Below are positions 1 to 64,000 of a stretch of 64,000 nucleotides of DNA, one piece after another. This stretch comes from SAR202 cluster bacterium (lineage in GTDB: Bacteria; Chloroflexota; Dehalococcoidia; Lucifugimonadales; UBA6952), in the NCBI GenBank assembly GCA_009392515.1, contig VFGE01000026.1, forward strand, positions 2,322-66,321, in the 5' to 3' direction. Position 1 is the stretch's first letter; each line of letters begins with the position of its first letter. Both the position numbers and the translations under genes were made by a program. Below the pieces are notes generated by a model. That model saw only the letters and a program-made list of their open reading frames with translations. It searched no databases and was not told where the DNA came from.

Positions 1-102
1 TCCATTTCAATAAATATTCAATCATGGATGTGAAAAAACACTTATTTTCACAAAATATATCAGTACGGATTTGACTGCTTATATAAAGAATAGGAAGTAA
101 AA

Positions 103-804
103 ATGGTAGAAAAAAAAGTATTAATATTTGATATGTATGAAACTTTAGTTATCAATACAACTGAACTCTGGACCCCAACATTTAATTCAATAGTTAATGA
201 ATTAGGTTTACATGTTTCTGGAAAATCTTTATGGGATTTATGGAAACCTCTAGAGGTAACATTTCGTGAGGAAAGATATGGGCCTGATTATCCATTTAAA
301 TCATATAGGCAAGCTTGGACTGAATGTTTTGAAAAAGTTTTTAATGATATGGAAGATGTTAAGGAAGGTGCTTCAGATTATGCAGCTGAAATGTGTGTGG
401 AAGGATGGTCAACCAGAGACGCTTACCCTGAATCAAAAAAGGTCTTAGATGTTTTGAAAGAACATGGATTTCTTATTGTTCTCTTATCAAATGCAGATAT
501 TGACTCAATTGAAAATCTAATTAAACTTCATAAATTTGATTTTGACTTTGTGGCGTGTTCAGAAAAAATTCAATCTTATAAACCAGAAGAAACTGCATAC
601 AATTATGTTTTACAAAATATGGGTATTTCTCCAGAATCCTGTCTTTATATCGGCGATTCTCAACATGATGATGTATTTGGTTCTAATAGGGTAGGTATGG
701 ATAGTGCATGGGTGAATCGTTATAATAATTCCCTTGACCCAGATTTACCAAAACCACAATATATATTAAAAAATTTGGAAGATTTAATACAGATATTGTT
801 ATGA
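103..804 (+). CDS. HAD-superfamily hydrolase (2-haloacid-dehalogenase-like subfamily)
   Basis: 233-aa ORF. HAD motifs are visible in the translation: LIFDMYETLV (Asp nucleophile motif), LLSNAD, YKPEE and IGDSQHDD. Ends in TGA. Confidence 0.8.
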   Translation: MVEKKVLIFDMYETLVINTTELWTPTFNSIVNELGLHVSGKSLWDLWKPLEVTFREERYGPDYPFKSYRQAWTECFEKVFNDMEDVKEGASDYAAEMCVEGWSTRDAYPESKKVLDVLKEHGFLIVLLSNADIDSIENLIKLHKFDFDFVACSEKIQSYKPEETAYNYVLQNMGISPESCLYIGDSQHDDVFGSNRVGMDSAWVNRYNNSLDPDLPKPQYILKNLEDLIQILL

Positions 805-832
805 AATAAATACCGTTTAAGTTGAGGTTCTT

Positions 833-1453
833 ATGAAAGTTAAATTAGATATAAATGGATTGATTCCAATTATTTGTCAAGATTCAATTACTAACCAAGT
901 TTTAATGTTGGGTTGGGGCAATATAGAATCAATAAACAAAACTATTGAATCTAATAAAGTCTGGTTTTACAGTCGAAGTAGAAATGAATTATGGTTGAAA
1001 GGAGAAACTTCAGGTAATTTTCTTAATCTTATATCTTTAACTCATGACTGTGATAACGATGTGATTTTAGCTATGGTTAGACCAGATGGCCCTGCGTGTC
1101 ACAAGGGTGAAATTTCTTGTTTCCATGATAATTTTACCGGGAATATTACTGAAATAGAATATTCTGAAACAACTAGTAGTATCATTGATCAACTATTTTC
1201 GACAATTGGTAATAGAAAAAAAGAATTACCAAACGGTAGCTACACATCAAAACTATTTCAAGACGGCACACCTCGGATAGCTCAAAAGGTTGTTGAAGAA
1301 TCTGGAGAAGTAGCCATCGCGGCTACCCTTTCTGATAAGAATGAACTTGTAAATGAAACAGCTGATTTGATATATCATATTCTAGTTTTATTACAAAGCT
1401 CGGATGTAGAATTAAGCCATGTATATGAAGAATTAATTTCTAGAATGAAGTGA
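833..1453 (+). CDS. hisIE: bifunctional phosphoribosyl-AMP cyclohydrolase / phosphoribosyl-ATP pyrophosphatase
   Basis: 206-aa ORF. HisI core: WFYSRSRNELWLKGETSGN, DCDNDVIL, GPACHKGEISCF. This is followed by a HisE-like C-terminal half: TSKLFQDG..RIAQKVVEESGEVAIAA..ADLIYHILVLL. Confidence 0.9.
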   Translation: MKVKLDINGLIPIICQDSITNQVLMLGWGNIESINKTIESNKVWFYSRSRNELWLKGETSGNFLNLISLTHDCDNDVILAMVRPDGPACHKGEISCFHDNFTGNITEIEYSETTSSIIDQLFSTIGNRKKELPNGSYTSKLFQDGTPRIAQKVVEESGEVAIAATLSDKNELVNETADLIYHILVLLQSSDVELSHVYEELISRMK

Positions 1454-1456
1454 TTA

Positions 1457-1669
1457 ATGCATAAATGGGAAAAATATTGGATTGCTTCAGGAATAATCAC
1501 CATGATTGGATTTCTTCTGGTTTACTTTTATCCATCATTAGCTGAGCCCATAGGACTAGTTTTGGTATGGTTAGTTGGATTATTAGGTTTATTTACATTA
1601 ATTTCATTTATTATTTTTTTACTTATTAGATTTAAACAATTAAAGAAGACAAAAACAAAAAATGGGTAA
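1457..1669 (+). CDS. small hypothetical membrane protein
   Basis: 70-aa ORF with two strongly hydrophobic segments and a basic KKTKTK tail. It overlaps the gcvT start by 8 nt. I recognise no family. Confidence 0.45.
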   Translation: MHKWEKYWIASGIITMIGFLLVYFYPSLAEPIGLVLVWLVGLLGLFTLISFIIFLLIRFKQLKKTKTKNG

Positions 1670-2738
1670 ACGAACCACTTTATATAATAATTATTTTGAA
1701 AAAGCAAAGATTGTTGATTTTCACGGCTGGGATCTTCCTATTCAGTTTAGTGGAATTATAAATGAAGTTAAATCAGTAAGATCAAATGTAGGAATATTTG
1801 ATGTTTCTCATATGGGAAGAATTATTTGTAATGGAGAATTAGTAGATGAGTTTTTGAATTACCTATTGACAGGAGATTTGCTGAATCTTGAGATTAACCA
1901 GGCTTCATATATGTTTTTATGTAATGAATATTGTGGAATTATAGACGATTTAGTAGCTTACAAAACTGATGCAAACGAAATCATGATTGTTTGTAATGCT
2001 AGTAATAAAGAGCAAGTAATAACTGTTTTGAAAAGATATCAATATTTAAACTCCGATTTTGGTAATATCATGATAGAAGACTTTACAGATACTTCTGGCA
2101 TGATTGCAGTTCAGGGACCAATGTCACAAGAAATAATGTGTAAATTGTTTAATATTGATCAACTAAGTATTAGAAGATTTAGACTTACACGAATTTCTTG
2201 CGAACAAGAAGATGTGATAATATCTAGAACCGGATATACAGGCGAAAATGGGTTTGAAATAATTTCAAGTGCAAAATTATCCTCTATATTATGGGATAAA
2301 TTAATAAATCTCGGTGCTATACCATGCGGACTTGGATCACGTGATGTGTTGCGTATAGAGGCAGGATTATCATTGCATGGAAATGATATTTCTTCCGATA
2401 TAAACCCTAAAGAAGCACAATTAGAGAGATTTGTTACTAACACTAAAGAAACTCTTTATAAACAAGCGTGGGATAATATCCAAAATACGCCTACAAAAAA
2501 AACGTTAATAGGGTTTATAATTAAAGGCAGGGGAATTCCAAGGATTAATAACTCGATATTTCTCAAGGGAGAATCAATTGGATATGTTACCAGTGGGACA
2601 TTTTCACCAACTTTGGATTTGTCCATAGGATTAGGATATGTTACTAAAAAACTAGATCCAAATTCAAATATAGAGGTTGAAATACGGGAAAAGAAATTTG
2701 ATGCAATTGTTACAAAACTACCTTTTCTAAGGAGATAA
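1662..2738 (+). CDS. gcvT: glycine cleavage system T protein (aminomethyltransferase)
   Basis: 358-aa ORF with GIFDVSHMGRI and ISRTGYTGENGFEI motifs. First gene of a gcvT-H-PA-PB block. Confidence 0.93.
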   Translation: MGKRTTLYNNYFEKAKIVDFHGWDLPIQFSGIINEVKSVRSNVGIFDVSHMGRIICNGELVDEFLNYLLTGDLLNLEINQASYMFLCNEYCGIIDDLVAYKTDANEIMIVCNASNKEQVITVLKRYQYLNSDFGNIMIEDFTDTSGMIAVQGPMSQEIMCKLFNIDQLSIRRFRLTRISCEQEDVIISRTGYTGENGFEIISSAKLSSILWDKLINLGAIPCGLGSRDVLRIEAGLSLHGNDISSDINPKEAQLERFVTNTKETLYKQAWDNIQNTPTKKTLIGFIIKGRGIPRINNSIFLKGESIGYVTSGTFSPTLDLSIGLGYVTKKLDPNSNIEVEIREKKFDAIVTKLPFLRR

Positions 2739-2741
2739 TAT

Positions 2742-3125
2742 ATGAGTCAAAATGAAATACGATATTCGAAAGAGCATGAATGGGTGAAATCTACTGAAGA
2801 AGGCTTAGTACTCATTGGTGTTACAAAATTTGCACAGGAACAAATGGGAGACGTAGTTTATGTCGAAATAGATGACGTAGGCACATCTTGTGATCAATTT
2901 GCAAAAGTTGGTGAAATTGAATCTGTTAAGGCAGTATCTGATTTATATACCCCTATAGGTGGTGAAATAGTTGAAATAAATCAAGAACTTATTAATAATC
3001 CTGAACTTGTTAATAACGACCCATTAAATGAGGGGTGGATGTTAAAGATAAAAGTTTTAGATATTCAAGAAATCAATAACTTGATGACTGAAGAAGAATA
3101 TAATAAATATATTCAACAATTATAA
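2742..3125 (+). CDS. gcvH: glycine cleavage system H protein
   Basis: 127-aa ORF with YSKEHEWV and the lipoyl-lysine motif ESVKAVSDLYTP. Confidence 0.95.
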   Translation: MSQNEIRYSKEHEWVKSTEEGLVLIGVTKFAQEQMGDVVYVEIDDVGTSCDQFAKVGEIESVKAVSDLYTPIGGEIVEINQELINNPELVNNDPLNEGWMLKIKVLDIQEINNLMTEEEYNKYIQQL

Positions 3126-3135
3126 AAGGATTTAT

Positions 3136-4455
3136 ATGAATAAACAGTTTCCATATATTGGGAATAGTGAAATTGAACAGGAAGCAATTCTTGAGTATTT
3201 AGGGATTAAATCTGCAGAAGATCTGTTTGTAGATATTCCAGAGGAATATAGAGACAGTAACCTTTCTGAAATACCATCTAGCATATCTGAAATGCAACTA
3301 GTAGAACATTTAACATTATTATCAGAAAAAAATATAAATCCTAATCCATCAAAATCTTTTATTGGTGCTGGTGCATATCATCATTACATTCCATCAACAG
3401 TTTTATCTTTAGCACAACGTGGAGAGTATTTAACTTCTTACACTCCTTATCAGGCTGAAGTAAGTCAAGGTACATTACAAGTCACTTATGAATTACAAAG
3501 CTTAATTAGCGAGTTATATGCAATGGATGTTGCTAATGCAGGGATGTATGAAGGTGGTTCAAGTTTGGCAGAAGCAGCTTTGATGGCTTGCCGGGTAAAA
3601 AATATATATAAGGTTGCCTGTTTATCCACAATAGCTCCGAGGTATAAGGAAGTTTTACAATCATACTTAGCCCCACAGTCCATTGAATTAATATTTTTGG
3701 ATACTAATGATTTAGATATGAAAAAAGACGAATATGCTTGCTTGATAGTTCAATACCCAAATTTTTATGGTTCTATTGAAGAAATGGGATATCTTTCCAA
3801 TATAGCACATGAATCTAATGCATTATTTGTAGTATCAGCTGATCCACTCGCAACAGTTATGTACAAGGCTCCAGGAGATTATGGGGCAGATATAGTTGTG
3901 GGGGAAGGACAAAGACTAGGTATCCCAATATCATTCGGTGGCCCTTATATTGGTCTTTTTGCTTGTAAAAGTGAATACCTTCGTCAAATGCCTGGTCGTA
4001 TTGTTGGTAAAACTATTGATAAGAGAGGTGATTCTGCTTTTGTTCTAACTTTACAAACTCGGGAGCAGCACATTAGAAGAGAAAGAGCTACTTCTAATAT
4101 ATGTACCAGTGAAGCTTTGATGGGATTAATGATGACTATATATGTAGCAACACTTGGTAAATCAGGATTAAAACAAGTAGCTTCTTCATGCTTTCACAAT
4201 GCTCATTATGCGGCAGAACAGATTTCTAAAATAGATGGTTTCGAGTTAATTAATTCTCAGCCCTTTTTTAATGAATTTGTTATATCTTGTCCAATATCAC
4301 CTAAACTCATTAATAAAAATCTTAACAAACTAGGAATTATTGGGGGTTTAGATATAAGTGATCAAGTTGATAATGGGGTATTGTTTTGTTTTACTGAAAT
4401 TCATTCTAAGGAATCCATTGATTTCTTAGTAGACAGTCTTAAACAGGTAAATTAA
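3136..4455 (+). CDS. gcvPA: glycine dehydrogenase (decarboxylating) subunit 1
   Basis: 439-aa ORF with TSYTPYQAEVSQGTLQ. Sits between gcvH and gcvPB. Confidence 0.93.
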   Translation: MNKQFPYIGNSEIEQEAILEYLGIKSAEDLFVDIPEEYRDSNLSEIPSSISEMQLVEHLTLLSEKNINPNPSKSFIGAGAYHHYIPSTVLSLAQRGEYLTSYTPYQAEVSQGTLQVTYELQSLISELYAMDVANAGMYEGGSSLAEAALMACRVKNIYKVACLSTIAPRYKEVLQSYLAPQSIELIFLDTNDLDMKKDEYACLIVQYPNFYGSIEEMGYLSNIAHESNALFVVSADPLATVMYKAPGDYGADIVVGEGQRLGIPISFGGPYIGLFACKSEYLRQMPGRIVGKTIDKRGDSAFVLTLQTREQHIRRERATSNICTSEALMGLMMTIYVATLGKSGLKQVASSCFHNAHYAAEQISKIDGFELINSQPFFNEFVISCPISPKLINKNLNKLGIIGGLDISDQVDNGVLFCFTEIHSKESIDFLVDSLKQVN

Positions 4456-4468
4456 TGGGATATCTAAT

Positions 4469-5926
4469 ATGAGTGAGTATAATAAAATGCCTTTGTTGAT
4501 GGATTTAAGTCGAAAGGATAAATTTGGAGTCAGTTTATCTGATATAGATGTACCATTGGCAGATTTACCGGAATCGTCACTTTTGCGTGAAGATATACAA
4601 TTACCAGAGTTGTCACAGTTAGATGTTGTTCGATACTTTACAAATTTAAGTCAAATGAATTATTCAATTGATACACAATTCTATCCTTTAGGTAGTTGTA
4701 CTATGAAGTATAACCCTAAAATTAATGATCAATTAGCATCTCTTAAAGGATTTAGTAATATACATCCGTTGGCTGAACAATCTTTGGTTCAAGGATCTTT
4801 AGAATTGATGTTTAATCTACAAAATTATCTATCCAATATTTCAGGGATGACTGCGACTAGTTTATCTACTATGGCTGGTGCTCAGGGGGAGTTAGCTGGA
4901 GTCTTAATGATAAAAGCTTTTCATGAGAAACAATCTTCTTCTTCAAAACGGAATATAATTTTAATACCAGATAGTGCACATGGAACAAATCCAGCATCAG
5001 CATCAATGGCAGGTTTCTCTGTAAAATCTATTCCTTCAGACCAAAACGGGAATATGGATATCGATATTTTAAAAGAGAACGCTAATGAAAATCTCGCAGG
5101 TATTATGTTGACTCTTCCGAGTACATTAGGGTTATTTGATAATCAAATCGTTGAAATATGTAAGATAATTCACGAAGCTGGTGGTTTAGTATACGGCGAT
5201 GGAGCAAATATGAATGCATGGATGGGTCAGACTAAATTAGGTGATTTGGGATTTGATGTTATTCATATAAACCTACATAAAACCTTTAGTACCCCTCATG
5301 GAGGAGGAGGTCCTGGAGCTGGCCCAGTTTGTGTAAATGATACTTTGTTAAATTATTTACCTGGTCCAATAGTTGAGCGAAATAATAACATATATGAATT
5401 TATTGAAATGCCATATACGATAGGTCACCTTGGTGCTTTTCATGGAAATTTTGGAGTGTTAGTAAGAGCTTATTGTTATATCAGGGCTCTAGGTAAAGAA
5501 GGTATACCAGAAGTAAGTAAAAATGCTGTTATGAATGCGAATTATATTATGAATAAATTAAAACATGCATATGATATAGGATTTGAAAATAGATCTATAT
5601 GTATGCACGAAGTTGTATTTACAGCTAAAAAACAAAAACAAAATGGAGTTAAAGGCTTAGATATAGCGAAAAGATTACTAGATTATGGTTATCATGCACC
5701 AACTATGTATTTCCCTTTAATTGTAGATGAAGCTTTGATGGTTGAGCCTACTGAGTCTGAATCAAAGGACACCTTAGATAAATTTATTGATGCTATGTTG
5801 CAAATTGCAGATGAATGTGAAAATAATTCTGAATTATTACACGAGGCACCTCATAATACACCTGTACAAAGACTAGATGAAGCTTTAGCTGCACGAAAAC
5901 CAAACCTCAGATGGTCTAGAGAATAA
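4469..5926 (+). CDS. gcvPB: glycine dehydrogenase (decarboxylating) subunit 2
   Basis: 485-aa ORF with the PLP-lysine region INLHKTFSTPHGGGGPGAGP. Confidence 0.93.
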   Translation: MSEYNKMPLLMDLSRKDKFGVSLSDIDVPLADLPESSLLREDIQLPELSQLDVVRYFTNLSQMNYSIDTQFYPLGSCTMKYNPKINDQLASLKGFSNIHPLAEQSLVQGSLELMFNLQNYLSNISGMTATSLSTMAGAQGELAGVLMIKAFHEKQSSSSKRNIILIPDSAHGTNPASASMAGFSVKSIPSDQNGNMDIDILKENANENLAGIMLTLPSTLGLFDNQIVEICKIIHEAGGLVYGDGANMNAWMGQTKLGDLGFDVIHINLHKTFSTPHGGGGPGAGPVCVNDTLLNYLPGPIVERNNNIYEFIEMPYTIGHLGAFHGNFGVLVRAYCYIRALGKEGIPEVSKNAVMNANYIMNKLKHAYDIGFENRSICMHEVVFTAKKQKQNGVKGLDIAKRLLDYGYHAPTMYFPLIVDEALMVEPTESESKDTLDKFIDAMLQIADECENNSELLHEAPHNTPVQRLDEALAARKPNLRWSRE

Positions 5927-5935
5927 TGATGTTTT

Positions 5936-6298
5936 ATGAAAAAAGATGTTGAAAACGAAATTGAAGAACTCTTAGAACAGATAGAAAATAAATATCAAAA
6001 TCATAATAATCCATCTTTGCTTGATTATGTAGTATCAATAATTAAGAAACTGAACATTGTAAAAATTTTCAGCTCGATATTAATAATAATTTTATCTATA
6101 TTAATGATCACCAATGGCGTTATTACTTTAGAATCTTTGGCAATATTAGCTGTTTTCTTAATTATTATTGTTATTGGTTTTTCAATATTTAGGCAATACC
6201 AAAGACCAGTGAAACGTTGGAGAGGTGAAATAATTGAAGATTATTACAACAGAAAAACAGTTATTCAAATATTAAAATCATTTTTTACAAAAAAATGA
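5936..6298 (+). CDS. hypothetical membrane protein
   Basis: 120-aa ORF with an acidic N-terminus followed by two hydrophobic helices. I recognise no family. Confidence 0.5.
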   Translation: MKKDVENEIEELLEQIENKYQNHNNPSLLDYVVSIIKKLNIVKIFSSILIIILSILMITNGVITLESLAILAVFLIIIVIGFSIFRQYQRPVKRWRGEIIEDYYNRKTVIQILKSFFTKK

Positions 6299-6300
6299 TT

Positions 6301-6741
6301 TTACCCTAAAAGTCCGAAACCACGTTTACGTATTGCAAGGTTTACAAACGTCTCTGATCTTTTGATTCCTGGAGCTGTAGCAATACTTGTTCTCAATAAT
6401 TTTCCTAATTCTTCTGTAGAAGGTACCGCAACCCAAACAAAAATATCGAAAGAACCTGTAGTTAGTGCGACATATTGGGTTTCTCGAAGGTTTGATAAGT
6501 AATTTGCCACATCGTCAATTTTGTCAGGGTCACTTTCAATTCCAATTAGCGCAACAGTGTTGTAGCCAATCTTTTGAGGATCGGGTATAGCCATAATTCT
6601 TACTGTTTCGTTTTGAATTAGTTTTCGTATTCTTCGGCGTATAGTACCTTCACTAACACCTAAATCTCTAGCTATTTCTGCATTTGAAATTCTACCGTTG
6701 TCACGAAGAATTTGAATGATTTTTTCATCAAGTCTGTCCAT
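6301..6741 (-). CDS. Lrp/AsnC-family transcriptional regulator
   Basis: 146-aa ORF. N-terminal HTH: LDEKIIQILRDNGRISNAEIARDLGVSEGTIRRRIRKL. C-terminal RAM/AsnC_trans_reg-like domain. Confidence 0.9.
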   Translation of the reverse strand: MDRLDEKIIQILRDNGRISNAEIARDLGVSEGTIRRRIRKLIQNETVRIMAIPDPQKIGYNTVALIGIESDPDKIDDVANYLSNLRETQYVALTTGSFDIFVWVAVPSTEELGKLLRTSIATAPGIKRSETFVNLAIRKRGFGLLG

Positions 6742-6766
6742 AAATTGTGCTTATCCTTTAATTAAG

Positions 6767-6784
6767 TTGTGAATATTATCACAA
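6767..6784. promoter_or_regulatory. near-perfect 18-bp palindrome TTGTGAATATTATCACAA, candidate operator
   Basis: 7 of 9 positions are self-complementary. The site lies 26-43 bp upstream of the Lrp/AsnC start codon, and AsnC-type regulators commonly autoregulate. Function is inferred only. Confidence 0.3.
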
Positions 6785-6795
6785 TTAAATTATAT

Positions 6796-6820
6796 AAAAA
6801 GTTGTTGGAAATAACAACAA
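6796..6820 (-). terminator. weak rho-independent terminator after moaE
   Basis: The minus strand reads GTTGTT-ATTTCC-AACAAC followed by TTTTTATAT, about 60 nt after the moaE stop. The stem is AT-rich. Confidence 0.4.
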
Positions 6821-6879
6821 TATATGAATTATAAAACTTGTTTATTAAATATATTAACGATATTCGTACATAAAGTGCA

Positions 6880-7308
6880 TTAAGAATTAATCCAAGATGC
6901 ACTATTTTCAAAGTGTTCTTTTTTCCAAATAGGAACATCTTTTTTCAGCCGATTTATTACGTATTGAATTGCATCAAATGAGGCTTGTCTGTGAGCTGAG
7001 GAAACTGACACAACAAGACTAGTTTCGCCAATATCAACCGTCCCTATTCTGTGAGCAACAATAATATCGTGTATTTCCCATCTTTCAAAAATTTCTTTTT
7101 CAATTTCTTCAAGCATTAATTTAGCCATAGGTTCGTAACATTCATATTCTAATTTTGTTACTTTTTGTCCGTCAGTATATTCTCTTGTTACACCTTCGAA
7201 TACTAAAATCGAACCACAGGATTCCTTTGATAATTCTTCGGTATATTTAGTAGTATTTAATATATTTTTTGTTATATATATCAAGTTTTCCCTTTTCTTA
7301 TCCTCCAC
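6880..7308 (-). CDS. moaE: molybdopterin synthase catalytic subunit
   Basis: 142-aa ORF with ILVFEGVTRE, VAHRIG..GETSLVVSVSSAHRQASFDA and PIWKKE. Overlaps moaD by 11 nt. Confidence 0.85.
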   Translation of the reverse strand: MEDKKRENLIYITKNILNTTKYTEELSKESCGSILVFEGVTREYTDGQKVTKLEYECYEPMAKLMLEEIEKEIFERWEIHDIIVAHRIGTVDIGETSLVVSVSSAHRQASFDAIQYVINRLKKDVPIWKKEHFENSASWINS

Positions 7309-7543
7309 TAGCTGGAGGGATCAGTGCCATTTCGTCATTATTATTTAATTTATAGCTATTTTCGACATATGTCATATTCACAGCAATCATAATGCTTTCA
7401 AAGTAAGGTGCAATGTCTGGTATTTCTTTTTTTACGATATCGATTACATCACTCACAATAGCTGTTTCAGACACATCTAATTGTAATGAAGATTGCTTTG
7501 CAATTTCTCTTAGATTTGCAAATAAAAGTATGTTTATTTTCAA
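7298..7543 (-). CDS. moaD: molybdopterin synthase sulfur-carrier subunit
   Basis: 81-aa beta-grasp-sized ORF ending in PPASGG (C-terminal Gly-Gly). Lies directly upstream of moaE. Confidence 0.75.
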   Translation of the reverse strand: MKINILLFANLREIAKQSSLQLDVSETAIVSDVIDIVKKEIPDIAPYFESIMIAVNMTYVENSYKLNNNDEMALIPPASGG

Positions 7544-7740
7544 TTGGTGCCTACTTTACATGGAGTTTGTTAATTATATTATATGATTTAGTAATATATA
7601 AATCAAAAAACTCTATCATAAGCTATTTACTTTATATCCTTGATTACATAGTTATAATAATCTTTTGTCTCATATAGATTGTTAAAAAACCAGTGAAATA
7701 GTAATATTATTTAAACTACACTTTACTAGGAGAAATTTAA

Positions 7741-10700
7741 ATGTTTGAACCCGTTAATTCTAGACCAGATTTTATAGGTCTAGAATATGAAATGATGAAA
7801 TTTTGGGATGAAGAAAGCATTGTTCAGCAATACTTAAATAAAAACAATGATGCAGATAAAAAATATTCATTTATTGATGGACCTATTACAGCAAATAACC
7901 CTATGGGAGTTCATCACGCATGGGGGAGAACTTACAAAGATTTATATCAACGATATAAAACAATGCAAGGGTATGAGCAAAGGTATCAAAATGGATTTGA
8001 TGGACAGGGGCTTTGGATTGAAGTTGAAGTAGAAAAAGAACTTGGTTTCAAATCGAAAAAAGATATTGAAAAATTTGGTATTGATAAATTTGTTGAATTA
8101 TGTAAACAAAGAGTAGATAAGTTTTCAGGTATACAAACAGAACAATCTATCCGCTTAGGTTATTGGATGGATTGGGATAACTCTTATCATACTAAATCAG
8201 ATGAAAATAATTACACTATATGGCATTTCTTAAAAGTATGTTATGAAAAAGGTCTTTTGTATGAAGGTAATGACGTTATGCCATGGTGCAGAAGATGCGG
8301 AACTGGTTTGTCCGAACATGAAATTGTTACAGAAGGATATCAAGAAGTTACTCATAAAAGTGTGTTTGTAAAATTTCAAATACAAAATACTGATAATGAA
8401 TTTTTAATAATCTGGACGACCACACCTTGGACTCTTCCTGCAAATATTGCTGCTGCTGTTAATCCTGAATCTATATATATCAAGGTGGAACAAAACCAAG
8501 AATATTATTATATTGCCAAAAATACTGTTTCATTTTTGAAAGGCCCATATGAAATTGTGGAAGAAATTAAAGGTGAAACTTTAGTTGGAATGGAATATAT
8601 TGGCCCTTTTGACAATTTAACAATACAGAAAGAAGTAATTCATAAAGTTATCCCGTGGGAAGAAGTGGGTGATGAGGGAACTGGTATTGTACATATTGCA
8701 CCTGGTGCTGGTAAGGAAGATTATGCTTTAGGAAAAAAATATAATCTAACAACTATTGCTCCAATTGATGATTCTGGAGACTATGTTGAAGGTTTTGACA
8801 AATATACTGGTATGAATGTGTCTAATGTAAATGATGAGATATTCAAAGAACTGAAAGAGAAAAATATTTTATACAAAATAGAACAGATTAAGCATAGATA
8901 TCCAGTTTGTTGGAGGTGTGGTGAAGAATTAGTATTTCGTTTAGTCTCTGAATGGTTTATTTCAGTTGACCCTTTTCGAGAACAAATTATGGATGTTACC
9001 CGTAAGATTAAATGGATACCAGAGTTTGGATTAGCTCGAGAATTAGATTGGCTAAAAAATATGGACGACTGGATGATTTCAAAAAAGCGATATTATGGCT
9101 TGGCTTTACCAATTTATAAATGTGAAGAATGTAACGAATTTGAAGTCATTGGATCTGAGTTTGAACTCAAAGAACGAGCAATTGAAGGTTGGGATTTATT
9201 TGAAGGTCACTCACCACATAAACCTTGGGTCGATTATGTCAAAATCGATTGTAAAAGTTGTAAATCTCCTTTATCAAGAATTAAAGATGTAGGTAATCCA
9301 TGGTTAGATGCAGGTATAGTTCCTTATTCAACTTTGAAATATAGATCTGATAAAGATTATTGGAGCAAATGGTTCCCAGCTGATTGGATTTCTGAAAGCT
9401 TTCCGGGACAATTTCGAAACTGGTTTTATTCTATGTTGGCAATGAGTACTGTTTTGGAAAATACAGAACCATATCAAAATGTGTTTAGTTACGCTTTGAT
9501 GCGCGATGAAAAAGGTGATGAAATGCACAAAAGCAAAGGTAACGCAATATGGTTTGAAGATGCAGCGGATGAAATGGGAGTTGACTCCATGCGTTGGTTA
9601 TATTCTCGTCAAAATCCAGCTAATAATCTTAACTTTGGTTTTAACGTTGCAAATGAGGTTAAGAGAAGATTTTTAATTCCATTATGGAATGTATATTCAT
9701 TTTTTGTAACTTATGCAAATATTGATGACTTCATCCCTTCCCAAGAAGATCGAAGATATACTAATTATTTGGATAGATGGATTATCTCTGAACTAAATGA
9801 ATTAGTAGAATTTGTGACAAATAACTTGGATAATTATGATTCGGCAGCAGCGAGTTATAAAGTTGAAGAATTTATAGAGTTGCTATCAAATTGGTATGTT
9901 AGAAGGAATAGAAGAAGATTTTGGAAGTCTGAAAATGACGAAGATAAACAACTTGCATATCAGGCTCTGTATGAATGTTTGAATACTTTGTGTCATTTAT
10001 TAGCGCCATTTATGCCATTTATAACAGATAAAATTTATCAAAATCTTGTTCGTTCACATAGTAATCAAAGTCCTAAAAGTGTTCATTTAGGTCATTGGCC
10101 GAAGCCTGATGCAAGTCTTATTGACCCCAATTTATCATCTCAGGTTAGACTATCAAAAACTCTTGTTAGTTTGGGTAGGTCTGTTCGACAAAAAACAGGT
10201 ATAAGAGTAAGACAACCTATTTCACAAATCATAATATCAGGAGCATTTATTTCTGATAATGAATTACAAGAATATATGAATCAACAAATTAGTGAAGAAT
10301 TAAACGTCAAAGAAGTTATTTTTGATAATCAGATAGAAGGAATTTTTAAATATATTGTAAATTTAAGGTATGATTTATTAGGCCCAAGGTTAGGAAATGA
10401 TATTAATATTGTTGCAAATGGCCTGAAAAATATAGATTCTGATTTAATTGCCAGAGAAGTGATATCTAAAGGTAGTGTTCAGATTGATGGTATTGATATA
10501 GATAAGGAAGAACTAAATATTCAGATTGAGGATATAAGCCATTTTTCTTCTATATATGAAAATAACTATGTAGTATCACTTAATACGACCTTAGATGCAA
10601 ATTTAATTAATGAAGGTATAGCAAGAGAATTTATTCATAATGTACAAAATATTCGCAAGGAAGCTGGATTTAATATCGAAGATAGAATCTCTATTGAATT

Positions 10701-10866
10701 TCAAGGTGAAAGAGAATTAAGTGAAGCTATACTACAGTTTGAAAAGTATATTAGCTCAGAAACTTTAGCTTTAAAGATTGAAGAATCTAATCTAAATCAC
10801 AGTGGTGATTTTAAATCTACAATCCTTGGTAAAGAGATTAGTTTGAATATTTCTAAAGTAATTTAA
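7741..10866 (+). CDS. ileS: isoleucine--tRNA ligase (long, type-2-like form)
   Basis: 1041-aa ORF with the HIGH-type motif PMGVHHAWGRT, the KMSKS-type motif EMHKSKGN, and an editing-domain insertion. Confidence 0.95.
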   Translation: MFEPVNSRPDFIGLEYEMMKFWDEESIVQQYLNKNNDADKKYSFIDGPITANNPMGVHHAWGRTYKDLYQRYKTMQGYEQRYQNGFDGQGLWIEVEVEKELGFKSKKDIEKFGIDKFVELCKQRVDKFSGIQTEQSIRLGYWMDWDNSYHTKSDENNYTIWHFLKVCYEKGLLYEGNDVMPWCRRCGTGLSEHEIVTEGYQEVTHKSVFVKFQIQNTDNEFLIIWTTTPWTLPANIAAAVNPESIYIKVEQNQEYYYIAKNTVSFLKGPYEIVEEIKGETLVGMEYIGPFDNLTIQKEVIHKVIPWEEVGDEGTGIVHIAPGAGKEDYALGKKYNLTTIAPIDDSGDYVEGFDKYTGMNVSNVNDEIFKELKEKNILYKIEQIKHRYPVCWRCGEELVFRLVSEWFISVDPFREQIMDVTRKIKWIPEFGLARELDWLKNMDDWMISKKRYYGLALPIYKCEECNEFEVIGSEFELKERAIEGWDLFEGHSPHKPWVDYVKIDCKSCKSPLSRIKDVGNPWLDAGIVPYSTLKYRSDKDYWSKWFPADWISESFPGQFRNWFYSMLAMSTVLENTEPYQNVFSYALMRDEKGDEMHKSKGNAIWFEDAADEMGVDSMRWLYSRQNPANNLNFGFNVANEVKRRFLIPLWNVYSFFVTYANIDDFIPSQEDRRYTNYLDRWIISELNELVEFVTNNLDNYDSAAASYKVEEFIELLSNWYVRRNRRRFWKSENDEDKQLAYQALYECLNTLCHLLAPFMPFITDKIYQNLVRSHSNQSPKSVHLGHWPKPDASLIDPNLSSQVRLSKTLVSLGRSVRQKTGIRVRQPISQIIISGAFISDNELQEYMNQQISEELNVKEVIFDNQIEGIFKYIVNLRYDLLGPRLGNDINIVANGLKNIDSDLIAREVISKGSVQIDGIDIDKEELNIQIEDISHFSSIYENNYVVSLNTTLDANLINEGIAREFIHNVQNIRKEAGFNIEDRISIEFQGERELSEAILQFEKYISSETLALKIEESNLNHSGDFKSTILGKEISLNISKVI

Positions 10867-10876
10867 TAATTGAGTT

Positions 10877-12064
10877 TTATAATCTAGGCTGTTCTTCTAA
10901 GGTAATTGTGATGTTTTGGATAGTTTTATCTCTAATTATTGTTACAATTATTTCTTGACCAATAGATAAATAACCTGTTTGTCTTAATGTTTGTAGTTCC
11001 TTCACATTTCTAATAGGTTTTTCATCAATTTCTACTATGATATCATTTGCTAGAAGCCCCCCTTTTTCAGCAGGACCATTAGGGGAAATAGATCTGATTA
11101 ACACCCCTTCTGTAACATTGAGATCAAGTTCTTCAATAATTTGTAAATCAATGTCTTGCGCACCTATTCCTATCCAGGGCCATATAACTCTTCCATTTTG
11201 AATTAATTGTTGCATAATCGTATGAGCTGTCTCTGAACTTATTGCAAATCCAATTCCGTCAGTACTTGATTCTACATATTTAATTGTATTTATACCTATA
11301 ACATCTCCATTTAAGTTTAATAAAGGGCCACCACTATTCCCAGGATTAATTACAGCATCCGTTTGTATTAATTCTGTTAAATATGTACTATCGATAGCTA
11401 ATTCCCTTTCTAGTGCACTTACAATACCTAACGTAACTGTAGGTTCTCCTTCAAGACCAATGGCGTTGCCTATGGCTACTACCCAGTCACCAACACGAAG
11501 ATTATTATCGGTTGATATAGACAATGGAGTTAGTCCAGATTTATTTACTTTAATTACAGCTAAGTCAGTAAGAGGGTCTTGCCCGATTAATTCTGCTTCT
11601 GATTTTGTTTCGTCATCAAATGATACAGTTATAACATTAGCGAGATCGACAACGTGGCTGTTAGTTAATATATATCCATCTTCTGAAATAATTATTCCAC
11701 TGCCTGCTCCTTCACTATCTTGTCTTCCGAAAAAGGTATTTTGTGTACTACTAATTACTATTGATACAACCCCTGGTCTAGTTAATTCAACCAAGTCAGC
11801 AATCGAAGGGAGTACATTTAAATTTGGTAGACTTGAGTTTGGATTATTTGTATCTGCTTTACTTTCTATTGATTTTTTAAGATTTTTTAACTCGTTTCTA
11901 ATATTAGTTATTTCATTAAGAAGTTGTTTATTTTCTTCAATAATTTCTGCATTGGTGTTTTCATTTTTATTATCTTCATTATTTGAGCGCAAAGAATCGC
12001 AACTAATGATTGTAGTCGACAATATCAATATTAAGGTTGTGATTATATATTTTTGTATATTCAT
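10877..12064 (-). CDS. HtrA/DegP-family serine protease with PDZ domain
   Basis: 395-aa ORF with an N-terminal signal and lipobox-like TIISC. Catalytic triad context: TNSHVV, DLAVIKV, GNSGGPLLN. C-terminal PDZ domain (GVLIRSISPNGPAEKGGLLANDIIVEID). Confidence 0.9.
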   Translation of the reverse strand: MNIQKYIITTLILILSTTIISCDSLRSNNEDNKNENTNAEIIEENKQLLNEITNIRNELKNLKKSIESKADTNNPNSSLPNLNVLPSIADLVELTRPGVVSIVISSTQNTFFGRQDSEGAGSGIIISEDGYILTNSHVVDLANVITVSFDDETKSEAELIGQDPLTDLAVIKVNKSGLTPLSISTDNNLRVGDWVVAIGNAIGLEGEPTVTLGIVSALERELAIDSTYLTELIQTDAVINPGNSGGPLLNLNGDVIGINTIKYVESSTDGIGFAISSETAHTIMQQLIQNGRVIWPWIGIGAQDIDLQIIEELDLNVTEGVLIRSISPNGPAEKGGLLANDIIVEIDEKPIRNVKELQTLRQTGYLSIGQEIIVTIIRDKTIQNITITLEEQPRL

Positions 12065-12089
12065 GTTTTTATTTGTTAATTATATATAA

Positions 12090-12824
12090 TTATAAACGAA
12101 ATTTTTCGCTATTTGTCAGAGCAGTGTTTTGAATATCAACCAGATAATCAATACCTTTTGCGCCTAGTTGGATCATTTCATTTGCCGTATCGATAGAAAA
12201 AGGTGCTTGCTCTGCTGTACCTTGTATTTCAATAATTTCATGTTTGTGAGTCATAACGATATTCATATCTACATCAGCAATACTATCTTCTTCATAGCAT
12301 AGGTCTAATAATAAGTTACCAGATACTATTCCAACACTTACTGCAGCTAATTGAGACTTTAATGGGCTGTATTCTAGGGTTTTTTCTAGAATCATTTTGC
12401 TGAATGCTTTCTGTAATGCAACATAGGATCCAGTAATTGCCGCTGTTCTTGTACCACCATCAGCTTGAAGTACATCACAATCAATATATATTGTGCGTTC
12501 TCCAATCATAGATAAATCAGTTATAGCTCTGAGTGATCTTCCTATCAAACGTTGTATTTCTTGAGAACGTCCCTTTGGGCGACTACTTGACTCTCTTTGC
12601 GTTCTAGTGTGAGTGGATCTTGGTAGCATAGAATATTCTGCTGTTATCCAACCTTTTCCAGTAGATCGCAAAAATAAAGGCACAGTATTTTCAATTGATA
12701 CCGCACAAATTATTTTGGTTGCTCCAACCTCAATCAAAACAGAACCTTCTGCATATTCTTGAATATTGTGTAAGATATTAGTTTTGCGAGGTTCTTTATT
12801 ACTTCTCCCGTCTTTTCTTAACAC
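12090..12824 (-). CDS. rph: ribonuclease PH
   Basis: 244-aa ORF with LRKDGRS, GKGWITAEYSMLPRST and DCDVLQADGGTRTAAITG. Confidence 0.93.
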   Translation of the reverse strand: MLRKDGRSNKEPRKTNILHNIQEYAEGSVLIEVGATKIICAVSIENTVPLFLRSTGKGWITAEYSMLPRSTHTRTQRESSSRPKGRSQEIQRLIGRSLRAITDLSMIGERTIYIDCDVLQADGGTRTAAITGSYVALQKAFSKMILEKTLEYSPLKSQLAAVSVGIVSGNLLLDLCYEEDSIADVDMNIVMTHKHEIIEIQGTAEQAPFSIDTANEMIQLGAKGIDYLVDIQNTALTNSEKFRL

Positions 12825-12992
12825 CTATTTCTCCTTGTATTTATTTTATTTAATTATAACTATAAAGCTGCAAAAATGGTATCTTCACTGGTTTTTTTAA
12901 TATTCTACGTATCTATGATTTTGTTGTTTTTATAAAACGTGATATTATTTATAATCACAGTGAATTCAATTTTTGTCGAAAGGAGCAAAAAT

Positions 12993-13910
12993 ATGCCTGA
13001 AATAGCTTTTCACAAAGGTGAGTTCGTCCCTTTGAAAGATGCATCAGTTGGTGTAATGACACATGCTTTGCATTACGGTACTGCTGTGTTTGAGGGTATT
13101 AGAGGTAATTGGAATGAAGAAGATGAATCGACCTATATTTTTAAGCTCAAAGAACACTATGAAAGACTTTTATCGGGTTGTAAATTGATGCGTATAAAAG
13201 TTCCTTATACAGTAGATGAATTGTGTAATCTTACCAAAGAATTAGTCGAAAAATGTGAATATAATCAAGATGTATATATAAGACCTTTAGCTTATAAAGG
13301 GGCAGAACGTGTTGCTTATTTAGACCTGAGTAAATTAGAAGATGATGGATTTACTATTGTAGTTGTTCCATTAGGAGATTATTTAGATACTGAAAAAGCT
13401 GTTAAATGTTGTACTTCTTCATATCGAAGAATGGAGGACTATATTATACCTCCTCATTTGAAAATCAGCGGTTTATATGTGAATAGTATTCTTGCTAAAA
13501 CTGAAGCTATTGTCGCTGGATTTGATGAAGCTATATTATTAAACCAACAAGGGAGAGTTTCTGAAGGTACAGGAGAAAATATTTTTATATATCGAAACGG
13601 AAAGTTATCAACACCACCGTTGATCGATAATCTTTTACCTGGTATCACTCGAGATTGTGTAGTTGATATAGTCAAAAATGAACTTGGCTTTGATGTAGAA
13701 GAAAGAAGTATTCCGCGGTCTGAATTATATTTAGCAGACGAAATCTTTTTGACAGGAACAGCTGCACATGTACAAGGTGTAGGATCTATTGATAATCACG
13801 ATATTGGTGATGGACAAATGGGACCACTAACACGAGAAATTCAATCGTTATATTTTGATATTGTTACTGGTAGAAATATTAAATATAGTCATTGGTGTAC
13901 AAAGGCATAA
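12993..13910 (+). CDS. ilvE: branched-chain amino acid aminotransferase
   Basis: Class-IV aminotransferase motifs HALHYGTAVFEGIR and EGTGENIF. I prefer ATG 12993 (AAGGAG 7 nt upstream) over the GTG at 12939 listed in the ORF track. Confidence 0.88.
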   Translation: MPEIAFHKGEFVPLKDASVGVMTHALHYGTAVFEGIRGNWNEEDESTYIFKLKEHYERLLSGCKLMRIKVPYTVDELCNLTKELVEKCEYNQDVYIRPLAYKGAERVAYLDLSKLEDDGFTIVVVPLGDYLDTEKAVKCCTSSYRRMEDYIIPPHLKISGLYVNSILAKTEAIVAGFDEAILLNQQGRVSEGTGENIFIYRNGKLSTPPLIDNLLPGITRDCVVDIVKNELGFDVEERSIPRSELYLADEIFLTGTAAHVQGVGSIDNHDIGDGQMGPLTREIQSLYFDIVTGRNIKYSHWCTKA

Positions 13911-15119
13911 TTAATTTATTAAGTTTTCATATATTTGTGATGTTTTTAATGCAAATGAGTCCCAAGTCATATCTTTGGATTTCTTATACCCGTTTTCTGC
14001 TATCTGGATGTTCAAATCAACGTTTGTAAGTAATTTTTCTATAGCAGAAGCAAGTTTTTGGGGAGAGTTAACTTCTACTAATACTCCATTATATTGATTC
14101 TGGATTATAGACTCTAATCCAGGAACTTTAGTTCCAATTACTGTGGTTTTACATGCCATTGCTTCTAAAGCTACTAATCCAAAGCTTTCATAATGAGAAG
14201 GTATAATACAAAGGCTCGCTGCATTGTAGTACAATGGTAGTTGTGCTTGCTCAATAGTACCTATAAATGTTATATGTTTTTCTAATTTGTATCTTCTAAT
14301 TAACTCGAAAGATTGATCTGTTGCATCATTTTGTATTCTGTTATCACCTATAACTAACAGTTTAGGTTTTTTATCTGGATTTAGATATTTCATTGCTTCA
14401 ATAAGAACAGGTAAGCCTTTTATAGGGTCAATTCTTCCCACATAAATAATTATAGGTCCTTTCCCCATTCCAATTTGTTTTAATGAATTCATTTTATTTT
14501 TTGGTTTAAATAACGATAAATCTACACCAGGAGGAATAATTTTTACCTTTGATGAATCTATTTGATATCTATTAGTAAGAACTTCCAATTCATGGTTAGT
14601 AGAAACTATAATAGTGCCTGTACTTTTGACAATTTCTTGTTCTTTTTCTAGTCGTATTTGAGATTCTTTTTGTTGTCCTTTAATTTGGTTTTTAATTTCT
14701 GCTAGTGTGTGAAATGTTACTACATTATTTATGCCTAAAACTTGACTTAAATCTTTACCAATTATTCCTGATAACCAATAGTGACTATGAATAATATCAT
14801 AGATGATGTTATGTTCATTAATATAATTAATAAGTTGTCTTTTGAAGGTTTCTATATGGTTGTATAAGTCTTCTTTTGAGATATTTTGCTGAACTGTATT
14901 TAAGTGTATAACTTTAATATTTGTAGTTATATTTGTTATTTTCTCAGTACATTCTGAATGATCTATAGTAAAAATATCAATTGAAAACCCTAATTTCTCT
15001 AGAGCAAGACTTAATTGAAGAACATATACATTCATACCACCTGCAGACTCGGTACCCAATTTACCAAGAGGGCAGGTATGAAATGATAAAACTAATAAAT
15101 TCTTTTTAGATTTATTCAA
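13911..15119 (-). CDS. GT4-family glycosyltransferase (MshA-like N-terminus)
   Basis: 402-aa ORF. N-terminal SAGGMNVYV resembles the motif I recall from MshA-type enzymes. C-terminal GT4 region is ESFGLVALEAMACKTTVIG. Confidence 0.8.
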   Translation of the reverse strand: MNKSKKNLLVLSFHTCPLGKLGTESAGGMNVYVLQLSLALEKLGFSIDIFTIDHSECTEKITNITTNIKVIHLNTVQQNISKEDLYNHIETFKRQLINYINEHNIIYDIIHSHYWLSGIIGKDLSQVLGINNVVTFHTLAEIKNQIKGQQKESQIRLEKEQEIVKSTGTIIVSTNHELEVLTNRYQIDSSKVKIIPPGVDLSLFKPKNKMNSLKQIGMGKGPIIIYVGRIDPIKGLPVLIEAMKYLNPDKKPKLLVIGDNRIQNDATDQSFELIRRYKLEKHITFIGTIEQAQLPLYYNAASLCIIPSHYESFGLVALEAMACKTTVIGTKVPGLESIIQNQYNGVLVEVNSPQKLASAIEKLLTNVDLNIQIAENGYKKSKDMTWDSFALKTSQIYENLIN

Positions 15120-15133
15120 AACATTAGTTAGTG

Positions 15134-16117
15134 TTATTTTTTCATTAATTTAATAGTGTATATTGTTGTGTTTTGAGCACCGAGATGATACTTGTAACTT
15201 TCATCACCCCGAAGGAAATCAAAACATTCAAAATTATATTCTATTGAGTGCTTTAATGAAGTAGCATTGAGTAATAACCCGCAACTTAAATGTTGATAAT
15301 CTGGATCAAATCCACTGTTGTATAAGTATCGAATATTATTATAGTCAAACGCTATACAAGCTGAAACTTTTTTATTGTCAATTTCCATAAAATAGAGCCT
15401 GGTCCAATTTTCTTTGGATAATTCTAAGCAAAGATTTTTAAAGTATATTTTCATTATAGGGGTTAAAAACTCAGCTTTATGATGTCCACTTTTTGACATT
15501 AATTCAAAGAACTCTTCCATCGAGTTTTCTATGTCTACACTAGCAGTTAATTGTTGAATCGTATGATTTGATTGATCATCTAATCTCCTAAACTTTCTTC
15601 TTAATTCGTGCCTGTCTTTTTTATTGAGAATAGAAAGATAGGATTCCCAATCTTTGGGTAATTCTATCAATGGGCAAACATCTTCAGTAGATTTATCAAA
15701 GCTCCATTCTTTGTTTTTTGCTAATTTTTCCATGAAAGGTATAGTTGCAGAGGTTTCAGGGATCGAATTGATTTCTATTAAATCATAATTAATGTTTTCA
15801 AAAAATATCCCAACTTCTTTAAAGAATTCATTTTCATAATTCGGTACAATAAGAAAATCTTGATAATCATATACATCCTTGTTGCCGATTAAAGTTAATT
15901 TTTTATCTCCATTTAGCATGAATGGAGCTATTCCAATTACTTCGTTATTGTTAGATATTTCTAAGATATTTAAACTGTTATTAGTGTGAAAGATACTGAA
16001 CCAAGTTTTTTGCCATTCTATTGTCTGAAATATTGAATGTCGAGGTATTCTTGATAGTACTGTTTTCCAAATATCTGATACTGAATCAAAGCTTTCATGA
16101 ATTTTTATATTTTCCAA
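15134..16117 (-). CDS. GNAT-like acyltransferase (CelD/BcsL / FemAB-like family)
   Basis: 327-aa ORF. The C-terminal FDFLRGDESYKYHLGA resembles the signature of Acetyltransf_6-type proteins. Lies downstream of the GT4 gene on the same strand. Confidence 0.6.
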   Translation of the reverse strand: MENIKIHESFDSVSDIWKTVLSRIPRHSIFQTIEWQKTWFSIFHTNNSLNILEISNNNEVIGIAPFMLNGDKKLTLIGNKDVYDYQDFLIVPNYENEFFKEVGIFFENINYDLIEINSIPETSATIPFMEKLAKNKEWSFDKSTEDVCPLIELPKDWESYLSILNKKDRHELRRKFRRLDDQSNHTIQQLTASVDIENSMEEFFELMSKSGHHKAEFLTPIMKIYFKNLCLELSKENWTRLYFMEIDNKKVSACIAFDYNNIRYLYNSGFDPDYQHLSCGLLLNATSLKHSIEYNFECFDFLRGDESYKYHLGAQNTTIYTIKLMKK

Positions 16118-16126
16118 TTTACTCCT

Positions 16127-17185
16127 TTATAAATTCAAAATAGCTTTTTTTACAGTTTCAATTTCTGGCTTAATCTGTATAGGCTTTGAATTGAATTGTT
16201 TTTCAGCTAATTCTGGTTCTTTTAGTCCAGAACCGGTTACAACACAAACTATTGTTTTATCTTTAATACTTGCAGGATTTGTTAAGTTGGTTTTAATTAA
16301 TCCTGCTAAAGAAGCAGCAGAAGCTGGTTCGCAGAATATACCTTCCTTACTAGCTAACATTTCATAAGCTGAAAGTATTTCTTGATCAGTTACAGAATCT
16401 ATAGCTCCATTGGATTCATTACGAGCTGTTATCGCACTTTCCCAACTAGCAGGGTTCCCTATACGAATTGCTGAGGCGACTGTTTCAGGTTTTTCTACAG
16501 GTTGTCCACTAACTAATGGTGCCGCACCTGCTGCTTGATATCCCATCAATCTAGGTAATTTGGTGGATTTTTCATATTTTAAATATTCAGTAAATCCTTT
16601 CCAATATGCTGTTATATTTCCTGCATTTCCAACTGGAATAAATAAAAAGTCAGGTGAATCGTTTAACTCATCAATTATTTCAAAAGCAGCAGTCTTTTGA
16701 CCTTCAATCCTATAAGGATTAATTGAATTTACAATTGTTATATTGTTGTTGTTGGACAAATCTCGAATGATTGATAATCCTTGGTCAAAATTACCATCTA
16801 TACTTATAATCTTAGCGCCATAAGCAATTGCTTGAGCTAATTTACCAGAAGCTATTTTGCCATTTGGAACTATTACGATCGTTTTTAATCCAAATCTCGC
16901 TCCATATGCAGCGGCAGAAGCACTAGTATTCCCAGTAGATGCACAGGCTATTATTTCGCTTTTCGATTCTAATGCTTTTGATATAGCAAAAACCATACCT
17001 CGGTCTTTAAATGAACCAGTAGGGTTACAACCTTCGAACTTAAAATATAAATTCTTACAACCCATGGATTTAATAATATTTGTGGATTTTATTAGAGGGG
17101 TTTGACCTTCACCCATAGTGATTATAGGAGTGTCTTTATTTATAGGTAAATATTTTTTATAGTTTTGTATTACGCCTAGATTCAT
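16127..17185 (-). CDS. thrC: threonine synthase
   Basis: 352-aa ORF with the PLP-lysine motif FKFEGCNPTGSFKDRGM. Confidence 0.92.
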   Translation of the reverse strand: MNLGVIQNYKKYLPINKDTPIITMGEGQTPLIKSTNIIKSMGCKNLYFKFEGCNPTGSFKDRGMVFAISKALESKSEIIACASTGNTSASAAAYGARFGLKTIVIVPNGKIASGKLAQAIAYGAKIISIDGNFDQGLSIIRDLSNNNNITIVNSINPYRIEGQKTAAFEIIDELNDSPDFLFIPVGNAGNITAYWKGFTEYLKYEKSTKLPRLMGYQAAGAAPLVSGQPVEKPETVASAIRIGNPASWESAITARNESNGAIDSVTDQEILSAYEMLASKEGIFCEPASAASLAGLIKTNLTNPASIKDKTIVCVVTGSGLKEPELAEKQFNSKPIQIKPEIETVKKAILNL

Positions 17186-17276
17186 TAATCAACCGATTAG
17201 TTTCATTAGTATATAGCAAGCTAAGTTTAGCATAAACTTGTGTTTGATAGTAGTTATTCCCTATGGGATTTTAGTT

Positions 17277-18581
17277 CTAATTCAAGTCTTCGATTCTTAC
17301 AAGACTATCAATAGATTTAATTTGACTTGATTTCTTAATATTTGTAATAGCTGTATTTAAATTATTTACTACAGCTGGGTGGGTTATCATTACTAGTTCT
17401 GCTATATTGTCGGATTGATTATGAGTCGTTTGAAGAACTGATGCTATACTTATATTATATTTTCCTAGAATACTAGATATTTCTGCTAGTACCCCAGGTT
17501 TATCTAGTACTGACATTCTCATATAGTAAGAAGAACTTGTATAACTATAGTCTACATAATTAATCGTATAATCACGGGTGTTCTCTGTAGAATTCACATT
17601 ATTATTTGATATATTATTTGCAATAGAAATTATGTCTCCTAAAATTGCACTTGAAGTTGATTTAGGTCCTGCTCCTTCACCATGAAAAATAATATTACCA
17701 ATAGGATCACCTTGAATTTCTATGGCGTTATAAACACCTTCTACTTTTGCTAACAAATGATCATTGGAAATTAAGCATGGATGAACTCTTAGGGAAACAT
17801 TATCGCGATTCAATTCTCCAATCGCAAGAAGTTTAATCGTATAACCTAAATCCTTAGCATATTTAAAATCTACAGCTGAAAGTTTAGTGATCCCTTCTCT
17901 GTATATATTTTTTTCAGTTATCTTATTATTTAATACAATTGAAGCCAGTATGGATAGTTTGTAAGTAGCATCAATACCTTCTATATCGCTTGTAGGATCT
18001 GATTCTGCATATCCAAGATGTTGAGCTTGTTTTAGAGCATCTTCAAAGGTTTGTGTTCTTGAGGACATATTCGAAAGAATATAATTAGTTGTTCCATTAA
18101 TAATAGCGTTTATTCTGGTAATATTGTTAGCAATTAAACTATGGTATAAGGGGCCAATTATAGGTATACCCGCTCCAACACTTGCTTCATACAATAATAA
18201 AACCCCATTATTTTTTGATTGACTTAATAACTCATGCCCATATTTTGACATTACAAGTTTATTAGCAGTTACTATATTGATTTTTTTATCTATAGCTTTG
18301 TTTATCATTTCAAGAGCAATATGATCTCCACCAATTAATTCTACGATGAGGTTTATATTCTTATCATTAAAGATATCATCGGGATTATTAGTAATTATAT
18401 CTGGAGACAGGTAGTTTGGCCTTTGTTTTGTAATATCATTGATCAATACTTTTGATAAATTTATTTGTACATTTGATTTTGGGTTATTTATAACATTTTT
18501 GTTATGAAGCAACTGATATGCAACTTCAGTACCGACAGTCCCTAATCCAAGTAATCCAACATTTATATTTTGCGTTTCCAT
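17277..18581 (-). CDS. hom: homoserine dehydrogenase
   Basis: 434-aa ORF with an N-terminal Rossmann motif VGLLGLGTVGTEV, a catalytic domain and a C-terminal ACT domain (VLDKPGVLAEISSILGKYNISIASV). Confidence 0.92.
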   Translation of the reverse strand: METQNINVGLLGLGTVGTEVAYQLLHNKNVINNPKSNVQINLSKVLINDITKQRPNYLSPDIITNNPDDIFNDKNINLIVELIGGDHIALEMINKAIDKKINIVTANKLVMSKYGHELLSQSKNNGVLLLYEASVGAGIPIIGPLYHSLIANNITRINAIINGTTNYILSNMSSRTQTFEDALKQAQHLGYAESDPTSDIEGIDATYKLSILASIVLNNKITEKNIYREGITKLSAVDFKYAKDLGYTIKLLAIGELNRDNVSLRVHPCLISNDHLLAKVEGVYNAIEIQGDPIGNIIFHGEGAGPKSTSSAILGDIISIANNISNNNVNSTENTRDYTINYVDYSYTSSSYYMRMSVLDKPGVLAEISSILGKYNISIASVLQTTHNQSDNIAELVMITHPAVVNNLNTAITNIKKSSQIKSIDSLVRIEDLN

Positions 18582-18591
18582 TAATTAAAAC

Positions 18592-19620
18592 CTAACTAAC
18601 GTAGCGGTTAATTTTTTCTACCATCCATTGGTAGTCTTGAGAATTGAAATCAATCCGTACGTTTAATTTATCTCGCTGCTCGTCTAGCCAAGAATTTGTT
18701 GCATTTTGTTTTAATATTTTTGTCATTTTTTCTTGTAAAGGTTGAGGTTCTGGGCCAGCAGTTATTTGAACTATCACTGAATTTTGATTAGTTAATATTG
18801 GTTCGCTGAAAGTATTTAATTCCATATTGAAAATAGTTGGGTCAAGCTCTGGGAAAGCGCCTTCCGGTACCCACCCAACTAGACCATTGTCGTCAGCATA
18901 TGCATCGTTTTTCATATATATTCGTGCAAGTTGACTAAAATCAGCACCAGATTGCAATTGTTGGTAGGCCTGTTCTGCCATAGTTATTTCACTAAATTTT
19001 ATATATTTCAAGTTTACTGAATTGGCAATAGTTGGAATCCTATCACCTAGATATTCAGTAAGTTTAGTTCTCAAAAGACCCATTTGGATTAAGTCTCTAT
19101 ATTCCTTGTCGCTGTATTTTGTAATATTAAGATAACTTTGATATGTTTCTACAAACTCTCTATCTAGTGCATCTTTATCTGATTGATCTGCAGTTGTTGT
19201 CCTAGGGTAATGAACATTTCTAATTTCTTGGTCAATTTCATCGCTTGTTACATATAAATTGATAGTAGGGGTCGTTTGGCGCAAAAGTTCATGATCTGTC
19301 ATTGCATTTAATGTTTCAAATGGTAGTAGAGATAGTTTAACTTCAGATCCGAAAGCAGCTTCCGCAGCAGCATTTGCTTTCGTTCTCTTAAGCAGATCTC
19401 TGAGTTGTATTTCTGTTTCACCAACAGAAATAACAACTTTATTTTCAGGCATTACGTATGTCCAGTAATATCCTATTGCAGGAATTAATAATACTATCAT
19501 TAATAATATTATTGTAAATATGATTATAGGTAGAGTTCGTTTATTGGATTCTCTTTGTGATAAGCGATGTTGTTCACGCAACGTCATGCGGTTTTTAGAT
19601 TCGTTATTAATATTCGCCAT
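18592..19620 (-). CDS. membrane-anchored peptidyl-prolyl isomerase (parvulin / SurA-PrsA-like)
   Basis: 342-aa ORF with one N-terminal TM helix and a parvulin-like segment DDNGLVGWVPEGAFPELDPTIFNMELNTFSEPILT. Confidence 0.7.
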   Translation of the reverse strand: MANINNESKNRMTLREQHRLSQRESNKRTLPIIIFTIILLMIVLLIPAIGYYWTYVMPENKVVISVGETEIQLRDLLKRTKANAAAEAAFGSEVKLSLLPFETLNAMTDHELLRQTTPTINLYVTSDEIDQEIRNVHYPRTTTADQSDKDALDREFVETYQSYLNITKYSDKEYRDLIQMGLLRTKLTEYLGDRIPTIANSVNLKYIKFSEITMAEQAYQQLQSGADFSQLARIYMKNDAYADDNGLVGWVPEGAFPELDPTIFNMELNTFSEPILTNQNSVIVQITAGPEPQPLQEKMTKILKQNATNSWLDEQRDKLNVRIDFNSQDYQWMVEKINRYVS

Positions 19621-19625
19621 TTTGA

Positions 19626-19967
19626 CTAAGATCTATTTGAATAATTTCTATTATTTGAACGTCTATCAATAGGATTAAGCAATACATGTTCTGCAGCAAA
19701 AGGAAGTAATGCTATTTCACGCGCTTTTTTGATTTCTCTAGTTAAATAAGTTTGGCACTTTAAGCATGTACCAGTTTTTCTTCTTGGCTCAATTTTACCT
19801 CTATCAGATATATATCGTTGTAAAAGAGTAGCATCTTTGTAAGTAATAATACTTGAAACAGGTTTGCCTTTGCGTTCAAAACATGGCTGACATATTTTAA
19901 TTCGACTATTATAACGATTGTTTGGTCGTCTTCTGTTATTTGGACGCGATCTGTTTTGTGTGGTCAT
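19626..19967 (-). CDS. rpsR: 30S ribosomal protein S18 (four-Cys form with R/N-rich tails)
   Basis: 113-aa ORF with the S18 core YKDATLLQRYISDRGKIEPRRKTGTCLKCQTYLTREIKKAREIALLP. Has two Cys pairs: CQPC and CLKC. Confidence 0.9.
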   Translation of the reverse strand: MTTQNRSRPNNRRRPNNRYNSRIKICQPCFERKGKPVSSIITYKDATLLQRYISDRGKIEPRRKTGTCLKCQTYLTREIKKAREIALLPFAAEHVLLNPIDRRSNNRNYSNRS

Positions 19968-19991
19968 TTTTATTCTTCTCCTGGATTAATG

Positions 19992-20438
19992 TTAAAAAGG
20001 TAGGTCGTCAGTTTCAATGGGTTTGTCAGAAGGTGTATCAGTAAAATTATAGTTATTTGAATCATTATTATCAAAAGTAGATGGTTCGTTATCTGAGGAT
20101 TGAGAAGGATTTCTGTCTAGAAATAATACTCTGCTTGCAATTATCTCATTTCTATATCGCGTTTGTCCGTCTTGTCCATCCCATTGTCTACTTTTCAATC
20201 TACCTTCTACAAAAGTTCTACGTCCCTTTGCAAGATATTGATTACATTGTTCTGCTAAAGCATTCCAAGCAACTACGGTAAACCATTCCGTTTCTTGATG
20301 TCTTTCCCCATCATTTGAAGTGTATGATCTGCTTGTAGCAACTCGAAATGATGTAACAGGGCTTCCACTAGGTGTGTATCTCATTTCAGGCTCAGTACCA
20401 ATATTGCCTATAACCATAATTTTATTAAAGCCTACCAT
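19992..20438 (-). CDS. ssb: single-stranded DNA-binding protein
   Basis: 148-aa ORF with an OB-fold N-terminus (NKIMVIGNIGTEPEMRYTPSG) and an acidic C-terminal tip DDLPF. Confidence 0.92.
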   Translation of the reverse strand: MVGFNKIMVIGNIGTEPEMRYTPSGSPVTSFRVATSRSYTSNDGERHQETEWFTVVAWNALAEQCNQYLAKGRRTFVEGRLKSRQWDGQDGQTRYRNEIIASRVLFLDRNPSQSSDNEPSTFDNNDSNNYNFTDTPSDKPIETDDLPF

Positions 20439-20469
20439 TCCAACCTCCTCAGCAATTCAAACGTGTTTA

Positions 20470-20754
20470 TCAATCTTTTGTGGTAAGTAAATGTCGCAAA
20501 ATATCTTCATTGCTACGTATATTTCCCTCAATAGTTGTGACCTTTGCAGGGTCTATATTGATTAAGGATGAAGCATAATTTCCTTCTCGAAATTTATTAA
20601 TGGGGTAGGCCAATTTTCTCATTCCCCATCTATCCCAATCTTCTATAGTTCCCTCATTAGAATTAACTAAAGTAGATAAATTATTTATAATTTTATCCGA
20701 ATTCTCCTGATCTACCTCGGGACTTATAACAATCACTAATTCATACTGTTTCAA
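20470..20754 (-). CDS. rpsF: 30S ribosomal protein S6
   Basis: 94-aa ORF with MKQYELVIVISPE...WGMRKLAYPINK. First gene of rpsF-ssb-rpsR. Confidence 0.92.
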   Translation of the reverse strand: MKQYELVIVISPEVDQENSDKIINNLSTLVNSNEGTIEDWDRWGMRKLAYPINKFREGNYASSLINIDPAKVTTIEGNIRSNEDILRHLLTTKD

Positions 20755-20843
20755 TTCTTATATCCTTTTTACCCAATTTATATTGAAGAAAGATTATAGC
20801 ATGAAATTTTAAATTACGCATATTTTTCATTAGAATCATATGT

Positions 20844-21737
20844 TTATCCCAATAGTTTCTTTATTACTTTGATGTGTTCTGGGGTTGTACTACAGCATCC
20901 TCCTACAATCGATGCTCCGCTATTAATCCATTTAGCAACCTCTTCAGAATAAGATTTTTCATCAATTATTTCACTAGATTCTTTTTGTGACCTTTCTGGA
21001 TCTAATTCTGTTTTATGCCCAGTTGTATTAACTAAAACAGAATTAGCATAGCCGCCTATTGGTTTATTAGTTAACTTACTCAGCGTTTCAATTCCTTGTG
21101 TTATCAAATTAGCGCCACCACAATTGACTAAATATGCTGCTGCGTCAAGGTAGGATATTGCATTATATGCATCCTCTAGCTTTTCACCACTGGGTAAAGT
21201 GTTGTGTTTTGTGCCTTGTAACGTCCAACTCATCCATGTCTCTGTTCCTGTATTAAGTCCAGCACGTAAAGCAGTTTCGGCTTCAACACTACTAGCCATC
21301 GTTTCACAAATAATAATATCAACTTTATTTTTTAATATAGACGCTATTTCTTGATAATAATCAGCCATTACTTCTTTTTCCAATATTAAATCAGCTCGAT
21401 AACTAGTTTCGAGTGGTGGTAAAGATCCGAGGATCTTTACGTTCGCACCTGATTTCTTTACGGCTTTTTTTGCGATATCAATTGCCCGGAGGGTTAGTTC
21501 TTCAAGTTTATAAGCAATATTCGCTCGTGATAAAATTGGTTGGGTTAAAGCATAATTGTTAATGATTATGTGATCTGCACCTGCACATATATAATCATAA
21601 TGTATTTCTTCAACCACCGTTGGATTATCAATTAATTCTTGAGCTGACCAAATAGACTCGATATGTGATGGTACATTATATCCTCTGCGTTTTATTTCGG
21701 TACCGGTCCCACCATCTAAAAGTTTTACGTTTTTCAT
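20844..21737 (-). CDS. homocysteine S-methyltransferase (MmuM/BHMT-like)
   Basis: Has LLDGGTGTE near the N-terminus and the Zn-ligand motif GGCCSTTPEHI near the C-terminus. The ORF is open to 21797. I prefer the internal ATG at 21737 (MKNVKLLDGG), which leaves room for the divergent promoter. Confidence 0.85.
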   Translation of the reverse strand: MKNVKLLDGGTGTEIKRRGYNVPSHIESIWSAQELIDNPTVVEEIHYDYICAGADHIIINNYALTQPILSRANIAYKLEELTLRAIDIAKKAVKKSGANVKILGSLPPLETSYRADLILEKEVMADYYQEIASILKNKVDIIICETMASSVEAETALRAGLNTGTETWMSWTLQGTKHNTLPSGEKLEDAYNAISYLDAAAYLVNCGGANLITQGIETLSKLTNKPIGGYANSVLVNTTGHKTELDPERSQKESSEIIDEKSYSEEVAKWINSGASIVGGCCSTTPEHIKVIKKLLG

Positions 21738-21816
21738 ATTTTCTCTTTTACTGTCTTTAATCCAATTATATGTAATAATGTATTTCAAATAACTCAATAG
21801 TTACAAGGTAGATTTA

Positions 21817-22515
21817 ATGATAAAAACAATATTTTTTGATTTTTTTGGGACGTTGGCAAAGTTTTATCCTGAGAGAGAAGAAATACAAATTCAAGCTTTG
21901 AATCAATTTGATTTAAATACCACTCCTGAAAAAATTAAATATGGTTACAAATTTGCCGACTCTTATATGGAAAAAATTAATTCTAGCGATAAACCTCTTT
22001 CATTAATGGACATTACCGAGAGAAGTATTTTTTTTAGTGAGTATGAATCTTTGATTTTAGAACATGCAGGTTTAAATGTAGATTTGATAACTGCTGGGAA
22101 TATATGGCAAGCTGTCCAAAAGATACCGTATGGATTTAAACTATATGATGATGTTATACCGGTTTTTGATCATCTACATACTCTTGGTTATAAATTAGGC
22201 ATTATTACAAATATGGGTAAAAATCTATATGGGATTTCTGATCAATTAGGAATATCGCAATATTTATCTCATATAATTACTTCAGAAGAAGTAGGTATAG
22301 GGAAACCTAGACCAGAGATTTTCCAAGCTGCACTAAAGGCGTCAAATTCTACTATTAATGAAATTATTCATGTGGGAGATTCTTATGATTCAGATATAGC
22401 AGGTGCTATAGCTTTAGATATCAAAGCCATTCTTATACAACGTGATGACGAACAGCATAATGCTCAGTATCAATTTATGATAAATGACTTAAAATCTCTC
22501 TATAAATATATTTAA
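21817..22515 (+). CDS. HAD-superfamily hydrolase
   Basis: 232-aa ORF with HAD motifs IFFDFFGTL, ITNMG, GKPRPEIF and VGDSYDSDIAG. Confidence 0.8.
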   Translation: MIKTIFFDFFGTLAKFYPEREEIQIQALNQFDLNTTPEKIKYGYKFADSYMEKINSSDKPLSLMDITERSIFFSEYESLILEHAGLNVDLITAGNIWQAVQKIPYGFKLYDDVIPVFDHLHTLGYKLGIITNMGKNLYGISDQLGISQYLSHIITSEEVGIGKPRPEIFQAALKASNSTINEIIHVGDSYDSDIAGAIALDIKAILIQRDDEQHNAQYQFMINDLKSLYKYI

Positions 22516-22524
22516 ATACTAAAG

Positions 22525-23115
22525 TTATTTGCTTATCGTCCGTAGTCTTTGAATAAATGAAATTAGGGATGTCAAACAAACAATTACCATTGCGATGATA
22601 AATTGGTTTGTGAATAGGCCGATTAATAATATTATCAATCTTTCTGGACGAGTAACTATACCACTTTCTTTCATTTGTATACCAAGACCTTCGCCTCTAG
22701 CTCTGGCATAACTTACAAGAAATGACAATCCTAGAGTTATAATTGGTAAAATAGCCCACTCATAGTTTTCTTGATTAATAAATAAATATGTGGCACCAAT
22801 AAATATAGCTAATTCTTGTATTCTATCGATGACTGAGTCTAAAAATGCGCCAAAAACTGATTCCTTGCCATATTTTCTTGCTAATGATCCATCAAATAAG
22901 TCAGCAACTGCTCCAAAAATTAAAAAAATTGCTGCTAAGATTAAATTATTTAAGCCTATAAGGACTGCAGCTATAATTCCAAGGATTAGACCAAAAACTG
23001 AGAGTAAATTTGGAGATATTTTTAGCTTATAAAAAACAGAAACTATAGGTGATTCAATTTTGTTTAACACGTTATCTCTTATATAATTTCTATAATCCAT
23101 TTTGTGCCTTTTCAT
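22525..23115 (-). CDS. CDP-alcohol phosphatidyltransferase (phosphatidylinositol-phosphate synthase-like)
   Basis: 196-aa polytopic ORF with the family signature D-x2-DG-x2-AR...G-x3-D-x3-D in DLFDGSLARKYGKESVFGAFLDSVIDR. Last gene of the ino1-GT-transferase block. Confidence 0.85.
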   Translation of the reverse strand: MKRHKMDYRNYIRDNVLNKIESPIVSVFYKLKISPNLLSVFGLILGIIAAVLIGLNNLILAAIFLIFGAVADLFDGSLARKYGKESVFGAFLDSVIDRIQELAIFIGATYLFINQENYEWAILPIITLGLSFLVSYARARGEGLGIQMKESGIVTRPERLIILLIGLFTNQFIIAMVIVCLTSLISFIQRLRTISK

Positions 23116-24202
23116 AGCAATCTAATATTTTATCAACCAATATATTCCAGTTATATTGTCGTACTCTATACTTGCCATTTTGAGCAATACTTTTTCTTAA
23201 ATCATTATTATTTATAAGTTTTTCAATACATTGATATATAGATGATACAGAATTAGGTTCGAATAAAAAACCATTTTTACCATGTTCAATAACATTTTTA
23301 AAACCATTTATATTGGATGCAATTACAGGAGTCCCACATGCCATTGCTTCTGTAAGTACTATACCAAAACTTTCATTTCCTGTGTTAGGAGCACAAAATA
23401 AATCTGCTGTTTGGTAGTACATGCGTTTTTCATATTGATCAGTGATAGGTCCAGTACAAACAATATCAGTAGAATTTATTGATTTAATTATATTCACACA
23501 ATCTTTGTCAAGATTACCCGGGCCAATAATTATTAATCGAATTGCATATTTTTTTTTAAGTTCTATATAAGCTTGTAATAGGTATTTTAACCCTTTTCTT
23601 TTTTCTAATCTTCCGAGAAATAATATATTAAATTTATTGTCTCTATATTTATCTAAAGGATTAGATTTTTGTGAAAGAAAATCTAAATCGATTCCATTGG
23701 GTATTACAGTATATTCTCCTGGAAAGTGTTTTTGGACATATTCTTTTGCTGATGCTGAAACCGTAATTTTACTGGAGAGTCTGTTTATAAATTTGGTTAA
23801 ATACCATTTAGTAAATTTGTATGCGTTGTCCTTGTCATTATAGGCATGAAAAGTTCCAATATTTACTGAGGTTGAATGAGAAAGTATTTTTAAAGGTAAT
23901 GAGGGCATAAGTGGTTCATGTAGATGGATAATATCAAATTTTTCTTTATCGAGTATTTTTTTAATTTTCTTGGTTCCCCAGAAATTTAAAGATATTCGAG
24001 CTATGGATCCTGAAACAGGAATCGGAATAGAATTTCCAATTGGGATTATTTGATTTGAGTAGTTATTATTTGTACTATTTATTGGCCCTATATATTTCAC
24101 TTCGTGGCCACGATTTATCAAATGCTCCCCTAGTTGAAACATGTGAGAAACAACACCCCCGGGATAATTTAAGTCATAAGGGGACACCTGCGCGATTTTC
24201 AT
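23090..24202 (-). CDS. GT4-family glycosyltransferase (PimA-like)
   Basis: 370-aa ORF with an N-terminal VSPYDLNYPGGVVSH and the C-terminal GT4 motif ESFGIVLTEAMACGTPVIAS. Overlaps the downstream transferase gene by 26 nt. Confidence 0.8.
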   Translation of the reverse strand: MKIAQVSPYDLNYPGGVVSHMFQLGEHLINRGHEVKYIGPINSTNNNYSNQIIPIGNSIPIPVSGSIARISLNFWGTKKIKKILDKEKFDIIHLHEPLMPSLPLKILSHSTSVNIGTFHAYNDKDNAYKFTKWYLTKFINRLSSKITVSASAKEYVQKHFPGEYTVIPNGIDLDFLSQKSNPLDKYRDNKFNILFLGRLEKRKGLKYLLQAYIELKKKYAIRLIIIGPGNLDKDCVNIIKSINSTDIVCTGPITDQYEKRMYYQTADLFCAPNTGNESFGIVLTEAMACGTPVIASNINGFKNVIEHGKNGFLFEPNSVSSIYQCIEKLINNNDLRKSIAQNGKYRVRQYNWNILVDKILDCYEKAQNGL

Positions 24203-24210
24203 ACTTATAA

Positions 24211-25293
24211 TTATTCTATAGGTTTTATAAAGTCCTCAACCATTTGATGGGCTTCATCGTCGGTATATTGTATTGGTGGAGATTTCATAAAATATGAAGA
24301 AGGTCCAGTTAGTGACCCACTAACTTCTCGGTCTAGGGCAATTTTACAACATCTAACAGCATCAACAACCACACCTGCTGAATTAGGGCTATCCCATACT
24401 TCGAGTTTTAGTTCTAAATTTAACGGAACATTACCGAAGGTAGTTCCTTCTATTCTGATGTGGCACCATTTTCGGTCTTCGAGCCATGGTACATAATCAC
24501 TAGGCCCTACATGAACGTTATCTTTACCCACATCATAAGGAAGCTGTGAAGTAACCGCGTTGGTTTTAGATTCTTTCTTAGATTCTAAACGCTCTCTTTC
24601 CAGCATATTCATAAAATCAGTGTTGCCTCCAAAGTTTAATTGATATGTTCTATCAACTCGAACTCCACGATCTTTAAATAGATTAGTTAGTACACGATGA
24701 GTAATAGTAGCGCCCACTTGAGATTTAATATCATCTCCTACAATAGGAACACCAGCATCTTGAAAACGTCTTTGCCAATATGGTTCTCTTGCAATAAATA
24801 CTGGAATACAATTTACAACACCAACTTTTGCAGAGAGTGCTTGTTCCATATACCATTTTGTTGCCTGTTCGGATCCGACAGGAAGATAGTTAATTAATAC
24901 ATCAACTTCACGTTCTTCAAGAATACTAGCTATAGATGGCATAGAATCTTCAGGATCTGGTGCCTTTTCTATAACTTCAGAAAGATATTTCCCAATTCCG
25001 TCATGCGTCATTCCTCTTTCAACGGTTACCCCTGTTTTTGGAACATCGTGGAAAGCAACAGTGTTATTCATCCCTGAAAATATAGCTTCAGATAAATCCT
25101 TACCTACTTTATCTTTATCCACATCAAATGCAGCGACAACCTCAATATCTCCTATATGATAATCTCCTAAGACAGGGTGCATAAGCCCAGGAATAAATTC
25201 ATTTTCATCAGCTTCTCGGTATTTATGTATACCTTGAACAAAAGAAGAGGCACAATTACCTACTCCGACAATAGCTACTTTGATTTTGCTCAA
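24211..25293 (-). CDS. ino1: myo-inositol-1-phosphate synthase
   Basis: 360-aa ORF with the NAD-binding motif [16 protein letters not shown], plus NFGGNTDF and a bacterial/archaeal-type MIPS layout. Confidence 0.9.
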
Positions 25294-25436
25294 TTTGGCA
25301 TCCTCTCTTTAACGATCTATTTAATATTAATAACGATTAATAATTATTGAGTTACAATAGCTAATAATGATACCAGTAAGCTATAACGTTAGCAAGGTTT
25401 TATGGTACTATACTTTTAGTTTATATAAATGAAATT

Positions 25437-26888
25437 ATGGTGATTATGATGAGTGATAATAATTTTGCATATATGGACATCCAGCAACTATCTAAGTTGA
25501 TGAAAAATTTAGAAGTATCCCCTGTTGAAATTGTACAAACATTTTTAGATAGAATAGATGAACATGATTCAAAAATTAATTCTTTTATTTCAGTTTTTTC
25601 TCAAGAAAGTTTAAAAGAAGCTAAGAGAATTGAAAAACTTTTTTTGGATAAAGAAATTGTAAGTCCTTTACAAGGTATTCCCGTAGGATTAAAAGACCTT
25701 ATATATACAAAAAATCAATTAACAACTGGTGGATCCAAAATACTAAAGGATTATATTCCAGACTATGATGCCACTGTAACATCAAAACTCAGAGAATCAA
25801 ACGCGATAATATTGGGTAAAACAGCTTTATTAGAATTCGCTATGGGCGGGACAATGACTAATGAATATTTTGGATCTACATATAATCCTTGGAATCTAGA
25901 TCATTTTCCAGGTGGTTCAAGTAGTGGGTCTGGTGCAGCTGTAGCTGCTGGTTTGGTGACCTGCGCTTTAGGCACAGATACAGGAGGTTCTGTGAGAGGT
26001 CCTGCACATAATTCTGGAATAGTTGGGTTAAAACCTACATTTGGCCGTGTTAGTCGACATGGAGTTATTCCTTTGAGTTGGTCTTTAGATCACGTAGGCC
26101 CTATGACTCGTACTGTTAAGGATTGCATTTTATTGCTGAACGCTATAGAAGGGTATGATGATACTGATCCTTATTCCGTATCTATGGATCCTATTAATAT
26201 AGACATAAATGGAAATTTTGATTTACAAGGTAAAACAATCGGGATTTTTACTGCATTTACTGAAGATATATTGAGTAAAGACGTTGAAATAAATATACAG
26301 CGAATGTTAGATTCATTTAAATCTTTAGGGGTTAAAATTGTCGAAATTGGTTTAGATCAATTGAGTAAATCTGAGGCACAACAAGGTCCAATACTATATG
26401 ACATCATAGTAGGACCCGAATCATCTGCTTATCATTATACAAATATGAAAGAAAATATTGATTCATATGGAAGTCATCCCCGAAGGCGTTTGGAAGCAGG
26501 ATTGCACGTTATGGGGCATCAATATGTTAATGCTCAAAGACAAAAAAGATTAATTACAGAGAAAATAAAATCTTTTTTTAATCAATGTGATGTAATTATA
26601 GCTCCCGCAAATTTTATGGCTGCACCTAAATTAGATGATTCTAATCCTTCAGAAGATCCAATTCGAAATGCATTACGTCGAAGCTTTACCAGTATGTTTA
26701 ATATTACAGGTTTGCCATCACTCATCGTGCCGATTGGATTTGATGCACAAGGATTGCCCATAGGGTGCCAAATAGTTGCAAATCATTATCAAGAAAATAC
26801 AATATTCAAGTTTGCATTAGAATTTGAGAAAATATCTGACTGGAATCATCATTATTCAACTGTAGATGAGTACTTATCCGCCTCCTAG
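25437..26888 (+). CDS. amidase (amidase-signature family, GatA-like)
   Basis: 483-aa ORF with the AS signature GGSSSGSGAAVAAG and GTDTGGSVRGPA. Confidence 0.88.
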   Translation: MVIMMSDNNFAYMDIQQLSKLMKNLEVSPVEIVQTFLDRIDEHDSKINSFISVFSQESLKEAKRIEKLFLDKEIVSPLQGIPVGLKDLIYTKNQLTTGGSKILKDYIPDYDATVTSKLRESNAIILGKTALLEFAMGGTMTNEYFGSTYNPWNLDHFPGGSSSGSGAAVAAGLVTCALGTDTGGSVRGPAHNSGIVGLKPTFGRVSRHGVIPLSWSLDHVGPMTRTVKDCILLLNAIEGYDDTDPYSVSMDPINIDINGNFDLQGKTIGIFTAFTEDILSKDVEINIQRMLDSFKSLGVKIVEIGLDQLSKSEAQQGPILYDIIVGPESSAYHYTNMKENIDSYGSHPRRRLEAGLHVMGHQYVNAQRQKRLITEKIKSFFNQCDVIIAPANFMAAPKLDDSNPSEDPIRNALRRSFTSMFNITGLPSLIVPIGFDAQGLPIGCQIVANHYQENTIFKFALEFEKISDWNHHYSTVDEYLSAS

Positions 26889-27137
26889 TGCAGGTAAGAA
26901 GTGAACTTCACTATTCTCATTTACTTTTTCAAGTACACCAATACTTCCGACATTCCCATCAATAATAACGGATAGCCCAGGCATAATATCATCTTCATAT
27001 ATTAAAACTTCAGAAATTCCTGGGAAAAGGATTTCAAGATTAGTTATAACTGTTCTTATATTTTTACCCTCAACTTCAACAGTACCGGTAAATCCAGTTG
27101 TTTCTCGCATTTCTTGATTAAACCAAACACTTGCCAT
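26874..27137 (-). CDS. MoaD/ThiS/CysO-like ubiquitin-fold sulfur-carrier protein
   Basis: 87-aa ORF with a beta-grasp-like pattern (VEVEGKNIRTVITNLEILFPG...VIIDGN) that ends in ALGGG. It lies 10 nt downstream of the Mo-enzyme gene on the same strand. Confidence 0.7.
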   Translation of the reverse strand: MASVWFNQEMRETTGFTGTVEVEGKNIRTVITNLEILFPGISEVLIYEDDIMPGLSVIIDGNVGSIGVLEKVNENSEVHFLPALGGG

Positions 27138-27147
27138 AGCTAATAAA

Positions 27148-29475
27148 TTATTTGTTATTATCTATTGCTTCAAGCACTCTCGCAGGATTCATTGGTAATT
27201 GAGTTAATCTAGTGCCAATAGCTTGTTTAATAGCATTCGAAAGTGCTGCTAGAGGAGGCACTATACATACTTCACCAACTCCTCGGACGCCGTATGGATG
27301 ACTTGGATTTGCAACTTCAACAATTACTGTGTCAAGCATTGGTAAATCAAGCGCAGTTGGCATTCTGTAGTCAAGAAAACTTGCGTTCATCATTTTACCT
27401 TCATCATTGTAGAAATATTCTTCATTTAATGCCCAGCCAATTCCTTGTGCTACTCCACCTTGCATTTGCCCTTCGACATATGTTGGATGAATTGCCTTAC
27501 CCGCATCTTGTACAGAGGTATAACGTAAAATTGTTACCTTACCTGTGTCTGGATCAACTTCGACATCTACGATATGTGTTGCAAATGCATTACCTGGCGA
27601 TCCAGGGCTTACTGTAGCACGTCCAATAATTGGTCCCCCAGTAGCATTAAGTTTTCCTGCCATTTCTTTGAATGTCATTCTAAGTTGTGAATCAGAACTA
27701 TGTTTGATTTCTCCATTTTCATATTCAACATCACTTGTTTCTACATCCCAGATTTTGGCTGCTCGTTCAATCATTTGTCTTTTGATATCTAATCCAGCTT
27801 CATAGCAAGCAATACCAGTTTTAAAGGCAACTCCACTACCACCAGTAACTGAAGTGAATCCTATAGTATCAGTATCTCCAATTGATGGTTTGATATTTGT
27901 AGCATCAATACCTAATACTTCAGCTAGTTGCATTGAAACAGCTGTTCTAGATCCGCCAATATCTGGAGAACCTTCAACTAAATTAATTGTACCGTCAGCT
28001 GTGACACTTGCTATAGCACTTGATGGTCCACTTCCGTTAAACCAGAATCCTGAAGCAATACCTCTGCCTCGATATGGACCTTCTAACTTACTTTTATAAT
28101 GTTCATGTTCTTTAGCAGCTTGTAATGTTTCTAGAAAACCAATTTTGCCGAAAACTGGTCCAGTAGCTTGTCTGGTTCCTTCTTTTGAGCCATTAATTGC
28201 ACGAAATTCTAATGGCTCGATACCAAGTTTTTCTGCTAGTTCATCAACAGCAATTTCCATTGCAAAAGATGCTGTTGGAGAACCTGGTGCTCTATATGCG
28301 GTAGATTTGGGAAGATTTGTGCAAATATCATAACCTTCTATGTGAGCATTAGGTATATCATATGGAGCTGTCATACAGCGAGCTCCAGGCAACACAGGAG
28401 ATCCAGGAAAAGCCCCTGATCCATAATATAGTTTTGCCTGAACTGCTGTAATTTTACCATTAGATTTAGCACCTAATTTTATTTTGACATTAGTTGCTGA
28501 AGTTGGACCAGTTCCTTCAAACACTTCAGTACGGTTCAATGTTATTTTTACAGGAGAACCTCCTGATTTTTTTGAAAGCATAGCGGCAATAGGTTCGGAA
28601 TAAACTATTGTTTTTCCACCAAATCCTCCACCTATCTCCATTTGAATTGATTTGATTTTAGATTGAGGAATCCCTAATAACATTGCAGTTAAATCTCTCA
28701 TAGCAAAATGCCCTTGACTACTTGTCCACATTGTTAAATAGCCATCTGATCCCCATCTAACAGTACTTGTTTGAGGCTCGATGTATCCTTGATGTACAGC
28801 TTCAGTTTTTGTTTCTTTTTCAACAATAACATCGGCATCTTTGAAACCTTTTTCAATATCTCCAAGTGCAAATTCAAATTTATTAGCTAAGTTTGTTTGT
28901 TTATCTTTAGGAAGCTCTTCTGCACTAACGCCACCTGCCCGAATAGTGGTAGAGTTTATTGTGACTAGTCTATCATGAAGTATAGGTGCATCTGGTTTTA
29001 TTGCTTCTTCAGGACGCATAACTGGTTTAAGGACTTCATACTCAACTTCTATAAGATCTAAAGCTTGCTCCGCAATTATTTTTGATGTTGCCGAAACACC
29101 TGCAACTGCATGTCCTTTGAATAGCACTTTATCTTTAGCAATACAAAAATTACTCAAAAACATAGGATTTTGCATTGCACCTTCTCCTAAGTCAACAGCT
29201 AATCCATTGAGTATAGGAAAGTCATCAGATGTGACGACAGCTATTACACCAGGCAATTCTAATGCTTTTGTAGCATCAATTTTTATAATCTTAGCATGAG
29301 CGTGTGGGCTTCGAAGGATTTTACCGTGAATATATCCAGCAGGATGTACATCTCCTGAATAATTAGCAGCACCAGTAACTTTGTCTGTAGCATCGTATCT
29401 TTTGACTCTTTTACCAACAGTGTCATATTCAGTTTCAGATAATATTATATTTGATTTGTAATCTGGTTTTAGCAC
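27148..29475 (-). CDS. xanthine-dehydrogenase-family molybdopterin-binding large subunit (CoxL/aldehyde-oxidase-like)
   Basis: 775-aa ORF with a GTG start and GAGGAGG 5 nt upstream. The N-terminus VGKRVKRYDATDKVTGAANYSGDV is typical of large subunits. Also has STAYRAPGSP and the C-terminal YGVRGVGEV active-site Glu region. Confidence 0.88.
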   Translation of the reverse strand: MLKPDYKSNIILSETEYDTVGKRVKRYDATDKVTGAANYSGDVHPAGYIHGKILRSPHAHAKIIKIDATKALELPGVIAVVTSDDFPILNGLAVDLGEGAMQNPMFLSNFCIAKDKVLFKGHAVAGVSATSKIIAEQALDLIEVEYEVLKPVMRPEEAIKPDAPILHDRLVTINSTTIRAGGVSAEELPKDKQTNLANKFEFALGDIEKGFKDADVIVEKETKTEAVHQGYIEPQTSTVRWGSDGYLTMWTSSQGHFAMRDLTAMLLGIPQSKIKSIQMEIGGGFGGKTIVYSEPIAAMLSKKSGGSPVKITLNRTEVFEGTGPTSATNVKIKLGAKSNGKITAVQAKLYYGSGAFPGSPVLPGARCMTAPYDIPNAHIEGYDICTNLPKSTAYRAPGSPTASFAMEIAVDELAEKLGIEPLEFRAINGSKEGTRQATGPVFGKIGFLETLQAAKEHEHYKSKLEGPYRGRGIASGFWFNGSGPSSAIASVTADGTINLVEGSPDIGGSRTAVSMQLAEVLGIDATNIKPSIGDTDTIGFTSVTGGSGVAFKTGIACYEAGLDIKRQMIERAAKIWDVETSDVEYENGEIKHSSDSQLRMTFKEMAGKLNATGGPIIGRATVSPGSPGNAFATHIVDVEVDPDTGKVTILRYTSVQDAGKAIHPTYVEGQMQGGVAQGIGWALNEEYFYNDEGKMMNASFLDYRMPTALDLPMLDTVIVEVANPSHPYGVRGVGEVCIVPPLAALSNAIKQAIGTRLTQLPMNPARVLEAIDNNK

Positions 29476-29579
29476 AAAGCCCTCCTCGATATTTTCATTT
29501 TCGAATTAGATCACTTCAATTTGTATACTAATTAATCAATTGTACATGACTTGTTACATTAATAAAATAGTCTATTTGT

Positions 29580-30551
29580 TTATTTCTTCTTTAAATTACT
29601 ATAGGATTTCACCAAATATGAAAAACCTATTCCCCATTTGTATTTTTTTGCAAGAATTACATATGGAATAAACAAGGTAAAAAATACACTCATAAAGACA
29701 TCTGTCCAAGTTATTCCTGTTTGTTCAATTCCAATATCATAAAATAAAGCGGGGGTAGTAATTACAGAATTCTTTGTTGTAATAAAGAGAAAAACAAACA
29801 AATTATTAGCTAGATGAAATCCAAAAGGTAATTCTAATCCATTGCCTTTAATGGCAATCAAAGCCCAAATAGTACCTGTAGCCATTAATATTGTCATATA
29901 TTTTGCCATTCCGTAAGTAGTTTCTGGGTTAGCCAGATGAGCAACCATAAACAAGCTACCAACAATGAGAGATAAAAGCACTGGATTTTTTGTAAATAAA
30001 CCCAATCCTTGTAAAAAATACCCTCTAAATAGTATTTCTTCAAATCCTACTTGAATTGGTGTTATGATCAAGGCAATTAATATAAATATTATATAAGTTA
30101 CAAAAGAAAAATTTGGGTTAAATTCTAACCCGGTAGAACATTCAATAGATTTATCAATTATATTTTGACAATCATTGCTTGCGAGAGCTAATAGAATCAA
30201 GGGTATACCTGATATAAGAAGTGATATTACTATCGCAAATATAATTCGGTCATATTGTATTGTTTTAAATCCAGTAAGATATGAGATAAGTGTTCGTTTG
30301 TGGATATATTTTGCTACAAAAATAAATGCTACCAACCCAAATAAGAAACCTGACATTAAAGTTATAAAATTTAAAATAGTATATGGACTATTCCCTGATT
30401 GTAATAATTCATCTGTGTTAGGGTGAAGTAGAATTGGTATTATACCTAATATTTGCCATCCTGAAAAAATTAAGATTATACCTAATATCCAGTTTAAAAA
30501 TTGATTACTATGATTTCTAGCTAATGTACTAAACTCATTGGGTATTTGCAC
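29580..30551 (-). CDS. CPBP-family intramembrane glutamic endopeptidase (CAAX-protease-like)
   Basis: 323-aa polytopic ORF with the family motifs GFEEILFRGY, FMVAHL and FGFHLANN. GTG start with GGAGG 7 nt upstream. Confidence 0.8.
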   Translation of the reverse strand: MQIPNEFSTLARNHSNQFLNWILGIILIFSGWQILGIIPILLHPNTDELLQSGNSPYTILNFITLMSGFLFGLVAFIFVAKYIHKRTLISYLTGFKTIQYDRIIFAIVISLLISGIPLILLALASNDCQNIIDKSIECSTGLEFNPNFSFVTYIIFILIALIITPIQVGFEEILFRGYFLQGLGLFTKNPVLLSLIVGSLFMVAHLANPETTYGMAKYMTILMATGTIWALIAIKGNGLELPFGFHLANNLFVFLFITTKNSVITTPALFYDIGIEQTGITWTDVFMSVFFTLFIPYVILAKKYKWGIGFSYLVKSYSNLKKK

Positions 30552-30681
30552 AAAAATACCTCCAAAAAAATAAACTAATCAGATTGTTTATTTGTTTATA
30601 AAAAAATCGCATTATTTAATACTCTTATTATGTTAGGATAACACAAATCTTTATCAAATTTGCAATATGGAGGGTGTAAAT

Positions 30682-31638
30682 ATGAGGCTTGGAGATGGAT
30701 CTTTTCAATATGAAGTTGTAGCCAATTGGGAAAAATTACCTGAAGAATATCGTTGGGATGAAGTGGGTGGTGTAGGAGTAGATTCGAAGGATAATGTTTA
30801 CGTATTTAATCGAGGCCCTCACCCTATGATCGTTTTTGATAAAGATGGAAATTTTTTAACCTCATGGGGTGAAGATTTCTTTATTCGCGCACATGGTTTA
30901 ACTGTTGGCCCTGATGACATTTTGTATTGCACTGATGACGCAGATCATACAGTTAGGAAATGTACTACTGAAGGAGAAGTATTAATGACGATAGGTGTCC
31001 CCCAAACTCCCTCTCCTTATCAAAGTGCGAAACCTTTTAATCGATGTACTCATGTCGCTTTAGATCCTGAAACTCAAGATATTTATGTCTCAGATGGATA
31101 CGGAAACTCAAGTATTCATAAATTCACTTCAAAAGGTGAACATTTGTTTTCTTGGGGTAGTGCGGGTACTGATCCAGGACAATTTAATATTCCACATAAT
31201 ATTATTACAGACAAAAACGGATTGGTTTATGTTGCTGACCGAGAAAATATGAGAGTGCAAATTTTTGATAAAAACGGAAATTTCCTTGACCAATGGAATA
31301 ATATGCATAGAGCATGCGCTTTGTGTATAGATAAGGATCAGACTATTTATTTAGGAGAAATTGGTTCTAGTGGTGCAGTTAATCGAGAATTGCCAAATAT
31401 TGGACCAAGAGTAAGTATTTATGAAACTAATGGAGATCTCATAACTCGATTAGGTACTGGTTACGGACTTGACAATGGTCAATTTATTGCTCCTCATGGA
31501 ATTTGCGTGGATTCAAAAGGGAATATTTATGTTGGAGAAGTAACAAAGACTGAAATGAGTCATCAGTTTAGAAAGGACTCTTGGGAAGGCCCTGCTCCAA
31601 CTAAGGCTCGAAGTTTTCAAAAACTAGCAAGAATATAA
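30682..31638 (+). CDS. NHL-repeat six-bladed beta-propeller protein (peptidyl-alpha-hydroxyglycine lyase-like)
   Basis: Has repeated blades of the type GTDPGQFNIPHNIITDKNGLVYVADRENMRVQIFDKNG and DNGQFIAPHGICVDSKGNIYVGE. I prefer ATG 30682 (GGAGG 8 nt upstream) over 30667. No signal peptide is seen. Confidence 0.75.
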   Translation: MRLGDGSFQYEVVANWEKLPEEYRWDEVGGVGVDSKDNVYVFNRGPHPMIVFDKDGNFLTSWGEDFFIRAHGLTVGPDDILYCTDDADHTVRKCTTEGEVLMTIGVPQTPSPYQSAKPFNRCTHVALDPETQDIYVSDGYGNSSIHKFTSKGEHLFSWGSAGTDPGQFNIPHNIITDKNGLVYVADRENMRVQIFDKNGNFLDQWNNMHRACALCIDKDQTIYLGEIGSSGAVNRELPNIGPRVSIYETNGDLITRLGTGYGLDNGQFIAPHGICVDSKGNIYVGEVTKTEMSHQFRKDSWEGPAPTKARSFQKLARI

Positions 31639-31648
31639 GGAGTTATTG

Positions 31649-32482
31649 ATGAGAGAATTTACCAGCGATTATTACCAATCAAATAGTTTGAACCTTCATT
31701 ATATAAATTATAAAACTAATGCTACAAAGCCTTTAATTATGCTTCATGGAATGAGGAGTTACGCACAGGCTTGGAATGATGTTGCTGAACAACTCGTCGA
31801 CAATTTTGACATTTATGCTTTAGATCAGAGAGGGAGAGGTGATAGTGATTGGTCTCCTGATTATAATTATGACACAGAAGCATATGTTGATGACTTAACA
31901 AATTTTGTAAAAATAAAAGGATTTAATAATCTTTGTTTGATGGGTCATTCTATGGGTGGGAGTAATAGTATCGTTTTTGCATCAAAAAACCCTGAAATGG
32001 TTGAGAGTCTTGTTATTGTAGATATAGGCCCAAGCGTCTCTACTTCCATAGGAGGAGCACGGATAAATCAAGAATTGAGCGATACTCCTAAAGAATTTGA
32101 AAGTTTAGAGGATGTAAAGATTTTTTGGAGAAAGCAAAGGCCATCAATATCTGAGCATGCATTAAATGAAAGAGTGAATTTTACTATCAAGCAATTAGAA
32201 TCAGGCAAATATGGATTTAAGTGGGATGTACAAGGTATAGCAAAAGGACGAATTCGTAATGATGGTGAATATATGTGGGATTGTGTGAAAAAAATTAAGT
32301 GTCCAACTTTATTGATCAGAGGGCATGAATCCGATATATTACAACATGATGTTGCTACACAGATGATTAAAGAAAATCACAACATTACATTAATTGAAAT
32401 ACCTGATGCAACGCATTATGTACACGATGATCAATTAGAACTTTTCAATAGAGAAGTTAGTATGTTTTATCAAAGAATCTAA
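31649..32482 (+). CDS. alpha/beta-fold hydrolase
   Basis: Has the nucleophile elbow LMGHSMGG, HG near the N-terminus (IMLHGMRS) and a C-terminal catalytic His region (DATHYVHDD). AAGGAG lies 6 nt upstream of ATG 31649. Confidence 0.85.
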   Translation: MREFTSDYYQSNSLNLHYINYKTNATKPLIMLHGMRSYAQAWNDVAEQLVDNFDIYALDQRGRGDSDWSPDYNYDTEAYVDDLTNFVKIKGFNNLCLMGHSMGGSNSIVFASKNPEMVESLVIVDIGPSVSTSIGGARINQELSDTPKEFESLEDVKIFWRKQRPSISEHALNERVNFTIKQLESGKYGFKWDVQGIAKGRIRNDGEYMWDCVKKIKCPTLLIRGHESDILQHDVATQMIKENHNITLIEIPDATHYVHDDQLELFNREVSMFYQRI

Positions 32483-32502
32483 TATAATTACAGGGGAAAA
32501 AT

Positions 32503-33192
32503 ATGACTACACCAATATCCGTTAATAATGATTTATTTGATCTAAGTCTCATTGATCTAAATCAACAAAAAGTATATTTAAATAGCTACAAAGGCAAAAA
32601 ACTCTGTATTTTTATGTGGGCGTCTTGGTGAGTATGTAGGGCACAATTGCCAGTTTGGCAAAAAACTTACAAGGAATTATTTGCAGATGATGATAACGTC
32701 GAATTTTTATCTGTAGCAATGGATGCAATTTATCATGATAAAGTTAAGCAATTTCATCAATCTGCTAAAGCAGAATTTACAACGTTAATTGATACTGATA
32801 ATAGTTTAAGTAAATTAATGGGTTTTAAAGTTGTACCTAATATATTACTGATTAATTCCGATGGTGAATTAGAGTACTGGAAATTTGGGAAAGCTGATAT
32901 AAGGAATGCATACTACAAAAATCTCATCAAAAGATGGATAAGTAGGGAAAAAATAAATATTTTACCTAAAGATAATTTTATTAATGCCAGTAATCAAAAT
33001 CATCAATTATCGTTAGGTAAATTCAATGAATATGTAAATACAGGTAATTTAAGTGTTAACGAAGTAAGGGGATTAGAGCTCGACAACATGATTGTAAGAA
33101 AACAATTGTGGGCAAAAGAAAATCCTGAAAAGTTTTACCAGGGAAATATTGATTCTGATTGGCAAAAACAAAATCTAGAAAAGGGGATTTAA
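32503..33192 (+). CDS. thioredoxin-fold redoxin (TlpA/ResA-like) with in-frame TGA at 32629-32631; candidate selenoprotein (alternatively a pseudogene)
   Basis: ATG 32503 is followed by 42 codons, a TGA, and then the same frame continues to 33192. The joined sequence ..KKLCIFMWASW-U-VCRAQLPVWQKTYKELF..EFLSVAMDA matches the redoxin active-site region, with the TGA at the position of the first Cys. A hairpin follows directly. Confidence 0.55.
32635..32671 (+). promoter_or_regulatory. SECIS-like stem-loop directly downstream of the in-frame UGA
   Basis: Lower stem: UGUAGG/CUUACA (one G-U pair). Internal loop: 6 nt by 4 nt. Upper stem: UUGCCA/UGGCAA (perfect). Apical loop: GUU. The structure starts 4 nt after the UGA. 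Confidence 0.4.
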
Positions 33193-33204
33193 AGGATGTA
33201 TTTT

Positions 33205-33241
33205 TTATAACACAACACAACTAGTATTGATTGTGTTATAA
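33205..33241 (+). terminator. 11-bp perfect inverted repeat after the redoxin gene (possible terminator or processing hairpin)
   Basis: TTATAACACAA, a 15-nt loop, then TTGTGTTATAA. No U-run follows, so terminator function is uncertain. The 3' arm overlaps the putative tRNA promoter. Confidence 0.3.
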
Positions 33242-33242
33242 T
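33234..33242 (+). promoter_or_regulatory. extended -10 element TGTTATAAT upstream of tRNA-Asp
   Basis: Perfect TGnTATAAT, ending 15 nt before the mature tRNA 5' end. The -35 region is poor (AACACA). Confidence 0.35.
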
Positions 33243-33257
33243 GTCCGAGTTTCATTT

Positions 33258-33335
33258 GGCCCGGTGGTGTAGTTGGTCTAACATACCACACTGTCAATGT
33301 GGAGATCGGGGGTTCGAATCCCCTCCGGGTCGCCA
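33258..33335 (+). tRNA. tRNA-Asp (anticodon GUC), CCA encoded
   Basis: Manual cloverleaf. Acceptor stem GGCCCGG/CCGGGTC (one G-U pair). D arm GTGT..ACAT. Anticodon stem CCACA/TGTGG with loop CTGTCAA. T arm GGGGG-TTCGAAT-CCCCT. Discriminator G followed by CCA. Confidence 0.93.
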
Positions 33336-33381
33336 TCCAAAAATATTAAATCTCCGTTTTCTTATAATTAAGGAGATATAT

Positions 33382-34587
33382 ATGACACTGCCATTGCAAG
33401 GTTTAAAGGTTATTGATATGTCCCAAGTTTACTTCGGCCCTGGTGGAGCTGTGTATCTTGCTGACCAAGGTGCCGATGTTATAAAAATAGAAACTATTCG
33501 AGGCGATGCCATGCGTCATCGGTATACTACCCCATATCTAACACAATGGAACATGAGTAAACCTTTTTTATCATTAAATAGAAATAAAAAAAGTATTTCA
33601 TTAGATATTCGGACCGATGAGGGCAAAAAAATTGTTTCCCAATTATGTGAAACAGCTGATGTGTTTATATTGAATATGCGCCCGGGTACTGAAAAACAAT
33701 TTGAATTAGACTTTGAGAGCTTGTCTAAATTAAACCCAAAATTGATCTATGTATCGATCAGTGGTTTTGGAAGTGAAGGACCTGATGCAAGCCTTCCTGG
33801 ATACGATATAGTACTTCAAGCCAAATCTGGTGTTTTGTCATTGAGAAAATTTCCTGATGGAACTCCTGTACCTTATCCTATTATGTTTTCAGACATGTCG
33901 GGGTGTATGTCTCTTTCTTATTCGGTAATGTTGGCTCTTTGGGAACGTGAAAAAACTGGGAAAGGTCAAAAGATTGAGTGTTCATTATTCAATCAAGCTT
34001 TAGCAATGCAAATGCAGCAATTGATATGGATAGAAAATGATCAAGGAAGTCTTCCTGGAAACGCGCCATCAGCCATGGCTTCATGTTACGAATGTTTTGA
34101 TGGTAAATGGATAGCTATAGTAGTAATGGAATCTAATCAATGGGCGGGATTATGCCGTGTATTAGATATTGAACATTTAATTAATGACCCTGACTATAGT
34201 AGTTATGAAAATCGTGTGAAGAATGCATCTGATTTATCAGAATTATTTACAGCTATTTTCCCAACTAAAAACAGTGAATATTGGATAGATAAATTAAATT
34301 ATGAAGGTATCCCGTGTTCTATTGTACAAGAAAGAGATGATTTGCTAGACGATGCTCAAGTTATTTCAAATAAAATGATTGCTACAGATATACATCCCAA
34401 AGTCGGTAATGTGAGCTATGTTATGCCTCCATTTAAGATGTCACAGCATGATTATATTGAATCAGCTCGTTTGCCTGCTCCTTTGTTAGGAGAACACACT
34501 AAGGAAATCTTGAAAGATTTAGGGTATCATGACGAAGAAATTCAGTCTTTTTTAGATCGTAATATTGTTAATGAAAACCTAGAGTAA
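33382..34587 (+). CDS. family III CoA-transferase (CaiB/BaiF family)
   Basis: The N-terminus LQGLKVIDMSQVYFGPGGAVYLADQGADVIKIE is typical of the family. I use ATG 33382 (AAGGAG upstream). The ORF-track extension to 33241 runs through the tRNA gene and is spurious. Confidence 0.88.
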   Translation: MTLPLQGLKVIDMSQVYFGPGGAVYLADQGADVIKIETIRGDAMRHRYTTPYLTQWNMSKPFLSLNRNKKSISLDIRTDEGKKIVSQLCETADVFILNMRPGTEKQFELDFESLSKLNPKLIYVSISGFGSEGPDASLPGYDIVLQAKSGVLSLRKFPDGTPVPYPIMFSDMSGCMSLSYSVMLALWEREKTGKGQKIECSLFNQALAMQMQQLIWIENDQGSLPGNAPSAMASCYECFDGKWIAIVVMESNQWAGLCRVLDIEHLINDPDYSSYENRVKNASDLSELFTAIFPTKNSEYWIDKLNYEGIPCSIVQERDDLLDDAQVISNKMIATDIHPKVGNVSYVMPPFKMSQHDYIESARLPAPLLGEHTKEILKDLGYHDEEIQSFLDRNIVNENLE

Positions 34588-35616
34588 CTATGGAGAAATA
34601 TTACTACCTATAAGCAGGCTTATTGCTATCATAAACCCAATTACGCATATAATTGTTAAAGCTACTTTTGGTCCAACTTTAAGAACATCTTTTATATCTA
34701 CTCCTAGACCTATGGCGACCATAGATACTACAAATAAATATTTTGATAATTGTCGAATTTGATTCCCAATATCAGCGGATATAACATCTACAGAGCGTAA
34801 AACAGAGAAAAATATAAATCCAATAACAAACCATGGGAAATAATTAAAAAGTGAAAAACTTCCAGAGTTTTCTTCTGATTCTTGTTTTGTATTTGAAGAT
34901 GCAAAGCTTTTAATTAATTGTACAACAACAACCAGAGGCCCTAATAAAATTATTCGCGTGATTTTTACAACCGTTGCAACTGTAGCAGAAGTAGCACTGA
35001 CTGTGGCAGATGCTGCATATACTTGAGCTACTGCGTATACAGCCATACCTGCAACAATACCATAGTGATACTCTGTTATACCAAAACTTGAAAATAGTAA
35101 TGGCAATAGTATAATCTGTGCTGCTCCTAACACCGCGCTTATACCAATTACTGCACTTATATCTGTTGCACTTGCACCTATTATTGGAGCCATTACTGCA
35201 ACTGCAGAATTTCCACAAATCGAATTCCCTACACCAATTAAAGTCGCAATTTTTTTATTTAATCCAAGTATCAAATGCCCAATTATATAGGCAATTATCA
35301 TGCTTCCAACTACACCAAACAAAATAAGCAAAAATAGCGGTAATCCTGCGTCTAATATATCTGGCAAAAATATACTAGCTCCTAGTATCATTACCGAAAA
35401 TTCAAGAATATGTTTACCAGCAAATTTTGCACCAGCGTTGTACCAATCAGATTTTGGCGAAACATTTTTGTATACGATTCCAATTATCAAGGCAAGTAAG
35501 AGGCTATCAATCAATAAATTCTGTACTTGTCGACTCATTACGAAAATTATGCTTCCTACTATGAAGCATAATAAAAGTCCTGGCGCTAATATTTTTATTT
35601 TTTCTTGATTAATCAT
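34588..35616 (-). CDS. YeiH/UPF0324-family membrane protein (putative sulfate-exporter family)
   Basis: 342-aa polytopic ORF. LIGVGNSICGNSAVAVMAPIIGA and GIVAGMAVYAVAQVYAA resemble my recollection of E. coli YeiH (LIGAGSSICGAAAV.., GSTVHEVAQVVAAG). Confidence 0.8.
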   Translation of the reverse strand: MINQEKIKILAPGLLLCFIVGSIIFVMSRQVQNLLIDSLLLALIIGIVYKNVSPKSDWYNAGAKFAGKHILEFSVMILGASIFLPDILDAGLPLFLLILFGVVGSMIIAYIIGHLILGLNKKIATLIGVGNSICGNSAVAVMAPIIGASATDISAVIGISAVLGAAQIILLPLLFSSFGITEYHYGIVAGMAVYAVAQVYAASATVSATSATVATVVKITRIILLGPLVVVVQLIKSFASSNTKQESEENSGSFSLFNYFPWFVIGFIFFSVLRSVDVISADIGNQIRQLSKYLFVVSMVAIGLGVDIKDVLKVGPKVALTIICVIGFMIAISLLIGSNISP

Positions 35617-35755
35617 ATTAAACCTCGGTGTATTCTATTATTAGATTTAATTTGTTTCAATATATTTATAACTTTTTCTTACAATGAATTGCTACAATTC
35701 TATTTTGTAATACAATATATTCACCTAAATGATTTTTAATTTAAATGAGGATTAA

Positions 35756-36676
35756 TTGAAAAAAATAATAGTTACAGGTGGTGCAGGATTTATTGGATCA
35801 CATATTGTTGACCGTTTAATTATTGAGGGTTATGAAGTGGCGGTACTTGATAATATCTCGTCTGGAAATCGGTTAAATATTAATGATAAAGCAAAATTGT
35901 ATGAGATTGATTTATATAATGGAGATATTGGTTCAGCTATACACGACTTTCAGCCCAATCTAGTGTTTCATTTAGCTGCACAAAGTAGTGTCTCGGTATC
36001 AGAATCAAACCCTACTGAAGATGCTACTAATAATATATTAGGTTCTTTGAATTTGTATAAGGCTTGTAAAAACACCTCAGTCGAAAAAATAATATTAAGT
36101 TCTACTGGAGGTGCTATATATGGAGATCAGAATGAATTCCCATGTTTAGAAAACTCATCTCTTAATCCAATTTCTCCTTATGGTGTTAGTAAACTAACCT
36201 CTGAAAAATACTTAGAAGTATTCGCTGGGCTATATGGATATCAATATACAATTCTTAGATATGGAAATGTATATGGACCTAGGCAAAGTCCGTCTGGAGA
36301 AGCAGGTGTTATTTCAATTTTTGCAGGACTTTTATTAAAAGGTAATTCAGTAAATATTTTTGGAGATGGATCTCAACTTAGGGATTATATTTATATATCT
36401 GATGTAGTAGAAGCTAATATATTGGCAATGAATGCTCCAAATAAATCGATTTATAATATTTCTACAAATAAAGCAACTTCTGTTATAGAAATTTTCACAC
36501 TTATAAAATCTTTAACTAAGTCTACTAATAGTCCTACTTTTATGCCTAGAAGGAAATCAGATGTCGATAAAATTGTACTAAATAATTCAAAAGCCACAAA
36601 AGAATTGAAATGGTTGCCTCAGGTAGACATTGAAGATGGTATAGCTAGGACGGTCGATTATTTAAAAAATAATTAG
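35756..36676 (+). CDS. NAD-dependent epimerase/dehydratase (UDP-glucose 4-epimerase-like)
   Basis: 306-aa ORF with IVTGGAGFIGSH and the catalytic motif YGVSKLTSE (YxxxK). TTG start with GAGGA upstream. Confidence 0.85.
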   Translation: MKKIIVTGGAGFIGSHIVDRLIIEGYEVAVLDNISSGNRLNINDKAKLYEIDLYNGDIGSAIHDFQPNLVFHLAAQSSVSVSESNPTEDATNNILGSLNLYKACKNTSVEKIILSSTGGAIYGDQNEFPCLENSSLNPISPYGVSKLTSEKYLEVFAGLYGYQYTILRYGNVYGPRQSPSGEAGVISIFAGLLLKGNSVNIFGDGSQLRDYIYISDVVEANILAMNAPNKSIYNISTNKATSVIEIFTLIKSLTKSTNSPTFMPRRKSDVDKIVLNNSKATKELKWLPQVDIEDGIARTVDYLKNN

Positions 36677-37602
36677 GATAAAGTTTCTAGAATTGTAAAA
36701 ATTGTATCAGTTAATTTCTTAGGATCATGATTTTTATTCAAATGATTATTTATTAGATCAGTATTAATGACTTTTATTTTGTCGATATATTCATATTTTT
36801 CATAATAAAGATCATTTCTTTCAGATGTATTAGATGTTTTTGTAGAGTTAGATATAACGTGTGTAATATCCACATTAGTATGTTTTTTAAATTCTGTTAC
36901 ATGATCAATTATGGTGAACCCAGAAGTTTCATTTTCATTGCTAATATTACATACAAATATAATCGGCTTTTTGATTTTGTTAACTGATTCTACCAAACCA
37001 TCAAATAAGAAATTTGCAATTATGCTTGTGTATAAGCTTCCGGGTCCAATAATTACAGCATCACATACCTCAATGGCATTTTGGGCAGATTTATTTAAAG
37101 CTATATTTTGTGGTTCAATCCAGATATCAAGAATCTTTTCAATATTTCTCCCAATTTCTGATTCTCCATCTAATAATTTTTTGGATTCAGTTCGAGCTTT
37201 TAGAATAGCTTCTGGATTATCTGCAATTGGTATTACTTGACCTTGAATGTTTAATAATAAACCTGCTTTGTAGATAGCATTACTAAAGCTATTTTCTTGC
37301 TGATATAATGCAGCTATAAGCAAATTACCAATATTATGGTCATATAATTCTGAGTCACTTTTAAATCTATAATTTAGGGTGGATTTATATTCATTATCCA
37401 GGTTAGACAATGCTAGAAGGCAATTACGAATATCTCCAGGTGGCGCCATTTTAAAATCTCTTCTAATACGACCAGAACTTCCACCATCATCAGTAACCGT
37501 CACAATTGCTGTTATATTTTTAGTTTTATGTTTTAAACCTGAAAGTAAATTTGACAGGCCTGTACCACCGCCAATAGCCACTATTTTGGTATCTCTCAGC
37601 AT
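36673..37602 (-). CDS. yvcK: YvcK-family gluconeogenesis factor (UPF0052/CofD-like)
   Basis: 309-aa ORF with IVAIGGGTGLSNLLSGLK and TAIVTVTDDGGSSGRIR. Its stop codon overlaps the epimerase stop (TTAG). Confidence 0.85.
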   Translation of the reverse strand: MLRDTKIVAIGGGTGLSNLLSGLKHKTKNITAIVTVTDDGGSSGRIRRDFKMAPPGDIRNCLLALSNLDNEYKSTLNYRFKSDSELYDHNIGNLLIAALYQQENSFSNAIYKAGLLLNIQGQVIPIADNPEAILKARTESKKLLDGESEIGRNIEKILDIWIEPQNIALNKSAQNAIEVCDAVIIGPGSLYTSIIANFLFDGLVESVNKIKKPIIFVCNISNENETSGFTIIDHVTEFKKHTNVDITHVISNSTKTSNTSERNDLYYEKYEYIDKIKVINTDLINNHLNKNHDPKKLTDTIFTILETLS

Positions 37603-37665
37603 ATATATTCCTATAATTTACATAAACGTTGCATCCCAAATTAATATAGAGGTATCATAAACCTT

Positions 37666-38346
37666 ATGACAAGTCTTAAAACAAAAGTGATAGCAATTGA
37701 TGGGCCTGCTGCGTCTGGCAAAACAAGTGTCGGAAAAATTATAGCTGAGAAATTAAAGTTTAATTTTTTAGATACAGGTATAATGTATCGAGCTATTACC
37801 TATGCTGCTTTAAATTCAAGTGTTGATTTCAATCAAAAAATGACAGTGAGTGAATTTTTAGATAATGTAGATTTACAGATAATATTTCATAATTTTACAG
37901 ATCTTAAGATAACTTTAAATAATATTGATATTTCGAAATCTTTACATTCTTTAGAAATTGATCAAAATGTCTCATATTACTCATCTTTTAAAGAAATAAG
38001 AAACTTTCTTGTTCAACAACAAAGGCAGATAGCAAATCGAGATAATATTGTTATGGTAGGGCGCGACATAGGTTCAGTGGTTGCTCCTGATAGTATAAAA
38101 ATATTTTTAACAGCTTCGGTATCTGAAAGGGCAAAACGCCGACATAAAGAATTGATTGATTCAGGAGTATCTGCTGAATTGGATGAAATTGAATCTGAAT
38201 TAGAAAGACGTGATGAACTAGACTCTCAAAGAAAAGAATCGCCATTAGTTATACCAGGAGACGCTACAATTGTAGTTAGTGACGGGATGATACTTGAAGG
38301 GGTAGTTAGTTTTATACTAAATAATATATTAGCGAGAAAATTATGA
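37666..38346 (+). CDS. cmk: cytidylate kinase
   Basis: 226-aa ORF with the P-loop IAIDGPAASGKTSV and LDTGIMYRA. Confidence 0.92.
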   Translation: MTSLKTKVIAIDGPAASGKTSVGKIIAEKLKFNFLDTGIMYRAITYAALNSSVDFNQKMTVSEFLDNVDLQIIFHNFTDLKITLNNIDISKSLHSLEIDQNVSYYSSFKEIRNFLVQQQRQIANRDNIVMVGRDIGSVVAPDSIKIFLTASVSERAKRRHKELIDSGVSAELDEIESELERRDELDSQRKESPLVIPGDATIVVSDGMILEGVVSFILNNILARKL

Positions 38347-38954
38347 TATATAATTTTTTGATTCTAGTAGGTAAAGTTTGTTATAAAATTTTTGCTAAAG
38401 TTACCGTTATTGGAAAACAAAATATACCTAAAAAAGGTTCAGTTTTAATCGTTTCTAATCATACAGCTAACTTAGATCCTGCTATATTGGCTGTTATGCT
38501 ACCGAGAACCATTAATTTTGTGGGCAAAACTGAATTATTTAAGTATAAAATCACATCATTTTTAATGAAAGCACTACATGTTATTCCAATACGAAGATTT
38601 TATTTAGATCGTAAAGGTTTAGTGCGTATTTTTGAGGCAATTGAACAAGGTAAAGCTATCGGCTTTTTCCCCGAAGGAACACGCAGTGGCTCTTCAGGTC
38701 TAAAAAAAGGCAATCAAGGAGCTGCGTATATTGCGTCTAAATCTGGGGTGTCAGTTATACCAGTAGGAATCACTGGTACAAGTAAGATTAATTCATATTT
38801 AAGATTTCCTTTCCCTTTTTCAAAAATCGTGGTAAATATTGGAGAAGAAATTCAAATAGATGAAAATTGTGACTTAGAAACTGGTACTAATATCATTATG
38901 AATAAAATTGCTGAATTATTACCAGAGTCTTTAAGAGGTGCATACAAAGGTTAA
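38343..38954 (+). CDS. plsC: 1-acyl-sn-glycerol-3-phosphate acyltransferase
   Basis: 203-aa ORF with the acyltransferase motifs NHTANLD (HX4D) and FPEGTRS. Has an ATGA overlap with cmk. Confidence 0.85.
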   Translation: MIYNFLILVGKVCYKIFAKVTVIGKQNIPKKGSVLIVSNHTANLDPAILAVMLPRTINFVGKTELFKYKITSFLMKALHVIPIRRFYLDRKGLVRIFEAIEQGKAIGFFPEGTRSGSSGLKKGNQGAAYIASKSGVSVIPVGITGTSKINSYLRFPFPFSKIVVNIGEEIQIDENCDLETGTNIIMNKIAELLPESLRGAYKG

Positions 38955-38957
38955 ATT

Positions 38958-40802
38958 ATGTGTGGAATAGTTGGATATTTAGGATATAGGAATGCTCAAG
39001 ACGTAATATTATCGAGTTTACAGAAACTCGAATATCGTGGTTATGATAGTTGTGGATTGGCTATTTTGAACTCTGAAAATACAATCGAATATATGAAAAC
39101 CGCAGGAAAAATTAATGATTTAAAAGAAATGTTAATTGAAAATAGAATACCAGGAAACTTTGGTATAGGTCATACTCGTTGGGCAACACATGGGAAACCA
39201 GATGATAGAAATGCTCATCCTCATAGCGATGGAGACTCATCAGTATGGATTGTCCATAATGGAATAATTGAAAATTACCAGGAATTAAAAAATGAATTAC
39301 AGTCCAAAGGATATAAATTTAAGTCTGAGACTGACAGTGAAATAATAGCTTTTTTGATTTCTGATTTATTAAAACAAGAATATTCTTTTATTGAATCAGT
39401 AGAAAAGACAGCACAAATGATAACAGGATCTCATTCAGTTTTAGCCATGGCCGATAAAGATATGCGAAAAGTAATAGGTTTCAGAAAAGGCCATGCTGGT
39501 GGATTAGTTGTTGGCTATGGAAATGATGAGATGTTTGTAGCAAGCGATATGTCTGCAATAGGTGAATACACTAATAAATTAGTATATCTAGAAACAGACC
39601 AATTGGTGATCTTAGATGATAATTCGGCCTCATATAAGGATATTGGTGGTGGATATTTTGAACCAGATCATAGTTTTATTGAGGTTCCAGATACTCATTT
39701 TAGTAAAGATGATTTTGATCACTATATGATAAAAGAAATAATAGAACAACCAAGAAGTATTTATAACAGTTTAAGTAATAAGATAATATTCAATGATGAC
39801 AAAATAGAATTCGAAGACTTTATTTTGCCAAATAACTTTACAAAAGACATCAACAGGATAATTTTGACTGGTATGGGTACTAGTCTTTATGCATGTGAGA
39901 TTGGTCAATACTACATTGAAAGCTTGGCAAACATTCCATGTCAAACTGAGGATGCTTCTGAATTAAGATATAAAGATAGTCCAATTGATGAAAACACATT
40001 GCTTATTTCGGTTACTCAATCTGGTGAAACTGCAGATACATTGGGAGCAATGTCTTTATTTCAAACTAAAGGTTGTAAACAAATACTAATTTCAAATTCT
40101 ATCGGCTCTGCAGCAAGTAGGATTGCAGATATTGAAATAAATATCAATTCAGGAATTGAAATTGGTGTTGCTAGTACAAAGTCATTTACAGGATCAATTT
40201 TATCTTTATTATTTCTAGCGATTAAATTGGGTGCTGATAAAGGTACTTTACCAATACCTGAAGCTGAATCTTTAATACTCGACTCTACAAAATTACCAGA
40301 TCTGATGAATCAAGTGGTAGAAATGAATCCTCAAATAGAAATGATGGCTAAAAAATACTCAAAATATAATCATTTTCTATATTTAGGGCGAGGATTTAAT
40401 AAACCTGTTGCATTTGAAGGTGCACTTAAACTAAAAGAAGTAAGCTACATTCATGCTGAAGGATATTCGGCAGGACAAATGAAACATGGCCCGATTGCTT
40501 TAGTTGATAATAATATTCCAGTTATAGCTATGGCACTAACAGATAATTACTACGAAAAAATGAGAAACACTATTCAAGAAATTAAGGCAAGAAGCGGAAT
40601 TTTAATTGGACTTGTAACTAAAGGGAATTACGATTTAGATGGATTAATAGATGATGTTATAGAGATACCAGAATGTCCTAAATATTTAACACCTTTCTTA
40701 ACAATAATACCATTACAATTATTTTCTTATTATATTGCCTTCGAATTAGGTTATGACGTGGATCAACCACGTAATTTAGCTAAAACGGTTACTGTGGAAT
40801 AA
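38958..40802 (+). CDS. glmS: glutamine--fructose-6-phosphate aminotransferase
   Basis: 614-aa ORF with the N-terminal nucleophile MCGIVGY, two SIS domains, and a C-terminal KTVTVE. Confidence 0.95.
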   Translation: MCGIVGYLGYRNAQDVILSSLQKLEYRGYDSCGLAILNSENTIEYMKTAGKINDLKEMLIENRIPGNFGIGHTRWATHGKPDDRNAHPHSDGDSSVWIVHNGIIENYQELKNELQSKGYKFKSETDSEIIAFLISDLLKQEYSFIESVEKTAQMITGSHSVLAMADKDMRKVIGFRKGHAGGLVVGYGNDEMFVASDMSAIGEYTNKLVYLETDQLVILDDNSASYKDIGGGYFEPDHSFIEVPDTHFSKDDFDHYMIKEIIEQPRSIYNSLSNKIIFNDDKIEFEDFILPNNFTKDINRIILTGMGTSLYACEIGQYYIESLANIPCQTEDASELRYKDSPIDENTLLISVTQSGETADTLGAMSLFQTKGCKQILISNSIGSAASRIADIEININSGIEIGVASTKSFTGSILSLLFLAIKLGADKGTLPIPEAESLILDSTKLPDLMNQVVEMNPQIEMMAKKYSKYNHFLYLGRGFNKPVAFEGALKLKEVSYIHAEGYSAGQMKHGPIALVDNNIPVIAMALTDNYYEKMRNTIQEIKARSGILIGLVTKGNYDLDGLIDDVIEIPECPKYLTPFLTIIPLQLFSYYIAFELGYDVDQPRNLAKTVTVE

Positions 40803-40803
40803 T

Positions 40804-41970
40804 ATGGATTTTACTTATAGTGAAACTCAAAAATCTATTATTGAATCTATCAAGTTATTAATGAATGACTTTGGTGATGATTATTGGCGAACGTGTGATA
40901 AAGAAGGTACGTTCCCGCATCAGTTTTATGATGCGGTTGCTAAAGGTGGTTGGCTTGGTATTGCTATGCCCCAGCAATACGGTGGGTCAAATCTTGGTAT
41001 AAGCGAAGCATCAGTTTTGATGCAAACAATAAGTGAATCAGGCGGTGGTATGTCGGCAGCTTCAAGTATTCATATGAATATTTTTGGACCACATCCTATT
41101 GTTGTACATGGCACTGAAGAACAAAGATCTCGTTGGTTACCACCTTTGATACAAGGGAAAGAAAAATGTTGTTTTGGGGTAACTGAACCAGACGCAGGGC
41201 TTGATACAGGGAGCATTGCTACAAAAGCCGAGAAAACCGAAGGTGGTTATATAATTACTGGACAAAAAATCTGGACATCTACTGCTCAAATTGCCGATAA
41301 AATTATGATATTAGTTAGAACTACTCCAAAAGAAGAATGTGAAAAAAATATTGATGGACTAACTTTATTTTACACTGATTTTGATAGATCAAAAATTGAA
41401 GTTATTGAAATCGATAAAATGGGGAGAGCTGCGGTAGATAGTAATCAAATATTTATCGATGGTTTAGAAGTCCCTGAAGATGACCGTATAGGTGAAGAAA
41501 ATAAGGGATTTTATTATTTATTAGATAGCCTCAATCCTGAAAGAATATTAATTGCAGCAGAAGCTTTAGGTATAGGAAGAAGCGCTTTAAATAGAGCAGT
41601 GGATTATGCTAATAATCGTATTATTTTCGATCGTCCAATAGGCAAAAATCAAAGTATACAGCACCCTCTTGCTGAAAACTGGGTCGAATTAGAAGCAGCA
41701 GAATTGTTAATTTTAAAAGCAGCATTTCAATATGATAATGGTGAAAATTCTGGGGGACTTGCTAACGCTGCAAAATACTTCGCTGCAGAAGCAGCGTTTA
41801 AAGCTGCAAATCAAGCAGTTATGACCTTAGGTGGCATGGGATATGCAAAAGATTTTCATGTTGAAAGATTATTACGTGAATCAATGATTCCGCGGTTAGC
41901 ACCAGTTAGTGCGCAAATGGTATTAAATTATATTTCAGAACGTATACTTGGATTACCTAAATCCTATTGA
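40804..41970 (+). CDS. acyl-CoA dehydrogenase
   Basis: 388-aa ORF with CFGVTEPDAGLD, QKIWTSTA and GGMGYAKDFHVERLLRE. Confidence 0.9.
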   Translation: MDFTYSETQKSIIESIKLLMNDFGDDYWRTCDKEGTFPHQFYDAVAKGGWLGIAMPQQYGGSNLGISEASVLMQTISESGGGMSAASSIHMNIFGPHPIVVHGTEEQRSRWLPPLIQGKEKCCFGVTEPDAGLDTGSIATKAEKTEGGYIITGQKIWTSTAQIADKIMILVRTTPKEECEKNIDGLTLFYTDFDRSKIEVIEIDKMGRAAVDSNQIFIDGLEVPEDDRIGEENKGFYYLLDSLNPERILIAAEALGIGRSALNRAVDYANNRIIFDRPIGKNQSIQHPLAENWVELEAAELLILKAAFQYDNGENSGGLANAAKYFAAEAAFKAANQAVMTLGGMGYAKDFHVERLLRESMIPRLAPVSAQMVLNYISERILGLPKSY

Positions 41971-41984
41971 TTGGATAATTATTG

Positions 41985-43187
41985 ATGGATAACATTACAC
42001 ACGCATTGCAAGGGATTAAAGTTTTAGATCTAACGCGAGTACTCGGTGGACCTTATGCAACCCAAATTCTTGCTGATCATGGAGCCGAAGTTATTAAAGT
42101 AGAGCCTGAATTTGGTGATGAAGTAAGAGATTGGGGCCCTCCATTTAATGATAGTATTGCGGCTTATTATATTAATCTTAATCGTAATAAAAAATTAATT
42201 TCAATTGATTTGCGACAAAAACAAGGACAAGATATCATTCTCAAACTATTAGAAGACTCAGATGTCCTAATTGAAAATTTCAAAACTGGAACAATGGAAA
42301 ATTGGGGATTAGGGTTTGAGGATGTTCTAAGTAAGAAATTCCCAAAACTTATACATTGTCGTATATCTGGATTCGGATCTGATGGCCCACTTGGGGGATA
42401 TCCCGGTTACGACGTTATTATCCAGGCTATGGCGGGAATGATGTCAATTAATGGCATGCCGGATAGTGGCACGGTTCGAATTGGCTCTCCTATAGTTGAT
42501 ATGGGGACAGGGTTATACAGTACGATTGGTATACTCATGGCATTACAAGAACGTAATGTTTCAGGAAGAGGCCAGTTTATTGATATGACACTTTATGATA
42601 GTGCAATTGCACTTATGCATCCGTATAATGCCAATTATTTATTATCTGGTATCCCTGGTACTCCGACTGGAAATGATCATCCAAATATTTCCCCATATGG
42701 TAAATTTAAAACACGTACTAATGAAATTGTAATAATGATTGGAAATAATAATGGATTTGCAAAACTTTGTAATGAACTAGGTTTAGAAGAATTGCTAAGT
42801 AATCCTAAATTTATAAATAATTCAGATAGAGTTCTAAATCGAGATGAATTAAATAAATTAATTGAAAATGCTCTTAAAGATGTCGATGGGGGAGAATTTT
42901 CAGAAAAGTTATTAGCTGCAGGAATACCTGCCGGTCCAGTCAGAAATATTCAAGAAACATTAGACCATCCACATACTGAGCACAGAGGTATGAAGATTAC
43001 TGAAGGTAATTACCAAGGAATATCTTCTCCCATAAAGTTTAGTCGTTCAAAAACCGCTGGGGTGAAAATAAAACCTTCTAAAATAGGCGCAAATACCAGA
43101 CAAATTTTAACATCTATAGGATATGATGATTCTGATATAGATGAAATGATACGCTCAGGTATAGTTAGCGAAAAGAACCAAGACTAG
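41985..43187 (+). CDS. family III CoA-transferase (CaiB/BaiF family)
   Basis: N-terminus LQGIKVLDLTRVLGGPYATQILADHGAEVIKVE. I use ATG 41985; the ORF track also allows TTG at 41982. Confidence 0.88.
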   Translation: MDNITHALQGIKVLDLTRVLGGPYATQILADHGAEVIKVEPEFGDEVRDWGPPFNDSIAAYYINLNRNKKLISIDLRQKQGQDIILKLLEDSDVLIENFKTGTMENWGLGFEDVLSKKFPKLIHCRISGFGSDGPLGGYPGYDVIIQAMAGMMSINGMPDSGTVRIGSPIVDMGTGLYSTIGILMALQERNVSGRGQFIDMTLYDSAIALMHPYNANYLLSGIPGTPTGNDHPNISPYGKFKTRTNEIVIMIGNNNGFAKLCNELGLEELLSNPKFINNSDRVLNRDELNKLIENALKDVDGGEFSEKLLAAGIPAGPVRNIQETLDHPHTEHRGMKITEGNYQGISSPIKFSRSKTAGVKIKPSKIGANTRQILTSIGYDDSDIDEMIRSGIVSEKNQD

Positions 43188-43290
43188 AATAATACATAAC
43201 CATAATTTATTGGTTTTCCTCTTTATAATAGGATAGATATCAATTACAATGTATCTTGTTTAAATAACGTGTACTTTTGGGAGACGGGGA

Positions 43291-43509
43291 ATGGATCCAA
43301 ATAAAATAGGAATTTATTTCAGTTCTAATGAAAATAAAGTTGTAAGAATAACTTCACCATATTGGCTTCCTGAAGAGCCTGAATGGGTTATGGTTACAAA
43401 TGAACCTAACGCTACTTTGTTGGCTGTAAGAGATTTAATTGTAGAAAAAAGTCTGGCTTCTGATGCTTCAGATGTTACTTGGGGAAGTTTACCCTTAAAA
43501 GACGAATAA
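43291..43509 (+). CDS. hypothetical protein
   Basis: 72-aa ORF with GGGAG upstream. I recognise no family. Confidence 0.4.
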   Translation: MDPNKIGIYFSSNENKVVRITSPYWLPEEPEWVMVTNEPNATLLAVRDLIVEKSLASDASDVTWGSLPLKDE

Positions 43510-43510
43510 T

Positions 43511-43927
43511 TTATTCTTTTTTACCATAAGTATTGTATGGCGTTCCTGGTATTAATGAAAAATGCGTGTGGATTGCTAACCATACGTCGTTATACTTTTT
43601 TAGGATAACGGTTGCTCTGCCAGGCCTATCAAATCGATTACCTTCGGAATCGTATCCAATCGAACTCCAAGGGGTAATTCCCCAAGCTAATTCATTATTA
43701 CCATCGGCTATAAGCTTATCAACTAAGAAGTGGAAATTATCGATATATGGCCATATGTTTTGCCATTGTTGAGCTTGTAAATCTTTTAAATTGGTAACAA
43801 TGTCAACTTTTGTTCCGAAAGAACAAACATCGCTAGAGACAAGTTTTATTGCAGATTCAAAATCACGAGACTTGCAACATTCTCCAAATTTAATGTACCA
43901 CTGTTTTACAATTTCGTGATAATTCAT
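43511..43927 (-). CDS. NTF2/SnoaL-like fold protein (tentative)
   Basis: 138-aa ORF. Its size and pattern (an N-terminal helix region, then a W/F-rich beta region) resemble SnoaL/DUF4440-type proteins. This is a weak call. Confidence 0.45.
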   Translation of the reverse strand: MNYHEIVKQWYIKFGECCKSRDFESAIKLVSSDVCSFGTKVDIVTNLKDLQAQQWQNIWPYIDNFHFLVDKLIADGNNELAWGITPWSSIGYDSEGNRFDRPGRATVILKKYNDVWLAIHTHFSLIPGTPYNTYGKKE

Positions 43928-43946
43928 GTGTTAATTTAGTTTAATA

Positions 43947-44957
43947 TTATTCGATGCTTGAACTTTGATTTCTATTATTGATATATCCTTGTGAGATACG
44001 GTCAATAACAATTGCTAGTACCACAATTCCCAAACCTGCAATCACGGCGTCGCCTTGTTCTAATTGACCCATTGCTCTAAACACATCAGCTCCAAGGCCT
44101 CCTGCACCTACCATTGCTGCAATTGTTACCATAGCAAGAGCCATCATAACCGTTTGGTTAATCCCTGCCATTATCGTTGGTATAGCCATGGGTATTTGGA
44201 CTTTAGTTAGTAATTGCATTCGATTAGACCCAAAAGCTGTGCCTGCTTCAACAACAGCTATATCTACTTGTCTAATTCCAAGATTTGTTAAACGTATACA
44301 AGGAGGAATTGCGTATAGAACTGTTGCAAGAATAGCTGCAACATTTCCAAGCCCAAAAAACATTATTCCAGGGACGAGATATACAAAACTTGGCATAGTT
44401 TGCATGCCATCAAGTATAGGTTTAATTGCTGCATCGAATCGATTGCTACTTGCAGCTATAATACCTAGAGGGATACCAATAACTATAGAAATAAGTACAG
44501 CAATAACCATTATAGCAATAGTTACCATTGCACTTACCCACAAGTTAAAGAGTCCGAGTAAAAGTAACGCTATAGCTGACCCGATACCAACATTTCTCGA
44601 AGCTACTTTCCATCCAGCGTATAAAATAGCTAAAATTGTAAATGGCCATGGTACCCAAATTAGGAAGTCACGAATTTTACCGATCAATACTTTTGCTTGG
44701 TCACTCATCCAGTCAAACATCCACGCAAAGTTAACTACCAAAAAATCGACAAAATCATCTATAGCATTAGTTACAGGGGGACTGAAATTGACTGGAAAAT
44801 CAGTTATTTGGGTGATTTTCAACAAATGAATAACCCAAGACAGTCCCATAACAATAACAAACACTACTAGACTAATCACGTATTTTATAATATATGATTT
44901 ATCGTTTTCTTTCGATTCTTGTGTAGATAATTTTTCTTTTTCTAATGTAACACTCAT
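43947..44957 (-). CDS. glycine betaine/proline-type ABC transporter permease
   Basis: 336-aa polytopic ORF with the EAA-loop EAGTAFGSNRMQLLTKVQIPMA. Lies downstream of the ATPase gene. Confidence 0.88.
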   Translation of the reverse strand: MSVTLEKEKLSTQESKENDKSYIIKYVISLVVFVIVMGLSWVIHLLKITQITDFPVNFSPPVTNAIDDFVDFLVVNFAWMFDWMSDQAKVLIGKIRDFLIWVPWPFTILAILYAGWKVASRNVGIGSAIALLLLGLFNLWVSAMVTIAIMVIAVLISIVIGIPLGIIAASSNRFDAAIKPILDGMQTMPSFVYLVPGIMFFGLGNVAAILATVLYAIPPCIRLTNLGIRQVDIAVVEAGTAFGSNRMQLLTKVQIPMAIPTIMAGINQTVMMALAMVTIAAMVGAGGLGADVFRAMGQLEQGDAVIAGLGIVVLAIVIDRISQGYINNRNQSSSIE

Positions 44958-44979
44958 AATTGTATTGTGATTTTAATTG

Positions 44980-46020
44980 TTATTCTTCGCTATATTCTTG
45001 TCGTGCACTTTGGGCTACTAGTTCAAGAATTTTTTCTTGAGGGACTACTCCAACAAGTTCATCTTTACTATCAACTACAGGAATAGGATCTCCTGTTTCT
45101 AATACCAATGGAATCATGTCTTCAACAATGCTTTCAGGAGTCACGACATATCGTCTGTCAAATTCTTGAGATGAAGGTTTAACCATTATATTACTTACTG
45201 ATGTCACCCTTGTTTTTGGAATATCGAATGTAAACTCCTCAACAAATGAATTAGCTGGGTTAGTAACAATTTCTTCTGGAGTACCTAACTGAGTAACTTC
45301 ACCATCTCTCATGATCGCTATTCTATCACCAACAGTAATTGCTTCATCAAGATCGTGAGTAATAAAAACTATGGTTTTTTGAATGGTTTGTTGTAATTTT
45401 TTCAATTCGATTCTCATCTGTCTCCTAATCAATGGATCAAGACCACTAAAAGGTTCGTCCATGAGGAGAATGTCAGGTTCAACAGCAAGTGCTCTTGCTA
45501 TACCAACTCTTTGCTGCATACCTCCACTCAATTCTGAAGGATAGGATGATTCCCAGCCAGCAAGACCAACAAGTTCTAATACCTCTAATGCCTTTTGATT
45601 CCTAGTTTCAGTATCTATTTTTTGGACTTCTAATCCATAAGCAGCATTTTCTAGTACTGTCCTATGTGGGAAAAGGCCAAAGTGCTGGAATACCATCGCA
45701 ACGGTATGTCTTCTGAAATTTTCTAGTTCTTGATTGTTGTATTGAAGAACATCTTGATTGTTTATGAGAATGGAGCCAGAAGTTGGGTCTATTAATCTGA
45801 TTAAGGCTCTAACAAGAGTGGATTTACCACTTCCGGATAATCCCATTACTACGAATGTTTCACCGGGGTTAATTGATAAGTTGACGTTTCGGAGAGCTAC
45901 GACCTGATTAAATTCATCTTGAATTTCAGATCGGGTTTTATTTATGTTTTCGGGTTCAAAAACAATTTCTGGATCGTTTCCAAACACTTTCCATAAATTC
46001 ACTATCTCGATATTAGACAT
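44980..46020 (-). CDS. glycine betaine/proline-type ABC transporter ATP-binding protein with C-terminal CBS-like module
   Basis: 346-aa ORF with Walker A GLSGSGKST, signature LSGGMQQRVGIARAL, Walker B ILLMDEPFS, and a C-terminal extension of about 90 aa as in OpuAA/ProV. Confidence 0.9.
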   Translation of the reverse strand: MSNIEIVNLWKVFGNDPEIVFEPENINKTRSEIQDEFNQVVALRNVNLSINPGETFVVMGLSGSGKSTLVRALIRLIDPTSGSILINNQDVLQYNNQELENFRRHTVAMVFQHFGLFPHRTVLENAAYGLEVQKIDTETRNQKALEVLELVGLAGWESSYPSELSGGMQQRVGIARALAVEPDILLMDEPFSGLDPLIRRQMRIELKKLQQTIQKTIVFITHDLDEAITVGDRIAIMRDGEVTQLGTPEEIVTNPANSFVEEFTFDIPKTRVTSVSNIMVKPSSQEFDRRYVVTPESIVEDMIPLVLETGDPIPVVDSKDELVGVVPQEKILELVAQSARQEYSEE

Positions 46021-46341
46021 ACAATACTCGTTTCTTTTTAAACGGTAATTGGTAGCGGTATTAGATGAGTGATTAATAAATATAAGGAAATAATTGTGGG
46101 GTTTTGAATAATGGGAATATAATTAAAATCTATCCATAAAATTCAGATGCAAATCTATTAATATATACAAATCCAATAACTATGCGTTTTAAATGATCGC
46201 TAACCAAAATCTCCATTAAGCACAGTCTCAGCCTCCTTAATTGGTGATCACCTTAAGGGTATCTAATAAACTACACTATGTCAAACAAAATTAGCTCTTT
46301 TCAAATCTATCATGATATCTTTTTGTCAAAATAATACAAAT

Positions 46342-46373
46342 AAAAAAGAGGGGTTAAAAAACCCCTCTTTTAT
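46342..46373 (-). terminator. rho-independent terminator after the substrate-binding-protein gene
   Basis: 9-bp stem AAAGAGGGG/CCCCTCTTT with an 8-nt loop. T-runs flank it on both strands. It starts about 20 nt after the stop codon at 46394. Confidence 0.7.
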
Positions 46374-46393
46374 TAAGGCATATTGATTTTAGA

Positions 46394-47428
46394 TTATGCA
46401 GCTAAGGATTCAATAATTCTGTCTTTAGCATCTGCTGTTACCCAGCTGTGCCAAGCATCATTGTTATTGAGATACCATATAGCTGTATTTCGGTATGCTT
46501 CTTCGCTCGTAGCGGCATCATCTTTTATCTCACCATAATGACCTTCTGCAGCTAACTGGTTAGTTGCATTCCAATCCCACTTTTCTAAGAAAGCGCGAAG
46601 TTCTTCATAGCCTTCACCTTGATAATCAGAGTGTAATGCGATCAAAATCTCTGCTGTAGGGAAACCACAACCGAGAGCTGGATCATTATCTGCACACTCT
46701 GAAGGGTCAGGTTGTTCTAAGACTCTCATATCAAGTGTATTAGCGAGCTTTGTTGGTCCCCAGTAGTAGAATAATACTGGTTCCTCTTTCAAATAAGCTC
46801 CTTCAATAGCAGCATCAAGTGCACCCATTGTGCCAGGATCCCGAAGTTCTACAATGTCGGAAAGACCATAAGCTTCGATTTGTCCTTCATTAACTGCTCG
46901 GCATGCCCATTGTGCCATACAACCGTAAAGTACAGCTTTTCCTCCACTGTCAGCTTCTGCAAACAGTGCTTGAAACTCTGGTTTCTTCAGGTCTTCGACA
47001 CTTTTTAATCCAGGATTTGCATCTTGCAAATATCCAGGAATAATAAATGTGCTTTGCCAGTTATCTTCCAAACTTTTACCTGTGGAAAATACTTGTCCTT
47101 CAGCAGTTGCCTCAGCCCATGCGTCTTTTTGATTTGGTAGCCAGATTTCCATTGAAATATCAATGTCACCTTTTATCAAACCTTGGAATAATGGAACTGT
47201 AGCACCTTCTATCATATCAGTTTCATAGCCGTAGCCGTTTTCTACAATGTATCTAGCGACTCCACTTTGAACCAACGCACTATCCCAGTTGAGACCTGCA
47301 AAGACTAAAGTTTCACCTTCGCCTTCAAGTCCACTACCAGTTACATCATCAATAGCATCACAAGCTGTGAACGCAACAGTTGAAATCATCATTATGATTG
47401 TTAATATAAACTTACTTTTTACTTTCAT
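46394..47428 (-). CDS. glycine betaine-type ABC transporter substrate-binding lipoprotein
   Basis: 344-aa ORF with a signal peptide and lipobox (VAFTAC), W-rich OpuAC/ProX-like ligand-box residues, and a strong SD (AGGAGG) 5 nt upstream. Confidence 0.85.
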   Translation of the reverse strand: MKVKSKFILTIIMMISTVAFTACDAIDDVTGSGLEGEGETLVFAGLNWDSALVQSGVARYIVENGYGYETDMIEGATVPLFQGLIKGDIDISMEIWLPNQKDAWAEATAEGQVFSTGKSLEDNWQSTFIIPGYLQDANPGLKSVEDLKKPEFQALFAEADSGGKAVLYGCMAQWACRAVNEGQIEAYGLSDIVELRDPGTMGALDAAIEGAYLKEEPVLFYYWGPTKLANTLDMRVLEQPDPSECADNDPALGCGFPTAEILIALHSDYQGEGYEELRAFLEKWDWNATNQLAAEGHYGEIKDDAATSEEAYRNTAIWYLNNNDAWHSWVTADAKDRIIESLAA

Positions 47429-47554
47429 AATGACCTCCTCTCATAGGTTGCTCATTATTCCATATGAATACTCATGAGTCAACTTCATTTTGCACTTTTC
47501 GCGTCTTTTTTGGGGTCAATTTTCTTTAATTATTTTCGAATCTGAATACGGATT

Positions 47555-47590
47555 TCGTAAAAATTCAAAAAATCGTAAAAATTCAAAAAA
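47555..47590. repeat. perfect tandem duplication, 2 x 18 bp (TCGTAAAAATTCAAAAAA)
   Basis: Read directly from the sequence. The repeat sits in the 231-bp divergent intergenic region, 70 bp upstream of the response-regulator start. Confidence 0.85.
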
Positions 47591-47659
47591 TTATGAATTA
47601 TTTAAACATTTATCGAAAGTTACAAAGTAGATTATAATAAATAATATTTATGGTTTGTT

Positions 47660-48373
47660 ATGAAAAAAAATAAAATTCTGATAGTTGAAGATGAGACAAA
47701 TATAGCCGACTCGGTAAAGTTAAATTTAGAAGCCGAGGGTTATGAAGTTGAATATACTACTGATGGTCAAATGGGTTTGCATTATGCAAGAACATTAAAT
47801 CCTGATTTGATTATATTAGATATTATGCTTCCCAAACTTGATGGATTTGAAGTAAATAAAATCATTCAAAAAGAACTATCAATTCCAGTTATTTTTTTGA
47901 CAGCAAAATCAGATGAAATATCAACTGTTTTAGGACTAGAACTTGGTGCTGATGATTATATTTCAAAGCCTTTTTCAATGCGTGAATTGATTTCGAGAGT
48001 TAAAGCTGTGTTACGAAGATTGGAAAATACAAAATCTCATTCAATCTCATCACAAATAAATAATAATCCACAAAAAGGAAAATTTATTTATGATGACATC
48101 GAAATTGATATTGATGGCCGTAGAGTATTAAGAAATGGCAATTTAATTCACTTAAAACCTAAAGAATTTGAAATTTTAGTATATTTATCTTCAAATCAAG
48201 GCATGGCAATTTCTAGAGACACATTGCTAGACAAAATCTGGGGAATTGATTACTTTGGTGATAAGCGAACTGTTGATGTACATTTAAGATGGTTGAGAAA
48301 AAAAATCGAATTAGATTCACAAAAACCAAAGCATCTTATAACAGTAAGGAATGTTGGTTATCGATTCGATTAA
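47660..48373 (+). CDS. OmpR/PhoB-family response regulator
   Basis: 237-aa ORF with a receiver domain (ILIVEDE, ILDIMLPKLDG, KP) and a winged-helix output domain (RTVDVHLRWLRKKIE, ITVRNVGYRF). Confidence 0.9.
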   Translation: MKKNKILIVEDETNIADSVKLNLEAEGYEVEYTTDGQMGLHYARTLNPDLIILDIMLPKLDGFEVNKIIQKELSIPVIFLTAKSDEISTVLGLELGADDYISKPFSMRELISRVKAVLRRLENTKSHSISSQINNNPQKGKFIYDDIEIDIDGRRVLRNGNLIHLKPKEFEILVYLSSNQGMAISRDTLLDKIWGIDYFGDKRTVDVHLRWLRKKIELDSQKPKHLITVRNVGYRFD

Positions 48374-48383
48374 CTAGGGTGCT

Positions 48384-49793
48384 ATGAAAACATTTATATT
48401 TATAAGATATATTTATACTGTAATGTTCATTACTATAATAAATCTTGTAGTATCCATCATTAGTTTTTTTTATGTGCTACTTAACGGTGACCCTTTTACA
48501 TATTTGGTAATTTTTTCTTTTTGGATTGGTTTATCATTAATTTCACTCATTTCATTATATAAATGGTACAACAATTTCCAATCTAGGGACCTTCTTATGT
48601 CACAATTGCCAAATATTGCCGAAGGTTTTGGAGAAGGCCATTCTCCAAGAGATATTCAAGAAATATATTTGAGTGCTGAGACGCAGGAATTAGTTGATCT
48701 GTTATTACCTGTTCGTTCATTGGTTAATAATATTATATCCATGATATTTAGCTTCAAATTTGAACAAGACACCTTAGAAGCTTTATTAGAAGCGATGGCA
48801 GATGGAGTATTACTTGTTGATACAGAAGGCCAAATTCTTAGAATGAATTCTGCTGCTTCTCAATTACTTTACATCGATAGCGATCAATTAAAATCTAATC
48901 AAAGTTTTATGGGACTTGTTTTTGATCATGAACTTGCAAATTTAGTTCATCTAGCTTTAGAAAATAATAGTATAGCTCAAGATGAAATAGAATTACTTCG
49001 TCCAAACAAGATCATGGACGCTATAGTAACTCCTATACAAAATTCTACTAATCAAGAAGTTGTTATAACACTACATGATCTAACAGAAATAAGACGAATC
49101 AATACAACAAGAAAAGAATTCGTAAACAACGTATCACATGAACTAAAGACTCCTCTTACAGCCGTTAAGGCAATGGTTGAAACAATGGAAAATGGAGTTC
49201 TTCCTAAAAGTAGGCAAAAAGAATATTTTACGAAAATTAATGATGAAATTGATCGAATGACCACTATAGTAACTGAACTATTAAAATTATCTGGCATTGA
49301 AAGAGATAATTACCAAGAAAGTTTTGATACAGTCGACATTAATAAATTAGTGTCTCAGGTAAGTGATAATTTTAAAGATATTCTCGAAAAGAAATTAATT
49401 TTATTGGAATTAGATTTATTCCCTTCTCCTCTAGTAATAAATTGCAATCAGTACCATATCACAGAAGTGATCACCAACTTAATCGATAATGCGACAAAAT
49501 TCACTCCTGAAAATGGAGTAATTACTTTGGCAACAAAATCTTCAGATGACTTTGTTATTGTTCAATGTAAAGATACTGGTATTGGAATTTCTGAAGAAGA
49601 CATGCCTCATATATTTGAACGTTTTTATAAAGTTGATAAATCTCGTTCTGATACAGGAACTGGATTAGGGTTATCTATAGCTAAACATATTTTGGAAAAC
49701 CATCAAGGTAATATTGTAGTTAATAGTAACGTTAATGATGGCTCTGAGTTTATAATTACTTTACCTCTTGATAAAACAAATATTACCCCATAA
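48384..49793 (+). CDS. sensor histidine kinase (PhoR/SenX3-like)
   Basis: 469-aa ORF with two N-terminal TM helices, a PAS-like segment, the H-box SHELKTPLTAV, and N/G boxes (DNATKFTP, DTGIGI, GTGLGLSI). Confidence 0.88.
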   Translation: MKTFIFIRYIYTVMFITIINLVVSIISFFYVLLNGDPFTYLVIFSFWIGLSLISLISLYKWYNNFQSRDLLMSQLPNIAEGFGEGHSPRDIQEIYLSAETQELVDLLLPVRSLVNNIISMIFSFKFEQDTLEALLEAMADGVLLVDTEGQILRMNSAASQLLYIDSDQLKSNQSFMGLVFDHELANLVHLALENNSIAQDEIELLRPNKIMDAIVTPIQNSTNQEVVITLHDLTEIRRINTTRKEFVNNVSHELKTPLTAVKAMVETMENGVLPKSRQKEYFTKINDEIDRMTTIVTELLKLSGIERDNYQESFDTVDINKLVSQVSDNFKDILEKKLILLELDLFPSPLVINCNQYHITEVITNLIDNATKFTPENGVITLATKSSDDFVIVQCKDTGIGISEEDMPHIFERFYKVDKSRSDTGTGLGLSIAKHILENHQGNIVVNSNVNDGSEFIITLPLDKTNITP

Positions 49794-49903
49794 TAGCGAT
49801 CTTTATACGTTCATCGAATGTTAATAAATCGTTAAAATAAATATACCAGTACAAACCCTATAATTATTAATATAGAAATTAAATAAGTTATAGGGAGATA
49901 CAA

Positions 49904-50881
49904 TTGATAAATATTTTCAAACATACTGGAAAAACCATAAGACTAACGTCTTTATTAATAATTTTATCAATGTTACTTTTCGCAGTTGCCTGTAGCTCCG
50001 ATAATAAAGATGAAAATGGTATAAGTGAAGGTTTGGAAGGTGTGATTGAAATTGATGGTTCAAGTACTGTGTATCCAATTACTGAAGCAGTAGCTGAAGA
50101 GTATCGCAAGAAAGAAAAGGATGTTCAGGTTAATGTTGCAGTTTCTGGTACTGGAGGAGGGTTTAAGAGATTTTGTCCTGGTGAAACTGATATTTCCAAT
50201 GCTTCTCGACCAATCAAGGAGAAAGAACAACAACTTTGTGAAGCAAATGGGGTAGAGTATGTTGATGTGACTATTGCTCTCGACGGTCTTTCTGTACTAG
50301 TTAGTCCTAAAAATGATTTTGTGGATTGTTTAACAATAGAAGAACTAAACAATATGTGGAAACCAGAATCTACAATCAATAACTGGAAAGATGTTAGGGC
50401 AGGATTCCCAGATAAGGAATTAGTACTTTATGGTCCAGATACAGATTCAGGAACATTTGATTACTTTACTGACGAGGTAAATGGTGACGAAGGTGTTTCA
50501 CGATCAGACTATACCGCATCTGCTGATGATAACGTTTTGGTTACAGGTATCTCTGGTTCCGCAGGATCTTTGGGATACTTTGGTTACGCATACTATGTTG
50601 AGAATATAGATAAATTAAAAGCTGTTGGTATTGACGCTGGTAATGGTTGTGTAATTCCAAGTAATGACACTGTAGCAGGTGGTGCATATCCATTAGCAAG
50701 ACCCATTTACCTTTATATCGATCCAGCTAAATTGAATAAATATGAACATGTTTCTGATTTTGTCGAATTCTATATGGATCATGTAGCTGAGCTTTCAGAA
50801 GAAGTAGGGTACACTGCTTTGCCTAGTTATGCTGATCAGATTGCAAAAATTAATGCAGCTAAACTACAACCAAGTAACTAA
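49904..50881 (+). CDS. pstS: phosphate ABC transporter substrate-binding lipoprotein
   Basis: 325-aa ORF with a signal peptide and lipobox (LFAVACSS), plus IDGSSTVYP and SGTGGGF. TTG start with GGGAG upstream. Confidence 0.9.
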
Positions 50882-50895
50882 ATGGAAAGACTGAT

Positions 50896-51828
50896 ATGCT
50901 TAACAATCAAGCAGAATTCAAAAACAAGACACACATGGGGCTGTCAAAACGACGAGTAATTACTGGTAAAATTGCAGAAATAGTTTTCTTTTTATGTGCT
51001 GTTATTTCAATTATCACTACTGTAGGGATTGTAGTAAGTTTATTATCACAATCTCTATATTTCTTTTTTGAAGTCACTTTATGGGAGTTTTTAACAGGTA
51101 CGCGATGGGCGCCTATCCTCAAACCTCAGAGTTTTGGAGTTTTGCCCTTAGTCACGGGTACGTTATTAGTCTCAGGTATAGCGGCTCTTTTTGCTGTTCC
51201 AATAGGTTTAGCTACGGCAGTTTTTCTATCAGAATATGCTCCTGATCGAGTTCGTAAAATCGCAAAACCATTTCTTGAAATACTTGCGGGTATTCCAACA
51301 GTTGTATACGGGTATTTTGCTTTAACTTTTGTTACACCTAAATTACAGATTATTTTACCTGACTTAATTATTTTTAATGCTTTAAGCGCAGGTTTAGTTA
51401 TGGGTTTGATGATTATTCCAATGGTTTCATCACTGAGTGAAGATGCTATGGTTTCAGTATCTCGTTCTTTAAGAGAGGGAGCTTATGCACTAGGTGCGAC
51501 ACGTAGTGAAGTTGCATGGAAAGTCGTTGTTCCTGCCGCTTTATCTGGTATTGTTGCATCTTTCATCTTAGCAATTTCTCGAGCAATAGGTGAAACAATG
51601 CTTGTCACTATTGCAGCAGGAGCTACCCCACGTATGTCTTTAGACCCTTTGCAAAGTATTCAAACAATGACTGCTTTTATCGTACAACTTAGTCTTGGAG
51701 AAACCCCTCATGGGTCAATTGAGTATAATACTATTTTTGCTGTCGGATTACTCTTATTTGTCATGACATTAACTATGAATCTGATTGGTCATTTGATTGT
51801 TAGAAAATGGCAACAGGTGGATAAATAA
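50896..51828 (+). CDS. pstC: phosphate ABC transporter permease PstC
   Basis: 310-aa polytopic ORF with the EAA-like motif [13 protein letters not shown]. Lies between pstS and pstA. Confidence 0.9.
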
Positions 51829-52718
51829 TGATTAAAAACATTCTTAAAAAAGAAAACTATAACCAAAATCTTAATAGCCGTTATACTAAGGGTAAATTAT
51901 ATTTCACAGTATTCTTTACTGCCTTGATGATAGCTATTATCGGATTGGCCATACTCCTTTTTCAAATAATTTCACAGGGAACAGAAATGTTAAGTTGGAC
52001 TTTCGTTTCCAGTTATCCATCTCGTTTTCCTGAAAAAGCTGGAATTTTGTCAGCACTAGTTGGATCCATATGGCTTATGGGACTTACTGGAATATTTGCT
52101 GTTCCACTTGGTATAGGTACTGCTGTTTATCTTGAAGAGTACGCTCCCAAAAATAAATTCACTCAATTCCTAGAAATTAATATTTCAAATCTGGCAGGAG
52201 TACCATCTATAGTATATGGTTTGTTAGGTCTTGCTGTTTTTGTTGGAGCTTTGAATATGGGGCGAACTTTGATAGCAGGAGCCTTAACTATGGCTTTACT
52301 AGTTATGCCAATTGTTATCCTTGCATCTCGAGAAGCTATTAAACAAGTACCTTATTCACATAGAGAAGCAGCCTATGCTCTTGGTGCTACTCGTTGGGAA
52401 GTAGTAAGGTCAGTTGTTCTTCCATCTGCAATTCCTGGAATCATGACTGGAGCAATATTGTCGATGTCCAGAGCAGTTGGAGAAGCTGCCCCAGTTTTAG
52501 CTGTTAGTGCGCTAGTATATTTAACTTTTGTCCCTACAGATCCTTTTGATAGATTTACTGTTATGCCAATACAAATATATAATTGGGTGTCTAGACCACA
52601 GGATGGGTTTAGAGAGCTTGCTGCCTCAGGAATAATATTGCTTTTGGTTTTACTCTTATCAATGAACTCAATAGCAATTTACATTCGTAGCAAATATCAA
52701 AATAAATCGGAGGAATGA
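51828..52718 (+). CDS. pstA: phosphate ABC transporter permease PstA
   Basis: 296-aa polytopic ORF with the motif [13 protein letters not shown]. Confidence 0.9.
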
Positions 52719-53491
52719 TGGTAACCGATGAATATATATTAAGTTCTGATAACCTGAATGTTTATTATGGTAATTTTCAGGCTCTTGCTAATGTCTCAAT
52801 TAAAATAAAACCAAACATTGTAACAGCATTAATCGGTCCATCTGGTTGTGGTAAAAGTACCTTGCTTCGATGTTTTAATCGTATGAATGATCTTATACCA
52901 ATATTCTCATTAGATGGTTCTATCAAATATAAATCTCAGGAGTTGTATGATGATACAACTGACGCTACAAATATTAGATCACAGATAGGAATGGTTTTTC
53001 AGAAACCTAATCCATTTCCTAAAAGTATATACGATAATGTAGCTTTTGGTTTGAAAATTAATGGGTATACAGGTAATTATGATGAAGCAATTGAAAATTC
53101 ATTACGAAGAGCAGCATTGTGGGAAGAAGTTAAAGACAGGCTCAACAAAAGTGCAATTGGTTTATCTGGTGGTCAGCAACAAAGACTTTGTATTGCCCGT
53201 GCTCTAGCTGTAAATCCTGAAGTTTTACTTATGGATGAACCTGCTTCTGCATTGGATCCCATAGGGACATTAGCAATTGAAGAATTGATACGTGAGTTAG
53301 CAGGAAGCGTCACAATTGTTATTGTAACTCATAATATGCAACAAGCAGCTCGTGTGTCTGATGAAACAGCATTTTTAATGGTAAATGATAATCGGGCTGG
53401 ATATTTAGTTGAACATGATTATACAGATAAAATATTCACCAACCCATCCGAAGAACGAACAGAGGCTTATATAACTGGCAGATTTAGTTAA
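52715..53491 (+). CDS. pstB: phosphate ABC transporter ATP-binding protein
   Basis: 258-aa ORF with Walker [10 protein letters not shown], signature [15 protein letters not shown], and Walker B LLMDEPAS. Confidence 0.93.
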
Positions 53492-53568
53492 ATACAGAGT
53501 GCTTGCAAAATAATAAAGATACTGATAAAGTCCCTTGAAATATAATTACAGCAAGGCAGGAGGTAATT

Positions 53569-54243
53569 ATGGAAAATAGAATGAGATCAGATTACAGTAA
53601 AAACCTACAGGCCTTGCAAGACGGATTATTGATTTTAGGAAGTATGGTTGATAAAGCAATCCATAAATCTATCCAATCTCTTAAAGATAGAAACTTACAA
53701 TTAGCACAAACAGTAATAGATGAAGATGATCTTATAGATCAAAAACGTTTTGAATTAGAAAATTCTGCAGTTACGTTACTGGCTACTCAATCGCCAATGG
53801 CTGCTGATTTACGTCTTATTATTTCAGCATTACATATTGCAGTAGAGCTAGAGCGTATGGGGGATTATGCAGAAGGTATAGCACGCATAAGCCAAACTAT
53901 TGGGGAACAACCCACTCTAAAACCATTAATTGATTTGCCCAAGATGACAGATTTAGCTACTGCAATGTTACGTAAAAGTTTATTAGCTTATACTTCTAGA
54001 GATATGGATTTAGCTATTGAAGTATGCAAGTCAGATGATGCTGTAGATTCGCTTTATGAGGATGTCTATCACGAACTTGTGGGATTTATGATTAAAGATC
54101 CAGATACCGTTCAAAGGGCTACATACTTACTGTGGGTATCTCATGATGTAGAACGAATAGCTGATCGTGCTACTAATATAGCCGAAAGAGTAATTTATTT
54201 AATTACTGGAGAACTTTCAGAAATAGATATTTCTACTTATTGA
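53569..54243 (+). CDS. phoU: phosphate signalling complex protein PhoU
   Basis: 224-aa ORF with two PhoU repeats, each carrying an E/D-xxx-D metal motif (ELERMGDYAEGIA, DVERIADRATNIA). Confidence 0.92.
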   Translation: MENRMRSDYSKNLQALQDGLLILGSMVDKAIHKSIQSLKDRNLQLAQTVIDEDDLIDQKRFELENSAVTLLATQSPMAADLRLIISALHIAVELERMGDYAEGIARISQTIGEQPTLKPLIDLPKMTDLATAMLRKSLLAYTSRDMDLAIEVCKSDDAVDSLYEDVYHELVGFMIKDPDTVQRATYLLWVSHDVERIADRATNIAERVIYLITGELSEIDISTY

Positions 54244-54391
54244 ACAAAATAATTACTTCTGTACTAGTTACCACTGGTACAAATCCCAAAAATGTGTATA
54301 ATTGCTGTAGATAAAATAAGAATATTCTGAATTTTACTAAATATTCTTCATGGTAATCGTATAAATATTAATAATATTTAAGGAGGCTTTT

Positions 54392-54988
54392 ATGAACTGG
54401 GTAGATTTAGTACTAGCAGTCGTAGGTATTTTTGCTCTCTATCAAGGATACAAAATGGGCTTAGTAGGTGCGTTATGTAACTTAGTGGGACTGTTTGTTG
54501 GTATATGGGTAGCTGCCAATTTCAATGACGTAATTATGGGTGCAATTTTGGAGCAAGGCAACATTGGCGTTTCACTTGCTACCTTACTTTCATACATCGT
54601 TATCATTGTGGGTGTTTTTATGGGTGCCCAAATTGTCCGAAGGATTATCAAAACAGCAATGAATATTGTTCTACTAGGATGGGTAGATAGTTTAGGGGCA
54701 GTTGTTGTAGGTGTTCTATTTGGGATACTTGCATGTGAAGCTGTGATTTTGGGATTTGCAAGAATGGCTAGCGATGCAACATATGAAGAACCAAATCCAG
54801 CTACAATTATTTCTGAAATGACAGGTCTAAGAGGAGCAGTTGCCGGTGGGTTAACAGAATCTTCCTTGACACCTTCATTTATTGAAATTGTTGAAGCAAT
54901 TCCTGCAAGTGCATTTGGAATGATTCCTGGTGACCTTGGTGCAGCTTTAGATGAAGTTGCAGCAGAAATTGAAGCTGTTAATGCATAA
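54392..54988 (+). CDS. CvpA-family membrane protein
   Basis: 198-aa ORF. The N-terminus MNWVDLVLAVVGIFALYQGYKMGLV and its four hydrophobic helices resemble CvpA. Confidence 0.75.
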   Translation: MNWVDLVLAVVGIFALYQGYKMGLVGALCNLVGLFVGIWVAANFNDVIMGAILEQGNIGVSLATLLSYIVIIVGVFMGAQIVRRIIKTAMNIVLLGWVDSLGAVVVGVLFGILACEAVILGFARMASDATYEEPNPATIISEMTGLRGAVAGGLTESSLTPSFIEIVEAIPASAFGMIPGDLGAALDEVAAEIEAVNA

Positions 54989-55012
54989 TATTCATTTGTA
55001 GATTTAATATCT

Positions 55013-55870
55013 ATGATAGAAAATAATATTCACATAGGGGGTCTCACATTAAAAGTGTTGTCTGACGGCATACTAGAGTTTGACCCCTGTGTGTTTTTCC
55101 CTTCAACTAATGAGGATGATTGGATTCCTCATAAATCCCATTTAAACAGTGATTCAAATGTGGTTTTTGAATTATCGTGCTATTTGATTAAATCTCAGTC
55201 CCATACTGTTCTAGTTGATACTGGGATGGGACCAAATCCCAATATAGAAGATCCAAATTTCCCAGAATTAAGTAATGCTTGGGGTATTTTTGATAAATCT
55301 TTATCTAAAAATCATATTGATCCCAGTGATATAGATCATGTTGTATTTACACACGCTCATCGTGACCATATTGGATGGGCTACCGTGGGTTCTGGTGATG
55401 ATATTACCCCTATGTTTCCTAATGCAACCTATTGGTTAAATGAAAAGGATTGGCAAGCAACTTATGACAAAACCATATCAAATAGATTCCCCAATGCTTC
55501 GACTAAATTATGGCCTTTGAAAGATTTTGAACAATTAAACTTCTATGATGAAAAAACAGAGATAATCCCAGAGATAAAGCTGATTCCATCTCCAGGCCAT
55601 TCTCCAGGTCATTATTGTATTCTAATTCAGTCCGAAGGGAAGGGCCTGTTAATACCTGGAGATCTACTTCACAATATTGCTCAGTTTGAGCATTTTGACT
55701 GGATTTCAAGAGCTGATATAGAACCTAATGCTACTATAAAATCACGAAAAACTATTTTTGAATTGATAGTGACTAATCAACTTATTGTAGCTGGGAGTCA
55801 TTTTGCCACCGGGTTTGGTACTTTAGATTATATAGACGGTCTATATAGATGGAGGGTGATTAAACTTTAA
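55013..55870 (+). CDS. MBL-fold metallo-hydrolase (lactonase-like)
   Basis: 285-aa ORF with the HxHxDH motif FTHAHRDHIGW and the later ligands SPGHSPGH and PGDLLH. Confidence 0.8.
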   Translation: MIENNIHIGGLTLKVLSDGILEFDPCVFFPSTNEDDWIPHKSHLNSDSNVVFELSCYLIKSQSHTVLVDTGMGPNPNIEDPNFPELSNAWGIFDKSLSKNHIDPSDIDHVVFTHAHRDHIGWATVGSGDDITPMFPNATYWLNEKDWQATYDKTISNRFPNASTKLWPLKDFEQLNFYDEKTEIIPEIKLIPSPGHSPGHYCILIQSEGKGLLIPGDLLHNIAQFEHFDWISRADIEPNATIKSRKTIFELIVTNQLIVAGSHFATGFGTLDYIDGLYRWRVIKL

Positions 55871-56850
55871 GGGAGTCGCATTAGTAAGTTGTCTAATGTG
55901 ATTCTCGTATTGCCATTATTGCGTAGATTATTAGAAGCTTTATCAATTATTTTTATAGACTCTATAATTTTTTTAAGTTCAAATTCGTTTTCTAATTCAG
56001 TTAATTCTTTTTCATAATCGATATTAACTATTAATTCATCAGAATTGGTTTTTAATAACATAACATCTCTTAGATAGCTTAACCACGTTTCTAGTGTGGT
56101 ATATATGCTATCCTTACTTTTATTAATATTATTACTCAATTGCTGTGATAATAGAAAGCGGTCAGCCATATCGCCATTGATTATTTGGTTAAATAAAGAG
56201 ATATCATGATTTCTTGTTTGTAAGAAATTTGTATCTGTATATGCTGTTATAGCCCATCCGAGACGACCTTTTGAAAGTTTTGAAATTAATTTAGTTTCCC
56301 TTGTGGCTTCATCATTTGAAATATCAAAATATTTAACTAAGTACTGATATATTTTTTCACTTGATAAAGGGTAGAGTTCTAGTTTTTGACACCTTGAAGG
56401 AATTGTAGTTAGTAAATATTTTTCATCGGTTGCACAGATTATAAATGTTACATTATTTGGGGGCTCTTCTAATATTTTGAGTAGTGCATTACTAGCTTCT
56501 ATTGTAAGGTCTTCTCCTTTAAGAAGTATGAAAGTTTTGGAAGTAGAAAGAAACGGGCTTAAAGAAACTTGTTCTTGTATCTCTCGTATTTCTCCAATTG
56601 TGTTCCCAACTAATATGACATCTGGGTGAGTACTGTCTTTAATCCTTATGCATTGGTCACATGTTTGGCATGGTTTTTTTTCTTCTAGGCAGTGTAAAAA
56701 CTTGGTTATTTCCAAAGACAATGTGGTTTTGCCGATATGTTCAGGCCCTAGTAATAGGTAGGCATGATTAATACGAGTCTTACTCATACTATTTTGAATT
56801 AGATTATATATGTGTTCTTGTCCAACAAAGTTCCACATGTGATTTATCAA
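55867..56850 (-). CDS. holB: DNA polymerase III delta-prime subunit
   Basis: 327-aa ORF with HAYLLLGPEHIGKTT, the Zn module CQTCDQC, and SRCQKLEL. Confidence 0.85.
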   Translation of the reverse strand: MINHMWNFVGQEHIYNLIQNSMSKTRINHAYLLLGPEHIGKTTLSLEITKFLHCLEEKKPCQTCDQCIRIKDSTHPDVILVGNTIGEIREIQEQVSLSPFLSTSKTFILLKGEDLTIEASNALLKILEEPPNNVTFIICATDEKYLLTTIPSRCQKLELYPLSSEKIYQYLVKYFDISNDEATRETKLISKLSKGRLGWAITAYTDTNFLQTRNHDISLFNQIINGDMADRFLLSQQLSNNINKSKDSIYTTLETWLSYLRDVMLLKTNSDELIVNIDYEKELTELENEFELKKIIESIKIIDKASNNLRNNGNTRITLDNLLMRLP

Positions 56851-58166
56851 AAAACTTCTAAAGATAATATATCATCATACGTTTCACGTTTTCTTATGAT
56901 TTCTGATTTTCCATCTTGAACGAGGATTACTGCAGGTTTTAAATTCATATTGTAATTACTGGACATAGGAATACAGTATGCACCGCTTGCTGGTATACAA
57001 ATTAAATCATTTTTCTCAATGTGTGGTAGATTAATATCTTTTATTAATATGTCTCCTGACTCACAATATTTGCCTGCTATAGTTACTATTTCTGTGTTTT
57101 CTTGATCAATTTTATTCAAAACTACGGCTTCATATTCTGATTCATATAAAGCAGGTCTGATATTATCCCCCATTCCTCCATCAACACTGACATATTTTCG
57201 TATATTGGGTATATCTTTTATTGAACCAACTCGATATATAGCAACTCCAGAAGGACCTGCGATAGCCCTACCTGGTTCGATTATTAATTTTGGTAATTCA
57301 ATATTATTTGATGCACATGCATTTTTTAGTGCATTGGTAATAATTTCTGCGTATTCTTTCACGCTAGGTGGATTTTCATTTTGCGTGTATGCAATGGCAA
57401 AACCGCCGCCGATACTAATTTCTGATAATTTAAAATTATACCTATTTGCCATATTCACAGCGAAATTCACAGAAATATCCATCGCGTCGTTGTATGGTTC
57501 TATTTCAAAAATTTGAGAACCTATGTGGCAATGTATTCCTAGAAGATCTAAACCATCTATTTCGAGACATTTTTTTATAGCTTTTTCCGCATCTCCAGTT
57601 TCAATAGCGAAGCCAAATTTACTATCCAATATACCTGTCGATATATAACTATGAGTATGTGGGTCAACACCAGGTGATATTCTAATCAAAGCCTTAATTG
57701 AGCAATTCTTACTCTTAATGATATTAGAAAGGTTTTCAATTTCGTCAAAGTTATCAATAATTATCCGACCGATATTGTTACTGATTACATATTCTAATTC
57801 CTCAGGTGATTTATTATTGCCATGCAGATGGATTTTCCCAGGATCCATACCGCCTTGTTTCGCTGCTATAAATTCACCTAAAGAAACTACATCCATACCC
57901 ATGCCTTCTTCTGAAAGAATTGAAGTTAATTTTTGATTAATAAATGCTTTGGAAGCATATGCCACATGTGTTTCTGGATATCTTGATCTAAATTCATGAA
58001 TGAATGTTTTGCATCGTTCTCGAATTGTATTGTCATCAAAGACATATAAAGGAGTTCCATAAGTATTTGCTAATTCAATTAAACTACATCCGCCTATAGT
58101 CATATCTTTACTAGGAACTACTTTAGTTGTATTTGGGAATATTTTTTCAATTTCTTTTGTAAACAT
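56847..58166 (-). CDS. lysA: diaminopimelate decarboxylase
   Basis: 439-aa ORF with the PLP-lysine motif AYASKAF, plus GGGF and CESGDIL. Confidence 0.92.
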   Translation of the reverse strand: MFTKEIEKIFPNTTKVVPSKDMTIGGCSLIELANTYGTPLYVFDDNTIRERCKTFIHEFRSRYPETHVAYASKAFINQKLTSILSEEGMGMDVVSLGEFIAAKQGGMDPGKIHLHGNNKSPEELEYVISNNIGRIIIDNFDEIENLSNIIKSKNCSIKALIRISPGVDPHTHSYISTGILDSKFGFAIETGDAEKAIKKCLEIDGLDLLGIHCHIGSQIFEIEPYNDAMDISVNFAVNMANRYNFKLSEISIGGGFAIAYTQNENPPSVKEYAEIITNALKNACASNNIELPKLIIEPGRAIAGPSGVAIYRVGSIKDIPNIRKYVSVDGGMGDNIRPALYESEYEAVVLNKIDQENTEIVTIAGKYCESGDILIKDINLPHIEKNDLICIPASGAYCIPMSSNYNMNLKPAVILVQDGKSEIIRKRETYDDILSLEVF

Positions 58167-58277
58167 AGTATTGTGATCCTTATTACTGTTCAGGTGTTAT
58201 TTATACATATATATTGTAACTGATTGAATATATCATGTTAATATCTGTAGTAAAAAAACTCTTTGAATTGTCGCAGA

Positions 58278-58305
58278 TTGTATAGGAATGTGTTTTTGTT
58301 ATAAT
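58278..58305 (+). promoter_or_regulatory. candidate promoter of proB (TTGTAT - 16 nt - TGTTATAAT)
   Basis: Perfect extended -10 element TGnTATAAT at 58297-58305. It overlaps the ATG at 58304, which argues for the proB start at 58349. Confidence 0.4.
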
Positions 58306-58348
58306 GCATTCAATTAATTTTATATATAGAAAAAAGAATTTCTTAATA

Positions 58349-59458
58349 ATGAAACGTTTAGTTGTAAAAGTTGGTACCAATCTTATCACTGATAAGTCAG
58401 GTAAATTAAATATAAAAGTTATGGAATCCATTGTTTCACAAATTTGCCATTTGCATAAACTTGGATATCAGATACTATTGGTGAGTTCAGGAGCAGTTGC
58501 AGCTGGGAAAGAAGCATTGGAAAATCCAATTCAAAGAAAAGATGTGCCTTTCAGGCAAATTCTTGCTTCTATAGGTCAAAGTCGTTTAATGAATATTTAT
58601 CAACAACTATTTGCAGAATATAATGTGATTGTTTCTCAGGCTTTATTAACACGCAAAGATATAGACGATAGAATTGGATATTTAAATATTAGAGATACTT
58701 TATTGGGGTTAATTGATCATAATGTAGTTCCAATAATTAACGAAAATGATGTTGTTAATACAGAAGAATTGGGAGAAATAATTTTTGGCGATAATGATAC
58801 TCTTTCAGCTTTGGTTTCAAATTTGATCGATGCAGATTCATTAATATTGCTTTCTGATATTGATGGACTATATACCGCGGATCCGATAAACAACAAAGAC
58901 GCAAAATTAATTAAACATGTAGATTTTAACGACTTCCAAATAGATGAATATGTAAAAGATGAAACAATACATGAGATGAGTAGAGGTGGAATGGTTGCGA
59001 AGATAGAAGCTGCTAAATTAGCAACTACTTGGGGGTCAACTGTATATATAGATTCTGGGTATAAAAAAACAGTATTAGTAGATATTATAAACAATAAACA
59101 AGAAGGTACAGTATTTGTATCATCAGGAGATAAAATAGAATCCAGAAGGCGTTGGTTATTAAGCGGACTAACACATAATGGGAAAGTGGAAATAGACTCA
59201 GGAGCAGTTGTGGCTTTAAAGACAAAAAATGGCAGCTTACTTCCTGCTGGAATAATAAAAATAGAAGGTCAGTTTGAAAAAGGAGATATAGTATATATTA
59301 TAGATTCTTTGGGGAATATTATTGGATGCGGGGTCTCAAATTATTCTTCGGTAGATGTCAATCAAATAAAAGGTATGAATTCAAAAGATATAAAAAATCA
59401 ATTTAATGAATTTACACATGATGAAATAATTCATCGAAATAATTTAGTAATACTATAA
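58349..59458 (+). CDS. proB: glutamate 5-kinase (with PUA domain)
   Basis: The N-terminus MKRLVVKVGTNLIT is typical of ProB. Has a C-terminal PUA-like domain. I prefer 58349 over the 58304 start in the ORF track. Confidence 0.92.
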   Translation: MKRLVVKVGTNLITDKSGKLNIKVMESIVSQICHLHKLGYQILLVSSGAVAAGKEALENPIQRKDVPFRQILASIGQSRLMNIYQQLFAEYNVIVSQALLTRKDIDDRIGYLNIRDTLLGLIDHNVVPIINENDVVNTEELGEIIFGDNDTLSALVSNLIDADSLILLSDIDGLYTADPINNKDAKLIKHVDFNDFQIDEYVKDETIHEMSRGGMVAKIEAAKLATTWGSTVYIDSGYKKTVLVDIINNKQEGTVFVSSGDKIESRRRWLLSGLTHNGKVEIDSGAVVALKTKNGSLLPAGIIKIEGQFEKGDIVYIIDSLGNIIGCGVSNYSSVDVNQIKGMNSKDIKNQFNEFTHDEIIHRNNLVIL

Positions 59459-59470
59459 AAAGGGATAAAC

Positions 59471-60742
59471 ATGAGTATAAATTTTAACGAAATTTGTATA
59501 TCTGCAAAAAAAGCTGCAAGAGAATTTTCATTACTTGATGCTAAGCAAAGAAATCAAATATTGCTTCGTATCGCTTCAAGAATATTAGAATCCAAAAATG
59601 AAATACTAGATGCAAATAAAATTGATTATGATAATGCTAAAGAAAGTGGTGCAGATCATCATATCTTAGATCGATTATATTTAAATGAAGAAAGAATAGA
59701 TGCAATAGTTGATGGGGTTTATCAGGTAGTTGAATTAGAGGATCCACTGGATATTGAATATGATAATTCTGTTAGACCAAATGGTTTAAACGTTAGTAAA
59801 ATATCAGTACCTCTTGGTGTAATTGGAGCTATTTATGAAAGTAGACCAAATGTCACACTTGATATAGTGGCTTTGTGTGTGAAATCAGGAAATGTCAGTA
59901 TACTAAAGGGGGGGTCTGATACACTTAGTAGCAATAATGCGATTGTATCTTCTATTCATAGAGCTTTTGGCGATTTGAAACTTAATCCAGATATTGTGCA
60001 ATTTATAAATAGTTCCGATCGTAAATACGTAGATTTGATGCTGAATGCCGTTGGTTATATTGATTTGATTATTCCCAGAGGTGGATCTCAGTTAGTTAAT
60101 ATGGTTCGAGAGAAATCAAGAGTACCTGCTATTACGGGCGGTATAGGAGTTTGTCATGTCTATGTTGATGAAAGTGCAGATATAGATAAAGCTGTTGAAA
60201 TAATTTACAATTCCAAGGTTCAAAGACCAAGCGTTTGTAATGCACTCGATACAGTAATTTTTAACCAAAATATAAATAAGGATATAATCCTCAATACTGT
60301 AAAAAAATTAGTTGAGTCAAAGGTCGAAATCCGCGCAGATGATCAAAGTTATGAAATTCTTTCCTCATTAAACAAAGATTATCCTAATAGTATTTATGTG
60401 GCAACTGATGAAGATTGGGGGCAAGAATTTTTATCACTCAAATTGTCAGTAAGAATGACTGACTCGTTAGAAAATGCAATTGAATATATAAATAATTATG
60501 GCGGGCATTCAGAGGCAATTATTTCTGAAAACCAAGATAATACGGCACGATTTTTAAAAGCTATTGATTCTTCAGCAGTTTTTGTGAATGCTAGTACTCG
60601 ATTTAATGATGGTGGGGAGCTTGGTTTAGGAGCGGAAGTAGCTATTAGCACATCTAAAATTCATGCTAGGGGACCAATGGGAATAAAAGACCTCACTAGT
60701 TACAAGTGGATTATTATTGGTGAAGGACAAACCCGGAATTAA
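59471..60742 (+). CDS. proA: glutamate-5-semialdehyde dehydrogenase
   Basis: 423-aa ORF with GVIGAIYESRPNVT and the catalytic Cys context RPSVCNALDT. Confidence 0.93.
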   Translation: MSINFNEICISAKKAAREFSLLDAKQRNQILLRIASRILESKNEILDANKIDYDNAKESGADHHILDRLYLNEERIDAIVDGVYQVVELEDPLDIEYDNSVRPNGLNVSKISVPLGVIGAIYESRPNVTLDIVALCVKSGNVSILKGGSDTLSSNNAIVSSIHRAFGDLKLNPDIVQFINSSDRKYVDLMLNAVGYIDLIIPRGGSQLVNMVREKSRVPAITGGIGVCHVYVDESADIDKAVEIIYNSKVQRPSVCNALDTVIFNQNINKDIILNTVKKLVESKVEIRADDQSYEILSSLNKDYPNSIYVATDEDWGQEFLSLKLSVRMTDSLENAIEYINNYGGHSEAIISENQDNTARFLKAIDSSAVFVNASTRFNDGGELGLGAEVAISTSKIHARGPMGIKDLTSYKWIIIGEGQTRN

Positions 60743-60749
60743 ATTTGTT

Positions 60750-62420
60750 CTATAAACCTGTTGGTGCGGCTGGCGGAAAGTATTCTTGTACTGGAATCTC
60801 AATCACACTTGGCATTCCTGATTTTATAGCCTCATTTACTGCATCACTTATTTGATCAGGTTTTTCTATATAAAAACCTTTTGCTCCAAATACTTCTGCT
60901 AGTTTATCAAATCTTGGGTTCGTGAGATTTACTCCTACGTAATGCTCTTCATGAAGGTTTTTTTGCTGTGATTTTTCAGCACCCATACAATTATTATTTA
61001 ATACAATACTTACTAAAGGGATATTATGTCGTACAGCTGTGTTAATTTCACCACAAGTGTATAAAAATCCCCCATCACCATGGATTGAAATTGCAGTTTT
61101 GTTGGGACGTCCTAATTTTGTACCAAGACCTACACTGTATCCCATTCCCAATGCACCTTGCCCAACATAATTGAACATAGTTCTAGGGTGTTCAAATTTG
61201 AGCCTGTCATAAGATAAACCAGGAGCTACGCCTGCATCTATAGTAATCATTGCGTCTTCAGGGAAAATTTTATTGAATTCTGGAAAAACTTGTTGGGGCA
61301 TAATTGGGGTTTCTGATATATTTTCCTCTTCCTTTAGTCTGTTTAACCTAGATTGTGCCAAGTTTGTGAAAGTTTGCTTCCATTCCGGAAGACTATTTCC
61401 TTGAGGAGATATGGATGAGATGTGTTTAATAAGTTGCTGACCAATTGCAGCTGCATCTCCTACTATACCTACTGCTACTGGATAATTTCTTCCAATCTCA
61501 ATAGGGTCTATATCAATTTGGATTATTTTAGTTGATGGGTTAATGATACTATAATCCCAAGCAGTAGATGCTTGATTTATTCTTGTTCCTAGGGCCAGAA
61601 TAACATCTGCTTTATTCATTGCTTCATGAGCCTCTCCAGAACCTCTAGCTCCAGGAGGACCCACATAATTTGGATGGCTATTGGGGACTGCGTCGTGATG
61701 TCCATATGATGGTACAATCGCCATATCAAGTAACTCTGCTAATGCTACAGCTTCCTTAGACGCTTCAGAATCTAATACTCCACCACCCGCAAGCAATAGT
61801 GGGGATTTAGCATTTAACAACAATTGTGAAGCTAACTGGATTGATTGTTCATCTCCTTGAGTACGACTAATTGACCTATATGAATCTGGTTTTAAAAAAT
61901 CATCTGAAATCATTTCTTTATCTAAAAGGTCTCTAGGTATATCAAGTAAAACAGGACCTTGTTTACCAGAAAGAGCTGTTCTGAATGAATCTCGAATGAG
62001 CGACGGTACCCTAGCTGTAGTATTAGCCTGTACTGCAATTTTTGTGAGAGGTTTTAATATATTTACTAAATCGAATGCTTGAGAGCCGTCTCTTCCAATA
62101 TATTCCATAGCTGTATCACCAGATATTATTACTACAGGGGCTCGACCTTTATAAGCTAGAGATATTCCTCCAGCCAAATTAATTGTTCCAGCGCCAGAAG
62201 TTGTCATACACACAGATGGTTTTCCTGTAACTTTAGAAAAACCATATGCCATCAGAGCGGCACCTTCTTCATGTCTAGTGTCAATAAATTTAATATCTTC
62301 TCTACCATAAGTTTCAGTTACCATACTATTTGTGGTAAGGCCAGTTACACCAAATAAGTATTCAACTTGTTCAGCTCTTAATAACTCTATCACTGCTCGA
62401 CCGGCCTTCATGTTTTCCAT
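60750..62420 (-). CDS. thiamine-diphosphate-dependent enzyme (acetolactate-synthase-large-subunit-like; specific function unknown)
   Basis: 556-aa ORF with three-domain ThDP architecture and the ThDP motif GDGGFLYTCGEINTAVRHNIPLVSIVLNNN. No ilvN or ilvC lies next to it. Confidence 0.8.
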   Translation of the reverse strand: MENMKAGRAVIELLRAEQVEYLFGVTGLTTNSMVTETYGREDIKFIDTRHEEGAALMAYGFSKVTGKPSVCMTTSGAGTINLAGGISLAYKGRAPVVIISGDTAMEYIGRDGSQAFDLVNILKPLTKIAVQANTTARVPSLIRDSFRTALSGKQGPVLLDIPRDLLDKEMISDDFLKPDSYRSISRTQGDEQSIQLASQLLLNAKSPLLLAGGGVLDSEASKEAVALAELLDMAIVPSYGHHDAVPNSHPNYVGPPGARGSGEAHEAMNKADVILALGTRINQASTAWDYSIINPSTKIIQIDIDPIEIGRNYPVAVGIVGDAAAIGQQLIKHISSISPQGNSLPEWKQTFTNLAQSRLNRLKEEENISETPIMPQQVFPEFNKIFPEDAMITIDAGVAPGLSYDRLKFEHPRTMFNYVGQGALGMGYSVGLGTKLGRPNKTAISIHGDGGFLYTCGEINTAVRHNIPLVSIVLNNNCMGAEKSQQKNLHEEHYVGVNLTNPRFDKLAEVFGAKGFYIEKPDQISDAVNEAIKSGMPSVIEIPVQEYFPPAAPTGL

Positions 62421-62444
62421 ACTTAATTCTCCACTCTTTTTTAA

Positions 62445-63380
62445 CTAAGATTTTCTTTGCAAAACTTTCTGTACAGCGTTTTCAATACTTGCTGCAGTTA
62501 AGTTGTATTTTTGTAAAAGTTCGGAGGATTCTCCTGATTCTCCATAGCTTGTTAGAGCAACAGGCTCGATTGGTATTGGATAGTTAGAAGTAATTAGTTG
62601 TGACACGAGGCTATTTAATCCTCCACGTATATAATGTTCTTCTGCGGTAACAAAAGCTCCTGTTTTGTGAGCTTGATTTAAAATAGTATTAGTATCAAGC
62701 GGGGACAAATTTGACAGATTAATTACAGAGCAGTCTATACCAGATCTCAGTAAATTATCTTTTGCTTCTAATGCAGCAGAAACCATTATGCCACATGCAA
62801 GTATTGTTGCATCCTTACCATCATGTAAAATTTCTGCTTTTCCTAATTCAAATTTGTAATTATCATCGTGGATTATCGGTGATGATGCTCTAGATGTACG
62901 AATATAAAAGGGGCCAGGAGTTTCTATAGCAGTTTTTATTGCCTGTGCTGCTTCAGGGCCGTCAGAGGGTATAATTACATTGAACCCAGGTAGAGTACAC
63001 ATTAAACCTATATCCTCGATAGATTGTGCAGAACTTCCATCTTCTCCCACAGTTAGACCCGCATGGCTACATACAATTTTTACATTTGCGTGTGGCTGGG
63101 CAATTTGCATTCTAATTTGATCAAATGGTCTGCCAGTGCCAAAAACTGCAAAAGTGGTAGCAACAGCTATTTTCCCACAGGAAGCAAGTCCTGCTGCAAC
63201 ACTCATAATGTTTTGTTCAGCGGGACCAAAATCAAAAAAACGGTCAGGAAATTCATGGCCAAATAGATGAGCAAATGTTGAAACATTTAAATCCCCTCCG
63301 ACAACAACAATATCGTTATTTTTGTGGCCTAGTTCGAGTAATGCTTTACCAAATGCTTCTCTTGTTGCAATTGACTCCAT
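62445..63380 (-). CDS. transketolase, C-terminal (pyrimidine-binding) subunit
   Basis: 311-aa ORF with REAFGKAL, DLNVST, FDFGPAEQNM-like (FDFGPAEQNIMS) and HAGLTVGEDGSSAQ. Confidence 0.88.
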   Translation of the reverse strand: MESIATREAFGKALLELGHKNNDIVVVGGDLNVSTFAHLFGHEFPDRFFDFGPAEQNIMSVAAGLASCGKIAVATTFAVFGTGRPFDQIRMQIAQPHANVKIVCSHAGLTVGEDGSSAQSIEDIGLMCTLPGFNVIIPSDGPEAAQAIKTAIETPGPFYIRTSRASSPIIHDDNYKFELGKAEILHDGKDATILACGIMVSAALEAKDNLLRSGIDCSVINLSNLSPLDTNTILNQAHKTGAFVTAEEHYIRGGLNSLVSQLITSNYPIPIEPVALTSYGESGESSELLQKYNLTAASIENAVQKVLQRKS

Positions 63381-63389
63381 AATATCCCC

Positions 63390-64000
63390 TTAATAATTTT
63401 CAGATAATTTTGATAGTAATGAGTCTGAAATATTCATTTGTTTACCAGCTTCTAAAACTGATTTTTTTGAAAATTTGAGTTCGTGTAGAGCATCTATTAA
63501 TTGTTCAACAGATGGGGCTTTACCATGGAACCCAGGATTATTTTCCATAAAACTTACACCTTTACCTTTGACTGTGTCGGCGATTATTACAGTTGGCTTA
63601 TTAGTGTCAGAAATAGCTTTTTTAAAACTCGATTCTAGTGATTTAGTACTATGTCCATTACATCTAATTACACTCCAGCCAAATGAACTCCATTTATTTC
63701 CGAGAGGTTCTAATGAAGAAACTTCATCTGTAAATCTATCATTTTGTATTTTATTTCTATCTACAATTGCTGTGAGTTTAGATAGGTTGTAATGTGATGC
63801 AGACATTGCTGCTTCCCAAATTTGCCCTTCTTCACATTCGCCGTCGCCTAATAATACATATGTGTTGTATTTTAGATTGTCAATTTTTTCGGCTAATGCT
63901 ATCCCTACACCGAATGACAACCCTTGTCCAAGAGATCCGGCAGACATTTCGACTCCTGGTGTACCAATATGCGTATGGCCTTGTAAATGACTTCCTAATT
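63390..64000 (-). CDS. transketolase, N-terminal (ThDP-binding) subunit, 5'-truncated by the window end
   Basis: Has GSLGQGLSFGVGIALA and the ThDP motif LLGDGECEEGQIWEAAM. The frame stays open upstream of the listed Met (..HLQGHTHIGTPGVE-MSAG) through to position 64000. Confidence 0.85.
   Translation of the reverse strand, partial: LGSHLQGHTHIGTPGVEMSAGSLGQGLSFGVGIALAEKIDNLKYNTYVLLGDGECEEGQIWEAAMSASHYNLSKLTAIVDRNKIQNDRFTDEVSSLEPLGNKWSSFGWSVIRCNGHSTKSLESSFKKAISDTNKPTVIIADTVKGKGVSFMENNPGFHGKAPSVEQLIDALHELKFSKKSVLEAGKQMNISDSLLSKLSENY

What the first reader, a model, noticed from the sequence alone, without database searches (positions are those of the whole stretch)
32503..33192. In-frame UGA at the active-site Cys position of a TlpA/ResA-like thioredoxin-fold gene: candidate selenoprotein missed by the ORF track
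The ORF track lists only a 181-aa ORF starting at an alternative TTG at 32647. The same frame is open upstream: ATG 32503 (AGGGGA 5 nt upstream), 42 sense codons, TGA at 32629-32631, then uninterrupted to TAA at 33192. The joined translation reads MTTPISVNNDLFDLSLIDLNQQKVYLNSYKGKKLCIFMWASW-[TGA]-VCRAQLPVWQKTYKELFADDDNVEFLSVAMDA. This is the strand-1 / active-site / helix-1 layout of TlpA/ResA/DsbE-type redoxins, which typically read ..FWASWCxPCRxExP.. The TGA falls exactly where the N-terminal nucleophilic Cys sits, and a Cys follows just after it. Without the upstream piece, the 181-aa ORF would be a thioredoxin fold lacking its first strand and its redox motif. TGA is a genuine stop elsewhere in this window (802-804, 1451-1453, 6296-6298), so a TGA-sense genetic code does not explain it. 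Thioredoxin-fold proteins with Sec replacing an active-site Cys are a major class of bacterial selenoproteins. Three caveats apply. The spacing here is U-V-C (one intervening residue), not the canonical C-x-x-C. No selA, selB, selD or tRNA-Sec lies in this window. A recent pseudogene or a base-call error would look the same.
Basis: partly seen in the sequence, partly recalled or inferred. Interest (0 to 1): 0.8.

Follow-up and report, generated by a model that had tools for sequence, protein, structure and literature searches.

The report
Missed selenocysteine gene, known redoxin family
The in-frame TGA is real and almost certainly encodes selenocysteine in a thioredoxin-fold redox protein of a marine Dehalococcoidia bacterium, but this protein family has been listed as a selenoprotein family since 2008, so it is a gene-calling gap and not a discovery.

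Summary
ATG 32503, 42 sense codons, TGA 32629-31, then an open frame to TAA 33192. The joined 229-aa product is a TlpA/ResA-like thioredoxin fold.

The TGA is not an error or decay. It sits at the same column in 77 of 79 genome loci from different species and at least seven phyla, with TGT (Cys) once and AGC (Ser) once. More distant homologues carry C-x-C there, so U-V-C is the family's normal spacing.

Fifteen nucleotides after the TGA lies a 5-bp hairpin with loop N-G-(U/G)-N'-U. It shows compensatory changes at synonymous codon positions across 78 distinct sequences, as expected for a bacterial SECIS (selenocysteine insertion sequence).

In a Latescibacterota genome the homologue lies between selA-selB and selD-tRNA-Sec.

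The family is already published as "Prx-like (UGC-containing)" (Zhang & Gladyshev 2008). NCBIfam NF041054 (WAxxUGC_long) is a related model, but this protein scores below its cut-off.

The window matches MAG "Dehalococcoidia bacterium ALOHA_A2.5_17" at 91% nucleotide identity. It holds no selA, selB, selD or tRNA-Sec, and I could not check the rest of that genome.

Verdict: genuine selenoprotein gene, a new member of a known kind, of modest interest.

The parts
32492..32497 (+). Shine-Dalgarno-like AGGGGA, 5 nt upstream of the ATG
   Evidence: Read directly. The G-rich core GG.GA is kept in all five aligned relatives, although L002 and L004 read TGGAGA.
32503..33192 (+). Complete selenoprotein gene: 229 codons including Sec43, plus the TAA stop
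   Evidence: Translation. Pfam AhpC-TSA/Redoxin match across the TGA. AlphaFold2 model with pLDDT 88.1 and pTM 0.88 as one compact protein.
32503..32628 (+). The 42 codons upstream of the TGA that the ORF track missed: first strands of the fold plus KLCIFMWASW
   Evidence: Open frame with a conserved ATG in relatives and no stops or frameshifts. The frame upstream of the TGA is open for at least 35 codons in all 77 Sec-form genome loci.
32629..32631 (+). UGA read as selenocysteine (U43), the N-terminal redox residue of the U-V-C motif
   Evidence: TGA at this column in 77 of 79 genome loci, with TGT once and AGC once. Cys at this column in distant homologues.
32635..32637 (+). TGT, Cys45, the presumed resolving cysteine of U-x-C
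   Evidence: TGY in all 78 aligned Sec forms; T7 and G8 are invariant columns.
32647..32661 (+). SECIS-type hairpin UUGCC-AGUUU-GGCAA, nt 19-33 counted from the U of UGA. It is built from the codons of Leu-Pro-Val-Trp-Gln. Its first codon is the TTG that the ORF track took as a start.
   Evidence: Folding of the window. RNAalifold on 78 sequences keeps exactly this 5-bp stem. Pair counts: 97.6% of cells paired; pair 19:33 is CG 58 / UA 16 / UG 4; intraloop pair 24:27 is UA 21 / CG 20 / GC 18 / AU 9; covariation 0.307 against 0.095 in shuffles, 0 of 500.
32635..32671 (+). Possible lower helix (UGUAGG 32635-32640 with CUUACA 32666-32671) that would extend the hairpin in this window only
   Evidence: Present in the minimum-free-energy fold of the window but not kept in the family consensus. 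This is weak evidence.
33085..33165 (+). Conserved C-terminal motif N-x-x-V-R-K-Q-L-W-A-x-E-N-P-E-K-F-Y...D-x-x-W-Q, residues 195-221
   Evidence: Invariant columns N195, R199, K200, Q201, W203, P208, K210, F211, D217, W220 and Q221 in alignment A3. The motif served as the search pattern that recovered 170 relatives. It has no counterpart in ResA/TlpA structures: Foldseek TM-score is about 0.5 normalised to the query and about 0.8 normalised to the target.

Best explanation
Window 32503-33192 is one gene for a 229-residue selenoprotein. It is a TlpA/ResA-like thioredoxin-fold oxidoreductase whose redox centre is Sec43-Val44-Cys45, followed by a helical C-terminal domain of unknown role.

Proposed recoding. 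Translation starts at ATG 32503. At UGA 32629 the ribosome does not terminate. Instead the hairpin 32647-32661, which starts 15 nt after the UGA and has a loop G 21 nt after it, is bound by SelB carrying Sec-tRNA(Sec), and selenocysteine is inserted.

Proposed chemistry. The selenolate sits at the N-terminus of helix 1. It attacks an oxidised substrate (a disulfide or similar). Cys45 resolves the adduct by forming an intramolecular selenenylsulfide across the short U-x-C ring. An unknown reductant regenerates the protein.

Shown here: the reading frame; conservation of the TGA; Cys at the homologous position; the hairpin and its covariation; the fold; the family's link to sel genes in one phylum.

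Inferred: actual Sec insertion in this organism, the catalytic cycle, the substrate, and the cytoplasmic location (from the absence of an N-terminal hydrophobic segment).
For: 1. The frame and domain span the TGA.

2. The TGA is conserved in close relatives at 99.7%, 91% and 87% nucleotide identity, and on Tara and other marine contigs. About 70 nt around it are invariant while the flanks vary.

3. Among 79 genome loci from Dehalococcoidia and other Chloroflexota, Acidobacteriota, Planctomycetota, Latescibacterota, Poribacteria, Armatimonadota and Rubrobacteraceae, the column is TGA 77 times, TGT once and AGC once.

4. More distant full-length homologues have C-x-C at the column.

5. The hairpin shows compensatory changes at synonymous sites. 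Leu/Gln codon pairs are CTG/CAG 60, TTG/CAA 17, TTG/CAG 4, TTA/CAA 1 and CTG/CAA 0. The third base of the Pro codon pairs with the third base of the next codon in all four Watson-Crick types. The loop dinucleotide is GU or GG in 81 of 82 sequences. This fits the published generalisation that bacterial SECIS hairpins have a 6-8 bp stem and a conserved loop G about 20 nt after the UGA (PMC4605307; PMC8659212).

6. Four of five non-Sec homologues break the hairpin or its loop.

7. In L083 (Latescibacterota) the homologue lies between selA (TIGR00474, 592 bits) and selB (TIGR00475, 379 bits) on one side, and selD (TIGR00476, 347 bits, with its own in-frame TGA) and tRNA-Sec on the other. In L085 the homologue is followed by tRNA-Sec.

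8. The family is published as a selenoprotein family (PMC2398784). NCBIfam NF041054 is the best hit.

9. Dehalococcoidia MAGs are among the most selenoprotein-rich bacteria in BSepDB (PMC13326102).

10. The fold is ResA/DsbF/TlpA-like.
Against: - No selA, selB, selD or tRNA-Sec lies in the 64-kb window, and I could not read the rest of this organism's genome.
- There is no protein-level evidence.
- The hairpin alone is not statistically unusual in the single sequence (z = -0.95), and no Rfam SECIS model matches it.
- The hairpin's stem bases are partly forced by the conserved Leu-Pro-x-Trp-Gln peptide. Only the wobble-position covariation and the restriction of the loop are independent of coding.
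- Selection on the 42 upstream codons is only weakly demonstrable among close relatives: 6-8 synonymous against 11 non-synonymous differences.
- One short-read contig (L009) has TAA at the column.
Confidence: 0.88

Rival explanations
1. The gene is a pseudogene or relic. On this reading the lineage lost selenocysteine decoding, so the TGA now terminates translation and the gene is decaying.
For: No Sec machinery lies in the window. One related contig has TAA at the column. dN/dS for the upstream 42 codons is only moderately below 1 among close relatives.
Against: The TGA, the start codon, the ribosome-binding site, the frame and the hairpin are intact in every relative from 99.7% down to 87% nucleotide identity, and in 77 species-level genomes. 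No frameshifts or extra stops occur. About 70 nt around the TGA are invariant, the opposite of decay.
Confidence: 0.05
2. The ORF track is right. Translation terminates at the UGA, or never covers it, and a 181-aa protein is made from TTG 32647.
For: The ORF exists. Public gene callers produced the same 181-aa product: P0010-P0012.
Against: That product would lack strand 1 and the redox motif of the fold. TTG 32647 is the Leu codon of the conserved LPVWQ motif and lies inside the hairpin, with no ribosome-binding site of its own. In other genomes the callers pick different artificial starts right after the TGA, such as GTG or ATG of the x codon. This shows that these starts are artefacts.
Confidence: 0.03
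3. UGA is read through without selenium. This would be either a TGA-sense genetic code (table 4 or 25) or near-cognate insertion of Trp, Cys or Gly.
For: Database proteins P0001-P0009 show Trp at the position.
Against: Those proteins are table-4 translations of DNA that has TGA. The look-up reports that they do not translate under table 11, and P0009 also reads through its real TGA stop. TGA ends 7 of 52 long ORFs in the window, and only one other TGA-joined candidate clears the overlap filter with sizeable ORFs on both sides, an unconvincing one. The column is Cys in homologues, not Trp. The family sits inside a sel operon in L083.
Confidence: 0.03
4. The TGA is a sequencing or assembly error for TGT, TGC or TGG.
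For: None beyond the fact that a single base change would produce it.
Against: The identical TGA appears in independent assemblies from ENA, NCBI, Logan and GTDB genomes.
Confidence: 0.01

Closest known systems
'Prx-like (UGC-containing)' selenoprotein family of Zhang & Gladyshev 2008 (PMC2398784). [quoted passage not shown]
   Same: Same AhpC-TSA/TlpA-type fold. Same W-[AS]-S-W-U-x-C-R-x-x-L-P-[VG]-W-Q active-site stretch. BLASTP against JCVI_READ_1091145349036 gives 33% identity over 111 aa, E = 1e-21. One GOS member, JCVI_READ_1095901167516, also has the same C-terminal 'DPENWLIRKQLWAIETPEAFY...DYGWQ' motif.
   Different: The middle residue here is Val, not Gly. Across 77 Sec-form genome loci it is A 37, G 15, V 9 and others 16, so 'UGC' describes only a minority. 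The window protein is short (229 aa) and has no N-terminal extension or signal-like segment.
NCBIfam NF041054 'WAxxUGC_long', ResA-like WAxxUGC motif-containing protein
   Same: Best NCBIfam hit: E = 2.2e-24, 86.4 bits, covering the redoxin domain at profile positions 85-193.
   Different: The score is far below the curated cut-off of 300 bits. The model is 354 positions long, and the N- and C-terminal parts of the profile are not matched. This is a related, shorter subfamily.
ResA / StoA / TlpA / DsbE(CcmG) / DsbF extracytoplasmic CxxC thiol-disulfide oxidoreductases
   Same: Closest solved structures by sequence (E about 1e-9) and by fold (Foldseek E about 1e-10, target TM about 0.8). The WASWC...C-[RK]...P context is shared.
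   Different: The redox motif is one residue shorter (U-x-C against C-x-x-C; see the gap in the alignment). It uses Sec instead of Cys. It has an extra helical domain of about 80 residues at the C-terminus. The window protein has no membrane anchor or signal peptide (by inspection). All ResA/TlpA/StoA NCBIfam scores are below their cut-offs.
Bacterial SECIS elements of formate dehydrogenase genes (E. coli fdhF type), bound by SelB
   Same: A hairpin directly downstream of the UGA inside the coding region, with a conserved loop G about 20 nt after the UGA followed by U (PMC4605307; PMC8659212). From memory, not verified here: the Moorella thermoacetica fdhA SECIS used for the SelB co-crystal reads ...UUGCC-GGUCU-GGCAA..., essentially the same as this family's CUGCC-N-G-U-N'-U-GGCAG.
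   Different: The loop G is at position 25 here, not 23. GG replaces GU in about a third of members. No bulged U equivalent to U17 is evident. No Rfam model matches.

Membership tests
Bacterial selenoprotein gene (Sec-encoding UGA) | In-frame UGA at a position conserved among orthologues | tested here: met
   TGA at the same column in 77 of 79 genome loci and in all close relatives.
Bacterial selenoprotein gene (Sec-encoding UGA) | Homologues with Cys aligned to the UGA | tested here: met
   C-x-C in P0019, P0027, P0036, P0050, P0079 and P0135. TGT in L077.
Bacterial selenoprotein gene (Sec-encoding UGA) | SECIS hairpin just downstream of the UGA, with a conserved G in the apical loop about 20 nt after it | tested here: met
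   A 5-bp stem plus an intraloop pair. Loop G is at nt 25. Covariation 0.307 against 0.095 in shuffles, 0 of 500. The criterion comes from PMC4605307.
Bacterial selenoprotein gene (Sec-encoding UGA) | selA, selB, selC (tRNA-Sec) and selD in the same genome | not testable with these tools
   Absent from the 64-kb window, and the rest of the genome could not be read. Family-level support only: a sel operon surrounds the homologue in L083, and tRNA-Sec follows it in L085.
Bacterial selenoprotein gene (Sec-encoding UGA) | Selenium shown in the protein (75Se labelling or mass spectrometry) | not testable with these tools
   This needs an experiment.
UGC-containing Prx-like / TlpA-family selenoproteins (Zhang & Gladyshev 2008) | AhpC-TSA / TlpA-type thioredoxin fold | tested here: met
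   Pfam PF00578 at 4.7e-14. The AlphaFold2 model matches ResA/TlpA.
UGC-containing Prx-like / TlpA-family selenoproteins (Zhang & Gladyshev 2008) | Sec in a U-G-C tripeptide | tested here: not met
   The window has U-V-C. A 96%-identical relative, P0006, has G at this position. The residue is free across the family. The spacing and both redox residues are met; the Gly is not.
UGC-containing Prx-like / TlpA-family selenoproteins (Zhang & Gladyshev 2008) | Sequence homology to published members | tested here: met
   BLASTP E = 1e-21 to a GOS member. The shared C-terminal motif is present in another GOS member.
NCBIfam NF041054 WAxxUGC_long (equivalog) | Score at or above the curated cut-off of 300 bits | tested here: not met
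   86.4 bits, matching only profile positions 85-193 of 354.
ResA/TlpA/DsbE CxxC thiol-disulfide oxidoreductases | C-x-x-C active site | tested here: not met
   U-x-C, one residue shorter.
ResA/TlpA/DsbE CxxC thiol-disulfide oxidoreductases | Curated family score (ResA NF002854 cut-off 170; TlpA NF047696 cut-off 230; dsbE TIGR00385 cut-off 123) | tested here: not met
   53.6, 35.6 and 18.9 bits respectively.
ResA/TlpA/DsbE CxxC thiol-disulfide oxidoreductases | Export signal or membrane anchor (these proteins act outside the cytoplasm) | tested here: inconclusive
   By inspection, the window protein starts MTTPISVNNDLFDL with no hydrophobic segment. Some homologues (L005, L083) do have hydrophobic N-termini. 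No signal-peptide predictor was available.

The most novel reading that the evidence does not exclude
The short form of this family carries a free middle residue (U-x-C), has no signal peptide in this window's clade, and has the conserved C-terminal 'IRKQxWAxExPEKFY...DxxWQ' domain. It might be a functionally distinct and still uncurated selenoprotein subfamily, not just a ResA/TlpA look-alike. Its C-terminal domain could be a dedicated partner- or substrate-binding module. Its placement between selB and selD in Latescibacterota could hint at a role in selenium handling itself. It would also document selenocysteine use in a streamlined, low-GC, open-ocean Dehalococcoidia lineage.
Probability: 0.15. 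Interest if true: 0.5.

Novelty: new member of a known kind. Interest (0 to 1): 0.25.

Why it matters
The practical lesson concerns annotation. Standard ORF callers split or truncate this gene. Public databases hold it either as a 181-aa fragment without its active site, or as a table-4 mistranslation with Trp at the catalytic position. Correcting it restores a redox-active selenoprotein to the gene set of an abundant open-ocean Dehalococcoidia lineage, and it implies that the lineage depends on selenium.

Three family-level points from this work add modestly to what is published:

- The 'UGC' label is too narrow, because the middle residue is mostly Ala.
- The SECIS is written into the codons of a conserved Leu-Pro-(Val/Gly)-Trp-Gln peptide, with clear wobble-position covariation.
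- The gene sits inside the sel operon in Latescibacterota.

None of this changes the understanding of selenocysteine decoding.

Tried and rejected
- Rfam at gathering thresholds over the whole window, and at E up to 10 around the TGA, gave only tRNA-Asp and snoRNA-type noise. There was no SECIS model hit.
- The single-sequence fold of the 72 nt after the UGA is not unusual (z = -0.95). The lower helix predicted there is not conserved in the family, so I do not rely on it.
A narrower one (A3) worked.
- tRNA scans of 80 flanking regions found tRNA-Sec only in L083 and L085.
This says nothing about genome regions that were not fetched.
- A scan of the window for other TGA-joined ORFs gave two further candidates, 833-1669 (+) and 19992-20531 (-). 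Neither has a redox-motif context and I judged them to be noise.
- DNA for the Cys-form homologue P0050 could not be fetched.
- dN/dS on the 42 upstream codons among close relatives is too underpowered to be decisive.
- I considered an archaeal origin, because the tRNA-Asp starts GGCCCGG and the DNA is low in GC. I rejected it: the PhoR-type kinase, selA-type context and Dehalococcoidia matches show that it is bacterial.
- I did not use the metagenome scan or the remaining protein searches. They could not link Sec machinery to this particular genome.
Full report
**The observation.** AGGGGA lies at 32492-32497 and ATG at 32503. Forty-two sense codons follow and end ...KLCIFMWASW. Then come TGA at 32629-32631, GTA, and TGT (Cys), and the frame stays open to TAA at 33190-33192. 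The mechanical ORF list shows only a 181-aa ORF from TTG 32647. With the TGA read as Cys, the 229-aa product matches Pfam AhpC-TSA (4.7e-14) and Redoxin (4.8e-13) over residues 9-131, so the match runs across the TGA. TGA is a normal stop in this window. It ends 7 of 52 long ORFs, including cmk and lysA, which end exactly where their NCBIfam profiles end. A scan for other TGA-joined reading frames found nothing convincing.

**Source organism.** The neighbouring genes are bacterial: a PhoR-type histidine kinase, split GcvPA/PB, type-2 IleS, glmS and lysA. GC content is 31-37%. A scan of one genome per GTDB species found the same locus in 'MAG: Dehalococcoidia bacterium isolate ALOHA_A2.5_17' (L010) at 97% protein identity and 91.4% nucleotide identity over 20.6 kb. 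It also found the locus in isolate LRMED-149 (L011) at 86.7% nucleotide identity. An ENA contig (L003) is 99.7% identical. The window therefore comes from a low-GC, open-ocean Dehalococcoidia (Chloroflexota) lineage.

**The TGA is conserved, not accidental.** The word-indexed protein search returned 'full-length' 229-aa proteins with Trp at the position, plus 181-aa fragments. The DNA under the Trp versions has TGA. The look-up reports that they do not translate under table 11, and one of them (P0009) also reads through its own terminal TGA. They are therefore gene calls made with translation table 4 on short contigs. In the five-way DNA alignment the TGA is present in every sequence. About 70 nt around it are identical even though the flanks differ at many synonymous and non-synonymous sites.

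The exhaustive HMMER search found 3,562 relatives. Many representatives begin exactly one residue after the TGA column with 'MCREQLPVWQ'. The DNA of three of them shows an in-frame stop immediately upstream, preceded by the missing N-terminal half of the domain. That stop is TGA in two of the three; the third (L009) has TAA.

Among the 80 best genome loci, 79 contain the region. The column is TGA in 77, TGT in one (L077, Terriglobia) and AGC in one (L080, Acidobacteriota). These genomes span Dehalococcoidia and other Chloroflexota, Acidobacteriota, Phycisphaerae/Planctomycetaceae, Latescibacterota, Poribacteria, Armatimonadota and Rubrobacteraceae.

**Cys homologues and the spacing.** More distant full-length homologues read C-T-C, C-R-C, C-Y-C, C-H-C, C-I-C and C-Q-C at the U-V-C position. 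Compared with the CxxC of ResA/Etrx, the alignment shows a single-residue gap. In the Sec forms the middle residue is free: A 37, G 15, V 9, N 4, T 3, S 3, R 2, K 2, D 1, I 1.

**The recoding signal.** Counting from the U of UGA, nt 19-33 form UUGCC-AGUUU-GGCAA in the window (32647-32661). The bases come from the codons Leu-Pro-Val-Trp-Gln. I aligned 78 distinct Sec-form sequences without gaps, and RNAalifold keeps exactly this 5-bp stem.

Part of the complementarity is a by-product of the conserved peptide, because CCN/UGG and YUG/CAR are naturally complementary. The wobble positions, however, are free of coding constraint, and they covary.

- Leu/Gln codon pairs are CTG/CAG 60, TTG/CAA 17, TTG/CAG 4, TTA/CAA 1, and never CTG/CAA.
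- Leu is NTG in 81 of 82 sequences, although the genomes range from 30% to 73% GC.
- The third base of the Pro codon (nt 24) pairs with the third base of the next codon (nt 27): U:A 21, C:G 20, G:C 18, A:U 9, against 9 A·C and 1 G·G.
- The covariation score is 0.307 against 0.095 ± 0.011 in shuffles (0 of 500 reach it), and at most 0.114 in slid controls.
- The two central loop bases are GU or GG in 81 of 82 sequences, so the encoded residue is only Val or Gly, with one Glu.

Among the five non-Sec forms whose DNA I could read, four break the stem, the 24:27 pair or the loop dinucleotide. At the protein level the loop residue in non-Sec forms is L, S, R, E, D or G.

The geometry agrees with the published generalisation for SelB-dependent SECIS elements: a stem of about 6 pairs and a loop G about 20 nt after the UGA (PMC4605307; G23/U24 in E. 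coli fdhF, PMC8659212). From memory only, the Moorella thermoacetica SECIS co-crystallised with SelB has almost the same apical sequence (UUGCC-GGUCU-GGCAA). I did not verify this in the library.

No Rfam family matches, and the single-sequence fold is not statistically unusual. The evidence for the hairpin is therefore comparative.

**Link to the Sec machinery.** The window has no tRNA-Sec and no selA/selB/selD homologue. The rest of this genome could not be examined, which is the main gap. At family level there is direct support. In L083 (Latescibacterota) the homologue lies between selA and selB upstream, and selD and tRNA-Sec downstream.

- selA: 6155-7549, TIGR00474, 592 bits.
- selB: 7546-9480, TIGR00475, 379 bits.
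- selD: 10845-11879, TIGR00476, 347 bits, itself carrying an in-frame TGA at '...SCGG*ASK'.
- tRNA-Sec: 11934-12031.

In L085 the homologue is followed directly by tRNA-Sec. In addition, BSepDB lists Dehalococcoidia MAGs among the most selenoprotein-rich bacteria, with 49 and 46 genes (PMC13326102).

**What the protein is.** An AlphaFold2 model built from a 20-sequence alignment is confident (pLDDT 88.1, pTM 0.88). Sec43 sits immediately before helix 44-59. Residues 1 to about 140 superpose on ResA, DsbF, DsbE/CcmG, StoA and TlpA (Foldseek E about 1e-10, target TM about 0.8). The helical C-terminal 80 residues have no counterpart there (query TM about 0.5). These residues carry the nearly invariant N-x-x-[IV]-R-K-Q-x-W...P-E-K-F...D-x-x-W-Q motif.

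The most likely chemistry is thiol/selenol-disulfide exchange. Sec43 would be the attacking nucleophile and Cys45 the resolving residue, forming a selenenylsulfide. This is inferred from the fold and the motif and was not tested. The window protein has no N-terminal hydrophobic segment. Some homologues do, so the cellular location may differ between lineages.

**Comparison with what is known.** The family is already published. Zhang & Gladyshev (2008, PMC2398784) list 'Prx-like (UGC-containing)' with 46 GOS selenoproteins and 855 Cys homologues. Their supplementary sequences show the same '...TWASWUGCRxDVPVWQ...' core. BLASTP of one against the window protein gives 33% identity over 111 aa, E = 1e-21. 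One of their sequences also carries the same C-terminal 'DPENWLIRKQLWAIETPEAFY...DYGWQ' motif. The Sargasso Sea paper had already noted one U-x-C Prx-like sequence (PMC1088965). [quoted passage not shown]

NCBIfam has a curated model, NF041054 'WAxxUGC_long'. It is the window protein's best hit, but at 86 bits against a cut-off of 300 and over the redoxin domain only. The gene is therefore a member of the published family in the broad sense. It is not a member of the curated 'long' equivalog, and it fails the literal 'UGC' criterion because it has Val.

**Verdict.** This is a real gene that the ORF track truncated, and it is almost certainly a selenoprotein gene. It is a new member of a known kind, so interest is modest.

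The incremental points are these:
- the variable middle residue of the U-x-C motif;
- the SECIS written into the Leu-Pro-(Val/Gly)-Trp-Gln codons, with wobble covariation;
- the sel-operon context in Latescibacterota;
- the implication that a low-GC oceanic Dehalococcoidia lineage uses selenocysteine.

Noticed in passing
window 33258-33335 (+); also L010-L023, L025, L029, L031, L040, L045, L048, L050: A tRNA-Asp (GTC) gene lies 66 nt downstream of the selenoprotein gene. The same gene-then-tRNA-Asp arrangement is kept in many Dehalococcoidia genomes whose protein is only about 40% identical.
   Followed up: partly
window 33205-33243: A perfect 10-bp inverted repeat, TATAACACAA...TTGTGTTATA, lies between the gene's stop codon and the tRNA. 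Its 3' arm overlaps TGTTATAAT, an extended -10-like sequence 16 nt before the tRNA. It could be a terminator, the tRNA promoter, or both. It is partly conserved in relatives.
   Followed up: no
window 33241-34587 (+): The listed 448-aa ORF overlaps the tRNA-Asp. Its CoA-transferase (CaiB/Frc-type) profile match begins at residue 48-52, so the real start is probably near 33385.
   Followed up: no
L009 126-128 (Logan contig SRR8561390_789091): One homologue has TAA instead of TGA at the Sec column, with an otherwise intact frame and hairpin (TGG TAA GTG TGC ... CTG CCA GTC TGG CAG). It could be a read or assembly error or a recently inactivated copy.
   Followed up: no
L083 6155-12031 (Latescibacterota JAYODI010000058.1); L085 924-1768: A compact cluster reads selA - selB - U-x-C redoxin - selD (itself with an in-frame TGA) - tRNA-Sec. 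In L085 the redoxin gene is directly followed by tRNA-Sec.
   Followed up: yes
P0001-P0009 (public protein records); L001 453-455; L002 442-444 and its terminal TGA: Public gene calls on short Tara/ENA contigs translated this gene with table 4. This gives Trp at the Sec position and, in P0009, an 11-residue extension past the true TGA stop. P0006, from the same clade, has U-G-C instead of U-V-C.
   Followed up: yes
window 27148-29475 (-): A 775-aa molybdenum hydroxylase large subunit of the xanthine dehydrogenase / aldehyde oxidoreductase family lies 3 kb upstream. It is below the cut-off for every specific NCBIfam model, including the selenium-dependent XDH model TIGR03311 (293 bits against 830).
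   Followed up: no
window 60750-62420 (-): A thiamine-diphosphate enzyme scores highest against sulfoacetaldehyde acetyltransferase (Xsc) models, but below their cut-offs (381 bits against 620). It might relate to organosulfonate use in this marine lineage.
   Followed up: no
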